A DNA stretch of 64,000 nt, from the IMG/VR virus record IMGVR_UViG_3300002835_000097, positions 24,058-88,057 of that record; one strand, given 5' to 3'. Source of the stretch: a virus (Duplodnaviria > Caudoviricetes). The stretch's first letter is position 1. Every line of letters begins with the position of its first letter. Of the stretch, positions 1 to 64,000 are shown piece by piece. Below the pieces are notes generated by a model. It was given only the letters and a program-made list of their open reading frames with translations. It searched no databases and was not told the origin of the DNA. The position numbers were made by a program, and so were the translations under genes.

Positions 1-2
1 TT

Positions 3-131
3 GAAAATGAAGATGTGATAGAGATTATTTTATATACAACAATAATAGCAGAATCCTTAGAAGCTGCTATAGAAAAGATAAAATCTTTATATAATATAAA
101 AACTATTATAGACATACAGGAAATAATATGA
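3..131 (+). CDS. 3' end of a hypothetical protein (partial, runs off window start)
   Basis: Frame from nt 3 reads ENEDVIEIILYTTIIAESLEAAIEKIKSLYNIKTIIDIQEII* and stops at TGA 129-131, overlapping the next ATG (ATGA). Confidence 0.6.
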   Translation, partial: ENEDVIEIILYTTIIAESLEAAIEKIKSLYNIKTIIDIQEII

Positions 132-823
132 GTTATTCTAATGGTCCAAGAATAGTTACAGATGGATTAGTTTTGTATCTTGATGCTGGTAACAGTAAGA
201 GTTATCCGGGGACTGGTACTGTTTGGAATGATTTAAGTGGAAATAATAATAATGGAACGCTAGTTAACGGACCAACATTTAGTAGCGCGAATAAAGGGTC
301 TATTGTTTTTGATGGAGTGAACGATGGTTGTAATATCAATAATAATTCATTTATAAATCCAACTAATGCAATAACTTTTGGTGCAATAGTAAATTTGTCT
401 GGTTATGGAAGTAATTATGCTCCAATAATTTTTAAGCAAAATAATTATACCAGTTTGTACGAGCAATATGCTTTATATTTGACCAATTCTTCTGTTGGTG
501 CAGCTGTTACTGGAGTTGATAGATCTCAAAAAATTGTTTCTATAAATCAAGATCTTAGAAATCAATATTTACATTTGGTTGGAACTTGTGATACAGAGAC
601 TAATCTTTTATCCTTTTATTTAAATGGATCTCTAATACAGAGCGTAGCATTCACTAGTACCTTTGATATTTCCACACAAAATCTAAGAATAGGATATATG
701 GATTCTAATTATCTTGGTTTTAGTTTGGGAAAAATTTTTATAACTTATATTTATAATCGAGCATTATCACCAACAGAAATACTTCAAAACTACAACGCAA
801 CCAAAGGCCGATTTAACCTATAG
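128..823 (+). CDS. Concanavalin A-like/LamG domain virion protein
   Basis: GPRIVTDGLVLYLDAGNSKSYPG..WNDLSG..GTLVNGPTF, HLVGT..FYLNG and IYNRALSPTEILQNYNATK are characteristic of phage LamG-like proteins. Confidence 0.85.
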   Translation: MSYSNGPRIVTDGLVLYLDAGNSKSYPGTGTVWNDLSGNNNNGTLVNGPTFSSANKGSIVFDGVNDGCNINNNSFINPTNAITFGAIVNLSGYGSNYAPIIFKQNNYTSLYEQYALYLTNSSVGAAVTGVDRSQKIVSINQDLRNQYLHLVGTCDTETNLLSFYLNGSLIQSVAFTSTFDISTQNLRIGYMDSNYLGFSLGKIFITYIYNRALSPTEILQNYNATKGRFNL

Positions 824-830
824 GTGTATA
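823..830 (+). promoter_or_regulatory. GGTGTATW motif copy 1 (candidate phage late promoter)
   Basis: GGTGTATACTA 36 bp upstream of ATG 859; the motif recurs before four other genes. Confidence 0.6.
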
Positions 831-858
831 CTAATATAGAAAACCATGGAGAAAATAC

Positions 859-3800
859 ATGCCAGATATTATTATAACGCCAAGTAGCGGAATCATAGAC
901 TTCTTTCCGGTTTCAACAAGAGTTGGCCGAATTGAGGGATCGGGTAATACTATCAATATAATTAATCCTTCTGGCTTTATTGCGGTCAGTGGTAGTGGTC
1001 TGTCCATTAACACATCTTCTCCAAATGCCACATTTCATGCGTACTCTGCTACTTCTGGTGCGACACTCTTAAATATTGAGGGGACCAACGGTAGCTTATT
1101 TAGCGTTATAGACAATCTGAGTGGAACGCTCATGAGTGTTAATAATAATGCGGGACTTCCGGTATTTGAAGTTTTTAGTGATGACCGAGTAGTTGCTGGT
1201 CGTTTTGGTCAGAATGATTTTATTATGACTAGCGGTGGAAATGTTGGAATCGGAACTGGCGTTCCATCTAGTAAGTTTCATGTTGTAGGAATTAGCACTT
1301 TTAATGGTGATGTATCTTCAACAGGTTCGTTTATAGCAGGCTCTGGTAGTGCGACCAATCCATCTTTTGAATTTATTGAAGATGTTGATACTGGTATGTT
1401 CAGTCCTGCTAGTAATGTGATTGGTTTTGCTACTAGCGGAGTTGAGAGATTACGAGTAGATAGTGTTGGTAATATTGGTATAGGAACAGTTAGTCCAACC
1501 AGCAGATTACAAGTTAGTGGATTAATAACAGCTAACAGTGGAAATTTTACTAATTCTTTACAGGTGAATGGTACTGGAGTTTGGCATAGTGGTAATTTTG
1601 ATAGTAGTAATATTGTTAGAACTACTGGAACTCAAACTATTAGTGGAGTTAAAACATTTTCTGAGGGTTTAAAGGTAGTTGGTAATGATGCTGGTATTCC
1701 GATAGAACTGGGAGTGTCTCAGGATGCTATTGTTTTATTTGGTAAAACTAGTAATGGTTTGGGTATAGGTAGTAATTCTTTTAATTTTAGTGACTCTTCT
1801 ACTAATGTTATAGATTCTAGAGAATTATTAATAGGTCTAAATGCTAATGACCCAATTCTGACTATTAGTCGTGGATTGTTATTTGCCGGTAATAGCGGTG
1901 TGGGGGTAATAAATTACTATGATAATGGAGCTGCTGTTAGTGCTAATAGATTGATATTTGATGTGACTCCAGCAACCACCCTTGCTTCTGCTAATACCAC
2001 ATTGCGTACCACAACAGAAGATGGAAATAATATAGTAGTAAATCTGCCAAATACTAGCGGAACATTAGCATTATTAACAAGTATAAATACTTCTCAAATT
2101 ACTGGAACTTTACCAGTTAATAAGGGCGGTACAAATATAACTTCTTATAGTAATGGACAATTACTAATTGGTAGCGGAACAAGTTTAGTTGCTAATACTT
2201 TGTCTGCTGGTACTGGAATAGCTATAACTAATGGCAGTGGGACCATAACAATCAATACTAGTGGACTTCAAACTATTTTAACTAATCCTGTTACTGGTAC
2301 TGGTACTGGAGCTTCAACATCAGGATACTTACCACGATGGAATAGTACTAGTGGATTAAGTAATAGCATTATTTATCAAAGTGGTAATAATATTGGTATT
2401 GGAACATCAACTCCAAGCGGACAACTACATGTTATCGGCAGTGGAATATTTAGCAGCGGCATAATCGCTAGCAACATAAGCGTTACTGATAACATGATAT
2501 CTGCCACCAATACCAATGGTAATCTAATAATAAAACCAAATGCTAGCGGAGCATTACAGGCAGATGATGCTGGAAACTCAAGAGGCATATATAGTGTAGA
2601 CTTACAAAGAAGCAGAGTTTCTGTTTCTGGAGTAGCTCATGGTAGTTATAGTGTTATAGGAGGTGGGTCAAACAATAATGCTATGGGTCCACTATGTACT
2701 ATTGGAGGAGGAAGCAACAATACTGCTGGCGGTGATTATTATCCAGGAAATTGCTCAACAATTGGAGGAGGAGAAAATAATATTGCTGTTGGGGAAAAGT
2801 CAACAGTGGGTGGAGGAAGCAGTAATAGTGCTGGTGGTAACTATTCTATAGTTGGTGGAGGACAGAGTAACAGTGCTGGTGCTCCGCATTCTACAGTTGG
2901 TGGAGGAATTGGTAATAGTGCTATCGCTAATAAGTCAACAATTAGTGGTGGAAGTTATAACAGTAGTAGTGGTGAATACTCTATAGTTGGTGGAGGAAGA
3001 AGTAATAGTGCTGCTGGGTACATATCCGCAGTTTGTGGAGGAAATAGTAACAGTGCTTCTGGTAGTCTTTCTACAGTTTGTGGAGGAGATGATAATACTG
3101 CTGGTGCGGACGCCTCTACTATAGCTGGTGGAAAAACTAATACCATAAGTGCTTTTGCGAACTATTCAACTATAGCAGGAGGACAATATAACTATACTGG
3201 AAGTTCATATTCTAGTTTCTATGGTCTGTATGCATTTGTTGGAGGAGGCTATAGTAATGCTATCTATAGTAGCTATTCAACCATCGGAGGAGGAGAAAAT
3301 AACACTATTGGAAGTGATACCTATAGTGATAGTTTGTTCACAAAAAGTGTTATTGGAGGAGGATCAAATAATACTTGTGATGGTGTTGCTGCCACAGTTG
3401 GTGGAGGAATATCAAATACCGCTAGTGGATACCATTGTACAGTTGCAGGAGGATTTTCTAATAGCGCTAGTTCATACGAGTCAACAATTGGTGGAGGAAA
3501 TTCTAATAGTGCGACCGCTACTGGTAGCACGGTCGGTGGTGGAAGATACAATACAGCCAGTGGAAATAGTGACTCTGTAGTGTGCGGAGGCTCAAACAAT
3601 CTTGCTAGTGGTCCAGGATCTACTATTGCTGGAGGATTATCAAATACCGCAAGTGGTTATGCTAGTGCTGTTGTTGGTGGTATAGATGCTTTGGCTAGCA
3701 GTCGAGGCGAAATAAGTCATGCTACTGGAAAATTTGCTGATGATGGAGATGCTCAACACAGTATATTTGTACTAAGAACCAAAACAACGAATAATACGGC

Positions 3801-4131
3801 TACAGAAATGGGTCTTGACGGAGCTTCTGTACGATTAACAATAAATAGCGGTCAAATATTATCAGGAACAATTAATATAATAGGATCTCGTAGTGATGGT
3901 TCAGCAGTGGCTCGATATCTTAGACAATTTACTATAAAAAATGTTGGTGGAACAACCAGTTTAGTTGGATCTATAATAACACTAGGAACAGACGAGGCTG
4001 CTGGAACAAGTATCAGTATCACTGCTGACAATACAAATGACTTTTTAAGTATTAAAGTTACAGGAATAAGTAGTCAAACATGGAGATGGGTTGCTGTTGT
4101 TGATTGCATCAAAACAAAATATGGAACATGA
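859..4131 (+). CDS. Tail fibre / receptor-binding protein with Gly-rich 14-aa repeats
   Basis: Three GN(V/I)GIGT fibre motifs; C-terminal half built of ~14-aa S-T-(I/V)-G-G-G-x-x-N-x-A-x-G repeats (adhesin-like beta-solenoid). Confidence 0.8.
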   Translation: MPDIIITPSSGIIDFFPVSTRVGRIEGSGNTINIINPSGFIAVSGSGLSINTSSPNATFHAYSATSGATLLNIEGTNGSLFSVIDNLSGTLMSVNNNAGLPVFEVFSDDRVVAGRFGQNDFIMTSGGNVGIGTGVPSSKFHVVGISTFNGDVSSTGSFIAGSGSATNPSFEFIEDVDTGMFSPASNVIGFATSGVERLRVDSVGNIGIGTVSPTSRLQVSGLITANSGNFTNSLQVNGTGVWHSGNFDSSNIVRTTGTQTISGVKTFSEGLKVVGNDAGIPIELGVSQDAIVLFGKTSNGLGIGSNSFNFSDSSTNVIDSRELLIGLNANDPILTISRGLLFAGNSGVGVINYYDNGAAVSANRLIFDVTPATTLASANTTLRTTTEDGNNIVVNLPNTSGTLALLTSINTSQITGTLPVNKGGTNITSYSNGQLLIGSGTSLVANTLSAGTGIAITNGSGTITINTSGLQTILTNPVTGTGTGASTSGYLPRWNSTSGLSNSIIYQSGNNIGIGTSTPSGQLHVIGSGIFSSGIIASNISVTDNMISATNTNGNLIIKPNASGALQADDAGNSRGIYSVDLQRSRVSVSGVAHGSYSVIGGGSNNNAMGPLCTIGGGSNNTAGGDYYPGNCSTIGGGENNIAVGEKSTVGGGSSNSAGGNYSIVGGGQSNSAGAPHSTVGGGIGNSAIANKSTISGGSYNSSSGEYSIVGGGRSNSAAGYISAVCGGNSNSASGSLSTVCGGDDNTAGADASTIAGGKTNTISAFANYSTIAGGQYNYTGSSYSSFYGLYAFVGGGYSNAIYSSYSTIGGGENNTIGSDTYSDSLFTKSVIGGGSNNTCDGVAATVGGGISNTASGYHCTVAGGFSNSASSYESTIGGGNSNSATATGSTVGGGRYNTASGNSDSVVCGGSNNLASGPGSTIAGGLSNTASGYASAVVGGIDALASSRGEISHATGKFADDGDAQHSIFVLRTKTTNNTATEMGLDGASVRLTINSGQILSGTINIIGSRSDGSAVARYLRQFTIKNVGGTTSLVGSIITLGTDEAAGTSISITADNTNDFLSIKVTGISSQTWRWVAVVDCIKTKYGT
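2640..3690 (+). repeat. In-frame ~42-bp (14-aa) degenerate tandem repeats within the tail fibre
   Basis: Recurrent ggtggagga/ggaggagga...aatagtgct units, mostly ~42 bp apart, encoding GGGxxNxAxG; about two dozen copies. Confidence 0.8.
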
Positions 4132-4934
4132 TAATGAAAAATTTTATTTTTATTAGTGGTCTTCCTCGTTCTGGAAGCACACTTCTTTGTAATATATTAG
4201 CACAAAACGATAATTTATTTGTTAGTAAAGCTACTAGTGGATGTCATGATATATTATTTAATATACGAAATCAATGGGATAATTTAATCGAACATAAAGC
4301 AGAAGGAATTGATAAAAATCAATTAAAAAGAGTTCTACAGAGTGTGCTTAATAGCTATCATTCTACAGATAAAAATTTTATAGTAGATAAGGGTAGGGGC
4401 TGGCTAAGTTTGATAGAGATGGCCGAATTTATATTAGGATATACTCCAAAGATCATAGTTCCTGTGCGAGATATGAAAGAAATTTTTAGTAGTTTTGAAA
4501 AACTATGGAGAAATAGTACAGGTTCTACTCAATGGCATTTTGAAAAAGAGGATTATTTTAAAAGTCAAACTATTGAAGGAAGATGTGATATTTTAGCTCA
4601 TCAAAGCCAAGTTGTCGGATTAGCATACAATCGTGTTAAAGATGCTATAAATAGAGGATATAAAAATAAATTATTTTTTGTTGAATTTGATGATTTAACA
4701 CAAAAACCTAATGAAACCCTAAAACAAATATATAATTATTTGGAATTTCCAAACTTTCAACACGATTTTAATAATGTACAACAATATACTAAAGAAGACG
4801 ATGATGGTGTTCATAGAATACCTGGTTTACATACGATAAGATCAGAAGTTAAATCTGTATACAAAGACAGTTTAGATATTTTAGGTAAAGAATTAGTAAA
4901 TAAATATAGTAATCTAGAAATATGGAGAAATTAA
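4128..4934 (+). CDS. PAPS-dependent sulfotransferase family protein
   Basis: 5'-PSB loop FISGLPRSGSTLL and 3'-PB motif VRDMKEIFSS. Likely start is ATG 4128 (ATGA overlap with the fibre stop) or 4134, rather than 4104. Confidence 0.85.
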   Translation: MIMKNFIFISGLPRSGSTLLCNILAQNDNLFVSKATSGCHDILFNIRNQWDNLIEHKAEGIDKNQLKRVLQSVLNSYHSTDKNFIVDKGRGWLSLIEMAEFILGYTPKIIVPVRDMKEIFSSFEKLWRNSTGSTQWHFEKEDYFKSQTIEGRCDILAHQSQVVGLAYNRVKDAINRGYKNKLFFVEFDDLTQKPNETLKQIYNYLEFPNFQHDFNNVQQYTKEDDDGVHRIPGLHTIRSEVKSVYKDSLDILGKELVNKYSNLEIWRN

Positions 4935-4935
4935 T

Positions 4936-5271
4936 ATGAGCATACTAGATAATATCGGAGAGAATTCTATCTCAAACCAAGTTGCTAATAGAATTAAAAA
5001 TCAAACCAGACAAACTTTTCAAAATATGGTTAATGCTTTTAATGAAGGATCAAAAATCTTTTGGCAAAATCCTCGTGGACTAACACCAACACAAATAGCA
5101 GAGGCTCTAGGAACAGATGCTAGGGAAGTATTTGAATTACACTATGCATTGGGACTATTAATTAATAGTATAAAACCAGAGAGTATACAAGAAGGTTGGG
5201 CCGCTATTGGCCAATTTACAATGAATGAAGATGGAACAGTAACTGTGATTTCTACCAGTGGCAATCCATAA
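4936..5271 (+). CDS. Hypothetical protein (111 aa)
   Basis: Abuts the sulfotransferase stop; ordinary protein composition; no recognised motif. Confidence 0.7.
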   Translation: MSILDNIGENSISNQVANRIKNQTRQTFQNMVNAFNEGSKIFWQNPRGLTPTQIAEALGTDAREVFELHYALGLLINSIKPESIQEGWAAIGQFTMNEDGTVTVISTSGNP

Positions 5272-5281
5272 TAAATGTATG

Positions 5282-5289
5282 GGTGTATA
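5282..5289 (+). promoter_or_regulatory. GGTGTATW motif copy 2
   Basis: GGTGTATACTA 48 bp upstream of ATG 5330. Confidence 0.6.
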
Positions 5290-5329
5290 CTATTATATAC
5301 AGCATATACTCTAATAAAAAGGCCGTATT

Positions 5330-5839
5330 ATGTCATGGGATGCTGAAATACCAATAATAGTCAGAACACTAATTAACGATCTTGGTGATCAACCAACATA
5401 TAGTGACGATAGAATAAAACAAATTATAGCCGTTGCTGCTAAATATGTTCAATTTGATGTTGTTCTTGACCATTCTTACAATGTAGATGTGATAGAAGGT
5501 AACATTAGTCCTGATCCAACTGATCATAATGATGAAATTTTTATTAGCTTAGTTTCTCTTAAAGCTGCTTGTATTATTGATCAAAGTGTTCTAAGAACAA
5601 AGGCCGCTTTAGAGGGTATAAGAGCATCACTTGGGTCGGCAACATTGACAGTAAAAGGAAGTTTGGAAGGATTCATAAAGATACTAGAAAAAGGACCATG
5701 TGCATCATATGATGAATTGACTTCTCACTGGGATGTCAGTCAGGCTACTGCCATTAGAGCAATTCTTAGTCCGTTTGTTGGTAATAAATTTGACCCACGA
5801 TCACTATTCTCTGATAACAGAGGAAGAGATTTATATTAA
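5330..5839 (+). CDS. Putative head-tail adaptor/connector protein
   Basis: Helical N-terminus VRTLINDLGDQPTYSDDRIKQII resembles SPP1 gp15/HK97 gp6-like adaptors; first gene of the neck block. Confidence 0.55.
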   Translation: MSWDAEIPIIVRTLINDLGDQPTYSDDRIKQIIAVAAKYVQFDVVLDHSYNVDVIEGNISPDPTDHNDEIFISLVSLKAACIIDQSVLRTKAALEGIRASLGSATLTVKGSLEGFIKILEKGPCASYDELTSHWDVSQATAIRAILSPFVGNKFDPRSLFSDNRGRDLY

Positions 5840-5851
5840 TAAGGAAGTTTT

Positions 5852-6811
5852 ATGGCAGCAGTAAATTACAATTTTCCTATAGAACAAGGTAGTGATTTTG
5901 AAGTTAATTTTCAATATAATGACTCTAATGGTCAGCCAGTAAATCTCGGAGATAGTAATACATCTTGCGTTGTTATGCAAATTATTCCAAATTCTGGTGA
6001 CTCTTTTGGATTTTCTACTAAAAAAATTGGTAACACATCGTTATTTTCTAACGACAAAGGATTAATAACATTAAAAATTAGTAATGCTTTAACACAAAGT
6101 TTTCAATTTGATAATGCTATTTATGATCTTGATGTTCTTATTGGAGACAAAATAACTAGATTGGTCTATGGTACTATTAATATAATTAAAAGACAAACAC
6201 CATTTCCTAATTGTATTCTTAGTACCCCCTCAACAAACGGTAACGATACCCCATCAACAACTCCAGTTCCGTCAGAATCTTTAACAGAATTCCAAAATTT
6301 ATGTTTAGATACAGATTGCTTGAATCTAGATATTTATTCCACAGCATATCAAGGATCAGGATTAATAATAAACGATTTATCAATATCAAATAGTAATATA
6401 ACGACCACAAATACTAATAATATAGAAAATATAGAAGTTGTTATAAATAATCTAAATCATACATCTCCACAAGATTTACAAATATTTTTAGCTCCACCGT
6501 CCGGTAATAAGATACTATTATCTGCAAATCATAAAATGCCAAAAACTAATTTTAATTTTATGTTTTCTAATAAAGCACTACCAACATCTTATGTATATAA
6601 TATTAATAATGGATCATATTGTAATATATACGACAAAACTGACATAGTTAAATATTCTAATGAAACTTTATCATCAAATTTTGGATATCTTATTGGACAC
6701 AGCATAACCGGAGTATGGTCATTATTAATCAAAGACACCGATCCGGATGCATCTCCTGTAGGATCAGGTTATATGGATGGATGGAAACTAGTAGTAACTT
6801 ATCAGCCCTAA
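5852..6811 (+). CDS. Virion structural protein: N-terminal beta-sandwich plus C-terminal proprotein convertase P-domain-like module
   Basis: N-term YNFPIEQGSDF..PVNL..AIYDLDV..RLVYG; C-term IENIEVVINNLNHTSPQDLQIFLAPPSG..GVWSLLIKD..GYMDGWKLVVT matches the P-domain pattern. Confidence 0.65.
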   Translation: MAAVNYNFPIEQGSDFEVNFQYNDSNGQPVNLGDSNTSCVVMQIIPNSGDSFGFSTKKIGNTSLFSNDKGLITLKISNALTQSFQFDNAIYDLDVLIGDKITRLVYGTINIIKRQTPFPNCILSTPSTNGNDTPSTTPVPSESLTEFQNLCLDTDCLNLDIYSTAYQGSGLIINDLSISNSNITTTNTNNIENIEVVINNLNHTSPQDLQIFLAPPSGNKILLSANHKMPKTNFNFMFSNKALPTSYVYNINNGSYCNIYDKTDIVKYSNETLSSNFGYLIGHSITGVWSLLIKDTDPDASPVGSGYMDGWKLVVTYQP

Positions 6812-6847
6812 CTCAAATAATAAACCAGAAGGGTGGCAAGTATATTA

Positions 6848-8911
6848 ATGACTCAATTTCATAATGTAAGATCTATTACTCAAAAAGATAAAATTTCTTC
6901 ATTAGAAGATAATTTAAAATCATTCTTAGATTGGTCTTTTTTGAATATAGGTGGTTTTGTTAATGTGCCAAATCCTTCTCCAGCAATATCCGGAACATCT
7001 GGATTTCATGTTCTTAAACTAGCACCAGATCCAACAGTAGTAGGAAGCAGATTATGGCAGTCTATCCGTAAAGATTGGGTATATGAGTCAGGAGTAAACT
7101 ATAACAGTACGGCCCCGTCAGTATTTTCTGGATTATATCTAAATAATATTTTTCTACCGGCGCCAACAGGAAGCGGAGGATACGGATACTCTGTTAACTA
7201 TCCTCTTGGACAAATAAAATTTAATAATGCAGTATCATCATCTAGTTCTGTTATTGCTAGCTATTCTTATAGATATATACAAACATATAAAGCTAGCGAT
7301 TCTATTTGGTGGAAAGAAGTACAAAAAGAGACATACAGTCCCTCAAATTATAAAGCAAATGGAGACTATGCTATAACCTCTATTCATAGAGTTCAATTGC
7401 CAGCAATAATTTTAGAATTAGCTCCCAGCACCAAACTCAAACCGTATGAATTAGGTACTACAGAAAATATTTGGACTCAAGAAATATTTCTTCATATTTT
7501 TGCACAATCTGCTACTCAACGAAATACTATAATAGATATATTAATAGCACAAAAAGATAAAGTTCTTCATCTATATGATTCTGACGCTGTTGCAAAAACA
7601 CTTTCTTTTGGACTAGATAAATATGGGGCAATCAATCCTAATGGTAAAAATTATCCACAATTAGTAGATGAATTTCAATATAATTATTTTACTATTATTA
7701 ATACTTCATTAGGTGAATTAAATACACTTAGTAGCACTTTATATAATGGAATAGTAAGATGGTCTATAGAGATATTGCCTTACCACAAGACACAAACAAC
7801 ACCAACTCCAACTTCTACTATTGTAACGGGCACAACTCCGCTTGTCACGCCCACTGTGACTTCTACTCCAGCACTGGGTGTTAGTCCTACACCAACATCT
7901 ACTAAAGCACCAAGTGCTAGTCCCACAGTAACGCCTACTAAAACACCAACTGCAACTTCTACTCTCCCTATGAGCGTTAGTCCTACGCCAACACCCACTA
8001 AGACACAAACTGTTACTCCTACTACAACTCTAATTAATATTGTAAATAATTTTATAGCAATTGCAGATAATTCTAATGTAACAGCGTTAAGTAGTAATAA
8101 TGGGTCCTCATGGTCACTTAATAATCTAACAGCCACCAGATCATGGAAAGATGTAGCTTATGGAGCCTCTAAATTTATTGCTTGTGCATATGGTAGTTCA
8201 GATTACGAATATTCGACAAATGGTATAACATGGACTAGCTCAAATTTTAATGTAACAAATGTTAATAATCAATGGACATGTATAACTTATGCCAATAATA
8301 AATTTATTATATTAGCAAACTCCTCTGCCAATGGAATAATATCAACAGATGGTATAAATTGGACAAAGTTTACATTGCCGTTTCAAATTTATATTGGTGG
8401 ACCAAATGCCCCATCAGCGTCCAGTTGGAACGGCTGTGCATACGGTAATGGTATTTTTGTAGCAATGAATTATAATTCGTCAACCATTGCAACATCCACT
8501 GATGGCATAACATGGACACAAAGATCTTTACCAATCACAAATAACTGGAACGATATTATTTATGGAGATAAATTCGCTATAGTTGCTTCACAAACTGATA
8601 AAATAGCATACAGCACAAATGGCATATCATGGACAACAGCTGATCTTCCCGAATCTGCAGGATGGAAATCTATAGCATATGGTAATAACACTTATGTTGC
8701 TATAGGATATAATTTAGCTAATATTATAGTATCTAATGACCTAATAAATTGGACTAGTAATATAGTATTAAATGGACCATGGAATAAAATTATTTACAAA
8801 AATAATACTTTTATTATTATAGGAAGTACCACCACAGTATTAACATCAACGAATGGAATAAACTGGACTCAAAGATCAATAGATAATTATAATTGGATTA
8901 ATCTTACATAA
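6848..8911 (+). CDS. Putative tail-completion/terminator protein fused to a Thr/Pro linker and SxxGxxW beta-propeller
   Basis: N-terminal ~310 aa with RVQLPAIILE..KPYELG..EIFLHIFA; T/P-rich linker at ~7790-8030; repeated STNGITWT/STDGITW motifs. ATG 6848 is preferred over GTG 6833. Confidence 0.55.
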   Translation: MTQFHNVRSITQKDKISSLEDNLKSFLDWSFLNIGGFVNVPNPSPAISGTSGFHVLKLAPDPTVVGSRLWQSIRKDWVYESGVNYNSTAPSVFSGLYLNNIFLPAPTGSGGYGYSVNYPLGQIKFNNAVSSSSSVIASYSYRYIQTYKASDSIWWKEVQKETYSPSNYKANGDYAITSIHRVQLPAIILELAPSTKLKPYELGTTENIWTQEIFLHIFAQSATQRNTIIDILIAQKDKVLHLYDSDAVAKTLSFGLDKYGAINPNGKNYPQLVDEFQYNYFTIINTSLGELNTLSSTLYNGIVRWSIEILPYHKTQTTPTPTSTIVTGTTPLVTPTVTSTPALGVSPTPTSTKAPSASPTVTPTKTPTATSTLPMSVSPTPTPTKTQTVTPTTTLINIVNNFIAIADNSNVTALSSNNGSSWSLNNLTATRSWKDVAYGASKFIACAYGSSDYEYSTNGITWTSSNFNVTNVNNQWTCITYANNKFIILANSSANGIISTDGINWTKFTLPFQIYIGGPNAPSASSWNGCAYGNGIFVAMNYNSSTIATSTDGITWTQRSLPITNNWNDIIYGDKFAIVASQTDKIAYSTNGISWTTADLPESAGWKSIAYGNNTYVAIGYNLANIIVSNDLINWTSNIVLNGPWNKIIYKNNTFIIIGSTTTVLTSTNGINWTQRSIDNYNWINLT

Positions 8912-8927
8912 TTAAAGGGAAAAATAA

Positions 8928-9158
8928 ATGAATTTAACTTATTCAATAGATAGTAATAATTTTTCTGTTAAAATATATTCTGACGATAGACCAGAACCAA
9001 TTATATATCAGCCAGATTGGCCAAATGGGACAGCATGGTCATCGGCAGCAGAAGCAGAATCATGGGCTCAGTTGTGCATACAAGCAATAATTGATGAGAA
9101 TGCCCCGTATGCTCCAGCCGGTCCAGGATTAGCAGGAGAACCTAAAAAGTTATCATAA
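8928..9158 (+). CDS. Small hypothetical protein (76 aa)
   Basis: SD-like AAAGGGA upstream; QPDWPNGTAWSSAAEAESWA motif; follows the propeller gene. Confidence 0.7.
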   Translation: MNLTYSIDSNNFSVKIYSDDRPEPIIYQPDWPNGTAWSSAAEAESWAQLCIQAIIDENAPYAPAGPGLAGEPKKLS

Positions 9159-9160
9159 TA

Positions 9161-9355
9161 ATGAATATAACATTACAAACTAATATTACAAAAGTTGCAC
9201 TAGAAATTTATCAAAAAGATTTATCTGTAAATCTTATAGACTTAATTAATAAAACCATTTATATATCTAATACTAGTACAACATTGTATGGACTAGTTAT
9301 TGAATCGTTAATAGATATTAAAGACACAACATCCTCAGATATAATTTATATATAA
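9161..9355 (+). CDS. Small hypothetical protein (64 aa)
   Basis: Exactly fills the gap between neighbours on the coding strand. Confidence 0.5.
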   Translation: MNITLQTNITKVALEIYQKDLSVNLIDLINKTIYISNTSTTLYGLVIESLIDIKDTTSSDIIYI

Positions 9356-9356
9356 A

Positions 9357-9878
9357 ATGAATAATTTATTTGGTAAAGAATTTAAAAACCTGTATAAAGA
9401 TGCTATAAATATATTACTGGATAGCAGTGGCCTAACTGTGCCATGTACTTTGAGATACACAGGAATTAATAGCCCAATATATTGCAATAATTGTATTTTT
9501 GATAGCATATCACAATTATCTACTAATAAATATAACGGCACAGGACCAGTATCATTTACAGAAGGAACTATTTGTCCTGTTTGCATGGGAATGGGAATGA
9601 TGCAATCTAATATTGGTACAGAAGTTGTCTACCTTGCTTGTATTTTTGATAGCAAACATTGGATAAATTGGTCATCAAAAACATTGAATATACCTGACTC
9701 AATGGTTCAAACAATATGTAAAATTGAATTATTGCCAAAATTAAGAAATGCTACAGAATTAGTTGTAGATAATAGTATTAATAAATATGGTAATTTTGTA
9801 TATGAAAGACATGGAGATCCTGAACTTGCGGGATTAGGAGACAATGCTTATATAATTTGTATGTGGAAAAGAAAATGA
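9357..9878 (+). CDS. Putative head-closure (stopper) protein with CxxC...CxxC Zn-ribbon insertion
   Basis: YCNNC and ICPVCMGMG motifs; beta-rich; lies in the neck block. Confidence 0.5.
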   Translation: MNNLFGKEFKNLYKDAINILLDSSGLTVPCTLRYTGINSPIYCNNCIFDSISQLSTNKYNGTGPVSFTEGTICPVCMGMGMMQSNIGTEVVYLACIFDSKHWINWSSKTLNIPDSMVQTICKIELLPKLRNATELVVDNSINKYGNFVYERHGDPELAGLGDNAYIICMWKRK

Positions 9879-10519
9879 AAATATCTTTAACTTTACTAGA
9901 AACAGATAGTAAAATTAAAGACTTGATACTTATTGAAATTAAAAAAGTTATTGATAATGCTATAAATAAATCAATTAAAATTATTTCTAATGAAATTAAA
10001 TTTTTGATAGCAGAAGCACTAAGATCTCAACCAGAATATTCTTCTTTAATGGCAGGAACATTAAAAGCAGAGTTTGGAATATCAAATCCAGGATCAATAC
10101 CTCTAGTAATAGATGCATTAATAGATACCTTAGATGTTAAAAATTCAAATACAAAAATATCTTCAAATGGTATAATAGGTGGTTTTACTATAACTATGAT
10201 GAAATCCGATGATATGAACGGCGTTATATCAGCAAATATAGCTACTGTTTCAGATGAAAATAAAGGATATGTGCTTCCTTGGTTAGAATGGTTATTATAT
10301 GGAGGAAATGAAATAATAGTACAAAATTATGAAGTTGTTTATGGTAATTTCTCATATTCTAGATCTGGCATGGCAATTATGAAACCTTCTAGCGGAGCAT
10401 GGAAAGTACCATCGGAATTTGCAGGAACAGAGGATAATAATTGGACTACTAGAGCTATTAATAGTGTAGAAGATAATATATATAAAATTATACAAAAAAA
10501 TATAGAACAATATTTATAA
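9875..10519 (+). CDS. Putative neck / tail-completion protein (HK97 gp10-like position)
   Basis: LPWLEWLL..G and C-terminal GTEDNNWTTRAI pattern; ATG 9875 overlaps the upstream TGA. Confidence 0.5.
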   Translation: MKISLTLLETDSKIKDLILIEIKKVIDNAINKSIKIISNEIKFLIAEALRSQPEYSSLMAGTLKAEFGISNPGSIPLVIDALIDTLDVKNSNTKISSNGIIGGFTITMMKSDDMNGVISANIATVSDENKGYVLPWLEWLLYGGNEIIVQNYEVVYGNFSYSRSGMAIMKPSSGAWKVPSEFAGTEDNNWTTRAINSVEDNIYKIIQKNIEQYL

Positions 10520-10528
10520 GGAATATTT

Positions 10529-11281
10529 ATGGTAAATACAAAATGTTGTGAATGTATGTTTGCTAGTCCAGTAGAAGATTCGAATACATTAAAAGGATGT
10601 TCAAAAGATATTATATCTAAAATTATGAATATTAAAGAAATATCTATTGATGAGAATGGATATAATCATATTCAAAATTATGCTTGTAGATATGGATTTT
10701 CTCAAAATATATATAACCAATATAAAGAAAATTTTATAGATGGATCTTTAGAACAAATGATAAATACTAATACTTTAATTAGACTATATTTAATAATTGA
10801 TTGTTCTGATCCTTCTATTGATTTTGATAATATTATTGCCAAACTATCCAACTTAGATATTCCGCCAGTTGCAATATCTTTTATGTTCAGATCAAGGTCA
10901 TTTAGGCCATTTTTACCTGAAAAACACAATGATCTTTGCAACTCCTTACTGAAAAACTGTAAGTGGAAAGCTCATAATTTTTTATATGATATAGTAATAG
11001 ATGATGCTATTAGTCATGTCTTATCTACCAATGCTAAAATGAATAACAGTTATTATTTTTTGGTGTATGATGGTAGTAGAATTGATCAATTAAATACAGA
11101 TATAATAAATATTAATGATAATGTTATATTATATCAAAAACCCATGATAGCCATGATTGAAAGCCAAGACGCTTTACATAAATTTTTTATGAGTTTTGAT
11201 AATTATGCAGTTTCCAAAGAAATCTCACATAGCTTATTAGAGTCAATAAAGAAAGAACAAAACAATATAATTTATTACTAA
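10529..11281 (+). CDS. Hypothetical protein with Cys-containing N-terminus
   Basis: 250-aa ORF with an AAGGA SD; TKCCECMF..GC..AC. Confidence 0.65.
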   Translation: MVNTKCCECMFASPVEDSNTLKGCSKDIISKIMNIKEISIDENGYNHIQNYACRYGFSQNIYNQYKENFIDGSLEQMINTNTLIRLYLIIDCSDPSIDFDNIIAKLSNLDIPPVAISFMFRSRSFRPFLPEKHNDLCNSLLKNCKWKAHNFLYDIVIDDAISHVLSTNAKMNNSYYFLVYDGSRIDQLNTDIININDNVILYQKPMIAMIESQDALHKFFMSFDNYAVSKEISHSLLESIKKEQNNIIYY

Positions 11282-11287
11282 GTATTT

Positions 11288-11295
11288 GGTGTATT
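11288..11295 (+). promoter_or_regulatory. GGTGTATW motif copy 3
   Basis: GGTGTATTCTA 44 bp upstream of ATG 11332. Confidence 0.6.
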
Positions 11296-11331
11296 CTATA
11301 AAATATACATCCTATTTCGCGGGAGTTTACA

Positions 11332-12546
11332 ATGCCGAACAACAGAATTTATTATGCTTCTCAGGTTGCTCAGTTAAGACCATGTAATGATACTGGATCC
11401 AGCGTAACAAGCTATTGGTATAATCCTCTAGGTGTTCAAAGCGTTGGTATGACAACAAATTTTAACCGAGAACAAACTTTTCAACTAGGAACAGTAGAAA
11501 TATATGATAATGTTGAAACCGTTCCAGAAGTTGAAGTAACTATCAACAAAATAATAGATAGTACTAGTCCTTTATATTTAATGGCAATGGGCGGTGGCGG
11601 CGGGATAGGAGATGCCATAAATGCTAGTTTAGTCTCATTATCAAATAATAGAGTTCATTTTCGTTTAGGAATTTATGAAGATAACAAACAATTCACAGAA
11701 GATGCAGCAGCTTCATATGTTGTATGCACAGGAATGTATTTGTCTAGTTTTAATTATACATTGCCAGTAGAAGGAAATGCTACTGAAGAAATTACACTTG
11801 TAGGAAATCACAAAAGATGGAATTATAATTATCCTGGAATAAACACTGGAGCACCTTCAGTTGGTGATACATTTACTCAAGGAAAAGTAGCGAATGGAGT
11901 AAGACCATCAAGTAGTAGTGGAATTTTACGTAGACAATATTTTAATATTCAACAATCAACACTTCCTGTTGGAACAGGTGGCATTGGTGGTCCAACATAC
12001 TCCAAATTACCTCATATTCAAAATATTACCATGAGTTCTAATCTTGGAAGAGAAAGTATCAATCAATTAGGTAAATTTAGTCCATATTGTAGATATGCAA
12101 CATTTCCTATTGAAGTTACTAGCGAATTTGAAATTATTGCAGAAGATGGCGATGGTTTAGATTTCAAAGACTTTAGTGGTGATAGTTTTTGCGGAACATC
12201 TAAAACTAATTTAGCATACAAAACTATTAGATTAGCCATTTGTGACTTTGACCATACTAATGGTAGTAATTCTATGGTTTTTGATCTTGGGTCAAAAAAT
12301 ACATTAACTGCAGTTAATTATGCTGGCGGCGATACTGGTGGTGGAAATGCCACAGTAACATATAGTTTTAGAAATTTCAATGACTTTAAAATAGATGCTA
12401 GTGGTACGTATGCTAAGGGAGTTACTATCAATGACGATGATAATGCTGTTAATGTTCAACAAATAAATAATCCCACAGTGTCGGCCACCACACCAGCATC
12501 AACTTCCACATTAGAATCAAATACTGGAGATATTTATAATGGGTAA
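11332..12546 (+). CDS. Major tail (tube) protein, paralog 1
   Basis: Lies between neck genes and chaperones/TMP; beta-rich with GVQSVG, PEVEVT, FPIEVTSEFE and GGDTGGGN blocks shared with the next two ORFs; GGGAG SD. Confidence 0.7.
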   Translation: MPNNRIYYASQVAQLRPCNDTGSSVTSYWYNPLGVQSVGMTTNFNREQTFQLGTVEIYDNVETVPEVEVTINKIIDSTSPLYLMAMGGGGGIGDAINASLVSLSNNRVHFRLGIYEDNKQFTEDAAASYVVCTGMYLSSFNYTLPVEGNATEEITLVGNHKRWNYNYPGINTGAPSVGDTFTQGKVANGVRPSSSSGILRRQYFNIQQSTLPVGTGGIGGPTYSKLPHIQNITMSSNLGRESINQLGKFSPYCRYATFPIEVTSEFEIIAEDGDGLDFKDFSGDSFCGTSKTNLAYKTIRLAICDFDHTNGSNSMVFDLGSKNTLTAVNYAGGDTGGGNATVTYSFRNFNDFKIDASGTYAKGVTINDDDNAVNVQQINNPTVSATTPASTSTLESNTGDIYNG

Positions 12547-13765
12547 TCTTAATAAAAGAATTTTTTATGCTACACAAAGTATTAATCTTCAACCAGTATC
12601 TACTGGAAATGCCGTCCCTATAAATTATAGAGACCCAAGTCATTATGTTACTTATGGTCGATGGATTCAACCACTAGGTTTACAAAGTGCTGGTATAAGT
12701 ACAACATTTAATAATGAACCAGTTTCTCAACTTGGAACATTATCTATTTATACTCAAGTAGAAACATCTCCAGAAGTTGAAGTAACATTATCTAAATTAG
12801 TAGATGGAACAGCTCCTTTATATTCTTTATGCACAGCATGGACCAATGGAACCGCTGTTGTATCTAAAAATAAAGATATTACTGAAATATCAACAAATAT
12901 GGTTAATGCTAGATTTGCTGTTGCTAAAGATACTAGTTCTAAAGCTAGTGGAACACTTAGTCATCATACTTTATGCTCTGGTATGTATTTGAATAGTGTG
13001 TCTTTCACTTTCCCTGTTGATGGAAATGCTACTGAGCAAGTAACATTAGCCGGTAGTAGAAAAACATGGGGTGGTTCAGTTACTGTTCCTAATGGGGCTG
13101 CTGCTGAGGCTCTTGGAGACTTAGCAAGTCTTGTTGTTAGAAGACAGCATGTTGCAATAACTGGGGCTCTTGCTACGCTAAGCACAGTCAGAGATGAAAA
13201 TGATAAAATTACAACTTTTCCTGCCTTTACTATGCTACCAACTGGAATACTAGTTCCATATAAGCGAGAAATTAACGGAGGAGAAGATACTCCTAAAGTA
13301 CAAAATATAACAGTTAGTGCTTCTCTTAATAGAGAAAATATTAATGAATTAGGATTCTTTGGTCCATATTACAAATATACCACATTTCCTATTGAAGTGA
13401 CCAGTGAATTTGAATTGGTATCAGTATCTGGTGATTTTATCAATGCTAATGATTTTATGGCTTATGACAATGAAGATAACCCCATCAGTTCTGCAACATG
13501 CGCAACAGATTATAGCAATACTCCTAATGAAGAAATTGTTATTAAAGTTTGTGGAGCAACAAATGCTGATGCTTTATATCTAGATCTTGGAACAAAGAAT
13601 AGATTAACCTCAGTTAATTATACAGGAGGAGATACTGGTGGTGGTAATGCTACTGTTACATATAGCTATCAAACATTCAACAAGTTCAATGTTATTCCTG
13701 AGGGCTCTTATGCTAAATATCTTAGCCATAATGGATCAGCCTATGCCTCTGGTACATTAACCTAA
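12539..13765 (+). CDS. Major tail (tube) protein, paralog 2
   Basis: Same conserved blocks (GLQSAG, PEVEVTLSK, FPVDGNATE, FPIEVTSEFE, GGDTGGGNATVTYS); GGAG SD. Confidence 0.7.
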   Translation: MGNLNKRIFYATQSINLQPVSTGNAVPINYRDPSHYVTYGRWIQPLGLQSAGISTTFNNEPVSQLGTLSIYTQVETSPEVEVTLSKLVDGTAPLYSLCTAWTNGTAVVSKNKDITEISTNMVNARFAVAKDTSSKASGTLSHHTLCSGMYLNSVSFTFPVDGNATEQVTLAGSRKTWGGSVTVPNGAAAEALGDLASLVVRRQHVAITGALATLSTVRDENDKITTFPAFTMLPTGILVPYKREINGGEDTPKVQNITVSASLNRENINELGFFGPYYKYTTFPIEVTSEFELVSVSGDFINANDFMAYDNEDNPISSATCATDYSNTPNEEIVIKVCGATNADALYLDLGTKNRLTSVNYTGGDTGGGNATVTYSYQTFNKFNVIPEGSYAKYLSHNGSAYASGTLT

Positions 13766-13790
13766 ACATCAATTAAATAGGAGTTTTTAA

Positions 13791-14903
13791 ATGGGTAATA
13801 ATAATAGAATTTTTTACGGCTCACAGATAGCTCAATTAAAACCATCAACAACCGGAAATAAGTATGGTTCATGGTATCAGCCCCAAGGTGTTCAGAGTGT
13901 TGGATTCAATAATACACTATCTACTGAGCAGGCGTTTCAATTAGGTGCTATAGATATTTATGCTATTAGTGAGAATACTCCTGAAGTTGAAGTTACTATT
14001 AATAAGGCTCTAGACGGTACATGTCCTTTATATTTAATGGCCATGGGTGGCGAAACTGGAATCGAAGGAGCTAATACTAGCAGCTTCACAGATTCAAATC
14101 AACTTAAAAATAAAGGTTTTGCTGGATTAGCATTTAATACTGTAGACTTTAGATTAGGAATATATAGTGATATTAAATCTACAGTTAATGGTACCACAAC
14201 TGACTGGGTTGAATGTACTCCTATGTATTTATCTAGTTTAAACTATACTTTCCCAGTGGATGGAAATGCTACTGAAGAAATCACTTTAGTTGGAAATAAT
14301 AAAAAATGGGCTAAAAATAGTGGCGGTACTATGGGAGATATGACAGCTGCCACAATAAATAAAACAGCTAATAAATTAGCTCGTAGACAGTATATAAATA
14401 TTAGCGAATCAGTCTTACCAACAGGATTTAATGGAGTATTTAAAAGCGGCGGTTTGCCAACTGGTGTTGATGTTGATTTATACTTACAGAATATAACAAT
14501 AAGTGCTAATCTTGGTCGTGAGCAAATTAACGAGCTTGGTCAGTTAGCTCCATACTATAGATATGCAACCTTTCCTGTTGAAGTTACTAGTGAATTTGAA
14601 ATTATTGGTCAGGTCGGCGATTATATTACCGCAAATGACTTTATATTTAGTAGTGGCTGTGGTGTTAACTATAATAATCTAACAGAATTTCCTATTAGAT
14701 TAAAGATTTGTGGTAGTGGTGATCCTAGTAGCAATAATAATAGTTTACAATTCTATTTAGGTTCTGGTAATAAACTAACATCTGTTAATTATGCTGGTGG
14801 TGACACTGGTGGTGGAAATCTTACTATTACTTATGGTTTTAGAAACTATAATGATTTTTATGTTAGAGCCACCGGCAGTTATGCTGATGTGCCAACAGTA
14901 TAA
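13791..14903 (+). CDS. Major tail (tube) protein, paralog 3
   Basis: Same conserved blocks; AGGAG SD. Confidence 0.7.
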   Translation: MGNNNRIFYGSQIAQLKPSTTGNKYGSWYQPQGVQSVGFNNTLSTEQAFQLGAIDIYAISENTPEVEVTINKALDGTCPLYLMAMGGETGIEGANTSSFTDSNQLKNKGFAGLAFNTVDFRLGIYSDIKSTVNGTTTDWVECTPMYLSSLNYTFPVDGNATEEITLVGNNKKWAKNSGGTMGDMTAATINKTANKLARRQYINISESVLPTGFNGVFKSGGLPTGVDVDLYLQNITISANLGREQINELGQLAPYYRYATFPVEVTSEFEIIGQVGDYITANDFIFSSGCGVNYNNLTEFPIRLKICGSGDPSSNNNSLQFYLGSGNKLTSVNYAGGDTGGGNLTITYGFRNYNDFYVRATGSYADVPTV

Positions 14904-14952
14904 TAAAAATATATTTAATTAGGAATTTATAGAACAAGGATTTAGGATTAAA

Positions 14953-15114
14953 ATGGATGAATTATTTCAGATAATAGGAAAATTGTATACCGATATGTAT
15001 CATGCTCAAAAGTTTTTAGAAAATCTCCAGGAACAAATAAAAATTAAGGATGGAGAAATCTTAGCACTTAAAAGTAAATTAGTAAACAGTCCTAAGGATA
15101 ATATGGAAAAATAG
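14953..15114 (+). CDS. Small coiled-coil protein (53 aa), below the ORF-track cutoff
   Basis: AGGA SD, then MDELFQIIGKLYTDMYHAQKFLENLQEQIKIKDGEILALKSKLVNSPKDNMEK*; fills the 220-bp gap. Confidence 0.65.
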   Translation: MDELFQIIGKLYTDMYHAQKFLENLQEQIKIKDGEILALKSKLVNSPKDNMEK

Positions 15115-15123
15115 TATAATGAT

Positions 15124-16137
15124 ATGGTGCAAGAATTAGAGAGGGATATATATAGAATATTGTCTGGGAAATTACTATTTTCTTATAATAAAAAAAAATA
15201 TGTATTGACATTTCCTAAACCAATATTAAAATATAAAGCTAATTTAATTTATGAATCTATTATTAATGATGAAAAGTATAATGAGTGGATCAGATTGGAA
15301 AATTTAGATAAATATATGCAATATATGGGGGTGTGGGAACCTGGGATGTCAGCATTTATGAAAAAATCAGAACAAGAAATAGATAATCTTAAAGTATCAT
15401 TATATAATAATAGACTTAATGCAAAACTAACAAATAGAACAAAATTACAATTAAATAATTTAAGAGCCAAACTAGGTCAGTTAAATGGAATCAAACAAAC
15501 ATACTATATGCAAACACTAGAGGGATATGCTGAAAGTATAAAAAATGAATTCATAATGGTTAATACCATTTACCATAATGGTAAAAAAGCTTTTGATAAA
15601 TTTAAATCATTAAAAAATTCATTAAATAAATTTACTAATATTGTATCAGAAATAGACAAGCACGGACTTTCTGTATCAGACTATAGAAGAATTGCTAAAT
15701 CTGATTTATGGAGATCTTTGTGGAATGTTGGAAAAACTAATATATTTAAAAATGCAGTATCAGAATGGACAGAAGAACAATTAACTATAGTCAGTTATAG
15801 TATGATGTATGACAGTGTATATGAGCATCCAGAAAAACCTACAGATAATGTTATCAATGATGATGATATGCTTGATGGATGGATGATAATACAACGTAGG
15901 GCAATAGAAAAATCAAAGAAACAAGATGAGATGTTAAAAACAAATAATAAATTGGGTAAAGCACAAGAAGTATTTATTTTTACAGATTCTGATGAGGGTA
16001 TCCAAGAAGTTATGTCAATGAATTCTGATGAAGCAATTATGGATATTGCTCACAGAGAACATGTAATTAATAAATATCAACATATAGAACATACAGAATT
16101 ACCAGATATTCAAAAAGAGACTAAAAATAGGAATTAA
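15124..16137 (+). CDS. Putative tail assembly chaperone-like protein A
   Basis: Helical and charged; lies between tube and TMP genes; visible similarity to 16424..17332. Confidence 0.5.
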   Translation: MVQELERDIYRILSGKLLFSYNKKKYVLTFPKPILKYKANLIYESIINDEKYNEWIRLENLDKYMQYMGVWEPGMSAFMKKSEQEIDNLKVSLYNNRLNAKLTNRTKLQLNNLRAKLGQLNGIKQTYYMQTLEGYAESIKNEFIMVNTIYHNGKKAFDKFKSLKNSLNKFTNIVSEIDKHGLSVSDYRRIAKSDLWRSLWNVGKTNIFKNAVSEWTEEQLTIVSYSMMYDSVYEHPEKPTDNVINDDDMLDGWMIIQRRAIEKSKKQDEMLKTNNKLGKAQEVFIFTDSDEGIQEVMSMNSDEAIMDIAHREHVINKYQHIEHTELPDIQKETKNRN

Positions 16138-16140
16138 TTT

Positions 16141-16434
16141 ATGGATTATCAACAACAACTAATTACTGAAATCGAAACACGATTAAAAACAACTATGATA
16201 GGTTCATTAGCAAGATTCGAACAATCTTTTGGTCATTTGTGGGAAGAACCGGGACCAGATCAGCAAGAATACATAGATCTTTGGGAGTATACTAGAAATT
16301 CTATTTTAAATAATGGAAATAAACAAATAAGATTAGCATTGGAGACTCTATCATCTGTGGTATATAGATCGTATAAAACTAAACAAACATATAATTTTAA
16401 TAATAAGGAACTAGGAGATAAATATGAAAACTAA
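16141..16434 (+). CDS. Hypothetical protein (97 aa)
   Basis: KTTMIGSLARFEQSFGHLW..RNSILNNGNKQIR; tightly packed in the operon. Confidence 0.7.
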   Translation: MDYQQQLITEIETRLKTTMIGSLARFEQSFGHLWEEPGPDQQEYIDLWEYTRNSILNNGNKQIRLALETLSSVVYRSYKTKQTYNFNNKELGDKYEN

Positions 16435-17332
16435 AAATTTTAAGGTTACTATAGACGGTACAGAAAAAGAATTTGTTGTCAAGACACCATCATTAAATGA
16501 TCAAAGAGAAGCACAAAAAGTGTATAATCAAGCTTTCACTGATGCTATAAAAAGCAAAAGTGTTGTAAGAGCAAAGTTAGACGATCTTTTAGAAGATCAA
16601 GGTTTATGGAATGATGAGAAACAGGCTAAATTCACCACTTTACAAAAAGAACTTTTAGACGGTGAAAAAAGACTAGCAAAGGGTGGATTTAGTTTAAATG
16701 AAGCCAAAGACCTAGCTATTAAAATGAAGGGCATTAGAGATGAGATACGAGATCTAATTAGTGTTAGAACTAGTTTAGATAATCATAGTGCCGAAGGTCA
16801 AGCTGATAATGCCAGGTTTAATTATTTGGTTAGTGTTTGTGTGGTGTATAATGATACTAAACAACCATACTTTAATAATATGGAAGATTATCTTAATAGG
16901 TCAACCGATCAGGTTGGTTTGTTAGGAGCGCAAAATTTGGCTAATATGTTATATGGATTGGATAATGACTATGAAAGCAATCTGCCAGAAAACAAATTCT
17001 TAAAGAAATTTAAATTTGTTGACGATAAATTGCGACTTGTTGATAAAAAAGGTAGGCTCGTTGATGCTGAAGGTAGACTAGTAGATGAAAGTGGTAGATT
17101 CATAGATGAAGAAGGGAATTTTGTTGATAAATATGGTAACAAGGTAAATTCTGATGGAGATTATCTGGTTGACCCTCAGCCGTTCCTTGATGATAATGGA
17201 AATCCAATTATTTTAGAAGAAGACAAAAAAGATGAACCAACAGCAGTACAAACAGAGACAGCAAAAGAACCCCCAGTTTCTGAACCACCAAAAAGCACTG
17301 TTGCAGAATCTACGGAGCCTGTTAGTTCATAA
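16424..17332 (+). CDS. Putative tail assembly chaperone-like protein B with 7-aa GxxVDxx repeats
   Basis: Immediately upstream of the TMP; AGGAG SD; RLVDKKGRLVDAEGRLVDESGRFIDEEGNFVDKYG repeats; acidic Pro-rich tail. Confidence 0.6.
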   Translation: MKTKNFKVTIDGTEKEFVVKTPSLNDQREAQKVYNQAFTDAIKSKSVVRAKLDDLLEDQGLWNDEKQAKFTTLQKELLDGEKRLAKGGFSLNEAKDLAIKMKGIRDEIRDLISVRTSLDNHSAEGQADNARFNYLVSVCVVYNDTKQPYFNNMEDYLNRSTDQVGLLGAQNLANMLYGLDNDYESNLPENKFLKKFKFVDDKLRLVDKKGRLVDAEGRLVDESGRFIDEEGNFVDKYGNKVNSDGDYLVDPQPFLDDNGNPIILEEDKKDEPTAVQTETAKEPPVSEPPKSTVAESTEPVSS

Positions 17333-17362
17333 TAAGATTAATAATAATATTAATTTAATAGG

Positions 17363-17407
17363 TATTCCTAACCATGAGTTTAACCTTGTGGTTGGGAATA
17401 TTTTTTT
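17363..17407 (+). terminator. Intrinsic (Rho-independent) terminator upstream of the TMP gene
   Basis: 16-bp stem TATTCCTAACCATGAG / CTTGTGGTTGGGAATA (3 G-U pairs), 6-nt loop TTTAAC, followed by T7. Confidence 0.75.
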
Positions 17408-17436
17408 GGATCGTTAATTCTTTATAGGATAATATT

Positions 17437-20400
17437 ATGGCAACTTTTAATCTAACAGCACAGTTGAATCTTAAAGGTCCAACAAACGTTAAGCAAATAG
17501 CTGCTCAAATTAAAAAAGATCTTGGCGCTCTTAATGCAAATGTACAATTTAAACTTGATCCGGCAGCATCAAAAAATGTTGCAGCATTATCGTCTTCTTT
17601 AAAAGTTTTGAATGCTAATTTTGCCTCAACTGTCAAATCAGCCAATGCTGCCACATCAGCAATAAAGGCTTTTGGTAATAGCGTAAATTCTGTTAAAATT
17701 AACAATGTCCCTCAACAAATTAATCAAACTTCATCAGCAATTGCTAAATTAAATAAAGTATCCTCATCAACATCTGGAGGATTGCAAAATGCCGCAACAG
17801 AGATGCAGGAATTCGGCAAGCAAGCTGGTTTAGCAGTTAGAAGATTCGTTGCATTTAGTGCTGTTACAAGTGTTATATATGGAGTAACAAATAGTATAAA
17901 TAATGGTATACAGGCTTTTATTGATTATGATAAAGAGCTTGTAAAATTACAACAGGTTACTGGAGAATCTGCTGCCGGATTATCCAAACTACAATCTCAA
18001 ATTAGTAATTTAGCTGTAGAATTTGGTGTTAGTTCTAAAGAGCTAACTCAAGTAGCATCAACATTAGCTCAGGCTGGTTTAAGTGCCAGAGAAACTGAGA
18101 AAGCTTTAAAAGCCTTAGCACTTAGTAGTTTAGCTCCGTCATTTGATAATATGAATGAGACTGTGGAAGGTAGTATTGCTATAATGAGACAGTTTGGTAT
18201 TAGTGCTGCTGATTTGGAGGCATCATTAGGTGCGGTTAATACCGTGGCAGCAAGGTTCGCAGTAGAATCTAGTGACATCATTACCGCCGTGCAAAGAACA
18301 GGTAGCGTATTCGCTACTGCGAGTAAAGGGGTAAGCGAAGGAAAAGACGCTTTAAATGAATTTATTTCGGTATTTACCAGTGTTAGAGCAACTACCCGTG
18401 AAAGCGCTGAAACTATTGCTACTGGATTACGAACAATATTTACTCGTATCCAAAGAGGAACAACGATAGACGCCCTAAAAGAGTTTGGTGTTAACTTAAC
18501 AGATGCTGAGGGTAAGTTCGTTGGAGCGTATAAGGCTGTCGAATTGTTAAGTAAAGGATTAGGTAAAATAGACCCTAGAAGTTTGGACTTTTCAAGAATA
18601 GTTGAAGAACTTGGTGGATTTAGACAAATTGGTAAAGTTATTCCATTAATTCAACAATTTAGTGTGGCTCAACAGGCGTTAAAAGTTGCTCAACAAGGAC
18701 AAGGTTCGCTAGCTAAAGATGCAGCAACAGCACAATTAAGTTTAGCTAATCAAATAAGTAAAGTTCGTGAAGAATTTTTCTCACTATTTCGTGAAATAGG
18801 TCAATCCAAAGGATTTCAAAGTTTAATCAGAGGAGCGTTGTCTCTAACTAGTGGTTTGATAAAAGTAGCAGATGCTGTTAAAGGAATTCTACCAGCATTA
18901 GCAGTACTTGCAGCATTTAAGGGATTTAAAGCATTAACAGAATTTACTACAGGATTTGCCACAGGAGTTAAAAGAGGACCAGATGGTAAAGCTAATGGCG
19001 GAGTTATAAGAAAATTCGCACGAGGTGGTGTTGTTCCTGGTACTGGTAGTGGAGATACTGTACCAGCAATGTTAGAGCCAGGAGAATTTGTTATACGTAA
19101 AAAAGCTGTTGAAACTATTGGTACTGATAGTCTTCATAGTATGAATAAGTATGGAAGTGGTGGAAGTATACGAGCAGGAAAATCAAATAGAAGAAAAAGA
19201 TTTGGGGGTGGAGGTAAACTATATGACGATATTGATGTTCAAGAATATTCTAAGTCTAACAAGCAGTATGCTGGTAGGCTCAAAGCTTATGATGCAGATA
19301 GTATAAATTTATTGGTTGATCCAACACAAACACTAGTTAATAAACGTTTTAAAAAACTAACTGGCGATTTAATTTATCCTAGTGAAAAAGGTAAATTTAA
19401 AGTCACATCCAGACTTGAAGGAATAGATGCTTTTGAAATTAAAGCATCAAAAAAAGAAAGAGAAGAGTATGCTAGTCAAGGAGGAAAAGGTCCGGCATAT
19501 GCTAGTAATAGAGAGAAAGGCAAAAGAGCCAAAGATATAACTATAGATTTTATAAGTGGACTTGGTAAAGAAAAATTAGCTAAAATTTTTATCGACGCTA
19601 ATAAAGTAGATTACTATGGCAGACCAATGGCGGAAATTGGTGCTCTTAATAAAAAATTAGTAGGAGAGAATGTTGCAAAATATAGTGGAACTAAAAAAGG
19701 TCAAGACATTATTCAAGCAGATAAACTAGCAAATAGACTAGAGATAATGAAGAAAAATTCAGGATTCGGCAATACTAATAAGTCATCATGGGATAGGGTT
19801 ATTAAAGATGATTATATGTTTAACTATATGCCAGCAGGATCTAAGGATAGGTTTAACAGTTCAGGGAATATAATACAAGACGACTCCCGGCCATTAAAAA
19901 CTATCTCTGATATTGGTTTTATTAAGAAAATGACAGAGACTAAAGGATTGGCTAAGTTCATGGTTGGAGGAAAAGTAGAAAGAAAAATTGGAGTAGTTGA
20001 TACGGACGTACTAAGAGATGAGGCTAATGCGGCGATAGTTAGGCCAGCAATGGAAAAGCTTGGAATAACTGATGTTAGTGACTATACAACAAAACTTGGA
20101 GAATTGGCAGGCAATGCTAGAAAAAGTGGATCGCTATCTAGGTTTAGAGCTATTGCTGGAGCTGCTGGAAGTGGAAAAAGCAGTTTAGCAACCGGAAAGG
20201 GAGCTAATGATGATGCTACTTTAAGAAAAACAATTCGCTCTCAAATATTAACGCCTGAAGATATAGACAAAGTTAATGAAGTTATAGTATTAACATCGAC
20301 AGCTAGTCAGACTAAATTAGATGCTTATTTAAAAGATGTTGATAGAGCATATGTATTAAGCTCTAATAGCAGAGAGGAACAAGATAGAGTTAGGTCAAAT

Positions 20401-23400
20401 AGAGAGAGCAGAGACATTACAGGAGAAGGATTGTATGGTCGTAAACCAGGAACCACAAGAGCAGCTGATATTGATTTTGGTCTGGAAGAAACCATATTAC
20501 GAGATGAACTTGGCAAAAGAGCCACAGTATTAGGAAGAAAAAAAGATAGTTTCGGTTTAAGACGTAAAAGAGAAAGCGAACTACCAGAAATAGTTCAGGC
20601 TGGTGGATTTTATATGGGTGGTTTTGCCCCACCAACAAGAGGCCATAGAGGAGCTTTAGATACTTTATTAGAAAACATGTTAGCAAAGAACCCAAACTCT
20701 TCTTTAGAAGATATTCTTGTTAGTGTTGCTCCTGACCTTCCAATGATTGTTGATAAAGAAGGCATAGACCACGCTGCACGATATGGTATTTTCCCATCAG
20801 ACATAAGAACCTTATTTAGCCAAATGAATTTTGGAAATGCTATGATTAGCACTCAAAGCCAGACGGGTGGTGGTTTACCAAAATTTATGGAAGTTACTGA
20901 TGCTGGAGATAGAAGAAAATTCGCCAGATTAAAAGGAGCCATGGCAATAACTTCTGGTAAAGACGATAAAACATTGGGCAAATACCAAAGAGCAGGAATA
21001 GACGTTACAGATATTCCTAGAATAGAAGATATTAGTGCTACTGCAGTTAGAGACGCATTATTTAATGGTGACGATAAAACACTTACTAGTTTAATGAATC
21101 CTGATATAGCATCAATATTAATGGGCAATAGAGCACAATTACGTAATCGTAGCACTATGGTTCCTATGCTCATCGAAGAAATACAAAAGTTTGTTGATCA
21201 AGATAAAGTACGATCCAATGCTGAGGTTACAGAAATATTATCAAATGCTCCTGGTGGTCCATATGGTAATGTTAGTGCTGATCTAAAGAAAAATTATCCA
21301 GAAATAGCTGAGCAAGTTAAGCAGATAAGAGACAAAAGAGATAGAGTATCTAAAGGAGCATTCGGCTATAGAGCATTTAATATAATAAGCGCCCTATCTG
21401 CCAAATATCCAGAAACTTATGGGTTAGACCCATCAAGAAAATCCGCCGTATCTGCGCAACCATCAGACATAACCAGAGAGGCCATAGCAGCACAAATTTC
21501 AGAACAGATGGCTGGTGAGTTTGGTGGAGTTCCAACAGCTATGCCTTCTGGACTAGAAGAGGCAATACTAAAAAATGTAGAAAAAGCCACCCAGGTCAAA
21601 AAGTCTTCTGGAATATTACCAACACAAGGATCAGAGATTCTAAAAAGATTTGGAACTCAAAGATTACCAAATGATCCAAGTTTTGGCCCATTCTCAGGAA
21701 AAACAGTAAGAGATACAGCCGAAGGAGGAAAATTAAAATACTGGAATTCTGCTTTTAGACCAGAAACAAAAGAAGATAAGCTCGCTTACTATATTGCAAC
21801 AAGAGACTATCTAATAGACAAATTTAATGAATCACAAGGAATTCAAAAGGCTACAGCTCTAGAAGATACAACTAATGCTGTGTTATCTTCCAAACAATTA
21901 GGATTAGTTGGATTAAATCCGCTAGGATATACTGGATTATTGGGTCCAGAGACTTGGAATCTTGGAGTCGATCCGTCTGGCCAAGAAAGATCAATAGACG
22001 CTTCAATAGTACAAAGAGGACTACCAACAGAATTCCAAAACGTTATTGATTATCTTAGTGGACAAACAGCAGAAATAGTACAAGGAGCATCAAAGCTTCT
22101 TGGTATTACTCCTAAAGAATTAACTAAAAAACAAAGAGAAACATTAGGACAAGGAAATATTGAGGGTGCTTTACTAGAACAAATTTTTGGATCAGCAGAT
22201 GCCACAATATTAGACGATGCATTAAGAACAAGACCAATTGACTTTCCAATGGGTATCGGACCTAAAGCAGCAAAAATATTTGGTATCGATCCTGATATTC
22301 CAACAGAAGTTAAAAGAACAATAGATAGTAATAGTAGAGGTAAAGCTGTTGAAGAATTTCAAAAATATTTTAGACAACAATACGGCATTCCTGATCCAGA
22401 AAAAGTAACAGCTTTTGCTGACGGCGGAGAAGTATATACTCCACAACAACTAGTCTCATTAGCCAAATACAGAACAGGACCATTTCCTGGTGGTGGAACT
22501 GATAGCGAATTTATAAATAGATATTTAGAAGATAATGATTCTTTCATGGAATATCTTAAAACTTTCCATGCTGATCCTCCAAAGGCGTATGATGCCACAA
22601 AGAATGCTGCAAAAGATTTATTGGAAATGTTTACTAGCCAAGAATCAATGAGTGGCTCAAAGCGTTCTGGTAAATTATATTCCACTGTTGCTGGTGGTAA
22701 ATTAAAAACCATTTTAACTCAAATTAATAATCCTTTAAACTCTAATAAAGATATTTCTGATGCTATTGGTAAAAACTTTAATTTAAATGGCTCATTATTA
22801 TCAACTAGTGAATCCCCGGATACAGCTAGTGTATTTCAGCCAGAAAATGGTTCTAGTGCAATGTTGAGTATCATTAGAAATAAAAATATTCCATCTATTG
22901 ATGTTGATAAGGCAATATTTGATACCTCCACAGAAGAAGATATTATAAAAGCATTATCAAAATATATAGACCCTGTCTCTGGAAAAAGCGGAGCAGATTT
23001 TCTAAGCAGAAGTCGATCAGCAACACGAATAGAAAAAGAATTCATTCTCCCACAAACTTCAAAATTTAGAATAGATGATATTGATAGAATATTTAGTAAA
23101 GATCAAGAAGATAAATTATTAGGTGGAAATATTCGTCATATAGAAGGAATGAAAGTTCAGCAGTTTAAAGATGGAGGAATGGCATTTGGTAAAGAAAATG
23201 AATTTGAAAAAATAAGACAAAAAATATTAAATCAATATCCAGATATTAATTTTAGAATTTCCAGACGAAAGAATGGTTTTGGATACAATATATTAGGCGG
23301 ACTAAAACAAGAAAGTAGTAACATTGGTAATTATGCAGAATTTAAGCAAGCTGGTAATCTTTCTAAAATACAAGAAGTTGCCGATAATATGGCATCCTCT

Positions 23401-26400
23401 CTGCTATATGAATATGGTCCAAATATAGATCCGTCTCTTCTAAAGAAGATGCAGAATAAAAGAAAATTTGCAAATGGTGGGTCTGCGCAGGATACTGTAC
23501 CAGCATTATTAACTCCTGGTGAATTTGTTGTTAATAAAAAAGCAGCAGAAAAAATAGGATATGGCAAGTTAGAAAAATTAAATAAAGCAGATAAAATACA
23601 AGGATACAATAAAGGAGGAATTGTAGGAGGAGTACAAAGATTTGCTTTAGGTGGAGGTGTAGATGGCTTTCTTTCTGGATTACAAAGCATAGCAAGTAAT
23701 TTAGGAAGAACACAAAATATTACTAATAATCGCCCAAATTCAATAGATACTAGTACAATAGCTGTAGACCCATCTATTCTGCAAGATACAAAAGCATTTG
23801 TGGACACTCTTTATGATGCCGGAGACGGCATGAAGTATTTAAATCGTTTATTAAATGAAAATAAACAATTATCTATACAAGCAGTATTAGAAGCTGGTAA
23901 TAAAGATCTAGAAAGATTAAAAATTAGTGGAGCATCTATTGATAAAATTATAGAAGCTGAAAAGGCATTGTCTAATATTAGAAATAAAGGACTTATTGAT
24001 GTTACTAATCGTCAATTTTTAGAGTCTGGATTTAAAGAAAGTTCAGTTGGTAAAAAATTAGGATCAGGAGCTACGCAACAAAAAATATTATCTTTAGCAG
24101 AAAAAGAAGAGCGACGATTAATAGATAAAAGAAAAAAGGCTATAGAAGCTGATATAGTATCATCATCCAAACAACCAATATCTCCATCAGACTTAGCTGA
24201 TCAGGTCGCCCAAGCTATATCTTCTGAATTAAATGATATTAAAACGCAAGCATTTTCTAGAGCTACAGCAGCGGCTACAGGAACAAAAACTTCTACTGGC
24301 ATAAAAGGGAATATAACAGAAAGTGAATTAAAAAATCTAAATATAACTGGAAATGATATTCAAAAATATATTTCTGATTCTATGAGAGATAGAAAAACTC
24401 TCAGACAAATGGATCAGCAGTTAATAGCTATGAGAATGGAAGAGTATAAGAATGCTGGAACTGTTAGAGGTATTAGCGTTGCTTCTGCAGAGGAAGCTAA
24501 AAAATTAGCACAGGAAGAAGTTAGCAAACGAAGAGAAGCTATAAATGATCTGGCAAAAATGAGAGGAGAACGAGGTGTTGGAGCTGCTGGATTAATGGAT
24601 ACTAGAAATAGTCCTATTAATCGAGCATTTAGAGAAAGATACTTTACTGGAGATCTAGGAAAAAGTATGCAGAGAGGATTGGGCGACATTGGATTAGCGG
24701 CAGGATTAGTTGCTGGACAAGGAGACAACATAGCATCAGCATTATTTGATACTAAAACCGATAAAGGCAAAATACAAGCGGCAGATACAGGCGCAAGAAT
24801 CGATAAAGCAGCAACAACACTGTCTGTTGGTCTAACAACATCAGCACAATTAGCTGCTATAAATCCTATGTTAGGAGCTGCTGCTGCTATAGGCACAGCA
24901 CTGTATGCTGGCGCTGATGCTGTATATGATTTCTCAGGCACTGCCAAAAAAGCAGCTCAAGAAATGGCAAGAGCTTTATTAAATGATAAATTATCTGCTG
25001 CTAGTGATAATCTATCAAATGCTTTGGAAAAATTAAGCAGAGATGCTAATAACGTTGAACTTAGAGCAAAAACAGCATCAACCATTAAAAGCTTAACAGA
25101 TACTGCCCTGGAAAGCACAGCAGATACAGGAATAACAGGAAAGAATAAAGCAGAGACGGAGCGTAATTGGTCAGATTTTGGCAGAGGAATATTGTTGGCC
25201 ATTGGAGAAATTGGAGTTGGTATGAATCCATTCTACCAAGACATGGACCCTGTAACGCTTGCAAAATCCAAACAAGGCTCTTATGGCATGGAAGAAGCAA
25301 GAGTTGATGCTCAAAAAGAAGCAGAAAATTTTCAAAAAATAGCTAATGCTGGATATACCGATCTAGAAAGGCTATATGCAAAAGGATTCACTAATGATCA
25401 AATTATGGATCCTACTAATGAAGCTGGAAATATAGTTAGAGAATCTATAAAAGGCATGATTCTAGCTGATTCTGAAAAACGAGCTTTATATATGGCTGCC
25501 GGACCACAAGGTAAAGAAGCTATTGCTGGTACAGCAGCGCAACAAGCATTTTTAGCTAATGATGAATTAGCAAAAGCTTCTCAAGAAGCTGCAAAATTAG
25601 CAAGAGCTATGGAAATTGCTGATAAAGCAGGACGAAGATTAGCAGCAAGTTTTGATAAAATAGCAGATATAGTAAATGAATCTGTTAATAGAATATCATT
25701 TGAGTCTGATGCTAGAGTAGAAGCGGCAAACCAATATGCATCATCATTACGTGGAGAGTCCAGAGGTTCTGGTCCAAAACTAAGAGAAAGAAATATTTTA
25801 GAAAATCCCAATGCATATTCTGAAGCAGAATTTACTGCAGCACTACAAAGTGCCACAGCAGGATTAAGTGACGGACTTAGAAAACAACTGATTGGCGGTG
25901 CTCAATTACAACAAAACATACCAAAAAATATAACAAAAAGCATAGCAACTGTTTTAGACAAGAGCGCCGGCTCAGGAGTAGATGAACTTAAAAAAGCAGC
26001 AGTTGATACTGCTAAAAATGAAATAGAAAATAATGCTAATTTATCTAGACAACAAAAAGATGAATTAAAACAAATAGCTACGGCCAGGATAGAAACTATA
26101 GCTAAAAAAGCTAAAGATAACAATGCCGATAATACTACGCAAGTATCAGAATTTAGAAAAGAACTAGAAGAAGGTACTAGTGTTTTAGGTGATTTTGGTA
26201 AAAAATTATTAGATTCTATAAAAGGTCTATCATCATTCAAAGAAGGAGCATTAGATAAATTTGCTAAGGGCTTGAATGAAGCTAGCAAAGCAGCTAAAGA
26301 ATCTCAAAACTATTTTAGAAGATCAAGAGAAATCTCTAACGAAGGCAATATGAACCTAAGAGAAGTCTTGAGTGGATACGGTGAAACATATGATGAACAA

Positions 26401-29400
26401 TTTAATAGAATTATGGGTGATGTTGGTGGTTTAGCAGGAGGTGAAACAACTGTTCAGGGAATTAAAAATAGACAAATAATGCTTGCTGAGCAAAGAGATA
26501 CTCTACAGAATCAACAAAATACCCTTACAGATAAAGACGCTTTGCGTAACAATGTTGAACAGCTTAATAAATTAGATGATCAATTAAGAGATAATAGAGA
26601 AGCATTAGATATGCTTGCTAATAGTACAGAATTAGTAGATAAAGCTTTCAACAACTTGCAAAATACTGCAGAATTACAGAATAATCGACAAAATTTTGTT
26701 AATCAATTATTAACTAATACGCCAGAAGAAGCAGATAAACTTAATCAAAGTTTTATTAGATTACAACGAAATCTTTCTGGAGGACTCAATAGTGCATATA
26801 ATCAAAGAGACGCTAGAAAAGCATTTAATGAAACATTATTTAAGACCGGAAATGTAAGAGAAGCAACTCGCGCCGGAAATACTGTTCTTGCTAATCAAAG
26901 AAAAGAAACACTATCATTGATGCAGGATCCCGGATTCAGAGCTGCTCAAGAATTACAGATAAGAAATCAATATGCTCAGAACCGAGGAAGACCAGGAGTA
27001 GATGCTGATCAAGCAGTAGCAGAATATTTTCAAAAACAGCAATTACAAGTAACCAAACAAATGGCGATAGAAAGTGGAATGATAAATAATCCACTTGTTC
27101 AACAGTCATTGGCTGTCCTAGAGGATCGCAAAGCAGATCCTGCTATGCAACAGGCTGCTGAAAGATATTTAGAAGCTGTTGGATTAAGAGCCGATGCTAC
27201 AAAAGCACAAGGAGAACTGGCTTTATTAGAATCACAATCCATACTAAAAAATTCTAATGATAATTTACGTATTAGTATTGATGATTTAAGAGCAAGCATC
27301 GAAGGAAATCTGAATAATGCTAATATAGGTATGGACGCTGCTGGTAACAGAATAGTTAATCCTGGGGTGGCTGTTCCTGCTCCTGCTGCGGCCAGATCAT
27401 CTGGAGGATTAATATATGCTAGTAGTGGAAAGCTTATTGATTTTAAGCCTAAAGGTACCGACACTGTTCCTGCCATGTTAAGTCCTGGCGAATTTGTTAT
27501 CAATTCTAAGTCTACACAAAAACATTTACCATTATTGAAAGCTATTAATAGTGGAAATTATAGTAAGGGTGGAGTGGTTTATTTACAAAAGGGTGGTAAA
27601 GCAGGAACTAATATTGACGAAGATATAGATCTAAATAAAGATGGAACAATTACAGATGAAGAACGACAGATTTATCAACGTCGAAAAGAATTATATCTAA
27701 CAAGATCATTTGGACAAATGGATTATAGACAAGCATATTTTACTAGACCATTCGGATATAGTAAAGGAGGGCCAGTAAATTATTTAGCCAATGGTGGCGA
27801 AGTACAAAAAAGAAAAGAAGAAAGAATAGATGCTCAAAAAGAATCATGGATGATGTCAGAAGCAGCCGGAAGAAGACCTGATGAGGTAGTTTCTAGAACA
27901 TCATCTAGTTGGGCAGAATCTCAGGTAGGTAGTAATAAATGGCAAAGTATGACAGAAGAACAAAGACAATCAGAAACTAAAAAATATGAACCAGAATTTC
28001 AAAACAGATGGGATAATTATAATAATAGACAGAATGACGCACAACTCAGAAGTGCTAACGATGCAGGATATGGCAGTATAAAGGAGGATCCTAACTCTGG
28101 TATTGTTGGGGTTAATTTTTATAATGAAGAAAAGAAAAGAGCTAAAGAAAGATTTGAAAAAGCTAGTGCGGCTGAAGCTGAAACGGAAGCATCAAATAAT
28201 CAAATGACTCAAAGCTCTATGGAGCAACCAGCTCCAGTAGCAGTTCCTCTACCCGATATGACAAAAATACCTTGGGGCAGAGGAGCGGCAATAAAGATTG
28301 GACCAACACAAGAAACTATCAATGAGAGAAAAAAAATTAAATCTGAAGAGTCACGAAGACGATCATTATGGCTTAAAGGAAGCAAAGGAATAAGCTCAGA
28401 AGAAGAAACAGAATATGCAACTTTAAAATCTAATCAAATAAAAAGAGAGGTAGGCCCGTATACTGTAGAAAAAGATCGTAATATTTCTTCTTTAGTAAAT
28501 AGTGCCTATCGTAAAGGTGCTCAGTCTAATGAGATAACATCAGAAGAAAGATCAGCCCTAAAAGAGTTAGGCTCTGATCCTAGAAATAGAGGAAGTTTAC
28601 GAGCCCTATCATTTAGTGCTGCGTTGCCTCCAATAACTAGTAACGGAGGAAAACCCGACCCTATTGATCCAGCAACTGTCGCTAGAATAAATCAGAGTGC
28701 AAGACCTGACATAGCCGATCCTGCAGTCTCTTCAGGTGTTCAAACAGGAAATCCTTCAGAAGGAATGGTTAATCGTACAGCTAATAATAGAGCTTATGAG
28801 GCTAATCAGGCTAAAAAGAGAAAAATGGCTGGATTAGCATTAGGATTGTCAACAGAGGCTGATCAAGAAACAGCAGACCTTTTGGAACAAATACTTTTTG
28901 GTGGACCTATAGAGAGACCTATAGAGAATAATCCAGCAAGAGAAAAAAGACAAGCAGCTTTAACTACAAATATTATAAACCAAGCCTTAAATAAAAAAAC
29001 ACCAGATTATTCCATAGCCACCCCAACATCTGGTGATCAAACCACTAAAACTGAACGACTAACCAAAGAATTTATTGGATCTTCAGCAAGCAGACGAGCA
29101 TTTAATGCAGTTGCTAATAATGGCGGAACATTAGCAGAAGCCAATGCAGCAGCTAAAAATGCCATACAATCACAGGCTGAAAGATCAAAAAGCATAGTGG
29201 AAAAAAGAAAAGACGAAGGTAAAAAAGTAATAGACTATTATGAACAAAGACTAAATGAAGCCAGAGCAGACAACGACGGAGATGGACGACCAGACTTTTC
29301 AAACGAAGAAATAGACAAGAGAAAAAGAGAAAGAGATAGCGCAAGAGTTAATTTTTCTGGTAACATGAATCCTATTGGTCGTCAGCCAGAATCATATTAC

Positions 29401-32289
29401 TCATCTAGAAAAAATGCTGAAAGATGGGGAGCTAAACAATATACTAGTGCTGAGGACTACTTTGCTGCTCAAGGAGCAAGACAAGATTATCTTGACAGAC
29501 AAGCAAGAATAAGAAAAGAAAATGAGGCATCTGCTGAAGGATTTAAGGCAGGGGTTTCCCATGTTGTTAATATGACGGAACCACAATATGCTGCGGCATT
29601 TAGATCCACATATGGAGATACAGCAGCCGATGCTCTTGGTAGAGCTACTAGAATGGATCCATCAGTAGGGCGTAATAATGAAAATACAAGAATAAAAGAC
29701 GAAGAGAAAAAAACACGAGAAACATTCGATAGGGCTAAAAATTATGAGGGGCCACTAGGAAATGCTGCTTATGTTGGAGATACTTTAACACAAGCTATTG
29801 TTGGAGCATTACCACAAGATCGTGCTCGTAATGATAGTCAAGACATGAAAGACATTAATGCTCGTCGTGATGCTTATAGAGAAAGAGAAAAACTAGCTGG
29901 AAATAAAGATTTTAGTTTTGAAAATAGTAGTAATTCTTTTTATAGAGGTCTTGGAACTACAGGCAGATACATTGGAGATCTTACTGCAGTAGCTACTAGT
30001 CCCTTTAGAATTATTGGCGGAGGTGGGGGAGCATTGTTGGGTGGGGCATCATTAGGCATTGCAGAAACTCAAAAGGTGCTTGGTTATGACGATACTATGG
30101 CTAGAGCTTTTGGCGATAAGGCATTAAGTCAAGCGTCTGATTCTGTTGGTGCTGGTATTTCAGATATTAATAGACTAGCTGAACAAACAGGCAGATTAGC
30201 CACCTATGCCGGTATTCCTTTTGGATTAGAAGCAGATCCTTTACTTAAAAATAATTCAGCAGGAATGATATTCGACGAAAGAAATGTTTCTGAAGCTGGA
30301 CCTTTAGGGCCCGTAGTTAGGGCCGCTAATGTGATTAGAGATGTTACTGCTGATTCGGTTATGCCATTACCAATTCCTGGAGCTGGTAAAGTTAGAAGCG
30401 TTGCTGGCAGATTGGATGATATGGACAAAGCTGCAGAAAAAGCCTATAAAGTTTCGCAAAGAGCCTACGAAGCAGCACAAAGATCATCCATAGCCAGTGC
30501 CACAGAATCTACTATTCCTAAAATGATCCAAAATTATGTAGAAAAATTGCCAATACCTTCAGAGGCTACAGGTTCTATAGGGTCCATGGGACGGTTAAGC
30601 AGAGGGGAAGCTTTATCTAGATCATTAAAAGATTTGAGAGAAGTAAAAGTGCCGTCATTACGCAGTGACCCTATGGATATGTCTAAACTTGGTAAATCAG
30701 CAAAACAATCACAACCAATATTAGATCCTTTACAAGAAGCTGCCAAATCAGCTGCTAAGCCCAGAATTACGGCAGCAGAATATACAAAACGTGCAGAAGA
30801 AGCAAGATCTGCTGCCAGAGCCAGCAAGCCAAGAGTTACTGCTGAAGAATTTATGGCCAGAACAAAACCAGATGCAACAACATTACCAATCAAACGACCA
30901 CTTCCAGAAGTTATAGATGTTACTGATACCAAAACACTAAGACAAGTTCAAGAGAATTTAGCTAGTGATTTGGCTGATTATGCTACTCCAGCAAAAAGAG
31001 ATCAGTTCTTGTCAGAATTTGTTGAAAAGTCTACACCGCAATCGGTATCTGTTGATCCTAAAGCACTAGCTGAGGCCAAAAAGAAAGTTGCTAAGACCAT
31101 AGGTCCGGTAAAAGCCCCAGACGGCATGGTTACTTCAGGTAACAAAATGATATTTAAGGACGCTAAGACAAAAACATCAGTAGTACAGCATGAATTAGCC
31201 CACTCTTTTCAAACTAAAACTGCTGGAATGAAGGGTGATCCTTTTGGAGGTAAAAAAATACAGCTATCAGGACTAATGAAGGAAATCGAGTCATTTGTTG
31301 ATGATCCGAAGGGATTAGTTGCTATAACAGGAGGCAAAGGATATTCTGCAAGTCAAATCAAAAAAGCCCCATATGAACTACTAAGCACCTTGATGCAACA
31401 TATGGAAAAGGTAAAGGGTAATAAAAGAGCAGAAAATATTTTAAAAAAATTAATGAAATTCCATGGATATAGTAAGGGAGGATTAGTATATGCTAATAAT
31501 GGAGCTTTTATTAATGCTAACAATGGAACTACAGATGATACTCCTGCAATGTTAACTAAAGGAGAATTTGTAATAAATAGACAAGCTACTAAAAAACATA
31601 TGCCACTTCTCAATGCTATTAATAGTGGTCATTTAAATAGAGGCGGAATTGTTAATTATTTGGCCAATGGAGGTATAGTCGGTCCACAATATCTTGCTGC
31701 TGGTGGTCGATCAATGGCTAGTATATCAAATTCTAATATATTACCAGAACTATTAAATAAATTATCAAATACTGGCATGAATTCTTCTGGTGGAGCCTCA
31801 CAACTAGCACCTCTTTCTAATGTTGTACAGACACTTAAACAAACCGCATCCTCTGCCGGTGGTGTATCTAATAATGTTAGTATAGATACGGCTAATATAT
31901 CATCATCCATACAGGATGCTGTTACAAATGCTATTGGTCAATTTAATGAATATACAGAGCAAATTGGGGCTAATTTTACTGAACAGTTTGGTGCTGCACA
32001 AAAAAGTTTGTCATCATCTATCAACACATTCCAAACAGCCACCGCTCAATTTGGAGAACATGCAAATGCTATACCAACGTCATTATCTGCTAATGTTACG
32101 CAAACAACATCACTTCACCATATTGGTTTAGAATCTATAAAAGGTAATATGGAAAAAAATATATACGACAATACTTCTGTTAGTTCAAAAAATATTGCCC
32201 AAGACACCGTCATGCAATATGATAAAACTGTTTTTGAAGGAGGCATGAATAGTGCCGCTAAACCAAGTATTATGGGACGACCATCATAA
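17437..32289 (+). CDS. Giant tape measure protein (4950 aa) with embedded enzymatic cargo domains
   Basis: TP901-type TMP core near the N-terminus (YDKELVKLQQVTG..LAVEFGVSSKELTQVASTLAQAG..ESAETIATGLRTIFTRI); long Ala/Lys/Glu/Gln helical tracts; canonical position after tube and chaperone genes; four DTVPAML-GEFV-like modules. Confidence 0.9.
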   Translation: MATFNLTAQLNLKGPTNVKQIAAQIKKDLGALNANVQFKLDPAASKNVAALSSSLKVLNANFASTVKSANAATSAIKAFGNSVNSVKINNVPQQINQTSSAIAKLNKVSSSTSGGLQNAATEMQEFGKQAGLAVRRFVAFSAVTSVIYGVTNSINNGIQAFIDYDKELVKLQQVTGESAAGLSKLQSQISNLAVEFGVSSKELTQVASTLAQAGLSARETEKALKALALSSLAPSFDNMNETVEGSIAIMRQFGISAADLEASLGAVNTVAARFAVESSDIITAVQRTGSVFATASKGVSEGKDALNEFISVFTSVRATTRESAETIATGLRTIFTRIQRGTTIDALKEFGVNLTDAEGKFVGAYKAVELLSKGLGKIDPRSLDFSRIVEELGGFRQIGKVIPLIQQFSVAQQALKVAQQGQGSLAKDAATAQLSLANQISKVREEFFSLFREIGQSKGFQSLIRGALSLTSGLIKVADAVKGILPALAVLAAFKGFKALTEFTTGFATGVKRGPDGKANGGVIRKFARGGVVPGTGSGDTVPAMLEPGEFVIRKKAVETIGTDSLHSMNKYGSGGSIRAGKSNRRKRFGGGGKLYDDIDVQEYSKSNKQYAGRLKAYDADSINLLVDPTQTLVNKRFKKLTGDLIYPSEKGKFKVTSRLEGIDAFEIKASKKEREEYASQGGKGPAYASNREKGKRAKDITIDFISGLGKEKLAKIFIDANKVDYYGRPMAEIGALNKKLVGENVAKYSGTKKGQDIIQADKLANRLEIMKKNSGFGNTNKSSWDRVIKDDYMFNYMPAGSKDRFNSSGNIIQDDSRPLKTISDIGFIKKMTETKGLAKFMVGGKVERKIGVVDTDVLRDEANAAIVRPAMEKLGITDVSDYTTKLGELAGNARKSGSLSRFRAIAGAAGSGKSSLATGKGANDDATLRKTIRSQILTPEDIDKVNEVIVLTSTASQTKLDAYLKDVDRAYVLSSNSREEQDRVRSNRESRDITGEGLYGRKPGTTRAADIDFGLEETILRDELGKRATVLGRKKDSFGLRRKRESELPEIVQAGGFYMGGFAPPTRGHRGALDTLLENMLAKNPNSSLEDILVSVAPDLPMIVDKEGIDHAARYGIFPSDIRTLFSQMNFGNAMISTQSQTGGGLPKFMEVTDAGDRRKFARLKGAMAITSGKDDKTLGKYQRAGIDVTDIPRIEDISATAVRDALFNGDDKTLTSLMNPDIASILMGNRAQLRNRSTMVPMLIEEIQKFVDQDKVRSNAEVTEILSNAPGGPYGNVSADLKKNYPEIAEQVKQIRDKRDRVSKGAFGYRAFNIISALSAKYPETYGLDPSRKSAVSAQPSDITREAIAAQISEQMAGEFGGVPTAMPSGLEEAILKNVEKATQVKKSSGILPTQGSEILKRFGTQRLPNDPSFGPFSGKTVRDTAEGGKLKYWNSAFRPETKEDKLAYYIATRDYLIDKFNESQGIQKATALEDTTNAVLSSKQLGLVGLNPLGYTGLLGPETWNLGVDPSGQERSIDASIVQRGLPTEFQNVIDYLSGQTAEIVQGASKLLGITPKELTKKQRETLGQGNIEGALLEQIFGSADATILDDALRTRPIDFPMGIGPKAAKIFGIDPDIPTEVKRTIDSNSRGKAVEEFQKYFRQQYGIPDPEKVTAFADGGEVYTPQQLVSLAKYRTGPFPGGGTDSEFINRYLEDNDSFMEYLKTFHADPPKAYDATKNAAKDLLEMFTSQESMSGSKRSGKLYSTVAGGKLKTILTQINNPLNSNKDISDAIGKNFNLNGSLLSTSESPDTASVFQPENGSSAMLSIIRNKNIPSIDVDKAIFDTSTEEDIIKALSKYIDPVSGKSGADFLSRSRSATRIEKEFILPQTSKFRIDDIDRIFSKDQEDKLLGGNIRHIEGMKVQQFKDGGMAFGKENEFEKIRQKILNQYPDINFRISRRKNGFGYNILGGLKQESSNIGNYAEFKQAGNLSKIQEVADNMASSLLYEYGPNIDPSLLKKMQNKRKFANGGSAQDTVPALLTPGEFVVNKKAAEKIGYGKLEKLNKADKIQGYNKGGIVGGVQRFALGGGVDGFLSGLQSIASNLGRTQNITNNRPNSIDTSTIAVDPSILQDTKAFVDTLYDAGDGMKYLNRLLNENKQLSIQAVLEAGNKDLERLKISGASIDKIIEAEKALSNIRNKGLIDVTNRQFLESGFKESSVGKKLGSGATQQKILSLAEKEERRLIDKRKKAIEADIVSSSKQPISPSDLADQVAQAISSELNDIKTQAFSRATAAATGTKTSTGIKGNITESELKNLNITGNDIQKYISDSMRDRKTLRQMDQQLIAMRMEEYKNAGTVRGISVASAEEAKKLAQEEVSKRREAINDLAKMRGERGVGAAGLMDTRNSPINRAFRERYFTGDLGKSMQRGLGDIGLAAGLVAGQGDNIASALFDTKTDKGKIQAADTGARIDKAATTLSVGLTTSAQLAAINPMLGAAAAIGTALYAGADAVYDFSGTAKKAAQEMARALLNDKLSAASDNLSNALEKLSRDANNVELRAKTASTIKSLTDTALESTADTGITGKNKAETERNWSDFGRGILLAIGEIGVGMNPFYQDMDPVTLAKSKQGSYGMEEARVDAQKEAENFQKIANAGYTDLERLYAKGFTNDQIMDPTNEAGNIVRESIKGMILADSEKRALYMAAGPQGKEAIAGTAAQQAFLANDELAKASQEAAKLARAMEIADKAGRRLAASFDKIADIVNESVNRISFESDARVEAANQYASSLRGESRGSGPKLRERNILENPNAYSEAEFTAALQSATAGLSDGLRKQLIGGAQLQQNIPKNITKSIATVLDKSAGSGVDELKKAAVDTAKNEIENNANLSRQQKDELKQIATARIETIAKKAKDNNADNTTQVSEFRKELEEGTSVLGDFGKKLLDSIKGLSSFKEGALDKFAKGLNEASKAAKESQNYFRRSREISNEGNMNLREVLSGYGETYDEQFNRIMGDVGGLAGGETTVQGIKNRQIMLAEQRDTLQNQQNTLTDKDALRNNVEQLNKLDDQLRDNREALDMLANSTELVDKAFNNLQNTAELQNNRQNFVNQLLTNTPEEADKLNQSFIRLQRNLSGGLNSAYNQRDARKAFNETLFKTGNVREATRAGNTVLANQRKETLSLMQDPGFRAAQELQIRNQYAQNRGRPGVDADQAVAEYFQKQQLQVTKQMAIESGMINNPLVQQSLAVLEDRKADPAMQQAAERYLEAVGLRADATKAQGELALLESQSILKNSNDNLRISIDDLRASIEGNLNNANIGMDAAGNRIVNPGVAVPAPAAARSSGGLIYASSGKLIDFKPKGTDTVPAMLSPGEFVINSKSTQKHLPLLKAINSGNYSKGGVVYLQKGGKAGTNIDEDIDLNKDGTITDEERQIYQRRKELYLTRSFGQMDYRQAYFTRPFGYSKGGPVNYLANGGEVQKRKEERIDAQKESWMMSEAAGRRPDEVVSRTSSSWAESQVGSNKWQSMTEEQRQSETKKYEPEFQNRWDNYNNRQNDAQLRSANDAGYGSIKEDPNSGIVGVNFYNEEKKRAKERFEKASAAEAETEASNNQMTQSSMEQPAPVAVPLPDMTKIPWGRGAAIKIGPTQETINERKKIKSEESRRRSLWLKGSKGISSEEETEYATLKSNQIKREVGPYTVEKDRNISSLVNSAYRKGAQSNEITSEERSALKELGSDPRNRGSLRALSFSAALPPITSNGGKPDPIDPATVARINQSARPDIADPAVSSGVQTGNPSEGMVNRTANNRAYEANQAKKRKMAGLALGLSTEADQETADLLEQILFGGPIERPIENNPAREKRQAALTTNIINQALNKKTPDYSIATPTSGDQTTKTERLTKEFIGSSASRRAFNAVANNGGTLAEANAAAKNAIQSQAERSKSIVEKRKDEGKKVIDYYEQRLNEARADNDGDGRPDFSNEEIDKRKRERDSARVNFSGNMNPIGRQPESYYSSRKNAERWGAKQYTSAEDYFAAQGARQDYLDRQARIRKENEASAEGFKAGVSHVVNMTEPQYAAAFRSTYGDTAADALGRATRMDPSVGRNNENTRIKDEEKKTRETFDRAKNYEGPLGNAAYVGDTLTQAIVGALPQDRARNDSQDMKDINARRDAYREREKLAGNKDFSFENSSNSFYRGLGTTGRYIGDLTAVATSPFRIIGGGGGALLGGASLGIAETQKVLGYDDTMARAFGDKALSQASDSVGAGISDINRLAEQTGRLATYAGIPFGLEADPLLKNNSAGMIFDERNVSEAGPLGPVVRAANVIRDVTADSVMPLPIPGAGKVRSVAGRLDDMDKAAEKAYKVSQRAYEAAQRSSIASATESTIPKMIQNYVEKLPIPSEATGSIGSMGRLSRGEALSRSLKDLREVKVPSLRSDPMDMSKLGKSAKQSQPILDPLQEAAKSAAKPRITAAEYTKRAEEARSAARASKPRVTAEEFMARTKPDATTLPIKRPLPEVIDVTDTKTLRQVQENLASDLADYATPAKRDQFLSEFVEKSTPQSVSVDPKALAEAKKKVAKTIGPVKAPDGMVTSGNKMIFKDAKTKTSVVQHELAHSFQTKTAGMKGDPFGGKKIQLSGLMKEIESFVDDPKGLVAITGGKGYSASQIKKAPYELLSTLMQHMEKVKGNKRAENILKKLMKFHGYSKGGLVYANNGAFINANNGTTDDTPAMLTKGEFVINRQATKKHMPLLNAINSGHLNRGGIVNYLANGGIVGPQYLAAGGRSMASISNSNILPELLNKLSNTGMNSSGGASQLAPLSNVVQTLKQTASSAGGVSNNVSIDTANISSSIQDAVTNAIGQFNEYTEQIGANFTEQFGAAQKSLSSSINTFQTATAQFGEHANAIPTSLSANVTQTTSLHHIGLESIKGNMEKNIYDNTSVSSKNIAQDTVMQYDKTVFEGGMNSAAKPSIMGRPS

Positions 32290-32323
32290 AAATATTTTGT
32301 ATATTTCATAAGGTATAAATTAA

Positions 32324-35300
32324 ATGATAAATAATAAACTAATAAAAGTATTTGATAATGTTGGATTTTCATTTACGATAGAAAATGATCATTTTAAAAT
32401 TTTATCAAAACTTAAAAATTATAATTCATTAAATTCTACTCATGTTGGTTTTTATATACCTTATATAGCAAGAAATATATCTTATCAATATTTTGAAACT
32501 GGTGTTGGAGAAATAGTATTTGATGGCGCTGGTAATATCTCCGTTAAAAGAAACTCTATTTCATCATCTTCTAATGAAAATAAATCAGTTTTCTTTCCAG
32601 ATTCTGGTAATGAATTTTATGTTTTTGCTAATCAAAGTTATTTTGATACACTATTAAATAATGTTATTATATTAGATCGTAGCTCAATATTAGATAATAT
32701 AAGTGCTATATATTTAGTAGATACTTCTAATGGAGACATATCTCTAACATTACCAAGTCCATCTAAAAAAGATATTTTTCTAGAATTTAAAGTAATACAA
32801 TCATCTAATGCTTTAACTATTAGAGATTATAACGATAGAGTATTAACTGTTCTTGTGGGTAGCAATAATTATATCAGACTGGTTTCTACTGGCGAGGATT
32901 GGGTAGTACTAAACAAAATATCAGAGTCTGCTAATATACAGTCATTATCTGAAAATGATTCAGTATCAATGTTATCTAATCCTGTAGGCTCTAACTATTC
33001 TTTACAATATAAATATGATGATACAACTTTTGGATCCTCACAAGCGTACTGGTATTCTACTGCTAGTGGACAAGCTCTATTATTGGGTGCTGATAACCTC
33101 AATGATGCGAACTCGGTTCTTGCGACATCAGGAACAAATAATTTTCTATTTAATAAAAACAATGCAGCTAATGATTTTATAGTTTATGGTAGTGGTACAG
33201 ATAATAGAAATTTATTTTTCTCGTATGATGGTAAATTAGGTATTAATATGCCATCAGGAGTAAAGCCATCAACATTATTACACATAGTTAATAATCTATG
33301 TCAAAATTGTCAAGAAGGTATTAGATTAGAAAATAGGGCCTCGACTTATCCTACAAATATTACTTTATATTATAAACCATCAACTAATATTCCAGCTAAT
33401 ACTATAGTCTCAAGACTACAATTATCAGCATCTAATTCTTCTGGCATCCAAACAAACTATGGAAAAATAGAAGCTAGAGCAGTAAGTTCATCTCATGGAT
33501 CCGAAAGAGGCGCGATTGATTTGATAGTTGTATCAGGAAGTACAGGGGTAAAAACACTCAATACTAGTGTTGAAAATACTATTTTAGGATATCCAAACAC
33601 TAAAATTACTATTAATAATAATGGAAATATGATACTGTCTAATGGGTCAAACCAGATAGAGGTCGGATCCTCATCAACCACAGTATCATCTGAAACAGTA
33701 ACAATAACTGGTATTTCATATTTAAATACAATTAATTCTCAAAATATAACTTCTCCAAATATTTATGTTAGCAGTTTATCTCAAAGTGGATTGTTAACAA
33801 TGTCTAATGGTAAAATTGCTAATAGTCAGATAACAATTAATAGCAATGGGTCTTTAAATTTACCTATTCCCTCAAACAGAATACTCAGTACAACATCCAA
33901 TGGCTTGGTAACTGGTATTTATAATACAGATGATTATTTCTTAACGCAAAAAGATATAACATGGAATAAATATTCTCCAAAATCAGCTACAGTATGTTTA
34001 AGACAAGTTATATTAGTAAATCCAATTAGTTCAAATGAGTTTTCTGTTGATGATCAAATACTAATTAGTTTATCGGGCACTAATTATTATAGAAATATAG
34101 ATACAATAACACTAAATGGTGGTAATCAAATTACAGAAATGTTATTAGATACAGCCGTTCCTTTTGGTGATACTAACGATATTACTATACAGTCTATTAC
34201 CAAGGGTGGATATTTAAGTCTTTTTAGATACGCAGACAATGAAACTTCCGACTCAACATCTCATATTTTGAGCATTAGACCCAATTTCAGTACAGTATTT
34301 AATACATCCAAAAAAGATACAAATTTTGAAATCTATGGATTGAATAATAGTCCAGCTTTATTTGTACAAGCTAGTGGTTCAAGTGTAGGAATCAATACAT
34401 CAAACTTATTCACTATACCATCTGGGCAAAATGTAATTTTTCAACAACCCAGTAACATTCCAGCAAGTTTAACAGTTAGTGGCTGGCTGTATTCAGATAA
34501 TATTATGGTTGGATCAGCAAGCTCTGATGTTCCCGCGCTAGTCAGTCCAGGCATAATAGAATCAAGTGGAATAAGAGCCAAAAAAGTACAGTACATAAGT
34601 CTTGAACAAATAGATATTTCGGGAAATGTAATATCATCATCAACTTCTTCAATAATAAACAATAAAGTTGTAACTACTTTTGATCAGGGTATCAGAGCCT
34701 ATGCTAATACTGGTGACCCAGGTTTATATTTGTATCCCAAAATTAATAATGCATTGAGTGGAAATGCTTATGGTGGAGTTTCTTTTACTACATTTTTAGA
34801 CAGAGCCAAGTCAACTGCATCAGGATGGTCTTATGATAGAAAATCTAAAACCACTATTAATACTGATACTCCATATATTTTAGGTTCATTAGCAACTGGA
34901 ACATACGAAGCTAATGGTATAACAGTAACAGGATATGGTTATTTATATTCAGATTTAACCGTAAATGGTATTGCTTACGCATCCGAAATAGTATCTGAAG
35001 ATATATATTTAAGACCAGCTCCAAGTACAAATAATACTGGTAAATATATAGCAAATGCATTTTTAACTTTAGATCGTAATGGCAAAATAGTTTCACAAAT
35101 TCCAACAGCCAATTACACAACTCCAACTGCTCCTCAAAATCTATCAGCAACACAAGGCAACGGTATTGGTAATGGTGAGGTTTCTTTATCTTGGACAGCT
35201 CCTCAAAGTAATGGCGGCACTTCAATACTAGCTTATATACTAGAATTTTCTTTGGATTCTGGTTCAACATGGACAAGATTGCCTGTGGGTAATTATACTT

Positions 35301-35842
35301 TAAACAGGGCACTAAGTAATTCTACTCATTGTTCAATTTTAGGATTATCTTCTTTAAACACTTATCGTTTTAGGGTCGCTGCTCAAAATAATGTTGGAAT
35401 TGGATCTTTTTCACAGAATTCTTCAGCAATAACCCCAGCGTCCTCTGCTCCAAAGGCCGTAAATAACATAACGTATACTAGAACCTTTAATGATAATAAT
35501 ACATCAAGCATTGCATTAAGTTGGTCTGCAAGCGATGCTGGAGGATCTGCAATTATAGGTTATACTATTCAAGAGTCAACAGATAAGGGGTTAACATGGC
35601 AGGATTACAATAATACATCTAATTTAATAGATGATACCTCAGAAACCATATATGGAACAAGTTCTAGTTTAGATTATTATTATAGAGTTTCTGCTTGGAA
35701 TAATTATAATAGTTTAAATAATCAAAGTGCATTTGCTTACTCCTATGTTTCTGGAACAAATCCTGGAGCGCCATTTGACACAATAGATAGTAGTTTTTCT
35801 AATTGGGACTTTGGTATGGTATTATTTACAGGAGTGTGTTAA
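32324..35842 (+). CDS. Tail fibre-like protein with two C-terminal fibronectin type III domains
   Basis: N-terminal ETGVG..KRNSISSSS and YLVDTSNG.ISLTLP fibre motifs; C-terminal PTAPQNL..VSLSWTAPQSNGG..YRFRVAAQN and a second LSWSA..YYYRVSAWN. Confidence 0.75.
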   Translation: MINNKLIKVFDNVGFSFTIENDHFKILSKLKNYNSLNSTHVGFYIPYIARNISYQYFETGVGEIVFDGAGNISVKRNSISSSSNENKSVFFPDSGNEFYVFANQSYFDTLLNNVIILDRSSILDNISAIYLVDTSNGDISLTLPSPSKKDIFLEFKVIQSSNALTIRDYNDRVLTVLVGSNNYIRLVSTGEDWVVLNKISESANIQSLSENDSVSMLSNPVGSNYSLQYKYDDTTFGSSQAYWYSTASGQALLLGADNLNDANSVLATSGTNNFLFNKNNAANDFIVYGSGTDNRNLFFSYDGKLGINMPSGVKPSTLLHIVNNLCQNCQEGIRLENRASTYPTNITLYYKPSTNIPANTIVSRLQLSASNSSGIQTNYGKIEARAVSSSHGSERGAIDLIVVSGSTGVKTLNTSVENTILGYPNTKITINNNGNMILSNGSNQIEVGSSSTTVSSETVTITGISYLNTINSQNITSPNIYVSSLSQSGLLTMSNGKIANSQITINSNGSLNLPIPSNRILSTTSNGLVTGIYNTDDYFLTQKDITWNKYSPKSATVCLRQVILVNPISSNEFSVDDQILISLSGTNYYRNIDTITLNGGNQITEMLLDTAVPFGDTNDITIQSITKGGYLSLFRYADNETSDSTSHILSIRPNFSTVFNTSKKDTNFEIYGLNNSPALFVQASGSSVGINTSNLFTIPSGQNVIFQQPSNIPASLTVSGWLYSDNIMVGSASSDVPALVSPGIIESSGIRAKKVQYISLEQIDISGNVISSSTSSIINNKVVTTFDQGIRAYANTGDPGLYLYPKINNALSGNAYGGVSFTTFLDRAKSTASGWSYDRKSKTTINTDTPYILGSLATGTYEANGITVTGYGYLYSDLTVNGIAYASEIVSEDIYLRPAPSTNNTGKYIANAFLTLDRNGKIVSQIPTANYTTPTAPQNLSATQGNGIGNGEVSLSWTAPQSNGGTSILAYILEFSLDSGSTWTRLPVGNYTLNRALSNSTHCSILGLSSLNTYRFRVAAQNNVGIGSFSQNSSAITPASSAPKAVNNITYTRTFNDNNTSSIALSWSASDAGGSAIIGYTIQESTDKGLTWQDYNNTSNLIDDTSETIYGTSSSLDYYYRVSAWNNYNSLNNQSAFAYSYVSGTNPGAPFDTIDSSFSNWDFGMVLFTGVC

Positions 35843-36372
35843 TGAAAATTTTATTAAAAAGAGATGAAACAAGCCTAGGGTTCCCTGGCCCAGATCAGGT
35901 GAGCATTGGTGAATTAGTCATGAATAGTAAAACTGGTAAATTATATTCCAAACTTACTGACGGATCAATAATAGAATGGTCTGGTAAAATTGTTTGTCCT
36001 AGTAACACTCTATCAACAGATGCTAGATTATATTATAAATCTTCGCTAGTAAGTACAAATTTAATTAGTAACTTTTGCAGCACTGGTGATGCTCTGGAAT
36101 TTGAAGTTCTACCCATAATAAACGATTTTACTGATTACTCTTTTGAATTTGTAGAACTAACGAATAATTCTTCTGTTGGTAATATAGCTATATCTGAACC
36201 TGTTTATAGTACATATACAGATAATGGAATAACTCAATCAAAGGTTTCTGTTCGTGTTACTTTATCTATACCGAATCCACAACAATCAACTAGTATTTTC
36301 AAGTTTTCAGTATCAAGAACAGATATTAGTCAAAAAATTATTGAAAAACTAATAACAATACAGTGCGTGTAA
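35842..36372 (+). CDS. Small fibre/decoration protein with a fibre-type N-terminal attachment motif
   Basis: From ATG 35842 (TAATG overlap): MKILLKRDET..P..GELVMNSKTGKLYSK, like the N-termini of many phage fibre proteins. Confidence 0.55.
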   Translation: MKILLKRDETSLGFPGPDQVSIGELVMNSKTGKLYSKLTDGSIIEWSGKIVCPSNTLSTDARLYYKSSLVSTNLISNFCSTGDALEFEVLPIINDFTDYSFEFVELTNNSSVGNIAISEPVYSTYTDNGITQSKVSVRVTLSIPNPQQSTSIFKFSVSRTDISQKIIEKLITIQCV

Positions 36373-36376
36373 TACT

Positions 36377-37270
36377 ATGATTAACGAATTCAATACTAAT
36401 ATAAATAATTTAGAAAATGGTATTATATTAACTTTTCCGTCTCCAAGCTCTTTGAGTTTACATCAAGAATATATTTGCTATTTTAGCACTACTAATATTA
36501 TACCAGATAATGTTTTAACAGATATTACTTTTGCTCCTTCTTCTTACGCAATAAGCGGGTCAAATAATAGTCCCATTACAGCAATAGCAAAAGGAAAATT
36601 GTCTCATAAGATATATACAAAAATTTTAATTAGATTACAAATAAAAGATATCTCTAATGTTATTGTTCATATAGACTATATCTTGGTTAATTGTTCTCCT
36701 GTCAATACATCTTTCTCTATTAATGGAAAGATTTTAGCTGAAACTCCTGCTAATTATGGTCCTAATGGCGGCAGATTATTCGTCATGTCAGAAGCTAATC
36801 AATTAGCTCCATCATTAGTAACAGAGGGTGATGTTTTAACTAATCCATTAATACCAGAAACTCTTAGAGTAAAAATAGGAAAAAATATAGATCCTTTTAC
36901 GTTTGAGCTGAATGCAGCTCCTATAGCAGGACTAATTGAATCTTCTATTAATAATCCTAAATTAAATAAAAGTGAATATTCTGGAAGTTTTACAATAACA
37001 AAGTCAGAGTGTGTAGGAATTAATTTACATGAATATCCTAAATATACTATTTTAGACCAATCTAATAATTGGACATATTCAATAAATAATAAAATATTAG
37101 CCCAATTTATTCCAGACGATGCAGAAGAAAGTTATGACTCTGTGATCATGCTACCATTAAAAGATTTTTCTCTTTTGGATGATACTCAGCCACAGAGTAT
37201 ACCGTTTATTTCGTCGGTCATTATTGGAGGAACAGTTGGCCACACGTTTACTCCTGTCACAAATATATAA
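36377..37270 (+). CDS. Hypothetical beta-rich virion protein
   Basis: 297-aa ORF in the tail-tip cluster. Confidence 0.6.
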   Translation: MINEFNTNINNLENGIILTFPSPSSLSLHQEYICYFSTTNIIPDNVLTDITFAPSSYAISGSNNSPITAIAKGKLSHKIYTKILIRLQIKDISNVIVHIDYILVNCSPVNTSFSINGKILAETPANYGPNGGRLFVMSEANQLAPSLVTEGDVLTNPLIPETLRVKIGKNIDPFTFELNAAPIAGLIESSINNPKLNKSEYSGSFTITKSECVGINLHEYPKYTILDQSNNWTYSINNKILAQFIPDDAEESYDSVIMLPLKDFSLLDDTQPQSIPFISSVIIGGTVGHTFTPVTNI

Positions 37271-37271
37271 G

Positions 37272-37279
37272 GGTGTATA
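37272..37279 (+). promoter_or_regulatory. GGTGTATW motif copy 4
   Basis: GGTGTATA 51 bp upstream of ATG 37323. Confidence 0.55.
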
Positions 37280-37322
37280 TCTCATTACAGCCATATAAAC
37301 TTCATTATTAAAAGAGTCTATT

Positions 37323-38309
37323 ATGATAATAAATAGTCCATTATGTATAACACACTATGCTGGACAAACTCCATTAAATTTAACCGGTCAATCAGCAAAT
37401 TTGACGCCGGATCAATTAATAGATTTTAACAAATTATTACAATCTGTTAGTACTATATATGCAAGTCAAAATCCTCCCAACGGAGCAGTTCCAACTTTCT
37501 GGACAAAACCTTTGGCAGTTGAGAATGGAGTAAAAATATATCAACCAGACTCGAATTCTACGCTAGTGTCATTACAGCCTAGACAGTCTTACTATTTTAT
37601 AATGAGAGAATCTGCACAATTACCAATAAATATCCCAGCAGCCGGAGGTCCATTAGAAGGATTTATAGATGATATACAGAATTTACCATCTATTAAAATA
37701 ATAACTTCAACAGTGCCTGTTTCTAATTTAACAGCAATGTCCTATCCGTCTGCTTCTATAACATCTCCAGAAAATAATCCAGTTGTTGTTCCTCCTGTTG
37801 TTGAAGGATCCGAAGGAAACACCAATAATGAGACAATGGGCACCCAAGCCATTATACCTAATTCATTTAATGCGACTAATAATACTTATAGTTTTAATAT
37901 AGCCGTTACTGGATTACAATCTTATAAAAACTACACCTATAGTGTTGATGTTATTGATGCTGAATGGCCAACCTATTTTGTTGGAAAACCTTCTGGCACA
38001 TTAACTACTGGTAAAAATACATTAGACACAATAGAAGATATATCATCTGTAACTAACCGATTAGTATTTTGTGCATCTGGCGCCTGTGATTCTTATCCAG
38101 AAATATTGAATCCATATACAACACCTGATTATCCTATTCTTTGGCGATCCAGTATCGACTATAGAGTAATTATTAGAGCATCACTTAAATGTGATGATTG
38201 CCTAAATGATAATACTGTATATAGCGATTATATAATATTAAAATACGCCACCTCTAACCTTAACACGACACCATCTTTGCCTAATATTAGTTTCAAAATA
38301 ACAGAATAA
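37323..38309 (+). CDS. Putative virion protein with one Cys-containing NWP-type domain
   Basis: C-terminal GLQSYKNYTYSVDVIDAEWP..PSG..FCASGAC..CDDC resembles the repeat unit of 39221..43609. Confidence 0.6.
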   Translation: MIINSPLCITHYAGQTPLNLTGQSANLTPDQLIDFNKLLQSVSTIYASQNPPNGAVPTFWTKPLAVENGVKIYQPDSNSTLVSLQPRQSYYFIMRESAQLPINIPAAGGPLEGFIDDIQNLPSIKIITSTVPVSNLTAMSYPSASITSPENNPVVVPPVVEGSEGNTNNETMGTQAIIPNSFNATNNTYSFNIAVTGLQSYKNYTYSVDVIDAEWPTYFVGKPSGTLTTGKNTLDTIEDISSVTNRLVFCASGACDSYPEILNPYTTPDYPILWRSSIDYRVIIRASLKCDDCLNDNTVYSDYIILKYATSNLNTTPSLPNISFKITE

Positions 38310-38334
38310 TTGATCAAATTTAACAATCTAATAT

Positions 38335-38342
38335 GGTGTATT
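38335..38342 (+). promoter_or_regulatory. GGTGTATW motif copy 5
   Basis: GGTGTATT 42 bp upstream of ATG 38377. Confidence 0.55.
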
Positions 38343-38376
38343 AACCATTGATTACCATATGTTTTGAGGTATTATA

Positions 38377-39201
38377 ATGCCAAATCCAAAAGACGTTACT
38401 GTAACATTGACCAATTTAACTCCAAATGAAAAGTATAACTATACTTTCAAAAGCATAAGTTCTAATTGGCCCATAACTATAACTCCTATTAGTGGAATAT
38501 TTTCTTCAACTAGTACTAGTGGGACCATATCTGCTTCCGCTTATTTTTGTCCAACTAAAACCAGTTGTGATGAAAATTATGAGGGATATCTTCCATGCAC
38601 AGAACATTTTTGTACAGTAGGGGACGATTATTTTAGTAATATAGCTATTGATTTTAATCTAGTAAGAGATCCAACGAAAATTTATCAAAGTTCTGCATTT
38701 AAATTAAGCTCCAATTATAGTCTACCAAAAGCCGAGATAACAGCCTCCCAAACATTATTGACTACGAACGATGAAACAAATTTGAGTATTAAATTTATTA
38801 ATCTTACTCCACAAAAAACTTATCAATATTCTATATATTCTTTAGATGCTAATTGGCCATTCGTTGTTTCTTCACCAACAGGATATTTTCATTCTGGTAG
38901 CGGTGGAACTCCAGCAAATCCAGTAGTATTAAATATAGATGCTGGATTCTGCCAGAATTCAGGAGTTTGTTATAATGGTAGATATGGAGTTTTAAATTAT
39001 TCAATTAATAATCATCCAAAATTGCATTGGTATAATCCTGAAGTTACTATTAGATTATCGTATTCCGATACAGAGTATTCCGATATTGTACATGACAGTA
39101 ATATAGCTAAATTTTATTGTTCTGATTGCATAGCAATTCAAGAGAGTCAAGCAACTAAAAGTGTAAATATATCACTCAGCACACCATCAAATTGTACTTA
39201 A
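38377..39201 (+). CDS. Putative virion protein with two NWP-type domains
   Basis: NLTPNEKYNYTF..SNWPITITPISG..FCPTKTSC and NLTPQKTYQY..ANWPFVVSSPTG..FCQNSGVC..CSDC. Confidence 0.65.
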   Translation: MPNPKDVTVTLTNLTPNEKYNYTFKSISSNWPITITPISGIFSSTSTSGTISASAYFCPTKTSCDENYEGYLPCTEHFCTVGDDYFSNIAIDFNLVRDPTKIYQSSAFKLSSNYSLPKAEITASQTLLTTNDETNLSIKFINLTPQKTYQYSIYSLDANWPFVVSSPTGYFHSGSGGTPANPVVLNIDAGFCQNSGVCYNGRYGVLNYSINNHPKLHWYNPEVTIRLSYSDTEYSDIVHDSNIAKFYCSDCIAIQESQATKSVNISLSTPSNCT

Positions 39202-39220
39202 TAAAAATAAAGAGGAAATA

Positions 39221-42200
39221 ATGTCAACTATCCAAGCAATAAATGTTAAAGTAAGTGGATTTGATCCTGCTACAAAATATAATTTTATTTTTAAGAATAA
39301 TGGTGGAAACTGGCCTGTAAGAATATCTCCATTGTCTGGTGTGTTTTTCCCCGACAGTGTTAAATCATATGTTTATTTTTGTTCGAATTCTGGAGAATGT
39401 CCAGAATCTGACCCTAATGTATTTTATAATGTTCCAGAAAATAGTCTTACCGCACCTGGTTTAGATCTAGATAATAAAAGTTTATATACTATTTTAGATT
39501 TAGAAATTAGAGATAATGATTCTGATGAACTTCTATATACTCATCCGTGCATAGTGCAGTGTGATCAATGTATTCCATCATCATTATCTTTATCTTTTAA
39601 TAATGGAGATGGCGACCTATCATTAACAAGCACTGATGGAAATTCAAAAACATTTAATGTTAAATGTGAAGGTTTAATACCAAATCAAGAATATACTTAT
39701 GTTTTGAATGGAGGAGGAGGTAATTGGCCTTTAAAAGTAACGCCCAGATCAGGAATCATTACCACCTCATCTTCTGATTTTACCGTTAATGGACTACTAT
39801 CTTTTTGTCCATCAACAGGAGCTTGTCCAAGCACAGATCCGTCTATAATTAATTATCAGAATATACAAAATAGAAGATTTACTGAAGATCCTTATTCTAT
39901 TATAGATGTATCGTTAACTCCAAATGATAGTACATTTCAAAATAAAGTTGCAGGATCATTCTCTGCAACCTGTGTAGATTGTATACCAGCTATACAGATA
40001 CTATCTCCCAACTTTGTTAATATAGGAAGTAATCATAGTAATAATGAGTTTGAAGTAACAATCAATAATCTTGTTATTGGCGAACAGTATAATTATTCAT
40101 TTGCTGGGCTTGATGGCAACTGGCCATTAATACTATCTCCCCAATCTGGTAGCATAATTGCTACTTCAGACTCTATGAGATTACCGGTCGTTGCAACCTT
40201 TTGTACTGCTACAGGATTATGTCCAAGTGGCAGTGCTGGAATTATGCCATATACAAATCTAAGATCATCAAGTGTTGCTTTAAATTCTATAAAAAAACAA
40301 TCCAGGTTCAAAATGTCTTTGAACCAAAATGCCTATGCTACTCCTGTTGCTTATAGTAATGATATTGTTGCGGTATGTAACGATTGTCTTCCATTACTAA
40401 GAGCCAGACTACCATTGAATACTACATTATCATTTGGAGATGGAAACTATACAGATTTTAATCTTGAAATAGATAATATGGTTCCTGGAATCGAGTATCA
40501 ATATGTATTTAAAAATATTGATAGTAATTGGCCAGCAATTATCAATCCATTAAGCGGAAGTATCATAAGAAACAATGTTGGCAGCACAACTTATACTGTC
40601 CCAGTTTCTGTTACGCTATGTCAATCCACAGGACTTTGTCCAAATGGCTGCGCTAATGTTCTAACGTATACAGCAGCCCCAAACTGCAACAATAAAATCG
40701 CAAGATTCAAAGCAGAAGTTACTCCTATTGGATACGATATTCCGTCAGTAAATAGTAATGCTTATATTGTTACTTGTGATACTTGTATTCCTCAGCCATC
40801 TGCTACTATACCAAATGTGATCGTGGGAGATGATAATGAGAGCTCATTTAATGTTGTTATTAATAATCTTTCACCCACTTCAGAATATAGATATAAATTT
40901 ATAAGTTTAGACTCTAATTGGCCCGTTAGCATTAATCCTATAAGTGGAGTAATTACTTCAGTTAGCGATCACACACTATCTGTCTCAACTTCATTTTGCC
41001 AAACCACAGGAGTTTGCCCCAACGGATCTCCAAATATACTACCATATATGGCAGGATCTAATAAACAATTTAATTTTGGATCTTTAAATAAATTTGCAAA
41101 AATTAGACTAGAAATAGATCCAGTATTGCCATTAAATAATGATTTAGCAACAATATATAGCAATGAGGCTATGATAAAATGCAGTGGCTGCATTCCTGCT
41201 CCAGTTATTGAAGTTCCAAAAGATGTTACAGTAGGGTCCAGCAATACTGCTACCATAAATATGGTTGGAACTGATTTATCGCCAAATACATCATATAAAT
41301 ATAAAGTATTATCTATTGATAGTAATTGGCCTACTGTTATTAATCCAATGAGTGGTACTATAGTAAATAGTGCAACATGTGATATTGCTTTGTCAATAGC
41401 CTTTTGTGCATCAACAGGGATTTGTCCAAATGGTAATAAAAATATTCTACCATATAACGCAGTAACATCATATAATCAATTTACTTTAGGTTCATTACAG
41501 AAGTCTAGTAAATTCCAGGTTGAATTTGATCCTATTGATGATGATTTGCCAACAGTGTATAGTAACGAATCGTTAATTAGATGTTCTGGTTGTATACCTG
41601 ATCCAGAGGTGGTGCTACCAGATACTATAGTTCTTAGCGATATAAATCCCAAAAGATTTCCTATATCTGGCGTTAATTTATTGGAGGGAGTAGAGTATAA
41701 ATATAGATTTATTGGCCTAGATAGCAATTGGCCAACGATATTGAATCCAATGAGTGGTAATATTATCAGTAGCACAAGCTTTGATATACCTGTAGAGGTT
41801 TCTTTTTGTGCAGGAACCGGCGTTTGCCAAACTGGATCAAAGAATGTTTTAAATTATACACTAGCAAATGATAGTCAATATAGACTTGCGTCGTTATCCA
41901 AAGTTACCAAAGTAAAATTAGAATTAGTTCCAAATTTACCAGGACTACAAACGGTATATAGTAATGAAACAACAATCATATGCTCTGGTTGCGTAAATCC
42001 TTTATCTGCTGAGTTCAAAACATCGGTCATTAATAATCCTTCGAAAGCTAATCCAAATAATAATATTAAATTAAATTTAAATGGTTTGGTCCCAGGAGTT
42101 GAATATTCTTATGTTCTAGAGTCTGTTAAGAATAACTGGCCTATGATAGTTAATCCGATTAGTGGAACATTAGTATCACCTAATACCTCTGGTGAAGCTA

Positions 42201-43609
42201 CTATATATTATGATATATGCTATTCTACAGGACTATGTCCTAGTGATAGTTTATATGTATTGCCATATACATATACCTCTGATAGTGAAAATCGTAAACA
42301 ATTTAATGTTAGAGCTAAGGTAAAGGCACTAAATACTAATTTACCAGAAGCAGAAGCCTTTAGTAATGTATTTTCTATAAAGTGTGATAGTACAGATTGT
42401 TTGCCAAAAGTAACTATATCAGGAATCCCTGCAACTGGAGGAATTAGTTTCCGCGATTCTTACAGGATTACTCCAGTTATCAAAAATCTACTACCAGATA
42501 TTGTTTATTCATATAAATACAAATCTTTGGACGGAAATTGGCCAGCTATAGTATATCCTATCAGTGGAATTATTAGAAATGCTAGTGGGTATGAAATACC
42601 TACATCTATTCAATTCTGTAAATCGACAGGATTGTGTCCTAATAATGTTAATAGTAGCGTTCTCTCTTATGACTTAGACTCTGTGTGTCAAACCACAAAT
42701 AGTGAGCTAGCATTTACTAAATTTGTGAATTTTATTCTTGAGGTTGAGCCACTAGCAGCTCCTGGATTGTCAAAAGTATCTAGTAATACTTCATTATTAA
42801 CTATGACTAATAATATAGGTGGATTAGAAATTACTTATAATCCTCCTTTGACTAGCGATGGAGGCACTGTCATTGGAAGTAATGATGGAATTACTCTAAA
42901 TAGTGTTTCAAAGGGAGCTTTCTCTTTAAGAACAAGAACTTCTGGATTAGTAGTTGGAGAAAAATATGAATATACTGTTAATTATTTAGATAGTAATTGG
43001 CCAGTAGTTGTAACTCCACAAAGCGGATCATTTATTGCAACACAAGACAATAAAATAATATATACGGATATTGGATTTTGTTTTCCTAGTGGCGAATGCG
43101 CTATGAATACTAAAGATGCTATACTCAAGTATAGAACAAATAGTTTATACAATAAGAATCGAACAGAGTTCGTTACACTAAATATTAGTGTACAACAATC
43201 TGGATGTTCACAGTCTATAGCCTATGGTAAAGACTATAAGATAGAGTGTAATGATTGCGTAGCCAACAACCCTGTTTCTGTAGCAATATCTGGTGGTCCA
43301 CTATTAAATCTAGGATCGTGCTGCTCTGGAACCAGATTAATGCTTGTTAATATTAGAGAAGCTTCTTCTAGTGATAGATATAAATATGAATTTTCATCAT
43401 TAACAAATAACGTCACGTTTAATCAACCATCTAGCGGCTATATGACATTCACCAAAAATGGCTCAGGAGTTGTTATGGGCATTGCTAATATGTCTTTGGA
43501 TAATTATGATGAGGGTGTTGTTAGATTTAGATTATTTAATGAAAATAATGGAATAGAAGCTAATGATTATCTTGGTCTAAAGTGCGGACCAAATGAATGT
43601 GCAACATAA
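39221..43609 (+). CDS. Large repeat protein with 10 (+1 degenerate) ~134-aa Cys-rich NWP domains
   Basis: NWP codons at 39308, 39722, 40118, 40526, 40916, 41324, 41726, 42134, 42536 and 42995; units typically carry PxSG, C-x4-C and terminal CxxC. Confidence 0.75.
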   Translation: MSTIQAINVKVSGFDPATKYNFIFKNNGGNWPVRISPLSGVFFPDSVKSYVYFCSNSGECPESDPNVFYNVPENSLTAPGLDLDNKSLYTILDLEIRDNDSDELLYTHPCIVQCDQCIPSSLSLSFNNGDGDLSLTSTDGNSKTFNVKCEGLIPNQEYTYVLNGGGGNWPLKVTPRSGIITTSSSDFTVNGLLSFCPSTGACPSTDPSIINYQNIQNRRFTEDPYSIIDVSLTPNDSTFQNKVAGSFSATCVDCIPAIQILSPNFVNIGSNHSNNEFEVTINNLVIGEQYNYSFAGLDGNWPLILSPQSGSIIATSDSMRLPVVATFCTATGLCPSGSAGIMPYTNLRSSSVALNSIKKQSRFKMSLNQNAYATPVAYSNDIVAVCNDCLPLLRARLPLNTTLSFGDGNYTDFNLEIDNMVPGIEYQYVFKNIDSNWPAIINPLSGSIIRNNVGSTTYTVPVSVTLCQSTGLCPNGCANVLTYTAAPNCNNKIARFKAEVTPIGYDIPSVNSNAYIVTCDTCIPQPSATIPNVIVGDDNESSFNVVINNLSPTSEYRYKFISLDSNWPVSINPISGVITSVSDHTLSVSTSFCQTTGVCPNGSPNILPYMAGSNKQFNFGSLNKFAKIRLEIDPVLPLNNDLATIYSNEAMIKCSGCIPAPVIEVPKDVTVGSSNTATINMVGTDLSPNTSYKYKVLSIDSNWPTVINPMSGTIVNSATCDIALSIAFCASTGICPNGNKNILPYNAVTSYNQFTLGSLQKSSKFQVEFDPIDDDLPTVYSNESLIRCSGCIPDPEVVLPDTIVLSDINPKRFPISGVNLLEGVEYKYRFIGLDSNWPTILNPMSGNIISSTSFDIPVEVSFCAGTGVCQTGSKNVLNYTLANDSQYRLASLSKVTKVKLELVPNLPGLQTVYSNETTIICSGCVNPLSAEFKTSVINNPSKANPNNNIKLNLNGLVPGVEYSYVLESVKNNWPMIVNPISGTLVSPNTSGEATIYYDICYSTGLCPSDSLYVLPYTYTSDSENRKQFNVRAKVKALNTNLPEAEAFSNVFSIKCDSTDCLPKVTISGIPATGGISFRDSYRITPVIKNLLPDIVYSYKYKSLDGNWPAIVYPISGIIRNASGYEIPTSIQFCKSTGLCPNNVNSSVLSYDLDSVCQTTNSELAFTKFVNFILEVEPLAAPGLSKVSSNTSLLTMTNNIGGLEITYNPPLTSDGGTVIGSNDGITLNSVSKGAFSLRTRTSGLVVGEKYEYTVNYLDSNWPVVVTPQSGSFIATQDNKIIYTDIGFCFPSGECAMNTKDAILKYRTNSLYNKNRTEFVTLNISVQQSGCSQSIAYGKDYKIECNDCVANNPVSVAISGGPLLNLGSCCSGTRLMLVNIREASSSDRYKYEFSSLTNNVTFNQPSSGYMTFTKNGSGVVMGIANMSLDNYDEGVVRFRLFNENNGIEANDYLGLKCGPNECAT

Positions 43610-43624
43610 TATAAAAGGGATTAC

Positions 43625-46279
43625 ATGGCTATTATTTCAGGATTCAATACTGCAAATTACAATAAATGTGTATCATGGAATGATTTTACTGGCAACGTTA
43701 GTGCAGTTGGTCAAAATGGAAACCCAAGTTTTTGGGGAACTTATGATCAAGGAGGCAATGTTCTAGAATGGACTGAAGAACAAACGTATTTAGGTGGAAA
43801 TAATGAATACGTTTTTAGTAGAGTAGCATATGGTGGATCTTGGGCAACCAATTTTTCTGGAATTAGTAGCGACAATTATGGTCAATATACTAGACCAGGA
43901 TTAAATGATCCTTTTTTATATAATAGTTTAAATGCTACTAATGAAAATGGGTTTAGAGTATTTTCATATACTAATCCATTAAATTTATCAAATTTTGTTA
44001 CAGTTTCTGGTCAGAATAATCAGTCTCAGAATGTTCCAAAGGGTAATATTTATGGCGTGGATAAAGATAATAACATATGGAGATTGCAACCAGATTCTCA
44101 GCAAATTGTAAAAATTATGAGCACAGGGCTTTCGCTTCCAACAGGTAGCAATGCCATCGCCTATAATAATCAAACAAATCATTTAATATTTATGTATTAT
44201 GGTACTGGAACATTGCCATTTGGAATTCCAGGAAATAATGGATCCGGACTTTACTCTGTAAAAATAAATTATGATAGCAATAATACTCCATCACTAACTA
44301 ATATTAGTGGTATTTCTGACTGGAATAATGCTATCACTAAACCAATATACAATGCATCATATTGGAATAATGCGAGCGGGTCAGGTGGTTATTGGTTTAT
44401 GTCTGAGTCCACAGGCGTTCTAAGTAAAATATCTTTTACCTCGGTATCCAATAATGGACTTGCAGTTAGTGGTAATAGTTTTGCTTCCTTTACATTATCT
44501 ACGATCCCTATTCTGCCCAATCTTTATGACAACCAATTTGGAGATATCTCCATTTCTGGCAGCCTAACAAAAGGACATCTCTATGCAACAACTAAGTTTG
44601 GATATTTATATTGTTTTGATTTGACTCCAACCATGTCAGGACAAAATCCAGTATATATTACAGGAGCTAAGATTACTGGTGATGCTGCTGGCAGAACACT
44701 ACAAACGACCTTTGATCATAATAATAGTATACTTTATGCTCATAGTTATGATAGTCAAACTTGGTACAGTATTAATACAGAATTTAATTCTAATTTTGGT
44801 CAAACAACTCTTATAAAAGACATATATAATAATAACGTACTTTTACCACAACTTACTGATATGTGTGGTGGAACAAGTTATGCTATTGGCTCTGTGGCTA
44901 CTGGATATAGGGCTGCGTCTTATCAGATTACAAATCAAGATTATGTAAACTTTTTGAATACAGTTGATCCTTCAGGAAATCAGGTTCAATTAAACTCTTA
45001 TAATAATGGATATAATCAGAATTCTGCATCTTCTACTGGAGTACTTTATACATACTTAATGTCCTCAGATAGAGGTGGTATTTCATATGTTCCAAATAAT
45101 AATCCTGGTGAAAAATATGTAGTTAATAGATATATGCATAATAAACCAGCAATATTTATTACGTGGCCGATGGCAGCGAGATATTGCAATTGGTTACACA
45201 ATAAAGTTTCTGATAGTAATTCTTTAATTACAAATATTGGTGCTTATAATTTTACAGCACCATCATATGACGGAGGAATATCATCTAATAGTGGACTCAT
45301 AAGATCAGTTGATGCAAAATACTTTTTACCAAATATTCATGAATGGTATAAAAGTGCTTACTTTAGTTTAAATAAATTTCCAGCAGGACCAGTATATAGT
45401 GGATATTTTCAATATTCAACACAATCTGATGTACAGCCATCTTGCGTTGATTATGATCAATATGGAGAAGGTCCAAAACTTATTAATCAGATAAAACAAA
45501 TTATTTTTAATGATTTAAAAATTGGAGATTCATATACTGTTAATTTATCTTTGACTAAGCCAGATAAGTATGATGCCTTTTTACCAATTAGTACTATTAA
45601 TTTTGTAGCATCTGATGTATCAGAAACGATACTAGTTCCAATTACAAGATATTCTAATGTCTTAGCTGTAGTATTAACCTCACAATTAGTGCAAGACAAC
45701 GGATCTTTAACTGTTGAAGAAAAAACCCATTTAGTAACTTGTCAACAGCCCAATAATACATGCTTTACCAGATTGCCAAGAACACCACTTCCTACAAGGA
45801 CAGTTACAAAAACATTAACCGTTACTCCGACTCGCACCGTTACTGTTAGCAGAACTCCACCAACAACCAATTCTCCGACTCCAACCAGAACCATTACTGC
45901 AACTATTACTCCTACTATTAGTGTTACTCCAACAATAACCCCGACTATTACAGTAACACCTAGTGGACCACCGAATTCTATTTATGCTTGTAATTTTGTA
46001 GATGCTTCTAATAATTTTAATACATTGTCAGGAGAATATATAAGATCAGGTAATATATATTATAAATCCGGAGACAATTTAAGTTATAAATTATTTTATA
46101 ATGGGGCATCCTCTAGGTGGGAGTTAACAAATAATGCTGGATCATCAGTATTTTATCATGCTACAACAATATTTGGTTCTTGGAGATCAGGAGCAGCACT
46201 AACTCAATATGCTATAAATTCTCTAGGCTTTTGGGAGATTAGAACGTCGCAATGCGAAAATCGTGACTCTTTCCTATAA
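43625..46279 (+). CDS. FGE-sulfatase/SUMF1-like (C-type lectin fold) protein, circularly permuted, with propeller-like insertion and Thr/Pro linker
   Basis: GTYDQGGNVLEW, YGGSW and GFRV at the N-terminus; YQITNQDYVNFLN, PAIFITWPMAARYCNWL and LPNIHEWYKSAY further downstream. Confidence 0.7.
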   Translation: MAIISGFNTANYNKCVSWNDFTGNVSAVGQNGNPSFWGTYDQGGNVLEWTEEQTYLGGNNEYVFSRVAYGGSWATNFSGISSDNYGQYTRPGLNDPFLYNSLNATNENGFRVFSYTNPLNLSNFVTVSGQNNQSQNVPKGNIYGVDKDNNIWRLQPDSQQIVKIMSTGLSLPTGSNAIAYNNQTNHLIFMYYGTGTLPFGIPGNNGSGLYSVKINYDSNNTPSLTNISGISDWNNAITKPIYNASYWNNASGSGGYWFMSESTGVLSKISFTSVSNNGLAVSGNSFASFTLSTIPILPNLYDNQFGDISISGSLTKGHLYATTKFGYLYCFDLTPTMSGQNPVYITGAKITGDAAGRTLQTTFDHNNSILYAHSYDSQTWYSINTEFNSNFGQTTLIKDIYNNNVLLPQLTDMCGGTSYAIGSVATGYRAASYQITNQDYVNFLNTVDPSGNQVQLNSYNNGYNQNSASSTGVLYTYLMSSDRGGISYVPNNNPGEKYVVNRYMHNKPAIFITWPMAARYCNWLHNKVSDSNSLITNIGAYNFTAPSYDGGISSNSGLIRSVDAKYFLPNIHEWYKSAYFSLNKFPAGPVYSGYFQYSTQSDVQPSCVDYDQYGEGPKLINQIKQIIFNDLKIGDSYTVNLSLTKPDKYDAFLPISTINFVASDVSETILVPITRYSNVLAVVLTSQLVQDNGSLTVEEKTHLVTCQQPNNTCFTRLPRTPLPTRTVTKTLTVTPTRTVTVSRTPPTTNSPTPTRTITATITPTISVTPTITPTITVTPSGPPNSIYACNFVDASNNFNTLSGEYIRSGNIYYKSGDNLSYKLFYNGASSRWELTNNAGSSVFYHATTIFGSWRSGAALTQYAINSLGFWEIRTSQCENRDSFL

Positions 46280-46327
46280 TAAATAAATGATGAATAAGGA
46301 TTTAAATATAACACAAGGAGATCATTG

Positions 46328-47794
46328 GTGAGTACGCCGACCCCAACTAATACAGTTACTCCCACAGTTAGTCCTACAAGATACCTTCTGCCTATTGGGC
46401 AGATGATATATGATGGCAATATTTATAATAATAATAATATTTCAATATATTATAAGGGATATAATTTTACAGGAAAGTTATTATCAAAAAATACAACGCT
46501 ATATGAGCCACCAAATTCTACGGCCATACCGAGATTAACTCGTAGTCCTACTCCAAGTCAAACCAAAACACCAACACTTACTCCTACCGTAACAAAAACC
46601 CCGACTCCTACAGTCACCAAAACCAAAACACCAACGGTCACAGCGACACCTACAAAAACCACAACAAGAACACCAACAGCAACACGAACATCTACTCCAA
46701 CACCAAGTATTACAAAAACAATAACCCCCACCAATACTGTTACAAAGACCCCTACTCGCACAGCCACCGTTACAAAAACAAGCACCATTACCCCAACACA
46801 AACTAGTAGTCAAACACCAACTAATACTATTACGCCAACTCTAACACCGACCAATACTACTAGTCCAACTTTAACTCCAACTTTAACCATAACGAATACT
46901 ATTACTCCAACTAATAATAATACTAGCAGTAAAGCTGTGGTAATATCACTAGGTGATTCAGCAACAGCCAGTACAAATAATGGAGAATCATGGTCTGATT
47001 ATACTATGGCTGATAATTTAAATTGGACCAGTATGGTATATGGATCTAATCAATATATAGCATGTGCTTATAATAGTAATAAATTAAATAAATCAATTTA
47101 TGGAACATCATGGACAGCATCTTATATATCTGTCGATGGGACAAATTCTACTGGGCAGCTATTAAGTAATTTTAATAATTTATGTACTAAGATACTATTT
47201 GGTAATAATAAATATATAATATTATCATCATCATCTTCTGTTGGAGCAATATCGTCTAATGGAGTAAATTGGTCTGAAATTACTTTGCCAACGGTAGCAG
47301 ATTGGACGAGCGGAGCTTATGGTAATGGGGTATACGTTATATTAGCAGCGCAGTCTGATATTTTTGCTACTAGCTCTGATGGAATTAATTGGACACAGGG
47401 TTCTTTTGTCACTAGTGAAAATTGGCAGAGCGTATCATTTGTAAATAATAAGTTTATTGCAGTAGCTTCGGACTCAACATTTGTAACAACATCTTCTGAT
47501 GGAATTAATTGGAATAGAAGTAGTGTTTTACCGAATTCAAGATTGTGGAAAAAAGCAGTTTATGGAAATAGTAATATTGTCATATTTAGCAATAGCGGGT
47601 ATGTTGCTGTTTCCACAAATAATGGGGTATCTTATACTGAATATTCAGTATATGGAAATAATTGGAATGATTTAATTTATAAAAATGGATTCATACTGAT
47701 CGGTGACGAATCATCGGTTGCTCTTACGTCATCAAATGGGACATCTTGGACTCAAAGAACAATATCACCCGAAATATGGGTGTCAGCAGCTTAA
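46328..47794 (+). CDS. Thr/Pro-rich stalk plus SxxGxxW beta-propeller protein (putative adhesin/fibre)
   Basis: AAGGAG SD 7 nt before GTG 46328; ~130-aa TPT-rich tract; SSDGINW/SSNGxxW repeats; paralogous to the C-terminus of 6848..8911. Confidence 0.7.
46535..46925 (+). repeat. Low-complexity Thr/Pro coding repeat (TPTxT)n
   Basis: ACx/CCx codon-rich tract; generates Val/Gly- and Cys-rich shadow ORFs on the minus strand. Confidence 0.8.
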
Positions 47795-47815
47795 TAAAGG
47801 ATCGAAAGGACAAAT

Positions 47816-49753
47816 ATGGTTTATTCTTTGGATATATTAAATAGTAAAATTAGTGAAGATAATAATCAGGTATTTATACAAGGTCCTAATGATCCTGGGG
47901 CTCAAAGATCTGTTATTGTTTATTTTAATGGTAGCGGAATACACGAGGCTGCTGGCCCGACTCCTATGGTTGAATTTTCTGCTAATGTTGAAAGAAATGA
48001 GATTGGGGAACCATTAGTTATTAACAATAAAATTACAGTTATGGGTAAGGTTGTAAAAAATAGTGGTATTAAAAATGTAATGCATGGTATAAAACAACTT
48101 AAAAATATTTTTAAACCAGATTCTTGTGGATTATTTAGAATAACATGTGATGGTAGCGAAATATATAGTGCTAGTGGAGTAAGATTCGTTAGTTTAGATT
48201 TTAATAGAACTAATGATAATTGGGTTAATACAGCAGATTATACCGCAACACTAGAATATCTTGAGCCAGGATATAGTGGATGGTATGTAAAGTCATATAG
48301 TGATTCGTGGAATATCGAGCCATTAGAAGACTATGTTTATGCTGATGATAAAGTAAATATAACTCATAAAGTAGAATATGACAATCCGAAAATTCTACCA
48401 GGCCTTGGAGGAGGAAATTCTGCACAACCAAAAGGAGCAACTCCAACAGCGACTTATGATATATATTATCGCAATATACCACAATTTAAAATTTCTCGCA
48501 CAATAAGTGCTGTGGGTATTCCGTCAGGAACAGGAGCGTGCAATTCTCCTACATCGATTATACCTTTTGATAAATATCCTGCTTTAGCAGTTTCCGCTTT
48601 TCATGAGGCAAAAAAATGGGTAGAAGCAAGATCAAGTTCAGTATTTTCTAATCCTAGTCCCCTATGGACTCCTATGGGAGCTGGTAAAGGTTATCTATAT
48701 AATCATTTGAGAACAGTAAATTTTGATGTTCATTCTGCAAAATACGAATTAACAGATACTTGGTTGGGTATGCCAACAGGAATATCATTCGTTGAAGATT
48801 ATACTATAGAAACTACAACTGATGATAAATATATTCATACTGTTAGTGTACAAGGAGAAATTAGAGGATTAAATATTGCTAATTCTAATATAACAGGATA
48901 TCCTTATGTTAGCGGTAGTGGCAACCCTATTAAATTAGATTTGAGTATAGCATCAGGACTATTAAAAGGTGTCACACTCGGTCCAAGTATAGAATCTGGT
49001 CCAAATAACACTACTGCTTCAACTTATACAACGATACAAGCGAGTAAATATCAAAATGCATTGAGCGGATGGATTTATGACGTAAAGCCATACTTGTATC
49101 GTAGAGCTTGCATAGGAATGAACTCCATACAGGATAGAACTAAAGGATATGTTGGAACTCCAACCAATCCTCCTCAACCACCAAACAATCCTATTTATTC
49201 TAAACATAATGTATTAAATATTATACCAATAGCAACATCAGAAACGCATAATGTTAAAAGAGGATCAATATCTTATAATTATCAATTTCATAATAAATTC
49301 ACTATTATTAGTGGCGTATTATATGAAAATGTATCAATGGAAGATACTGGTCCAACTGCTATTATTGGAGAAGCCTTCGTATTAGGAAGAGCACTTGGTC
49401 CCGTATTACAGTCCTTAAATACCACAACATCTGCTAAAAAAACAATTACAATAGAACTTGGAGTTGTTCCTCCAACTAGTATGAATGGATTTTTTATTAC
49501 TCATTCGGATTGTCCTTTGTGGACTGGTGGAACAATATATAAAACTGTAACAGGAATGATAGAAGGATTCAAACCATTTGGAGATAGAATAGCTAATCTA
49601 TTTGGATCTGCTAATACTAGACAAAATACTGCTGGTCAAGTTTATCTTACTCAGGATACTCAAAGTTGGGAACCGAATGGTGGAAGATATGTGAGAACAG
49701 TTGGTTGGGTTTATCAGCAATGTACATCAGCCAAATCTTATCTGGATCATTAA
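47816..49753 (+). CDS. Putative distal tail / tail-tip structural protein
   Basis: 645 aa, beta-rich (PTPMVEFS..ITVMG, SYSDSWNIE, RTISAVG); directly precedes the large hub-like gene. Call is positional. Confidence 0.45.
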   Translation: MVYSLDILNSKISEDNNQVFIQGPNDPGAQRSVIVYFNGSGIHEAAGPTPMVEFSANVERNEIGEPLVINNKITVMGKVVKNSGIKNVMHGIKQLKNIFKPDSCGLFRITCDGSEIYSASGVRFVSLDFNRTNDNWVNTADYTATLEYLEPGYSGWYVKSYSDSWNIEPLEDYVYADDKVNITHKVEYDNPKILPGLGGGNSAQPKGATPTATYDIYYRNIPQFKISRTISAVGIPSGTGACNSPTSIIPFDKYPALAVSAFHEAKKWVEARSSSVFSNPSPLWTPMGAGKGYLYNHLRTVNFDVHSAKYELTDTWLGMPTGISFVEDYTIETTTDDKYIHTVSVQGEIRGLNIANSNITGYPYVSGSGNPIKLDLSIASGLLKGVTLGPSIESGPNNTTASTYTTIQASKYQNALSGWIYDVKPYLYRRACIGMNSIQDRTKGYVGTPTNPPQPPNNPIYSKHNVLNIIPIATSETHNVKRGSISYNYQFHNKFTIISGVLYENVSMEDTGPTAIIGEAFVLGRALGPVLQSLNTTTSAKKTITIELGVVPPTSMNGFFITHSDCPLWTGGTIYKTVTGMIEGFKPFGDRIANLFGSANTRQNTAGQVYLTQDTQSWEPNGGRYVRTVGWVYQQCTSAKSYLDH

Positions 49754-49756
49754 TAT

Positions 49757-52700
49757 ATGCCAACAGTACCATGCTCAGGAACAGACAAACCTATTGCTCA
49801 AACACTATTCTTAGGAGCTAGTGTATCAAGTTTTTCTACAAATATGGGTTGGGGAACTCAACCATCTCAATTAACTGTTAATCTTATAGAAGATGAATTG
49901 TCATGGCTTTGTGATCCTGATAATGTTGCTAGACAAAACTCTGATGGATCAAACTATATGCAGTTTCCAGGTTCTGACGATACCAGCGTTGGTCATTTTG
50001 ATGGTTGCGCCGGAATAAGTTGTTTTGTGGACAAATACACAGGATCTAATGCATCAACAACTACTCCGGTAGACAATCGAATATTAAAAGGTAAGGTATA
50101 TTATCAATTAAGTGATACTGGGTTACAGTCAAGATATTGGAAAAGACCCGACCCAGGATTCATAGGACACAAAACCAGGATCAAGCCCGACGGAACAGTA
50201 GACACACCGGGCCCAACAGATGCAGCACACCCCAATTACAGATATGATATTATTGATGTTCCTGTTTATTTTAAAATGGGTAATTTTACATTTGGAGGAT
50301 TTGTTCAGTCATGGTCCAAAGATACTAGTAGTGGAGGAAGACGATTTACCGTTATAGTTAATGGGCCACAGTCAATACTTAATTCTTGCATGATGATTCT
50401 AAATAATTATGGAGGATCAATTTTTGGAAAAAAATCAACGTCATCGACTGCACCATCCTATGGTGCTCCTGGAAATTATTTGTTATCTCAAGGTATAGAT
50501 TTTACTAAAACTCAACTGCACGAAGGTGCTATGCCAAATGTTTTTAATATTTATGGTTTTTTAGAATCTTTAGGATACAATAGTTATGGAGGAGCTTACA
50601 GAAATGAATCTGGAATTAGTGTTAATAGCATATTACAAGCACTAATGGCACTAACTTCAACAACACATAATAGTACTCATAAATTAGACACCGTCGGTAC
50701 TGGCCGCGAAGCCTATGCTATAAAAAGAGCATTTTCTCCTTTTGGTCGTATCATATCAAAAACCATGCAGCAAGAGTCGCCAATTGCTAGTATTTATAAC
50801 ACAACATCTTGTTATACTTTTGGTATAGTTTATGCTCAAGATTTTCTACATATGGTTAATAATAATGATACTAGATGTCAATTTGTATTAGATTTAAATG
50901 ATGTTTATTGGGCTGATTCTAATAGAACAATTAAAAGATTTCCAGACAGCTTCAGAATTAATGAACCATCATTAAGTATAACTGAATTTTTAAATATTAT
51001 AGGAGAACAATCTGGTAATGATTTTAATATAGAAATGGATCCTATAACTTATACTGGTCGGTTATATAATGTTATTAAAGTTAAAACAATATCAAGATTA
51101 AAACAGCCTCATCCAGCAGTTATAGAAAATACTATTAAAAGTTTAGAATGTGATGGATATGCTATATCTTCTCATTCTTTTGGAAAAGAAAAAAACGATA
51201 CTCCTAGTCGATGCTTATTAGTCGGAGGTCAACAACAACGATTATATCAAGTTAAAAGTTATAGATTAGCATACAGTCAAAATAACTTTGTAATGAATCC
51301 TCGCACCAAAGAGTTTGTTAATTATTTTAGCTTGCAAAATCCAATAACCGAAACAAATGTAAACGCCGCACCACTTTCTCCTCTTGATCTTCAATATGGA
51401 CATGGTAAAGTTAGATTTCCAAATTTTACATCAACACGCAACAAGCTATTAAATGATTATATCGGAACTAGTAATCAATTGGCTCAAAGTTTTGTTCAGA
51501 TTATAAATGATCAGAATGAAATGGTAATAACCAATCCTTTTAATACGGAAGATACTAATTGGAAAACAAATGAATTAAATAGTAGTATTGCTGTTAATAA
51601 TGGCAATTATCTTAATTCTTTTAAAATTAGCCATTCTATTACTATACCGCCTAACGGCAGATGGATACCATTATTTTTAGACACAATATGTCCGTTCTTT
51701 GGTTTTGTTAATGATAATAGAATAGGGGTAAAAATAGGAACTGATAAAGATGCTGTTAATGAACTTAGACAAATAAGACCAGTATGGTTTGATAGTTGGA
51801 CAGGACAAACGGCTGTGATAGTAAGAACATCAGAATTACCAAAATTAAATCTTCCACTCACAAGACTTTATTTAGAAGCTAGTCCCACGGCTAATGCTGC
51901 TGGCAATTATACTTTTAATATGCCTTATACATTTACTCCCACGGCCCCTGCTGCTAATAGTGTTGTTGATAATGCTGGGTTCGTGACCGCATACGATCCT
52001 GTTGAATATTTTGTATTAACAGAGAGCGAGATTAGAGCAGCTTTAGCCGGATTTGATAATTTTCTTGTATATTCTTTAGCAAAAACGTACAAACCAGATA
52101 TTATAGAAATGGTTAGACGAGCATATTATATTAGCACAAGAAATCAACTCCAGATTAATAACCCTAGTCTTGCTCCAGCAGAGGCTAAAAAAATAGCATA
52201 CGAAGAAACAGATTGGTATTGGAAACTTTTAGGGTCTAATATTGGAGGAGACGATTTGTATCCAACAATATACCATCCTGACAAAACTGATGGTAGTCAA
52301 TATATTCAAGAAAAAGCACTACAAGATTTAAAACTAATACATCAATTTATTACACAAGTTGCTAAATATTATGGCAAAAAATATATGGTTTATGCTGATT
52401 CTCTTGGCGGCTATAAAGACTATGAATCAGCAGGAGTAGCATTTCCAACAAGAAATGGTTATGGATATGTTTTTGCTGGAGGAGGAAGATTAAAATATAA
52501 CTATGAACCAACTAATGACGGAGCATGGGAAGAGTATGGAAATATTATTGATGATGCTTTTACCGTTGGAGGCTTAGAATGGATGAATCTTTCTGATGAT
52601 CAAGGAAAGATTAAACCCATATTAGGATATAATAATAATTATAATTATGACTATGTTAGACAAGCAAAATGTTTAGCGGCTAATGCAGACACCACCAATG

Positions 52701-55700
52701 AATTAAAAAATGTGGAGGCTAATCCTTATTTTAGTTATAATAACTGGCTAACATTATTTGAATCAAAAACCACAAATTGTACAAATAGTTATGTATTTCC
52801 TTCTATAGATTATTCTTCTTTAAATTCAGAAGATTATGTTGTGATAGATCAAAAATACCAAGCATCTCCGGCTACTGTTTTGGCACGAATGTTTGGAGAT
52901 GGTTCCACCATGTCTACCAGACTTGGTTTGAGTCTTAATGTTTCATCTTATGATGCTTGGAATAAAGTAATCAACGAGACTGGCGTGATTTTACCCAGAT
53001 CAAAATTATTTCTTTCCACCACCGTTGATGAAAATTTTGCATTTTTAAATCCACAAAATATAGTGGGACAAAATTGGGTTCCACGAGATCCTAGAATATT
53101 AATTGATTCTCCTGGTGTTAACATTAATATGACTAGTGAAGAAAATGCCAAAGATCCAAATAGAACAGTTATAGCAAATGTTGCCGCAGAGGATCTGATG
53201 ATCTATATGAAAAGTACCCAAAAGGCAAGTTGGGACTGGGGTTGGATCGGATTTATGTATAACTATATTAGTCCTGCTGTTATATCTGATACTGCAAATC
53301 CTTATTTTTTGGGATTATATACAGTATCTTCTAATCATACTGCTAATAATGTTGAGCTTGCTCCCAAAGCGGCCCATCCGTTTTTTGCTGGCATACCAAT
53401 TAAATCAAATCAATTCACATACGGGCCTTGGACAAATTATCCACTCAATAAGTGTATTCCTGGCACAACCGGACTATTTCCAACAGGCTTTATAATAAAT
53501 CAAACTACTGCTGATGGAACATTAGTTAGTTGTGCCAGAACGAATACAACAGCAATTTCTTTGGATAAAGCTAAACAGGCTTTGAACAATCTGATCACGT
53601 CTGTTGATATCGATTTTAATGAAGAATTTGTTCCGTGGAATTATGGCGGAATGCATTATATGGATATTGCAGCATTTAATGAGATAGAAGGACGAGCCAA
53701 TTATCAATCAGTTTTGGAAACTGCCCAATTAGAAATGCCAGGATTGCCCCTGTGGGATCTTGGTGGAAATTTTAATATCATTAATGCCAATACTGGAGTT
53801 AAATATCTCCCCTCAGAAATTAAAGATTGCGAAGTTACAGGAAAAGATGTTAAAGGATTAGCGACTATTCCATCTATAAATTTAAATTATATACCTGGTG
53901 TTCAGTATATATCATATCCTAACAGTGTGGATGGTTCTTTTGATTATAAATATAAACTTATAGACCTAAGACAAAGGCCTAATTTTGTTGAAGGACCAAT
54001 TGTCACATCCATACAAACTAGCGTTGGACAACAAGGAATATCATGTACTTATACTTTTAGAACATATACTAGAAAATTAGGAGCTTTTAATAAAATAGAA
54101 ACTGATAGAATAAAGAAAATCAATAGAGCTAATTTATATAGAGGAAAACAGATAGCTAAAGTTCGTCAAGATGTTAGCGATATGATGAATAAAGAAAGAG
54201 AGAATTTATTACAAGAAAGATTAAATCAAACTCAATTTGGTAGCGCTGATTTTGCATCTAAATTGTATGGATGGAGTCCAACAACAGTGTTGATAGGTCA
54301 AGCTTCGCCATTAATTCATGAGCCTGCTAGAACACCAGATTATATAGAAGATTTCTCTTATGCTAATAGTCCAACTCTTAATACTCTTGGGACAAGAACA
54401 AATACTCCAAAAGACTGGAAAATCACAAGATCTAGCGGAGATCCTGGGTTGGATAGTAATGCTGGTAATTTTGCATTAAGTGTTGAGAAATCAGTTCCGT
54501 TATTAAAGAATATTGGTAGAATAACAACAACTGTTGGATTATTTGAAAGAAAAGAAGTAGAGAATCAGTTACAAAAAGATTATGGAATGCAATCAGCAAT
54601 GAGTTTGGATGGATTATTATCTCCAATATCTTTTTATCCTACATTTAAAAATTCAACCTTCGCTTATTCTTTACACAACACTGGATCGTGTCCATTCTGC
54701 AAAGGTACTAAGGTTAGAAAATTTAAAATATCTAAATATAATTCGTCTGGTGCGCCAGTTGTGGATAAAAATATAAATGTAGCATGTGATAAATGTACGG
54801 ATGCGTCTAATAGACTTAATGCTAAACTTTCTGCTGGAAGCAACGAAACTATTCCTATCAATCTTATTACTCTTAACCCCATAGTGGTTCCTCATGGAGA
54901 ATTTAAAAATGCCAATGTCCAGAATTATAGTGGTGTTCATCCACAAAAAAAACATGATGATTTAACGTCTTCAGCTCCTGGAGGACGAGTATTCAGAGAT
55001 AGATTACGACATTCTATAGAAATTGTTGGTAGAGGATCCGTTCCTCCAAACAAACAAGGATATGCTTTAGAAATTAGCAAAAATATTAATAAGGCTGGTA
55101 CTTATAATTTAGATTATTATAGTAAAGATAGTGGATTATATACTCAAAGACAAAAAAGAGGAGATGCTTCAAATACAATCTTACACGAAAATAATCAAAG
55201 GTTTTTTGGATTAAGAGGTCCATTAGTATTACATTCCTGGGGATACGATGCTGATGGATATCCTGTTCCTAATGCTGCTGATGAGCCTGTGGCCGTTGAT
55301 GTGTACGGCAGACCCAAAAGATTTCAATTAATTAAAGTCAATGGAACGAGCAAGGCCTATAAAGATCTTTCTAATGGCGAGCAATTTACATATAATAGTG
55401 CTGATTATGTTAAAACTATAAATCAAGAGGAACTAACTTTTTTGCCTTCCTCATTTACAGAAGACACTCAGGTTACCACGTTTGAAATTAAAGACAATTA
55501 TAATGTTGATGGAGGAATGGATCCTGGTGCTGATGGGCCATTTGTTGGATATAAAGGCAGTATCATTAGCAAAACTCAAAAATTTAGTGGTGGTAAATGG
55601 TCGGAAAAAGTTAAATTAGATGAATTTTATCTAAATTGGGCTGAAAGACCAGACTTATGGAAGGTCGGTCCTATTGATTTGTTCTGGGATGAAGAAAGAG

Positions 55701-56263
55701 GAGTATGGTCTGGAGGAGGAGAAGGAGGAGCAGAAGAAATTGATCCTCCTTACATTATTACTAATTCTAATGATATAATTACTTTAAATGAATTTATTGC
55801 AAAAAAAACAGATAAAAAATATATATATAGAATGATCTATGCTGTACTAGAAGAAGATTTGATAAAACAACCAGATTTTAATGAAACATATGTGACAAGA
55901 GGATTTTTTGACGATATAGAATATAGTAGTGAGCCTTTACTGCAAGGATATAGAAGATTAATATATATTAAAGATAAAACGGGATATTGTGCTCCAAAAG
56001 GAACCAAATTACTATGTAGATATAATGCAAAAACGGGTTTTTATGAGCCAGTGAGTAAACCTGTTATTACAACAACAGGGAAAATTATAAGCTTAAATCA
56101 AGTATTATTGAATTTATTATATACTCCCAGTCGTAGAAGTAATGTTATTCCAACATCTACTGTAAACTATGTTAACCCCCTTGGATTTGCTACTCCAACG
56201 AATGAAATAGGAGTTTTTTCTTTTATAGACAGTCAATGGACATTAACTTCTATAAAACAATAA
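49757..56263 (+). CDS. Large tail-tip / baseplate hub-like protein (2168 aa)
   Basis: N-terminal FLGASVSSFSTNMGWG..SQLTVNLIED and FGGFVQSW..FTVIV hub-like strand pattern; internal CPFC..CDKC. Call is largely positional. Confidence 0.5.
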   Translation: MPTVPCSGTDKPIAQTLFLGASVSSFSTNMGWGTQPSQLTVNLIEDELSWLCDPDNVARQNSDGSNYMQFPGSDDTSVGHFDGCAGISCFVDKYTGSNASTTTPVDNRILKGKVYYQLSDTGLQSRYWKRPDPGFIGHKTRIKPDGTVDTPGPTDAAHPNYRYDIIDVPVYFKMGNFTFGGFVQSWSKDTSSGGRRFTVIVNGPQSILNSCMMILNNYGGSIFGKKSTSSTAPSYGAPGNYLLSQGIDFTKTQLHEGAMPNVFNIYGFLESLGYNSYGGAYRNESGISVNSILQALMALTSTTHNSTHKLDTVGTGREAYAIKRAFSPFGRIISKTMQQESPIASIYNTTSCYTFGIVYAQDFLHMVNNNDTRCQFVLDLNDVYWADSNRTIKRFPDSFRINEPSLSITEFLNIIGEQSGNDFNIEMDPITYTGRLYNVIKVKTISRLKQPHPAVIENTIKSLECDGYAISSHSFGKEKNDTPSRCLLVGGQQQRLYQVKSYRLAYSQNNFVMNPRTKEFVNYFSLQNPITETNVNAAPLSPLDLQYGHGKVRFPNFTSTRNKLLNDYIGTSNQLAQSFVQIINDQNEMVITNPFNTEDTNWKTNELNSSIAVNNGNYLNSFKISHSITIPPNGRWIPLFLDTICPFFGFVNDNRIGVKIGTDKDAVNELRQIRPVWFDSWTGQTAVIVRTSELPKLNLPLTRLYLEASPTANAAGNYTFNMPYTFTPTAPAANSVVDNAGFVTAYDPVEYFVLTESEIRAALAGFDNFLVYSLAKTYKPDIIEMVRRAYYISTRNQLQINNPSLAPAEAKKIAYEETDWYWKLLGSNIGGDDLYPTIYHPDKTDGSQYIQEKALQDLKLIHQFITQVAKYYGKKYMVYADSLGGYKDYESAGVAFPTRNGYGYVFAGGGRLKYNYEPTNDGAWEEYGNIIDDAFTVGGLEWMNLSDDQGKIKPILGYNNNYNYDYVRQAKCLAANADTTNELKNVEANPYFSYNNWLTLFESKTTNCTNSYVFPSIDYSSLNSEDYVVIDQKYQASPATVLARMFGDGSTMSTRLGLSLNVSSYDAWNKVINETGVILPRSKLFLSTTVDENFAFLNPQNIVGQNWVPRDPRILIDSPGVNINMTSEENAKDPNRTVIANVAAEDLMIYMKSTQKASWDWGWIGFMYNYISPAVISDTANPYFLGLYTVSSNHTANNVELAPKAAHPFFAGIPIKSNQFTYGPWTNYPLNKCIPGTTGLFPTGFIINQTTADGTLVSCARTNTTAISLDKAKQALNNLITSVDIDFNEEFVPWNYGGMHYMDIAAFNEIEGRANYQSVLETAQLEMPGLPLWDLGGNFNIINANTGVKYLPSEIKDCEVTGKDVKGLATIPSINLNYIPGVQYISYPNSVDGSFDYKYKLIDLRQRPNFVEGPIVTSIQTSVGQQGISCTYTFRTYTRKLGAFNKIETDRIKKINRANLYRGKQIAKVRQDVSDMMNKERENLLQERLNQTQFGSADFASKLYGWSPTTVLIGQASPLIHEPARTPDYIEDFSYANSPTLNTLGTRTNTPKDWKITRSSGDPGLDSNAGNFALSVEKSVPLLKNIGRITTTVGLFERKEVENQLQKDYGMQSAMSLDGLLSPISFYPTFKNSTFAYSLHNTGSCPFCKGTKVRKFKISKYNSSGAPVVDKNINVACDKCTDASNRLNAKLSAGSNETIPINLITLNPIVVPHGEFKNANVQNYSGVHPQKKHDDLTSSAPGGRVFRDRLRHSIEIVGRGSVPPNKQGYALEISKNINKAGTYNLDYYSKDSGLYTQRQKRGDASNTILHENNQRFFGLRGPLVLHSWGYDADGYPVPNAADEPVAVDVYGRPKRFQLIKVNGTSKAYKDLSNGEQFTYNSADYVKTINQEELTFLPSSFTEDTQVTTFEIKDNYNVDGGMDPGADGPFVGYKGSIISKTQKFSGGKWSEKVKLDEFYLNWAERPDLWKVGPIDLFWDEERGVWSGGGEGGAEEIDPPYIITNSNDIITLNEFIAKKTDKKYIYRMIYAVLEEDLIKQPDFNETYVTRGFFDDIEYSSEPLLQGYRRLIYIKDKTGYCAPKGTKLLCRYNAKTGFYEPVSKPVITTTGKIISLNQVLLNLLYTPSRRSNVIPTSTVNYVNPLGFATPTNEIGVFSFIDSQWTLTSIKQ

Positions 56264-56289
56264 TAGATTAGGCTAAAAGGACTAATAAA

Positions 56290-59200
56290 ATGTTTAAACC
56301 TATATTATTAGATAATAGTGATTACTGTAATGTGCTTAAACACTCATTGTCAGATGATCTATTGCCATTCAGTTTGGATTCAAACAATCAATTAAATTAT
56401 GACTCTGGACCTGTTGGTAATTTAACATCAAAATATAATATACTAAGTTCTTTAGCCTCTAATAGCAGCTTACTAGACGTTTGGCAACCTATATTTATCA
56501 ATAATGATACTAATATTAATACAAAATTATTATCGTCATATGGAAGTTATCACAACTCTAATCCTAATTTAAAGAGTTGCAGATTAGGTATAGAGAACTT
56601 TTATAACTTTACTGGTAATTTTAAATCATTTTCTAATACTGCTAATATGAGTATAGATTGGATAATAAATAGTTCTAATATACCATATTATTTATGTCAT
56701 GGAATTTTATGTTGGTATAGATATAATAATTTCTCAGATAATCCAAATATTATGGATGGTAAGTTACAAACTATTGATAAATTTCCTAATGGCTCCAGAC
56801 TAACGCCATCAACAGATACCGATAAGATATATATTAAATTAAATGATAATAAATTATATGATATTAGTAATCCTAGTAAAATTTTTCAAAATAATTCTTG
56901 GACATTTAATGCTGAAGCAAATACTTCGATAGTGGACGTGCCATCAAATGTAACTTTTAAGTTAGCCCATAAAGAAAAAGATACAGATACTACTACCAAA
57001 GATAATAATCTAAATCCTACTTTTTGGATTCCGGATGGAGATTGTTTTTTTTATTATGATAATACAGAGGACGTGACTCTTTCATCAACTAATAATATAC
57101 CCCCTAAATCTTACATATCGTCTGCATTATATAAGAGCTATAATTTAATATATAGAATTATAACACTAGATGAAGAAAGAAATATCAAACCAAAGAATTT
57201 AAGAAAATCTAGATTATATCGTTCACTAGCCCATGCTCTAAGTACTAGTCCATTTATTACTGACTTCACTATCAAGGCCCTAGATACTACTCCTATCAGA
57301 AATCTTATACAACAGTATGTGAATACGGCCGTATTCCCCAACGCGGCCGCATCACAGGCCCTATTAAATACATTACTAATAAATATTAGCACACAATTAC
57401 AAAAAACCATTTCTAGTGTTCCTAATGATTCTTTATATTTAGATACAAAATTTACTAAAAATACAATCCATAATAATATAATTAGAAATAAAAATGATCT
57501 ATTTTATAAATTATTTCAAAAATATGGGACTTATGCTAATATTACTACTGATACTACTTTTACAGTAAAAACCGACAAGTTAAAAGTAGATAACCGTGCA
57601 ATATCCATATTCCAAAATATCGAGTATTATTGTAATAAAGCATTATCTGGTCAAATTGATCCTTTTAATAGCCTAACACTATACAATAATCAGACCATAA
57701 CATTTGATAATACCGTTATTTCTACAGTATTTGATACAAGACAGAACTTGATAAATATTACTAATACTAATGACACATCGTTACTGAAAGAAATACCTTT
57801 ATACAATACTGCAAGGCCATCTTTTAATGCAGATAATTTTTCTTCTGTTTTTAAACCATATATTTCATATACAGGATATGTTCAAAGAGAATATAGAGCA
57901 GATAATATGGAGTATAAACCAGAAGTACAAGGCAATATGGCATTAAATAATGAGGATAATATCTATTATGCCCAAGTTGATTTAAATGCTCAAACAAAAC
58001 TTTCTGCTGATCCATATGCTGCTCATATATCTAATTTGTACAATGATGGGGAGGATGGCTCCCCGCCACCACAAAGCCGAGCATTTGAAGGAATAGTAGG
58101 GATTCGTAATAATTTAAATAATGATAATGGTATAGAGCTTATAGCGATAATATTGAATGCGATTGATCGAGCTGTGGGTAACGATACTGGTACTCCGCGG
58201 AGTGATGTTGTTGGATTGCCCGACTCATATCTAGAACAGTCTATATCTTTTGTTTGGGAACAAGTTGGCGGCAGGACGGGATATTTTGGAACAAAGATTC
58301 AAGGCACAGACTATCGAAGTGCGACAGGATTTGGATATTTAACTCAGTTTTATCCAGAATATACAGGAAAATATACTATCAAATGTACAGCATCTACGCC
58401 ATTTGGTTCATTTACTAAATACAAAACATTTTATGTTGTTGATGGGAAAAATTTAAATAATGCAGCACAATATGGCAAATATTGGGATCCAATATCTAAA
58501 TCTTGGACAGATCCTGTAGCAATCAATCAATGGTCTACTCCTTTGGTCATTGATAAAGATAATATACTATGTAATACTATTAAATTTAATAAAATTGTTA
58601 TTAATAATATTGCTGGAGTTTTTCTGCCAATACAAACAAACTGTGTGGTAAGAAGATCACTGGGAAATTTGGGAAGGGGAACAACAATGGTGTCGGTAAT
58701 AAAAAATATGGGACCAGAGTGTATTTTTGACTTTGAGAATTCATTTGTGCTACGAAATAACCCGGTGCTTAGTATTCAATATAAGCCAAATAATACTACA
58801 GGTAAACTTTACAGTATATATCTTGAAAGAATAAGAACAGATGATCCTAAGTGTTCTCAGTGTTTGAGTATGTATTATCCTAAAATTACTGTACAAAAAA
58901 GCAATAAATATTTAGAAGGCGGAGCTGTAGATAAAAGTCGCGTCATTACATTAAGACAAAACAAATATGCTGGTGGAGATGGCGCCGAAGCTAGTTTTGA
59001 TTTGGAAAAATATGTATATCGACCAGAATGGAATGGTTATAAAAGCATTGATACTACTAACGAGGGAAAACTTAACTTTTATATTTATCCTCAAGTGTCT
59101 ACTAAATTTGCACCACCTATTAAAAATTATGGAGGATATAGTAGATCTTTTTTGGATTCTATAGGAATAGATGTTATTGGTTTAACCAAACCATCGGCCA

Positions 59201-62200
59201 ACACAGCTTTGCCCAATGTTCCTAGTCCTATAGTTAGTAATAATCCTACTGTATTACCACATGTTACAGGATATCCTTTAAATCAGCCAAATATAATTTG
59301 TATGCAAAAAGCTATACAATTAGATGGATCTGGTTTAAAAATGCCTTTTATCAAAGGAATATTTCATCCTGCTAGCGGATGGATATCGCACAGTAGCAAT
59401 TTATATCCTGCTAATGCGAATAAATCATCTGTACTAAAATTCAATCCTGGTGGCCGCAACTCTTTCAGTTTCGTAGGACCAAAAATAGACAGATTAAAAT
59501 CCAATCAATCAGACCTAGCTACAAATCAGATAATGCCTAAAATATTTTCTAGCACAATATCGTTATCAATTTCAGATGGAGTTCGTTGGGAGTGCTGTGC
59601 AGGAACAGATTCCGCAAATCAATTACATAAAAATTATTCTGATATCGATTTGCATAACTTTAATAATAATCATGGGTATAGAATACTAGATAAGGGACAG
59701 CCAAAAGATGTTGAATTAAAAGGCAGTAATAATAATCCTGTAGTTAATGACGAGTTTGAATATATATCAGAAATAGATATTTCATATTATAAATTTGCAG
59801 TAACAGGACCATTTTCTAGTGTCGTCGGATCAAAAAATAAGAGAATTCCAAAAATTAATAATTTAAGTATTAAAGATATTGAAGTTAAATTAAATTTTTT
59901 AAATTACGTTAATACTAAAAACCTTATAGTGTGGTTAGATGTAGAATATGATCCAAAAGAAAAAGCCACCAGAGCAGAAGCTACAGATTCTCCATTAATA
60001 TTAAGAAGTAAAGATTTTATTAATCAAACTATAAATCAAAATGTATTTTTTGGAGACTATACATATAATCAGAGTAAAATTAATATTTTAGCAAATTCTG
60101 AATTAAATGACTACCTCAAGAATTTATTAAACTTTAATAGCGTATCTGGACTAGATAATAGTAATTTTAAATTAGTTTTATTAAATCAGGAAACATTATA
60201 TAATAATGGATATAATTTTAGTATTAAATTCTCAGACCACGCCTCAAAACATAACTCTCCATACGAAATAGTTAATTCTCAAAACTATTATAGCGCAGCA
60301 TCTGGTTCTGAATATTCTTATCTCCTAGATCCAATAAGATCAAAACAAACAATTTGTCAAAATAATCACGAAGTTTTACCAACTACAGCAGCAACGGGGT
60401 TTTCTGATAGACAAGCCTGTTATCATTCCTCAACAATAAAATTAAATAATTTAAATATTAGTAATAATACTTTTAATAAATTTGTTTCAGATTCTTTATT
60501 TAGAAACACTCCCACATCATCATGTGTTTCAGGTTCGTTAGATGGCGAAACAAAATTTAGACTAAATATAATGGTATTAGATGAAGAAGACGATATGGCT
60601 CCACGAGATAATACGATTAATGCTCAATATTTATCTGAGTTTGAAACAGTCAAAAATATATCAAAATCTAGCTTAATATCAAACTCTTTATGTAGTTGGG
60701 AACTGATATTACATACCGAAAAAGAAAGAGACTTTGTACCAGAAACTAAACCTAGTTTAACATCCTATGGAAATAGTGATGTTTTATCATTAATAGATTA
60801 TAAAAAAGGTTTAATATATAATGGACATAGTTTTATTGCAGATTTAACTGCATATAAACACTTATTGCCTTTGGCAAATTATAATGCCCCCTACTGTTGC
60901 ATATCGGATGAAAATATGTGCTCCAGCCCAGACAATGATCCTACTGGCTCCATGACTATGGCAAGACCTCCAGAATTTCCCAGTTGGGCCATTCTCGCTA
61001 TAATGACTTCTCTTGCTGCTGCTGGAGCAATGGGAGGCATGGGCGCTGTTGGAGTCTTAACGGGTATTGCTGGAATAAATAACGACGCAGCTTACCATGC
61101 CATAGTAGCATATTTAGTAGAATCATCATATCAACAATCATTACAAAACGAAGCTAGAAACACATGGATGCCTGACTATAAAAAATATCCGTTCGGGTCT
61201 TCTGAAAAAATTCTATTAAATTTTAAAACACCCACTTCTTTATGGCATACTGCAGAGGCGAGCATTTTTAAATATCATAATACTCCAATATTAAAAAATA
61301 ATCAATATAAATTTATTAGATTATCTAGACATAATGATTTTGGAAAATTTGAATATAAAAAAATTACATCATATAAAGAACTAATAGATCCAAAATTTAT
61401 TAAAAATATATCTGGGGTTTCTGATGGTACTGTTTTAAATCCTCCCAATTCTTATAATAATACAGTTGTTAATAGCGGAGATATTTTATATGATATAGCG
61501 AACAGCGGATTATACTTAGCCGGTCAAACCGCTGCACTAATTACAAATGCCAACAATACCAATAATAAATTTGAAAATATCAATAAAGCTAATTTATATT
61601 TGAGTCAAAATGCAGTTTTGTCTTTTGGTAGTTCTACTCAACAGTTTTGGCATAATGATATTATTAATGTTGATATTAGCGGAAATAAAATGATAGTCAT
61701 GTCTGGAAGAATGCCATATGATATTTTTGGTTATAATGATTCTATTATTCTGATGTCTGGAACAACAACCTTATCTAATACAATAGCTAAAAAAGCTTTA
61801 ATATTGCAAAATAATACTTATAATTCAGTATTTGTAATGTCTAGCCCTATACAGTCGGGCTATGATATCATGTGTCCTAATGATAATGATACTATATTTT
61901 TAACTTATAAAAACGAAACAACAGTTCAAGACAAAGTCAAAAACAAATATAATATATGGGGCTTAAATAATACTAGTAAAACGATAAACGATACTATTGA
62001 TTTGCAATCTACATGCAATTCCATAGGATCATATGGTGATGCTTCAATATTTTTAGAAAAGAATGTATTATCAAATAATGTTCGTAGTAATAAATTAAAA
62101 AATATTTCGGAAATATTAAATAACCATGAGAACGACAAAATTAAACATGCTAAAATTACATTATTTCAACCATCAGGCACTGGGACTATAAACGAAAGCA

Positions 62201-63924
62201 TAACTAATTTAACCCCGTCTCCAGCGTGGTTCGCAAGCAAAACTTATGGATATTCGTATAGCAAAGATGAATTCGTTAAGGCATTGCTTTATAGAACAGA
62301 AAAATTAAATCGAGAAGTTGTAATTATTGCATCAGGAGAAAAAGAACAGGCAATATTTGAAAATCTTAATTTATCATCAGCATATAACGATATGCCTAAA
62401 AATATATCTATTATTCGTACATACTATAATCAAACCTTGCCTACTGGAATTCAGAATGGTATCCTTGAAGTAGAAGGAGATTATTATAATCATATACCAA
62501 TTAGAAGTATTACTAGCGACGAATTAACAAAATTAACAGATAGACTAAATTTAATTCAAAATACAGGTATACAAACATCATTAGAGAGTATTGTTGGAAA
62601 ACCTGATCAAACAGCTACGACTAATATTTTAGCATCTGATCGGTTAAAATATATTGTGCAACATTATAATTCCTTGCCTGCAGACTCTGGATCTTGTGAC
62701 TCTAGAACCAGTACATCATTTATAAATTGTCATAAAAAAAATACTTTAAATAAAATGGAACAGCTATATCAGGAAGAATACGATATTGCTGATCTTATAA
62801 GAAATCAAACAGTATTATTAAATAATGTCCTGACTCTAAGATCAAGTTTGCCAGATGCTCATCCATTGAAAATTAATAATGATATTTTACCAAAATACGG
62901 ACCCGTAATATCTGATACTAGTGGACCTATTTCTATAGAATATAAAAAATTAAATGAAAATCACTATTGGATTAATTTAGATCCTAATCAAGGATGTTTC
63001 CCGGATTATGAAGCAAACCCAAAAGTATTAGTAAAAACTGTCTATAAGTGTGTGGTTGCAAATTATGGTTTACTGCAGGCACGAAATGGTAATGATAATG
63101 TTTGTAATGCTCAAGCTCCATCGGATATCCAAGGAGAAAACATGACTTTTAAAAATGGTGGTCCAACTAACGAGGGTCAGGAATATACGTATACTGTTGA
63201 TGAAACATTTATTAATCAAGAAATAAATCGGATACAAGTTGAATATGGATCAACTATTAGTTCTTGGAGAGAGATTACAAGGGAAAGAACTTTTAATATT
63301 AATGGAGATCAAACTTTTCATCGTAATGGGTTTACAGACGCATTACCCAACGAAGAAATAACCATTATAGCAAAAGAAACATATAAGGTACCAGTACAAA
63401 ATTATACTCCTGCTGCTGAAACCATTGATACTGCTACTCTTCCTGGCATGCCACCCTGCAATGGCAGCAATGGTAGTCTTGGAGGAATTGGCTTATTACA
63501 AGATAACTCAAGAACTGGAAAACCAATTACCATAGCAGCAACTGTAAATCTATCTGATCAAAATAATATATCAGTAATGGTAAAAAAGATACCAAGAATA
63601 TTACGGAATACGGATAGATTAACAACGGTATATCGTCCCGGAGTAATGGATAACTATAGACAAGTGGGCGGATTACCATTTGTACCTGAAGAATTTAGTC
63701 TTGGTGATGGGCCACTAACTAATAGTTTTTATGTGTGGTATGCTCTTAATATACAAAATAACCAACTACAATATGCTCCATTACCAGATTTTTTTAAATT
63801 ACAAAATGAAATGATTTTTAGATCTTTTTTTGGTAGTGTTGATAGGATAGAAAATAAAACGGATTCCATAGTGCCAGGATTCCCGTGGGAATTGATACCC
63901 TTCGAATATGACAGTCGATTATGA
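56290..63924 (+). CDS. Very large tail-tip/central fibre-like protein (2544 aa)
   Basis: Asn/Ile/Ser-rich; PKD/Ig-like segment (SFVWEQVGG..PEYTGKYTIKCTASTPFG, ~58240-58440), P-domain-like strands (~59863-60717) and a Gly/Ala hydrophobic segment. Confidence 0.55.
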   Translation: MFKPILLDNSDYCNVLKHSLSDDLLPFSLDSNNQLNYDSGPVGNLTSKYNILSSLASNSSLLDVWQPIFINNDTNINTKLLSSYGSYHNSNPNLKSCRLGIENFYNFTGNFKSFSNTANMSIDWIINSSNIPYYLCHGILCWYRYNNFSDNPNIMDGKLQTIDKFPNGSRLTPSTDTDKIYIKLNDNKLYDISNPSKIFQNNSWTFNAEANTSIVDVPSNVTFKLAHKEKDTDTTTKDNNLNPTFWIPDGDCFFYYDNTEDVTLSSTNNIPPKSYISSALYKSYNLIYRIITLDEERNIKPKNLRKSRLYRSLAHALSTSPFITDFTIKALDTTPIRNLIQQYVNTAVFPNAAASQALLNTLLINISTQLQKTISSVPNDSLYLDTKFTKNTIHNNIIRNKNDLFYKLFQKYGTYANITTDTTFTVKTDKLKVDNRAISIFQNIEYYCNKALSGQIDPFNSLTLYNNQTITFDNTVISTVFDTRQNLINITNTNDTSLLKEIPLYNTARPSFNADNFSSVFKPYISYTGYVQREYRADNMEYKPEVQGNMALNNEDNIYYAQVDLNAQTKLSADPYAAHISNLYNDGEDGSPPPQSRAFEGIVGIRNNLNNDNGIELIAIILNAIDRAVGNDTGTPRSDVVGLPDSYLEQSISFVWEQVGGRTGYFGTKIQGTDYRSATGFGYLTQFYPEYTGKYTIKCTASTPFGSFTKYKTFYVVDGKNLNNAAQYGKYWDPISKSWTDPVAINQWSTPLVIDKDNILCNTIKFNKIVINNIAGVFLPIQTNCVVRRSLGNLGRGTTMVSVIKNMGPECIFDFENSFVLRNNPVLSIQYKPNNTTGKLYSIYLERIRTDDPKCSQCLSMYYPKITVQKSNKYLEGGAVDKSRVITLRQNKYAGGDGAEASFDLEKYVYRPEWNGYKSIDTTNEGKLNFYIYPQVSTKFAPPIKNYGGYSRSFLDSIGIDVIGLTKPSANTALPNVPSPIVSNNPTVLPHVTGYPLNQPNIICMQKAIQLDGSGLKMPFIKGIFHPASGWISHSSNLYPANANKSSVLKFNPGGRNSFSFVGPKIDRLKSNQSDLATNQIMPKIFSSTISLSISDGVRWECCAGTDSANQLHKNYSDIDLHNFNNNHGYRILDKGQPKDVELKGSNNNPVVNDEFEYISEIDISYYKFAVTGPFSSVVGSKNKRIPKINNLSIKDIEVKLNFLNYVNTKNLIVWLDVEYDPKEKATRAEATDSPLILRSKDFINQTINQNVFFGDYTYNQSKINILANSELNDYLKNLLNFNSVSGLDNSNFKLVLLNQETLYNNGYNFSIKFSDHASKHNSPYEIVNSQNYYSAASGSEYSYLLDPIRSKQTICQNNHEVLPTTAATGFSDRQACYHSSTIKLNNLNISNNTFNKFVSDSLFRNTPTSSCVSGSLDGETKFRLNIMVLDEEDDMAPRDNTINAQYLSEFETVKNISKSSLISNSLCSWELILHTEKERDFVPETKPSLTSYGNSDVLSLIDYKKGLIYNGHSFIADLTAYKHLLPLANYNAPYCCISDENMCSSPDNDPTGSMTMARPPEFPSWAILAIMTSLAAAGAMGGMGAVGVLTGIAGINNDAAYHAIVAYLVESSYQQSLQNEARNTWMPDYKKYPFGSSEKILLNFKTPTSLWHTAEASIFKYHNTPILKNNQYKFIRLSRHNDFGKFEYKKITSYKELIDPKFIKNISGVSDGTVLNPPNSYNNTVVNSGDILYDIANSGLYLAGQTAALITNANNTNNKFENINKANLYLSQNAVLSFGSSTQQFWHNDIINVDISGNKMIVMSGRMPYDIFGYNDSIILMSGTTTLSNTIAKKALILQNNTYNSVFVMSSPIQSGYDIMCPNDNDTIFLTYKNETTVQDKVKNKYNIWGLNNTSKTINDTIDLQSTCNSIGSYGDASIFLEKNVLSNNVRSNKLKNISEILNNHENDKIKHAKITLFQPSGTGTINESITNLTPSPAWFASKTYGYSYSKDEFVKALLYRTEKLNREVVIIASGEKEQAIFENLNLSSAYNDMPKNISIIRTYYNQTLPTGIQNGILEVEGDYYNHIPIRSITSDELTKLTDRLNLIQNTGIQTSLESIVGKPDQTATTNILASDRLKYIVQHYNSLPADSGSCDSRTSTSFINCHKKNTLNKMEQLYQEEYDIADLIRNQTVLLNNVLTLRSSLPDAHPLKINNDILPKYGPVISDTSGPISIEYKKLNENHYWINLDPNQGCFPDYEANPKVLVKTVYKCVVANYGLLQARNGNDNVCNAQAPSDIQGENMTFKNGGPTNEGQEYTYTVDETFINQEINRIQVEYGSTISSWREITRERTFNINGDQTFHRNGFTDALPNEEITIIAKETYKVPVQNYTPAAETIDTATLPGMPPCNGSNGSLGGIGLLQDNSRTGKPITIAATVNLSDQNNISVMVKKIPRILRNTDRLTTVYRPGVMDNYRQVGGLPFVPEEFSLGDGPLTNSFYVWYALNIQNNQLQYAPLPDFFKLQNEMIFRSFFGSVDRIENKTDSIVPGFPWELIPFEYDSRL

Positions 63925-64000
63925 AACTTTGTAATTTTATCAATTTATATGACAATGAGTATCAATGCTTAAATTGCGGACTAAGAATAACCACAGAGGA
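63921..64000 (+). CDS. 5' end of a Cys-containing hypothetical protein (partial)
   Basis: ATG overlapping the upstream TGA: MKLCNFINLYDNEYQCLNCGLRITTE..., open to the window end. Confidence 0.55.
   Translation, partial: MKLCNFINLYDNEYQCLNCGLRITTE

Follow-up and report, generated by a model that had tools for sequence, protein, structure and literature searches.

The window, the 64,000-nucleotide stretch of viral DNA analysed here, holds on its + strand a single uninterrupted open reading frame (17437-32289; translation table 11) that encodes a modular tape measure protein (TMP) of 4,950 aa without any cysteine. All the features described below lie on this strand. The neighboring genes are encoded on the same strand and are nearly blank in PHROGs, the sole matches being tail-fibre-like (859-4131 and 5852-6811). 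We compared the protein with 96 giant relatives of 2,733 to 7,724 aa, which came from a single search and lie on separate contigs, the longest of 248 kb, and with 49 locus records taken from about 30 IMG/VR contigs. A pattern scan of 185,579 prokaryote species genomes found no relatives.

The N-terminal part of the protein (aa 1-515; 17437-18981) is a TMP core, and the first-pass annotation had correctly placed such a core at aa ~1-510. Pfam PF10145 (PhageMin_Tail/TP901 family) matched aa 188-380 with an E value of 1.1e-21 (score, 78.1 bits; cutoff, 33.2), and five PHROG tape-measure families matched aa 18-500. Hydropathy analysis located hydrophobic segments at aa ~130-150 and 463-492. The core has about 25% identity to that of YomI, the TMP of SPbeta. 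A long tape segment (aa 2086-3320; 23692-27396), rich in Ala, Gln, Glu and Lys and poor in Pro, carries a further hydrophobic stretch at aa ~2472-2496. Its second part (aa 2701-3320, here called tape B) was conserved in 94/96 relatives by blastp, and aa 2086-2700 in 41/96. The protein ends with a tail rich in Ser, Thr, Asn and Gln (aa 4766-4950 and the stop codon; 31732-32289), which was common to 14/96 relatives.

Four copies of a joint motif, PAxLxPGEFV, were found at aa 543, 2022, 3345 and 4703. They lie in joint 1 (aa 516-600; 18982-19236), which has the form of a FARGG...DTVPAMLEPGEFV unit, joint 2 (aa 2006-2085; 23452-23691), joint 3 (aa 3321-3465; 27397-27831) and joint 4 (aa 4681-4765; 31477-31731), and they bracket two cargo blocks (nt ~19000-23660 and ~27390-31710), as had been claimed from the first reading of the sequence. 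Across 145 local sequences, the number of joint copies ranged from 0 to 7. The joint 3 copy (nt 27379-27636) matched 382 places in 364 isolated-phage records, so that ordinary TMPs mostly have one joint, compared to four in the window protein; among the matches listed, 38/40 were annotated as "tape measure protein". Joint 3 also contains one candidate EF-hand loop, DLNKDGTITDEE, at aa ~3396-3405. This loop fits the EF-hand pattern DxNxDGxIxxxE, and its match to Pfam EF-hand_5 had an E value of 0.068 (score, 13.1 bits; cutoff, 25.9).

The first cargo block opens with a putative SNase-type nuclease module (aa 596-845; 19222-19971), with the nuclease core at aa ~610-760. In a profile search against the PDB, this module matched staphylococcal nuclease with an E value of 2.3e-7 over residues 8-119 of 149. 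Its motifs DxD, RLxGxDxxE and GRP aligned with DGDT, RL..VDTPE and YGR of SNase, whose Ca-binding and catalytic residues we take to be D21, R35, D40, E43 and R87. Residues D24, D26, R64, D69, E72 and R134 (numbered within the window segment) were invariant in all 17 rows of the alignment. Pfam SNase (PF00565) was matched by 3/17 members (best E value, 9.5e-5) and not by the window's own segment. The profile match gives good support for an SNase-type nuclease, and the catalytic residues are kept. The module was present in 22/96 relatives.

The SNase module is followed by a P-loop module (aa 846-1055; 19972-20601) with the Walker A motif GAAGSGKS, in which G58, A60, G61, G63 and K64 were invariant in the alignment of relatives. 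The structural model of this module matched zeta toxin (6epg_B) with a VIA Z score of 6.0 over model residues 1-201, with a pLDDT of ~33 at residues 60-85, around the P-loop itself. The nearest Atlas clusters were AAA_33, Zeta_toxin and CoaE, at 0.90 with a low shared count, and Pfam returned generic P-loop matches only, all of them below threshold. We assign a kinase-like nature to this domain with moderate confidence.

Directly downstream lies an (H/T)xGH nucleotidyltransferase module (aa 1056-1290; 20602-21306) with the motifs GGFAPPTRGH and ISATAVR. The first of these, in the form GGF[AS]PxTxGH, was invariant in 17/17 rows, and I349, S350, T352, V354 and R355 of the second (ISxTxVR) were invariant in the alignment of relatives. 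The structural model matched the PPAT 4nah with a VIA Z score of 10.7 (rmsd 3.0, 141 residues aligned), NMNAT (1f9a, 10.2), NadD (9.3-9.6), NadM and NadR with scores of 9-10.4, and TmcAL with 8.3-8.6; PPAT, NMNAT, TmcAL and ATP sulfurylase all matched, with scores ranging from 6.6 to 10.7. Foldseek gave a probability of 1.00, a best E value of 1.5e-3 and TM scores of 0.6-0.67 to the target, with a local pLDDT of 66-89. By sequence, the nearest entries were Pfam HIGH_NTase1_ass, matched by 12/17 members, and 3gmi; CTP_transf_like was matched by 4/17 members and the cytidyltransferase family phrog_395 at an E value of 0.001. With both signature motifs invariant, there is good support for an HxGH nucleotidyltransferase of the PPAT/NMNAT/TmcAL superfamily. 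The P-loop and nucleotidyltransferase modules occurred as a pair in 62/96 relatives. In the window protein, their order is the reverse of the domain order of NadR. The segment that follows (aa 1291-1534; 21307-22038) was modelled by AF2 as long helices with a pLDDT of 83-88 up to aa ~1360 and poorly beyond, and it had no match in Pfam or PHROG.

The next module (aa 1535-1662; 22039-22422) had been read as a PD-(D/E)xK nuclease and as part of the swappable cargo, and neither reading was upheld. It does carry a D...[DE]xK motif, with D68 invariant, D or E at position 90 and K92 nearly invariant in 33 rows, but it had no match in PDB or Pfam. The AF2 model built from these 33 rows (pLDDT 60.9) consisted mostly of helices with two beta bridges, and its best VIA Z score was 2.9. 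The module, recognizable by GQGNIEGA..E, R.IDFP.G.G and PTEVKRT, is instead a near-universal, single-copy element restricted to TMPs: by blastp it was found in 84/96 relatives, and it was present as a single copy in 108/120 local sequences (96 proteins and 24 locus ORFs, including some duplicates). Among 1.84 billion proteins, it was represented by 172 cluster representatives at 50% identity, mostly of 1,200-7,300 aa.

The first block closes with an ADP-ribosyltransferase (ART)-like module (aa 1661-1915; 22417-23181; KLYS ... LLSTS ... EKEFILP) and a small module (aa 1916-2005; 23182-23451) that was found in 8/96 relatives and matched no Pfam or PHROG family. Pfam ADPrib_exo_Tox (PF03496) was matched by 11/15 aligned members of the ART-like module at an E value of 0.01 or below (best, 1.3e-8), and by the window's own segment at an E value of 0.0038 (score, 17.0 bits; cutoff, 23.4). 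The profile search against the PDB gave eight matches, five at E values of 0.025-0.05 and three at 0.92-3, all eight of which are presumably ARTs (SpvB, ExoT, Lmo0066, Vis, ExoS and a Tre1-type PAAR protein). The STS and ExE motifs, which aligned with LSTS of ExoT and EAE of SpvB, were conserved, with S129, S131, E206 and E208 invariant in 15/15 rows. However, the catalytic NAD-binding Arg of [YF]RG was absent from the 15 rows, which read LYSG, LYAG or LYST; 13/15 had a Ser, the counterpart of which in the alignment with Lmo0066 (8za7_B) was the R of "RG". The ADP-ribosyltransferase proposed earlier is thus sustained as a predicted homologue, with good support; because the canonical Arg is replaced by Ser, its activity is uncertain and it would not be a typical R-S-E enzyme. 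The module was found in 20/96 relatives, in three of them as two copies.

The second cargo block consists largely of a polar, charged region (aa 3466-4450; 27832-30786). These ~1,000 aa showed no enzyme signature and no match in Pfam or PHROG, and each sub-segment of the block was common to only 3-8/96 relatives. Towards its end lies an HExxH module (aa 4451-4680; 30787-31476) with the motif VVQHELAHSF at aa ~4583-4592, in which H56, E57 and H60 were invariant in 16/16 rows. Matches in Pfam were below threshold only (M78 for 2/16 members, best E value 0.021; M91 for two; M90, Zn_peptidase_2 and Astacin for one each), and the PDB gave no match (E value of 1.2 or above). At the level of its motif, the module appears metallopeptidase-like. 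It could serve to degrade the cell wall, as peptidases carried by other TMPs do, and not be a processing protease. The motif sets noted in the first reading are thus present, and most of them are invariant in alignments of relatives. The folds proposed along with them fared unequally: the SNase, nucleotidyltransferase and ART-like assignments were backed by homology or by fold, that of the P-loop was weaker, HExxH is an invariant motif only, and PD-(D/E)xK had neither fold nor family behind it.

We then considered how the modules are arranged. The short linker motif [FYL]xxGG occurred 19 times in the protein, compared to 4.8 +/- 2.2 expected, and none of 2,000 shuffles contained at least 19 copies. 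By blastp, modules were gained, lost, duplicated and moved among the 96 relatives, with breakpoints clustering at [FYL]xxGG and at the joint motifs: 63% of 1,324 HSP termini, which are not independent events since the relatives share ancestry, fell within 15 aa of [FYL]xxGG, while such stretches make up 9.3% of the length. The ART-like module, for example, lies downstream of the P-loop block in the window protein and upstream of it in loci L009 and L016. A swapping of the segments between linkers around a conserved core, as the first-pass annotation had anticipated, is what we observed, since the core was kept in 89/96 relatives (blastp) and tape B nearly throughout, and the modules varied in set, copy number and order.

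A TMP-fused enzyme has already been published. In gp96 of Thermus phage P23-45, a TMP of 5,002 aa is fused to a virion RNA polymerase, which is active and transcribes the pre-early genes (Chaban et al. 2024, PMC10770324); gp96-type TMPs also occur in P74-26, G20c and TSP4, and the gp96 chain likewise has a metallopeptidase domain and transmembrane segments (PMC10770324). The likeness, drawn by description, is that of a giant TMP of ~5,000 aa with an enzyme, which in gp96 is in virions and acts on the incoming genome (PMC10770324). However, gp96 has one enzyme, an N-terminal two-barrel RNA polymerase, whereas the window TMP strings together several unrelated modules, and these are reshuffled from one relative to another. 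The first-pass statement that no characterised TMP has such a payload therefore needs qualifying. An actinobacterial contractile injection system packages Sle1 effectors, which are related to TMPs and vary in their functional domains (Nagakubo et al. 2026, PMC13277306). They resemble the window protein in having exchangeable functional domains on a TMP-like scaffold in a tail-like tube, but they are actinobacterial cargo of a bacterial system with one functional domain each, and the window protein is a phage ruler from lake contigs. The window TMP is thus a variant of a kind already described in these sources. Iyer et al. (2017, PMC5512222) describe polyvalent proteins, encoded by phages and by conjugative elements, in which a wide range of conflict-type enzyme domains, ARTs and metallopeptidases among them, are combined on one polypeptide, and propose that the DNA takes these proteins along into the host. 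The window protein is similar in carrying several unrelated effector-type domains (SNase, nucleotidyltransferase, ART-like, P-loop and HExxH) on one phage polypeptide. In contrast, polyvalent proteins are not TMPs, whereas here it is the tail ruler that carries the modules, and TMP joints mark their borders; "tape measure", "tape-measure" and "TMP" have 0 occurrences in that paper (PMC5512222), and the sole link to its domain set was a weak Atlas lead to LPD38.

We favor, as fairly probable, the reading that this is the TMP of an uncultured, siphovirus-like freshwater phage lineage that has turned into a carrier of enzyme modules. The tail would then probably bring ready-made enzymes into the host. 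TMPs sit in the lumen of the tail tube and exit first at infection; the virion would therefore contain the modules and discharge them, before the DNA, into the envelope or the cytoplasm of the host. There, the SNase module might act immediately on host nucleic acids, the ART-like module on host proteins or nucleic acids via NAD+, and the kinase and nucleotidyltransferase pair on a nucleotide cofactor or an RNA substrate; the modules may be cut free at GG linkers, a step for which the HExxH module is a candidate. The tail lumen is ~4 nm wide, and several folded domains of 25-30 kDa would not fit in it abreast; packaging would thus need a putative extended state. A bolder version, which we put forward only tentatively and consider unlikely, is that the lumen serves as a reloadable magazine, in which enzymes are threaded in extended form, refolded in the host and freed at GG or joint linkers. 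Before any gene expression, the NAD+-using transferase and the kinase/NMNAT-like pair would modify host targets and rebuild a nucleotide cofactor depleted by abortive-infection systems, or the pair would repair or modify tRNA if it is TmcAL-like.

If the modules do travel with the TMP, long-tailed phages would own a protein-injection route built into the tail ruler, with a logic comparable to that of polyvalent proteins and of contractile injection system cargo. The family is sizeable, given the 96 giant relatives and the 172 clusters with the TMP-specific module, and the set of cassettes varies among its phages, making it a natural catalogue of candidate enzymes for host takeover or anti-defence in the first minutes. 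It also sharpens a question of structural virology, namely, how a narrow tube would hold several hundred kDa of non-helical protein and let it pass, and insert-bearing TMPs complicate the rule that ties the length of the tail to that of the TMP.

The modules might alternatively serve entry only, as known wall hydrolases of TMPs do, and act in the envelope, where HExxH would work on the wall and the nuclease on nucleic acid outside the cell or in the periplasm, rather than in cytoplasmic takeover or anti-defence. Consistent with this notion, the closest isolated-phage TMPs, those of the SPbeta YomI type that have the N-terminal core in common with the window protein, are annotated as transglycosylase bearing, and HExxH-type modules were the most widespread type of insert (64/145 local sequences, with up to three copies). 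The payload of YomI-type TMPs is wall degrading, however, whereas that of the window protein is nucleotide and NAD related: the nucleotidyltransferase with intact ATP-binding motifs, the P-loop and the NAD+-dependent transferase fold would need ATP or NAD+, which are cytoplasmic substrates. We consider a role in entry only to be unlikely. It is quite unlikely that the inserts are cut off during tail maturation or never packaged and act late in the producing cell, the fusion only coupling their synthesis to that of the TMP. Every module border has conserved GG and joint motifs at which cleavage might take place, an HExxH module lies on the same chain and lambda gpH is trimmed during assembly; against this, late-acting enzymes have no evident need for a TMP fusion in 62/96 relatives, and the enzyme part of gp96 was detected in P23-45 virions by western blotting, according to a figure legend (PMC10770324).

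A further explanation, which we regard as improbable, is that the inserts are length spacers or decayed relics with dead enzyme-like motifs and that the gene encodes a very long ruler. The loss of the canonical Arg from the ART-like module, the scarcity of recognizable structure in much of block 2 and the only moderate AF2 confidence (pLDDT of 59 and 61) would fit such a reading. In contrast, the catalytic-motif residues of the SNase, HxGH/ISxTxxR, Walker A, STS/ExE and HExxH modules were invariant down to 20-35% identity, and dN/dS was 0.08-0.25 in 9/9 module comparisons; all tested modules are under purifying selection. These data argue for the TMP as a carrier of enzyme modules. Finally, an assembly chimera that joined several genes into one long ORF, a possibility raised in the first-pass annotation, was not seen and is very improbable: four further runs, from lakes or other freshwater, have no single contig piece that reaches across the entire ORF, but their identical, overlapping pieces tile all 30 bins of 17000-32700 and cross the module borders with 0 other letters (e.g., 18616-21818, 21943-25117 and 29621-31871), and the giant relatives and locus records come from separate contigs. 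The 4,950-aa chain is confirmed as real and not an artefact. In each of 24 runs, which fall under 24 study codes, 86% or more of the words sampled from nt 18900-28899 were present.

The gene at 17437-32289 lies on the + strand, which carries nearly all genes of the window, within an 88,057-bp contig (G+C content, ~33%), and it runs through 4,950 codons uninterrupted under the standard bacterial code. The first ~500 residues of its product matched the Pfam family PhageMin_Tail above its curated cutoff (E 1.1e-21), as well as five tape-measure families of PHROGs, confirming the tape measure protein (TMP) core proposed for the N terminus; this core shares ~25% identity with the SPbeta tape measure protein YomI. 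Searching Pfam with the entire 4,950-aa protein yielded nothing beyond the core, and a search of the window's own sequence segment by segment gave only sub-threshold hints. The protein contains 15 histidines, no cysteine and three hydrophobic stretches (aa ~130-150, ~463-492 and ~2472-2496).

The first-pass annotation had allowed that this ORF might be an assembly chimera. We found at least 86% of the sampled words of a 10-kb part of the gene in 24 sequencing runs with 24 study codes, all of them lake or freshwater metagenomes (2016-2024); no RNA run was among those listed as containing this part. In each of four further runs, not flagged as a possible source, contigs covered 30/30 bins of 17000-32700, and among the pieces listed, the module borders of the gene were bridged by contig pieces with 0 differing letters, though no single piece in the contigs of these four runs spanned the entire ORF. 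Moreover, separate contigs of as much as 248 kb encode 96 relatives of 2,733-7,724 aa, and such giant TMP genes are present on ~30 IMG/VR contigs. Because of the identical bridging pieces, the complete tiling and the occurrence of similar genes on these many contigs, a chimera is very unlikely.

A unit of ~70-80 aa containing the motif PAxLxPGEFV is present in four copies in the protein (joints 1 to 4, at aa 543, 2022, 3345 and 4703), which bound the two cargo blocks where they had been placed (nt ~19000-23660 and ~27390-31710). This unit is not peculiar to the 4,950-aa protein: joint 3 matched 364 isolated-phage records by tblastn, at 382 places, with one copy in most records, and 38/40 among the matches listed are annotated as tape measure protein. 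In our local set, which includes the relatives and locus ORFs from IMG/VR contigs (n = 145), the number of joint copies per sequence ranged from 0 to 7.

We compared the protein with the 96 relatives by blastp and jackhmmer. In this set, which is biased to proteins sharing block 1 because aa 590-2080 served as its query, the core was found in 89 relatives, the tape at aa 2701-3320 in 94 and a conserved module at aa 1535-1662 in 84; the P-loop and nucleotidyltransferase modules were found in 62 each, the SNase module in 22, the ADP-ribosyltransferase (ART)-like module in 20 (with two copies in P0063, P0048 and P0049), aa 1916-2005 in 8 and pieces of block 2 in 3-9. Module starts differ widely among relatives, that of the ART-like module ranging from aa 404 to 3116, and this module lies downstream of the P-loop block in the window versus upstream of it in two locus ORFs (L009 and L016). 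Another relative, P0059, carries three HExxH modules. The linker motif [FYL]xxGG occurs 19 times in the protein compared to 4.8 ± 2.2 times in shuffles, 0/2,000 of which reached 19. HSP termini, which are not independent events, fell within 15 aa of such a motif in 63% of 1,324 cases, while such stretches make up 9.3% of the protein. These comparisons demonstrate the anatomy of the protein and the shuffling of its modules around a conserved core, as had been predicted, with breakpoints near the linkers. The modules are also under purifying selection, with dN/dS values of 0.08-0.25 in 9/9 module comparisons with close relatives.

For the SNase module (aa 596-845), a 17-row alignment used as a profile matched staphylococcal nuclease with an E value of 2.3e-7 over its residues 8-119 of 149. 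The DGDT, RL..VDTPE and YGR motifs of the nuclease aligned to this profile, and the residues of the module at these positions were invariant, in agreement with the SNase-type nuclease originally suggested. Of the 17 members, 3 matched Pfam SNase; the segment of the window itself did not.

The nucleotidyltransferase module (aa 1056-1290) retains GGF[AS]PxTxGH and the conserved positions of ISxTxVR in 17/17 rows. Its AF2 model (local pLDDT, 66-89) resembled PPAT (Z 10.7), NMNAT, NadD, NadM and NadR (Z 8.4-10.4), TmcAL (Z 8.3-8.6) and ATP sulfurylases (Z 5.7-7.4), and Foldseek gave a probability of 1.00 (best E 1.5e-3). Nearest by sequence were HIGH_NTase1_ass (12/17 members), CTP_transf_like (4/17), the cytidyltransferase phrog_395 and 3gmi; this was also the only one of ten module segments with a PHROGs match. 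The assignment to the HxGH nucleotidyltransferase superfamily, anticipated as (H/T)xGH, is secure, and candidate substrates are an NAD precursor, phosphopantetheine, or acetate/tRNA as in TmcAL. In the preceding P-loop module (aa 846-1055), the Walker A motif is invariant. The P-loop region proper was badly modelled by AF2, the match to a zeta toxin reached Z 6.0, and Atlas cluster neighbours were AAA_33, Zeta_toxin and CoaE at 0.90; the suggested P-loop NTPase/kinase thus keeps its motif, with moderate support for a P-loop fold. A profile of aa 851-1650 gave only weak matches to PDB sequences (3gmi, P-loops of UvrA, a glucokinase and designed armadillo repeats, the last probably spurious), and the AF2 model of this region was usable for approximately the first 510 residues, residues 510-800 having a pLDDT below 50 over long stretches. 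A search for shorter stand-alone relatives of the P-loop and nucleotidyltransferase pair, in which the 8,000 candidates with the largest number of shared words were scored, revealed only 3 TMP fragments.

For the ART-like module (aa 1661-1915), Pfam ADPrib_exo_Tox matched 11/15 aligned members (best, 1.3e-8), with the window's own segment below the cutoff. Eight PDB profile matches were obtained (five with E 0.025-0.05 and three with E 0.92-3), all of which we take to be ADP-ribosyltransferases from their molecule names. STS and ExE are invariant, but the canonical Arg is replaced by Ser in 13/15 rows, at the position aligned with the R of Lmo0066. We treat this segment as an ART homologue of uncertain activity; family homology and two of the motifs agree with the enzyme first proposed, and the Arg position does not.

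The conserved module at aa 1535-1662 had been read as PD-(D/E)xK nuclease cargo. Its D...[DE]xK pattern is indeed conserved, yet we found no match to solved structures by PDB profile and none to Pfam families; hits to HTH_8 (7/20, best 0.0066) were regarded as noise. Atlas gave a weak LPD38 lead, the AF2 model (33 rows) was of low confidence and mostly helical, and a wide structure comparison with it (VIA-wide) reached a best Z of 2.9, so that neither the PD-(D/E)xK fold nor any other known fold was supported. The module is single-copy and near-universal (108/120 sequences of the local set at that stage), and among 1.84 billion proteins it was found in only 172 cluster representatives, nearly all of 1,200-7,300 aa. 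We read it as a TMP-specific element rather than as established nuclease cargo.

In block 2, aa 3466-4450 contained no domain assignable with Pfam or PHROGs. Of the proposed Ca-binding loops, one loop by this block fits the EF-hand pattern, at the motif level. The HExxH module (aa 4451-4680), with related modules in 64/145 local sequences and at most 3 per protein, forms two subfamilies and has an invariant H-E-x-x-H (16/16 rows); family searches returned only sub-threshold matches, several to zinc peptidases, leaving the peptidase reading supported in its motif.

Given established TMP behaviour and the published case of P23-45 gp96, the modules would be carried in the virion and expelled into the host. 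They may travel unfolded and may be cut at the linkers, and the HExxH module may be either a processing or a wall-degrading peptidase. The gp96 report (PMC10770324) describes a 5,002-aa TMP with a fused RNA polymerase part, found in virions, that carries out transcription of pre-early genes; the authors propose that its flat shape allows it through the tail channel. An actinobacterial contractile injection system was likewise described as packaging TMP-related effectors (Sle1) with diverse functional domains (PMC13277306). Since P23-45 gp96 and Sle1 are published, the principle of a TMP-borne enzyme or effector is already known. The first-pass annotation knew of no characterised TMP with such a payload; full-text searches of a limited library listed no paper on a TMP of this architecture bearing an ART, nucleotidyltransferase, polyvalent or effector payload, but gp96 is already a TMP-fused enzyme. 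The term "tape measure" has 0 occurrences in the polyvalent-protein paper (PMC5512222). Whereas gp96 is described with one fused enzyme, the window's protein carries a string of several modules. The multi-enzyme form with its shuffled cassettes exceeds what we found in print, as does the joint presence of SNase and ART-like modules and a P-loop-linked HxGH nucleotidyltransferase in one payload.

Block 1 matched nothing among 50,697 phage records by megablast or tblastn. A pattern scan of genome contigs from 185,579 prokaryote species genomes found no relatives, and hence neither a prophage nor any indication of the host. The stretch at 11332-14903, a short way ahead of the TMP region, contains three paralogous ORFs in tandem (404, 408 and 370 aa; mutual identity, 37-51%) with no PHROGs match. 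The place directly before a TMP gene is usually that of tail assembly chaperones expressed with a programmed frameshift; here, ORFs of 97 and 302 aa in different frames occupy 16141-17332, overlap at 16424-16434 and match no PHROG. Downstream, 32324-63924 holds a succession of very large ORFs, all on the same strand (1,172, 1,462, 884, 2,168 and 2,544 aa). Among the ORFs of this stretch other than the 2,544-aa one, PHROGs returned phrog_15511 (unknown function) alone, on the 884-aa ORF and on a 489-aa ORF.

Follow-up and report, generated by a model that had tools for sequence, protein, structure and literature searches.

The locus described here raises the question of why a single phage protein of 4,950 residues should be interrupted four times by copies of one short module, and what the stretches between these copies are for. 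The gene lies in the window, the whole 64,000-nucleotide stretch of viral DNA that was analyzed. The initial annotation had read the modules, along with recurrent [FYL]xxGG linkers, as punctuation between exchangeable cassettes. The modules, which we also call joints, are designated M1 to M4 below.

Four copies of one module in a giant tape measure protein

By its sequence matches, the product of open reading frame (ORF) 17437-32289 (+) is a tape measure protein (TMP) of the TP901/PF10145 type. PF10145 (PhageMin_Tail) matches residues 188 to 380 with an E value of 1e-21 and 78 to 83 bits, versus a curated Pfam cutoff of 33.2, and 11 of the 14 PHROG families that match residues 17 to 510 are TMP families. 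The protein contains no cysteine, a feature of 217 of the 244 family proteins (this 4,950-residue TMP, P0001, included). All genes are carried by a single strand. The next gene encodes a 1,172-residue FN3 protein, and ORFs downstream of the TMP gene carry FN3 and carbohydrate-binding-like domains. ORFs upstream of it matched no family, tube, sheath, and chaperone were not identified, and a PHROG search with 20 neighboring ORFs gave four weak, uninformative matches.

All 13 of the [FYL]xxGG sites that had been listed are present in frame in this ORF, as are the four D(T/D)(V/T)PA(M/L)LxxGEFV cores, which begin at positions 19054, 23491, 27460, and 31534. The listed sites are FARGG at 19015, YGSGG at 19150, FGGGG at 19201, FMVGG at 19957, FADGG at 22414, FKDGG at 23164, FANGG at 23467, YNKGG at 23605, FALGG at 23641, YSKGG at 27559, 27757, and 31468, and LANGG at 27784. 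The reported DNA likeness of modules 3 and 4 was also borne out: both strings occur exactly twice (27541/31615 and 27778/31654), a count reached in 0 of 100 shuffles. Six further sites (residues 1058, 1683, 3383, 4733, 4742, and 4753) bring the [FYL]xxGG total to 19, versus 4.8 ± 2.2 in 2,000 shuffles (maximum, 14). Beyond the modules, the count shows no enrichment of [FYL]xxGG (5 sites versus 3.8 ± 2.0 expected; P = 0.32). The idea of the linkers as punctuation thus stood only in part: several solo GG sites do lie at boundaries, but most sites (14/19) are integral parts of the four modules. A preceding Lys or Arg, said to be frequent, was found at 6 of the 13 listed sites but not at the rest, Lys and Arg making up 13.6% of all residues.

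In a self-comparison of the gene product, the four modules were the sole internal repeats. M3 and M4 are 55% identical over 71 residues (E value of 1e-21), and M1 and M2 are 48% identical over 60 residues. Modules are ~70 to 140 residues long, and all four copies have the same order of F/Y-A-x-G-G, GEFV core, helix, and Y-x-x-G-G. Among 74 aligned copies, G20, G40, V43, and N60 are invariant, and conservation reaches 90% or more at D31, V33, P34, A35, L37, P39, E41, L56, G67, and G68. The module edge is a unit of about nine residues, GG-x-V/I-x-K/R-F/Y-A-x, of which shorter copies occur. No Pfam family was matched by more than one of the 74 copies. An autonomous fold was rejected because the AF2 model of the module has a pLDDT of 60 and one short helix only. 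A homotrimer prediction with three copies scored 0.01 against a mark of 0.42, which counts neither way.

The module motif D-[ST]-[VM]-P-A-M-L-x-x-G-E-x-V resembles G-D-S-M-x-P-T-L-x-x-G-D-x-V, the motif of S24/S26 proteins (LexA, signal peptidase-like). A self-cleaving fold of this kind was rejected, as 0 of 74 copies matched Peptidase_S24 at E values of up to 10. With respect to the Ser-Lys pair, neither the Ser/Thr position nor any Lys reaches 90% conservation, and module 4 has Asp in place of the Ser/Thr.

TABLE 1 Parts of the TMP gene and its product (nucleotide positions in the window; cargo assignments are predictions)
Feature	Residues	Nucleotides	Strand	Remarks
TMP gene	4,950 aa	17437..32289	+	PF10145 at aa 188-380
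N-core, ruler head	1-511	17437..18969	+	120/120 relatives at 57-98% identity; Pro 1.4%
N-core hydrophobic stretch	about 483-497		+	closes N-core
Module 1, class "first"	512-601	18970..19239	+	FARGG, core DTVPAMLEPGEFV, YGSGG, FGGGG; HMM 73.6 bits
Cargo A1, SNase-like lead	602-840	19240..19956	+	RLEGIDAFE 19411-19437; in 9/120 relatives
Solo linker FMVGG	841-845	19957..19971	+	coverage rise from 25 to 69
Cargo A2, P-loop kinase + HIGH-motif nucleotidyltransferase	841-1340	19957..21456	+	in 70/120 relatives
Cargo A3, no assignment	1341-1659	21457..22413	+	in 49/120 relatives
Solo linker FADGG	1660-1664	22414..22428	+	coverage drop from 58 to 14
Cargo A4, ADP-ribosyltransferase-like	1665-1909	22429..23163	+	in 9/120 relatives
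Solo linker FKDGG	1910-1914	23164..23178	+	90% DNA identity to L001/L002 stops at aa 1915
Cargo A5, no assignment	1915-2008	23179..23460	+	in 4/120 relatives
Module 2, class "before B"	2009-2076	23461..23664	+	FANGG, core DTVPALLTPGEFV, YNKGG, FALGG; HMM 68.4 bits
Block B, proline-poor ruler segment	2077-3315	23665..27381	+	B2 in 115/120 relatives; Pro 1.6%
Module 3, class "after B"	3316-3456	27382..27804	+	HMM 116.8 bits; coverage drop from 115 to 20
Cargo slot 2, mostly unique	3457-4665	27805..31431	+	C1, C2, C3 in 4, 3, 7/120 relatives; Pro 5.0%
HELAH (HExxH) in cargo slot 2	4585	31189-31203	+	weak M90 and eCIS_core matches, E about 0.1
Module 4, class "last"	4666-4766	31432..31734	+	YSKGG, core DDTPAMLTKGEFV, LNRGG, LANGG, LAAGG; HMM 107 bits
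C-terminal tail	4767-4950 plus stop	31735..32289	+	weak helical-repeat Pfam matches

Joints coincide with boundaries of homology

Modules and several solo GG linkers had been proposed to act as cassette boundaries and recombination junctions, and the comparison with relatives agrees, since steps in homology and jumps in DNA identity coincide there. Homology to 120 relatives steps at residues 576 to 601, 826 to 851 (FMVGG841), 1651 to 1700 (FADGG1660), 2001 (FANGG2011), 3376 to 3426, and 4651 to 4676. At the first of these, within module 1, coverage by relatives drops from 112 to 37, and the DNA identity to related locus L023 stops at residue 594. Coverage rises from 11 to 59-74 at module 2, where eight DNA breakpoints fall at residues 2004 to 2019, and from 36 to 74 at module 4; at module 3, the DNA identity to L003 and L004 jumps at residue 3441. 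Solo linkers behave similarly. Seven DNA breakpoints from five loci lie at residues 1654 to 1665 around FADGG1660, and L003 has a 1.27-kb insertion at FMVGG841 together with a jump in identity from 74% to 88% (74% identical up to residue 850, 88% over residues 843 to 1657, and 89% from residue 3441).

Of the 10 DNA breakpoint clusters, 8 have an [FYL]xxGG site no more than 8 residues away, versus 6.8% expected (binomial P = 2e-8), although these counts are not independent events because kin proteins share breakpoints. Three of the eight (2069-2076, 3379, and 2004-2019) are edges of module-sized matches; at 2004-2019, L023 alone begins a long block. With 21 full-length queries, 5,649 of 12,832 homology endpoints (44%) fell in module zones that hold 10.3% of residues, an enrichment that is partly expected because conserved islands naturally end alignments. 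A segment-edge figure of 45.6% was set aside in favor of these queries, as the segments had been precut at modules. Across the family, 11.2% of the internal breakpoint clusters in cargo (n = 1,874) have [FYW]xxGG within 8 residues, versus 2.0% of random positions, and only about 11 to 17% of internal breakpoints have a linker. The clear boundary at residues 1301 to 1351 has no [FYL]xxGG, and FYMGG1058, which had not been listed, belongs to the HIGH motif of the predicted nucleotidyltransferase.

Individual relatives are mosaics. P0015 is 74% identical in the N-core, 99% in A2, 95% in A3, and 38% in B2, while P0067 shows 37% identity in A2 versus 92% in A3, A3 having been swapped independently of A2. 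The joints and the shorter copies of their edge unit are almost certainly the sites at which cargo is gained, lost, and exchanged among related phages.

Two cargo slots between conserved ruler parts

The reading that each cargo block is opened and closed by a module needed correction on one point. The stretch between M2 and M3 holds no cargo but is the most conserved ruler block (B2, 115/120 relatives), and the modules therefore frame two cargo slots, not three. Block B matched no Pfam family below an E value of 0.04, and all of its matches are far below the curated cutoffs. Proline amounts to 1.4% in the N-core and 1.6% in block B versus 4.2 to 5.0% in cargo, and the ruler parts sum to ~2,000 of the 4,950 residues. 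Cargo does not hop between slots: in 78 of the 82 A2 cases, the A-type cargo is preceded by a single module, which does not support free shuffling among slots.

Slot 1 is predicted, from sequence and model comparisons, to contain SNase-like, zeta-kinase plus adenylyltransferase fold, and ADP-ribosyltransferase-like parts. The nearest atlas clusters of A1 are SNase (score, 0.90); neither Pfam nor the PDB gave a sequence match to A1. The AF2 model of A2 folds well (pLDDT, 80; pTM, 0.75) and was matched by Foldseek to zeta toxin 6eph (probability, 0.97) and to NadM 2qjo and PPAT (probability, 1.00 each); a profile search of the PDB gave MJ0951 (9e-5) and NMNAT (0.007). In this model, the FMVGG841 linker is predicted to be disordered (residues 1 to 6; pLDDT, <50). 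As a query for related loci, A2 alone recovered only five close ones. A4 matched Pfam ADPrib_exo_Tox with an E value of 0.0085, under the curated cutoff, and atlas clusters of ADP-ribosyltransferases and ModB at 0.88 to 0.90. Searching the PDB by sequence yielded nothing useful for A1, A4-A5, or C3. Module 3 has a 51-residue insert (27604-27756) between two YSKGG units, in which an EF-hand-like loop was recognized by eye (27628-27663); relatives have EF-hand Pfam matches.

The module motif is common in tape measure proteins

All 121 family proteins compared have at least two modules, most commonly four (47 proteins) and then five (40 proteins), and the count ranges from 2 to 10 across 244 family proteins. 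One relative is labeled as a Sphingobacteriia MAG, and the host of this lineage probably belongs to the Bacteroidota. Copies are orthologous by position, as the best cross-protein match was mostly of the same class ("first," 120/121 modules; "before B," 105/110; "after B," 94/111; "last," 108/118). A joint profile detected 14,547 protein clusters at E values of ≤1e-3 and 842 at ≤1e-30; the best 150 clusters comprise proteins of 1,522 to 7,872 residues with 3 to 11 copies apiece.

The motif had been described as common in TMPs, and a tblastn search (E value of 1e-3) indeed returned 134 cultured-phage records; 16 PHROG families, 11 of them TMP families, and lambda gpH were matched as well. Among the 60 records listed of these 134, the matched gene is annotated as a TMP, or as an endolysin in 6, and 3 records are unannotated. 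In lambda gpH, the joint spans residues 733 to 785 (FATGG733, GEFVF, and YATGG778). The module profile aligned to residues 740 to 784 with an E value of 0.056, and the family HMM reached 3e-8 at residues 752 to 805.

How the joints may work

We propose, with a probability of roughly 60%, that a gpH-type joint was multiplied in this TMP and splits it into ruler parts and exchangeable cargo slots, and that the chain may be cut at joints. The four modules would be position-specific copies of a joint borne once by ordinary TMPs. The lambda joint follows a hydrophobic glycine-rich stretch and precedes the C-terminal helix that binds the hub, and multiplication of such a joint would have given the order N-core, M1, cargo slot 1, M2, block B, M3, cargo slot 2, M4, C-tail. 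As a non-globular, glycine-hinged segment, the joint could allow the folded enzymes of the cargo to be separated from the helical ruler. Cutting at the joint would take place during tail maturation, by analogy with lambda and T5, and the cysteine-free protein would exit the tail before the DNA as several pieces, which may include nuclease-like, kinase-adenylyltransferase, and ADP-ribosyltransferase-like enzymes. By its position, the C-tail suggests a counterpart of the hub-binding end of gpH (gpHC); the median length of the segment after the final module is 140 residues in the family.

We give slightly less than even odds to cutting at one or more joints, with M4 and M1 as the foremost candidates, and cutting at all four appears rather unlikely. 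A Gly-Gly-specific protease was found neither on the contig (59% complete) nor in the 10 neighboring ORFs scanned. A gpK-like JAB or NlpC/P60 protein as the cutter was rejected, Prok-JAB and NlpC/P60 being absent from the same 59%-complete contig and 10 ORFs. Only 92 of the 244 family proteins have an HExxH motif, and a universal in-cis protease of this type was therefore rejected.

The glycine-rich composition of the modules (13 to 21% versus 7 to 9% elsewhere in the TMP) would also suit joints that act as mere hinges or spacers, letting cargo and ruler pack in the lumen and thread out serially while the protein stays uncut. A non-globular module (predicted pLDDT, 60) and the lack of cysteine, which suits threading of an unfolded chain, fit this explanation. 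So do the polymerase-TMP fusion of P23-45, for which the available part of the report mentions no cutting (PMC10770324), and Sle1, a TMP-like injection-system effector whose globular domain, according to the accessible text, may adapt to the tube lumen and refold after ejection (PMC13277306). However, a plain hinge needs no near-invariant D-x-V-P-A-x-L-x-P-G-E-x-V core and helix, which lambda, actinophages, and cyanophages have in common, and both TMPs studied for processing, lambda and T5, are cut beside the joint region as far as their available descriptions go. We consider an uncut, hinged chain improbable.

A conserved short motif with no fold of its own is also typical of a partner-dependent peptide, and the module is kept across phages of unrelated hosts. 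Modules might thus bind a chaperone, the tube lumen, or the hub and keep the long chain in register during assembly. This docking role seems quite unlikely, as lambda cryo-EM maps show an ordered hub-binding helix (818-849) but do not resolve about residues 690 to 817 of gpH, according to the available parts of the reports (PMC12617516, PMC10721106). Finally, duplicated units flank insertions, with slot 2 lying between M3 and M4 and the EF-hand-like insert between two YSKGG units, as would be left by unequal recombination that imported cargo, the original copy alone being functional. Such neutral scars are very unlikely to be the explanation: every positional class keeps the core residues in over 100 proteins, whose N-cores are as little as 54% identical, which argues for purifying selection on each copy.

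The multiplied, cut joint allows a further step, which we regard as doubtful: the gpH-type joint may be the recognition element of a universal TMP maturation, and its copies in this uncultured lineage may have made the TMP a polyprotein with plug-in slots for storing, injecting, and trading enzymes. The injected set would then comprise nuclease-like, zeta-type kinase plus adenylyltransferase, ADP-ribosyltransferase-like, and zincin-like proteins. More broadly, the arrangement points to a route that tailed phages in general may use to deliver proteins alongside DNA, and the joints are natural places at which engineered cargo could be inserted into phage tails. It also poses a physical puzzle, as ~2,900 residues of largely globular cargo per chain, with three to six chains per tail, need room unless the tail is ~740 nm long.

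Comparison with known systems

In polymorphic toxins, a short conserved motif (VENN of CdiA, the core end of Rhs) marks the junction with the toxin and is sometimes the cleavage point. These systems have one terminal toxin, an immunity gene, and an unrelated motif, whereas the slots described here are internal and belong to a virion protein. A polymorphic toxin cassette was rejected, since a single ORF encloses the cargo and is followed by the FN3 protein gene and no immunity gene.

TMPs with one embedded enzyme are already known from TM4, T5, and P23-45. A repeated joint that divides a TMP into ruler and swappable slots was not found described in the portion of the ranked literature search results examined. 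The "moraphage" (PMC12619734) was rejected as a parallel, being of a different lineage, with no TMP found in the available part of that report. Thermus phage P23-45 has a 5,002-residue TMP, gp96, with a fused active virion RNA polymerase that is delivered into the host (PMC10770324), and it is similar in being a giant TMP that brings a working enzyme into the host. Its cargo is N-terminal, however, and the available text mentions no repeated junction modules or swapping. The TMP of mycobacteriophage TM4 has an embedded peptidoglycan hydrolase motif, as stated in the part of the report available (PMC1796659), and that of Douge (gp16, 1,699 residues) has two module cores, at residues 973 to 1010 and 1419 to 1458. 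In contrast to the family analyzed here, these mycobacteriophage TMPs have at most two copies and small cell-wall motifs, and family-wide exchange of cargo is undescribed for them.

T5 pb2 is processed to pb2* and pb2C while the tail assembles; the cut separates a hydrophobic stretch from a metallopeptidase domain, and the enzymatic domain is freed into the host envelope, according to the available portion of the source (bioRxiv 10.1101/2022.09.20.507954). M1 is placed like this cut, behind a hydrophobic stretch and ahead of enzyme cargo, although pb2 has one cut and one small cargo, and T5 is not among the 10 organism groups or the 60 listed of the 134 records in the tblastn search with the module (E value of 1e-3).

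The closest likeness is to lambda gpH, which has the same order of a hydrophobic glycine-rich stretch, F-A-x-G-G, GEFV core, short helix, Y-A-x-G-G, and C-tail. Maturation of gpH to gpH* and gpHC involves a cut within the glycine-rich region close to the C terminus, the site and protease being unknown in the available account (PMC12617516), and the C-terminal piece gpHC remains at the tail tip, as the accessible parts of two reports describe (PMC12617516, PMC10721106). The link of the module to cutting in lambda is one of proximity alone, and F/Y-A-x-G-G beside the GEFV core is a concrete candidate for the gpH cut site. Whereas lambda gpH has one joint in 853 residues and no enzyme cargo, the TMP described here has four joints and two cargo slots in 4,950 residues.

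Layout of the Tape Measure Gene

The record, of which the window covers bases 24058-88057, is linear, comprises 88,057 bases, and is 59% complete according to CheckV; all sizeable ORFs of the window lie on the + strand. Within its tape measure protein (TMP), PF10145 (PhageMin_Tail) was matched at aa 188-380 (E 1e-21), and aa 17-510 were matched by 14 PHROG families, 11 of them TMPs. Neighboring ORFs have next to no PHROG matches, and those downstream of the TMP carry FN3 and carbohydrate-binding-like domains. The 4,950-aa protein contains no cysteine, and 217 of 244 family proteins are likewise cysteine-free (overall Cys frequency 0.004%), which fits a chain that would thread the tail unfolded or cross an oxidizing compartment.

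In each of the four repeated modules (M1 to M4), one or two F/Y-A-x-G-G units lead into a core D-T-V-P-A-M-L-x-P-G-E-F-V, which is followed by a short helix and then by between one and three Y-x-x-G-G units. The linker and core coordinates of the initial annotation were all exact on re-check. The linker motif [FYL]xxGG occurs 19 times in the TMP, compared with 4.8 ± 2.2 in shuffled sequences. Linkers and modules had been treated as separate elements; both are present, but they are largely one object, because 14 of the 19 matches fall within the four modules and the count outside is near expectation (5 seen vs. 3.8 expected, P 0.32). Self-comparison identified the four modules as the only internal repeats, with M3 and M4 being 55% identical over 71 aa. 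The DNA strings quoted as common to M3 and M4 indeed occur in both (two matches each; 0 of 100 shuffles reached two). No Pfam family was found for the module.

Features of the window (nt) and of its tape measure protein (aa), with changes in the number of the 120 relatives aligning along the protein
Feature	Position	Strand	Aligned relatives	Remark
TMP gene	nt 17437-32289	+		ORF, 4,950 aa; 17% of contig
FN3/PhoD_N-like ORF	nt 39221-43609	+		many repeats
FGE-sulfatase-like ORF	nt 43625-46279	+		domain E 4e-8
Giant ORF	nt 49757-56263	+		2,168 aa; after tail genes; no PHROG match
Giant ORF	nt 56290-63924	+		2,544 aa; after tail genes
M1	aa 512-601			
M2	aa 2009-2076			
M3	aa 3316-3456			
M4	aa 4666-4766			
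Step	aa 576-601		112 to 37	M1 end
Step	aa 826-851		25 to 69	FMVGG841
Step	aa 1301-1351		69 to 42	no motif
Step	aa 1651-1700		58 to 14	FADGG1660
Step	aa 2001		11 to 59	FANGG2011
Step	aa 3376-3426		115 to 20	M3
Step	aa 4651-4676		36 to 74	M4 start

Among 120 listed homologs of the N-terminal part (relatives), the N-core is present in all 120 and B2, a part of ruler block B, in 115. The pieces of cargo slot 1 were found in 9 (A1), 70 (A2), 49 (A3), 9 (A4), and 4 (A5) relatives, and those of slot 2 in 4 (C1), 3 (C2), and 7 (C3). Because of these counts and the alignment steps, the layout, as read from sequence, is N-core / M1 / cargo slot 1 / M2 / ruler block B / M3 / cargo slot 2 / M4 / C-tail. 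The stretch between M2 and M3, initially taken for cargo, is instead second only to the N-core in conservation. Proline makes up 1.6% of block B, 1.4% of the N-core, and 4.2-5.0% of the cargo.

A Lineage of Modular Tape Measure Proteins

With the N-terminal 620 aa as the query, 885 proteins were retrieved at E ≤ 1e-3 among 1,411 candidates scored, these being the candidates that share most words with the query. The relatives are 2,797-7,794 aa long, have N-cores 54-96% identical, and lie on contigs of up to 248 kb. When 121 proteins were scanned with an HMM derived from 483 distinct module copies, every one contained at least two modules, four or five being commonest; across 244 family proteins the number is 2-10. 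Searched against 1.84 billion representatives, a profile made from the four copies in the window matched 14,547 protein clusters at E ≤ 1e-3. The 150 best-scoring proteins range from 1,522 to 7,872 aa in length, each matched in 3-11 stretches, and the N-core is common to 102 of the 123 new proteins among them. In the collection searched, no cultured phage matched this N-core along most of its length at more than ~26% identity. Proteins of three IMG/VR loci (L032, L034, and L039; ~2,000-2,270 aa, three modules, slot 1 of ~240-370 aa, slot 2 absent) look like a minimal form of the architecture.

The best match of a module copy in another protein lies at the same position for 120 of 121 first copies, 105 of 110 before block B, 94 of 111 after it, and 108 of 118 last copies, an agreement that is partly trivial given the close relatives in the set. 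Module copies are orthologous by position and not homogenized within one protein.

Exchange of Cargo at the Modules

Of the 12,832 internal endpoints of homology obtained with 21 full-length proteins as queries, 5,649 (44%) fell in zones of a module ± 15 aa, which hold 10.3% of residues. Identities to the window's TMP are mosaic: protein P0015 shares 74% in the N-core, 99% in A2, 95% in A3, and 38% in B2, and P0067 shares 37% in A2 but 92% in A3 and A4. In DNA, identity to locus L001 is 89% for aa 1-1657 and 90% for aa 1660-1915 but drops to 68-70% within block B. Locus L003 is 74% identical up to aa 850 and carries a 1.27-kb insertion exactly at FMVGG; identity is then 88% for aa 843-1657 and 89% starting from aa 3441, where M3 has its second YSKGG. 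Identity to locus L023 ends at aa 594 and restarts at 2019.

Matches that are at least 78% identical give 10 clusters of DNA breakpoints, 8 of which lie within 8 aa of [FYL]xxGG (6.8% expected, P 2e-8), although three of the eight (2069-2076, 3379, and 2004-2019) are edges of module-sized matches and near the motif by construction, L023 alone starting a long block at 2004-2019. The two distant clusters are at aa 1375-1387 and 3323. In the family as a whole, 11.2% of 1,874 breakpoint clusters internal to cargo have an [FYW]xxGG within 8 aa, compared with 2.0% of random positions; for plain GG the values are 28% and 12%. Only a minority of the boundaries inside cargo are therefore marked by the linker. 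The proposal that GG linkers punctuate cassettes stands for the modules and edge units, which bound exchanged cargo. Solo linkers, outside modules (1,004 unique ones), share a unit of about nine residues, GG-x-V/I-Q-K/R-F-A-x-GG-x-V, which is the module's edge unit. Duplicated units flank insertions on a large and a small scale: slot 2 lies between M3 and M4, and a 51-aa insert in M3 lies between two YSKGG units. The comparisons show that cargo is exchanged in this lineage with modules and edge units as the boundaries.

Predicted Cargo

The commonest slot-1 cargo is A2 (70/120; aa 841-1340; 19957-21456), whose confident model (pLDDT 80, pTM 0.75) leaves the first six residues, FMVGGK, disordered. 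Foldseek matched one half to the zeta-toxin-type kinase 6eph (probability 0.97) and the other to NadM/PPAT-type adenylyltransferases (probability 1.00, TM-score on target ~0.6); a profile search against PDB sequences agreed weakly, and the motifs GGFAPPTRGH and ISATAVR are present. A2 is modeled as a zeta-toxin-type P-loop kinase fold joined to an NMN/phosphopantetheine adenylyltransferase fold, and one idea is that it would act upon infection in the metabolism of nucleotide cofactors. A4 resembles ADP-ribosyltransferases (Pfam E 0.0085, below cut-off; atlas score 0.90), and A1 is SNase-like by the atlas alone (0.90).

The only lead in slot 2 is a HELAH motif (31189-31203; E ~0.1 to Peptidase_M90 and eCIS_core). 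This zincin-like motif lies ~80 aa upstream of M4. Of 244 family proteins, 92 have an HExxH, compared with an expectation of ~0.004 per protein, and the motif frequently takes the form xLYHE[ML]THQL. The M3 insert (27604-27756), between two YSKGG units, contains D-L-N-K-D-G-T-I-T-D-E-E (27628-27663), a sequence that resembles the calcium loop of an EF-hand; precomputed EF-hand Pfam matches (PF13202 and PF00036) exist for some relatives.

Possible Roles of the Modules and Known Tape Measure Proteins

The module monomer was modeled with a pLDDT of 60, and we infer that the modules may be non-globular joints keeping cargo separable from the ruler. By analogy with lambda and T5, the joints would be sites of maturation cuts. 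We give a probability of about 0.45 to cutting of at least one joint and consider cutting of all four unlikely. The failure to find a protease for joint cutting, among the ORFs scanned or in the family HExxH survey, counts against cutting. A pure hinge, with which the low-confidence model is compatible, is unlikely. Docking sites are an improbable role, and neutral scars of recombination a very improbable one.

In the literature searched, as far as its accessible parts go, no account was found of gpH-type joints that are repeated and delimit cassettes. The module is present in 134 cultured-phage records, and the motif is common in TMPs, as initially stated: among the 60 of these records that were listed, every match falls in a gene annotated as TMP or, in 6 records, as endolysin, except in 3 records that carry no annotation. 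Among PDB TMP sequences, the module profile matched lambda gpH at 740-784 and mycobacteriophage Douge gp16 at 973-1010 and 1419-1458; the family HMM aligned gpH at 752-805 (E 3e-8). Read directly, gpH has the order hydrophobic glycine-rich stretch, FATGG(733), GEFVF, helix, YATGG(778). According to the available portions of PMC12617516 and PMC10721106, gpH is cleaved within its glycine-rich part close to the C-terminus, and in the C-terminal fragment, which stays at the tail tip, residues 818-849 bind gpI and ~690-817 are not resolved. T5 pb2 is cut between a hydrophobic segment and the motif of a metallopeptidase (bioRxiv 10.1101/2022.09.20.507954, in excerpt), and the giant TMP of P23-45 is able to carry a working enzyme (PMC10770324, in excerpt). 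The cultured cyanophage Nodularia phage vB_NpeS-2AV2 (KU230356; L042 8983-19197) has a TMP of 3,404 aa in which, at one third of its length (aa 999-1126), two module cores lie side by side between YAFGG986 and YASGG1195, and this protein could be an experimental stand-in for cut tests.
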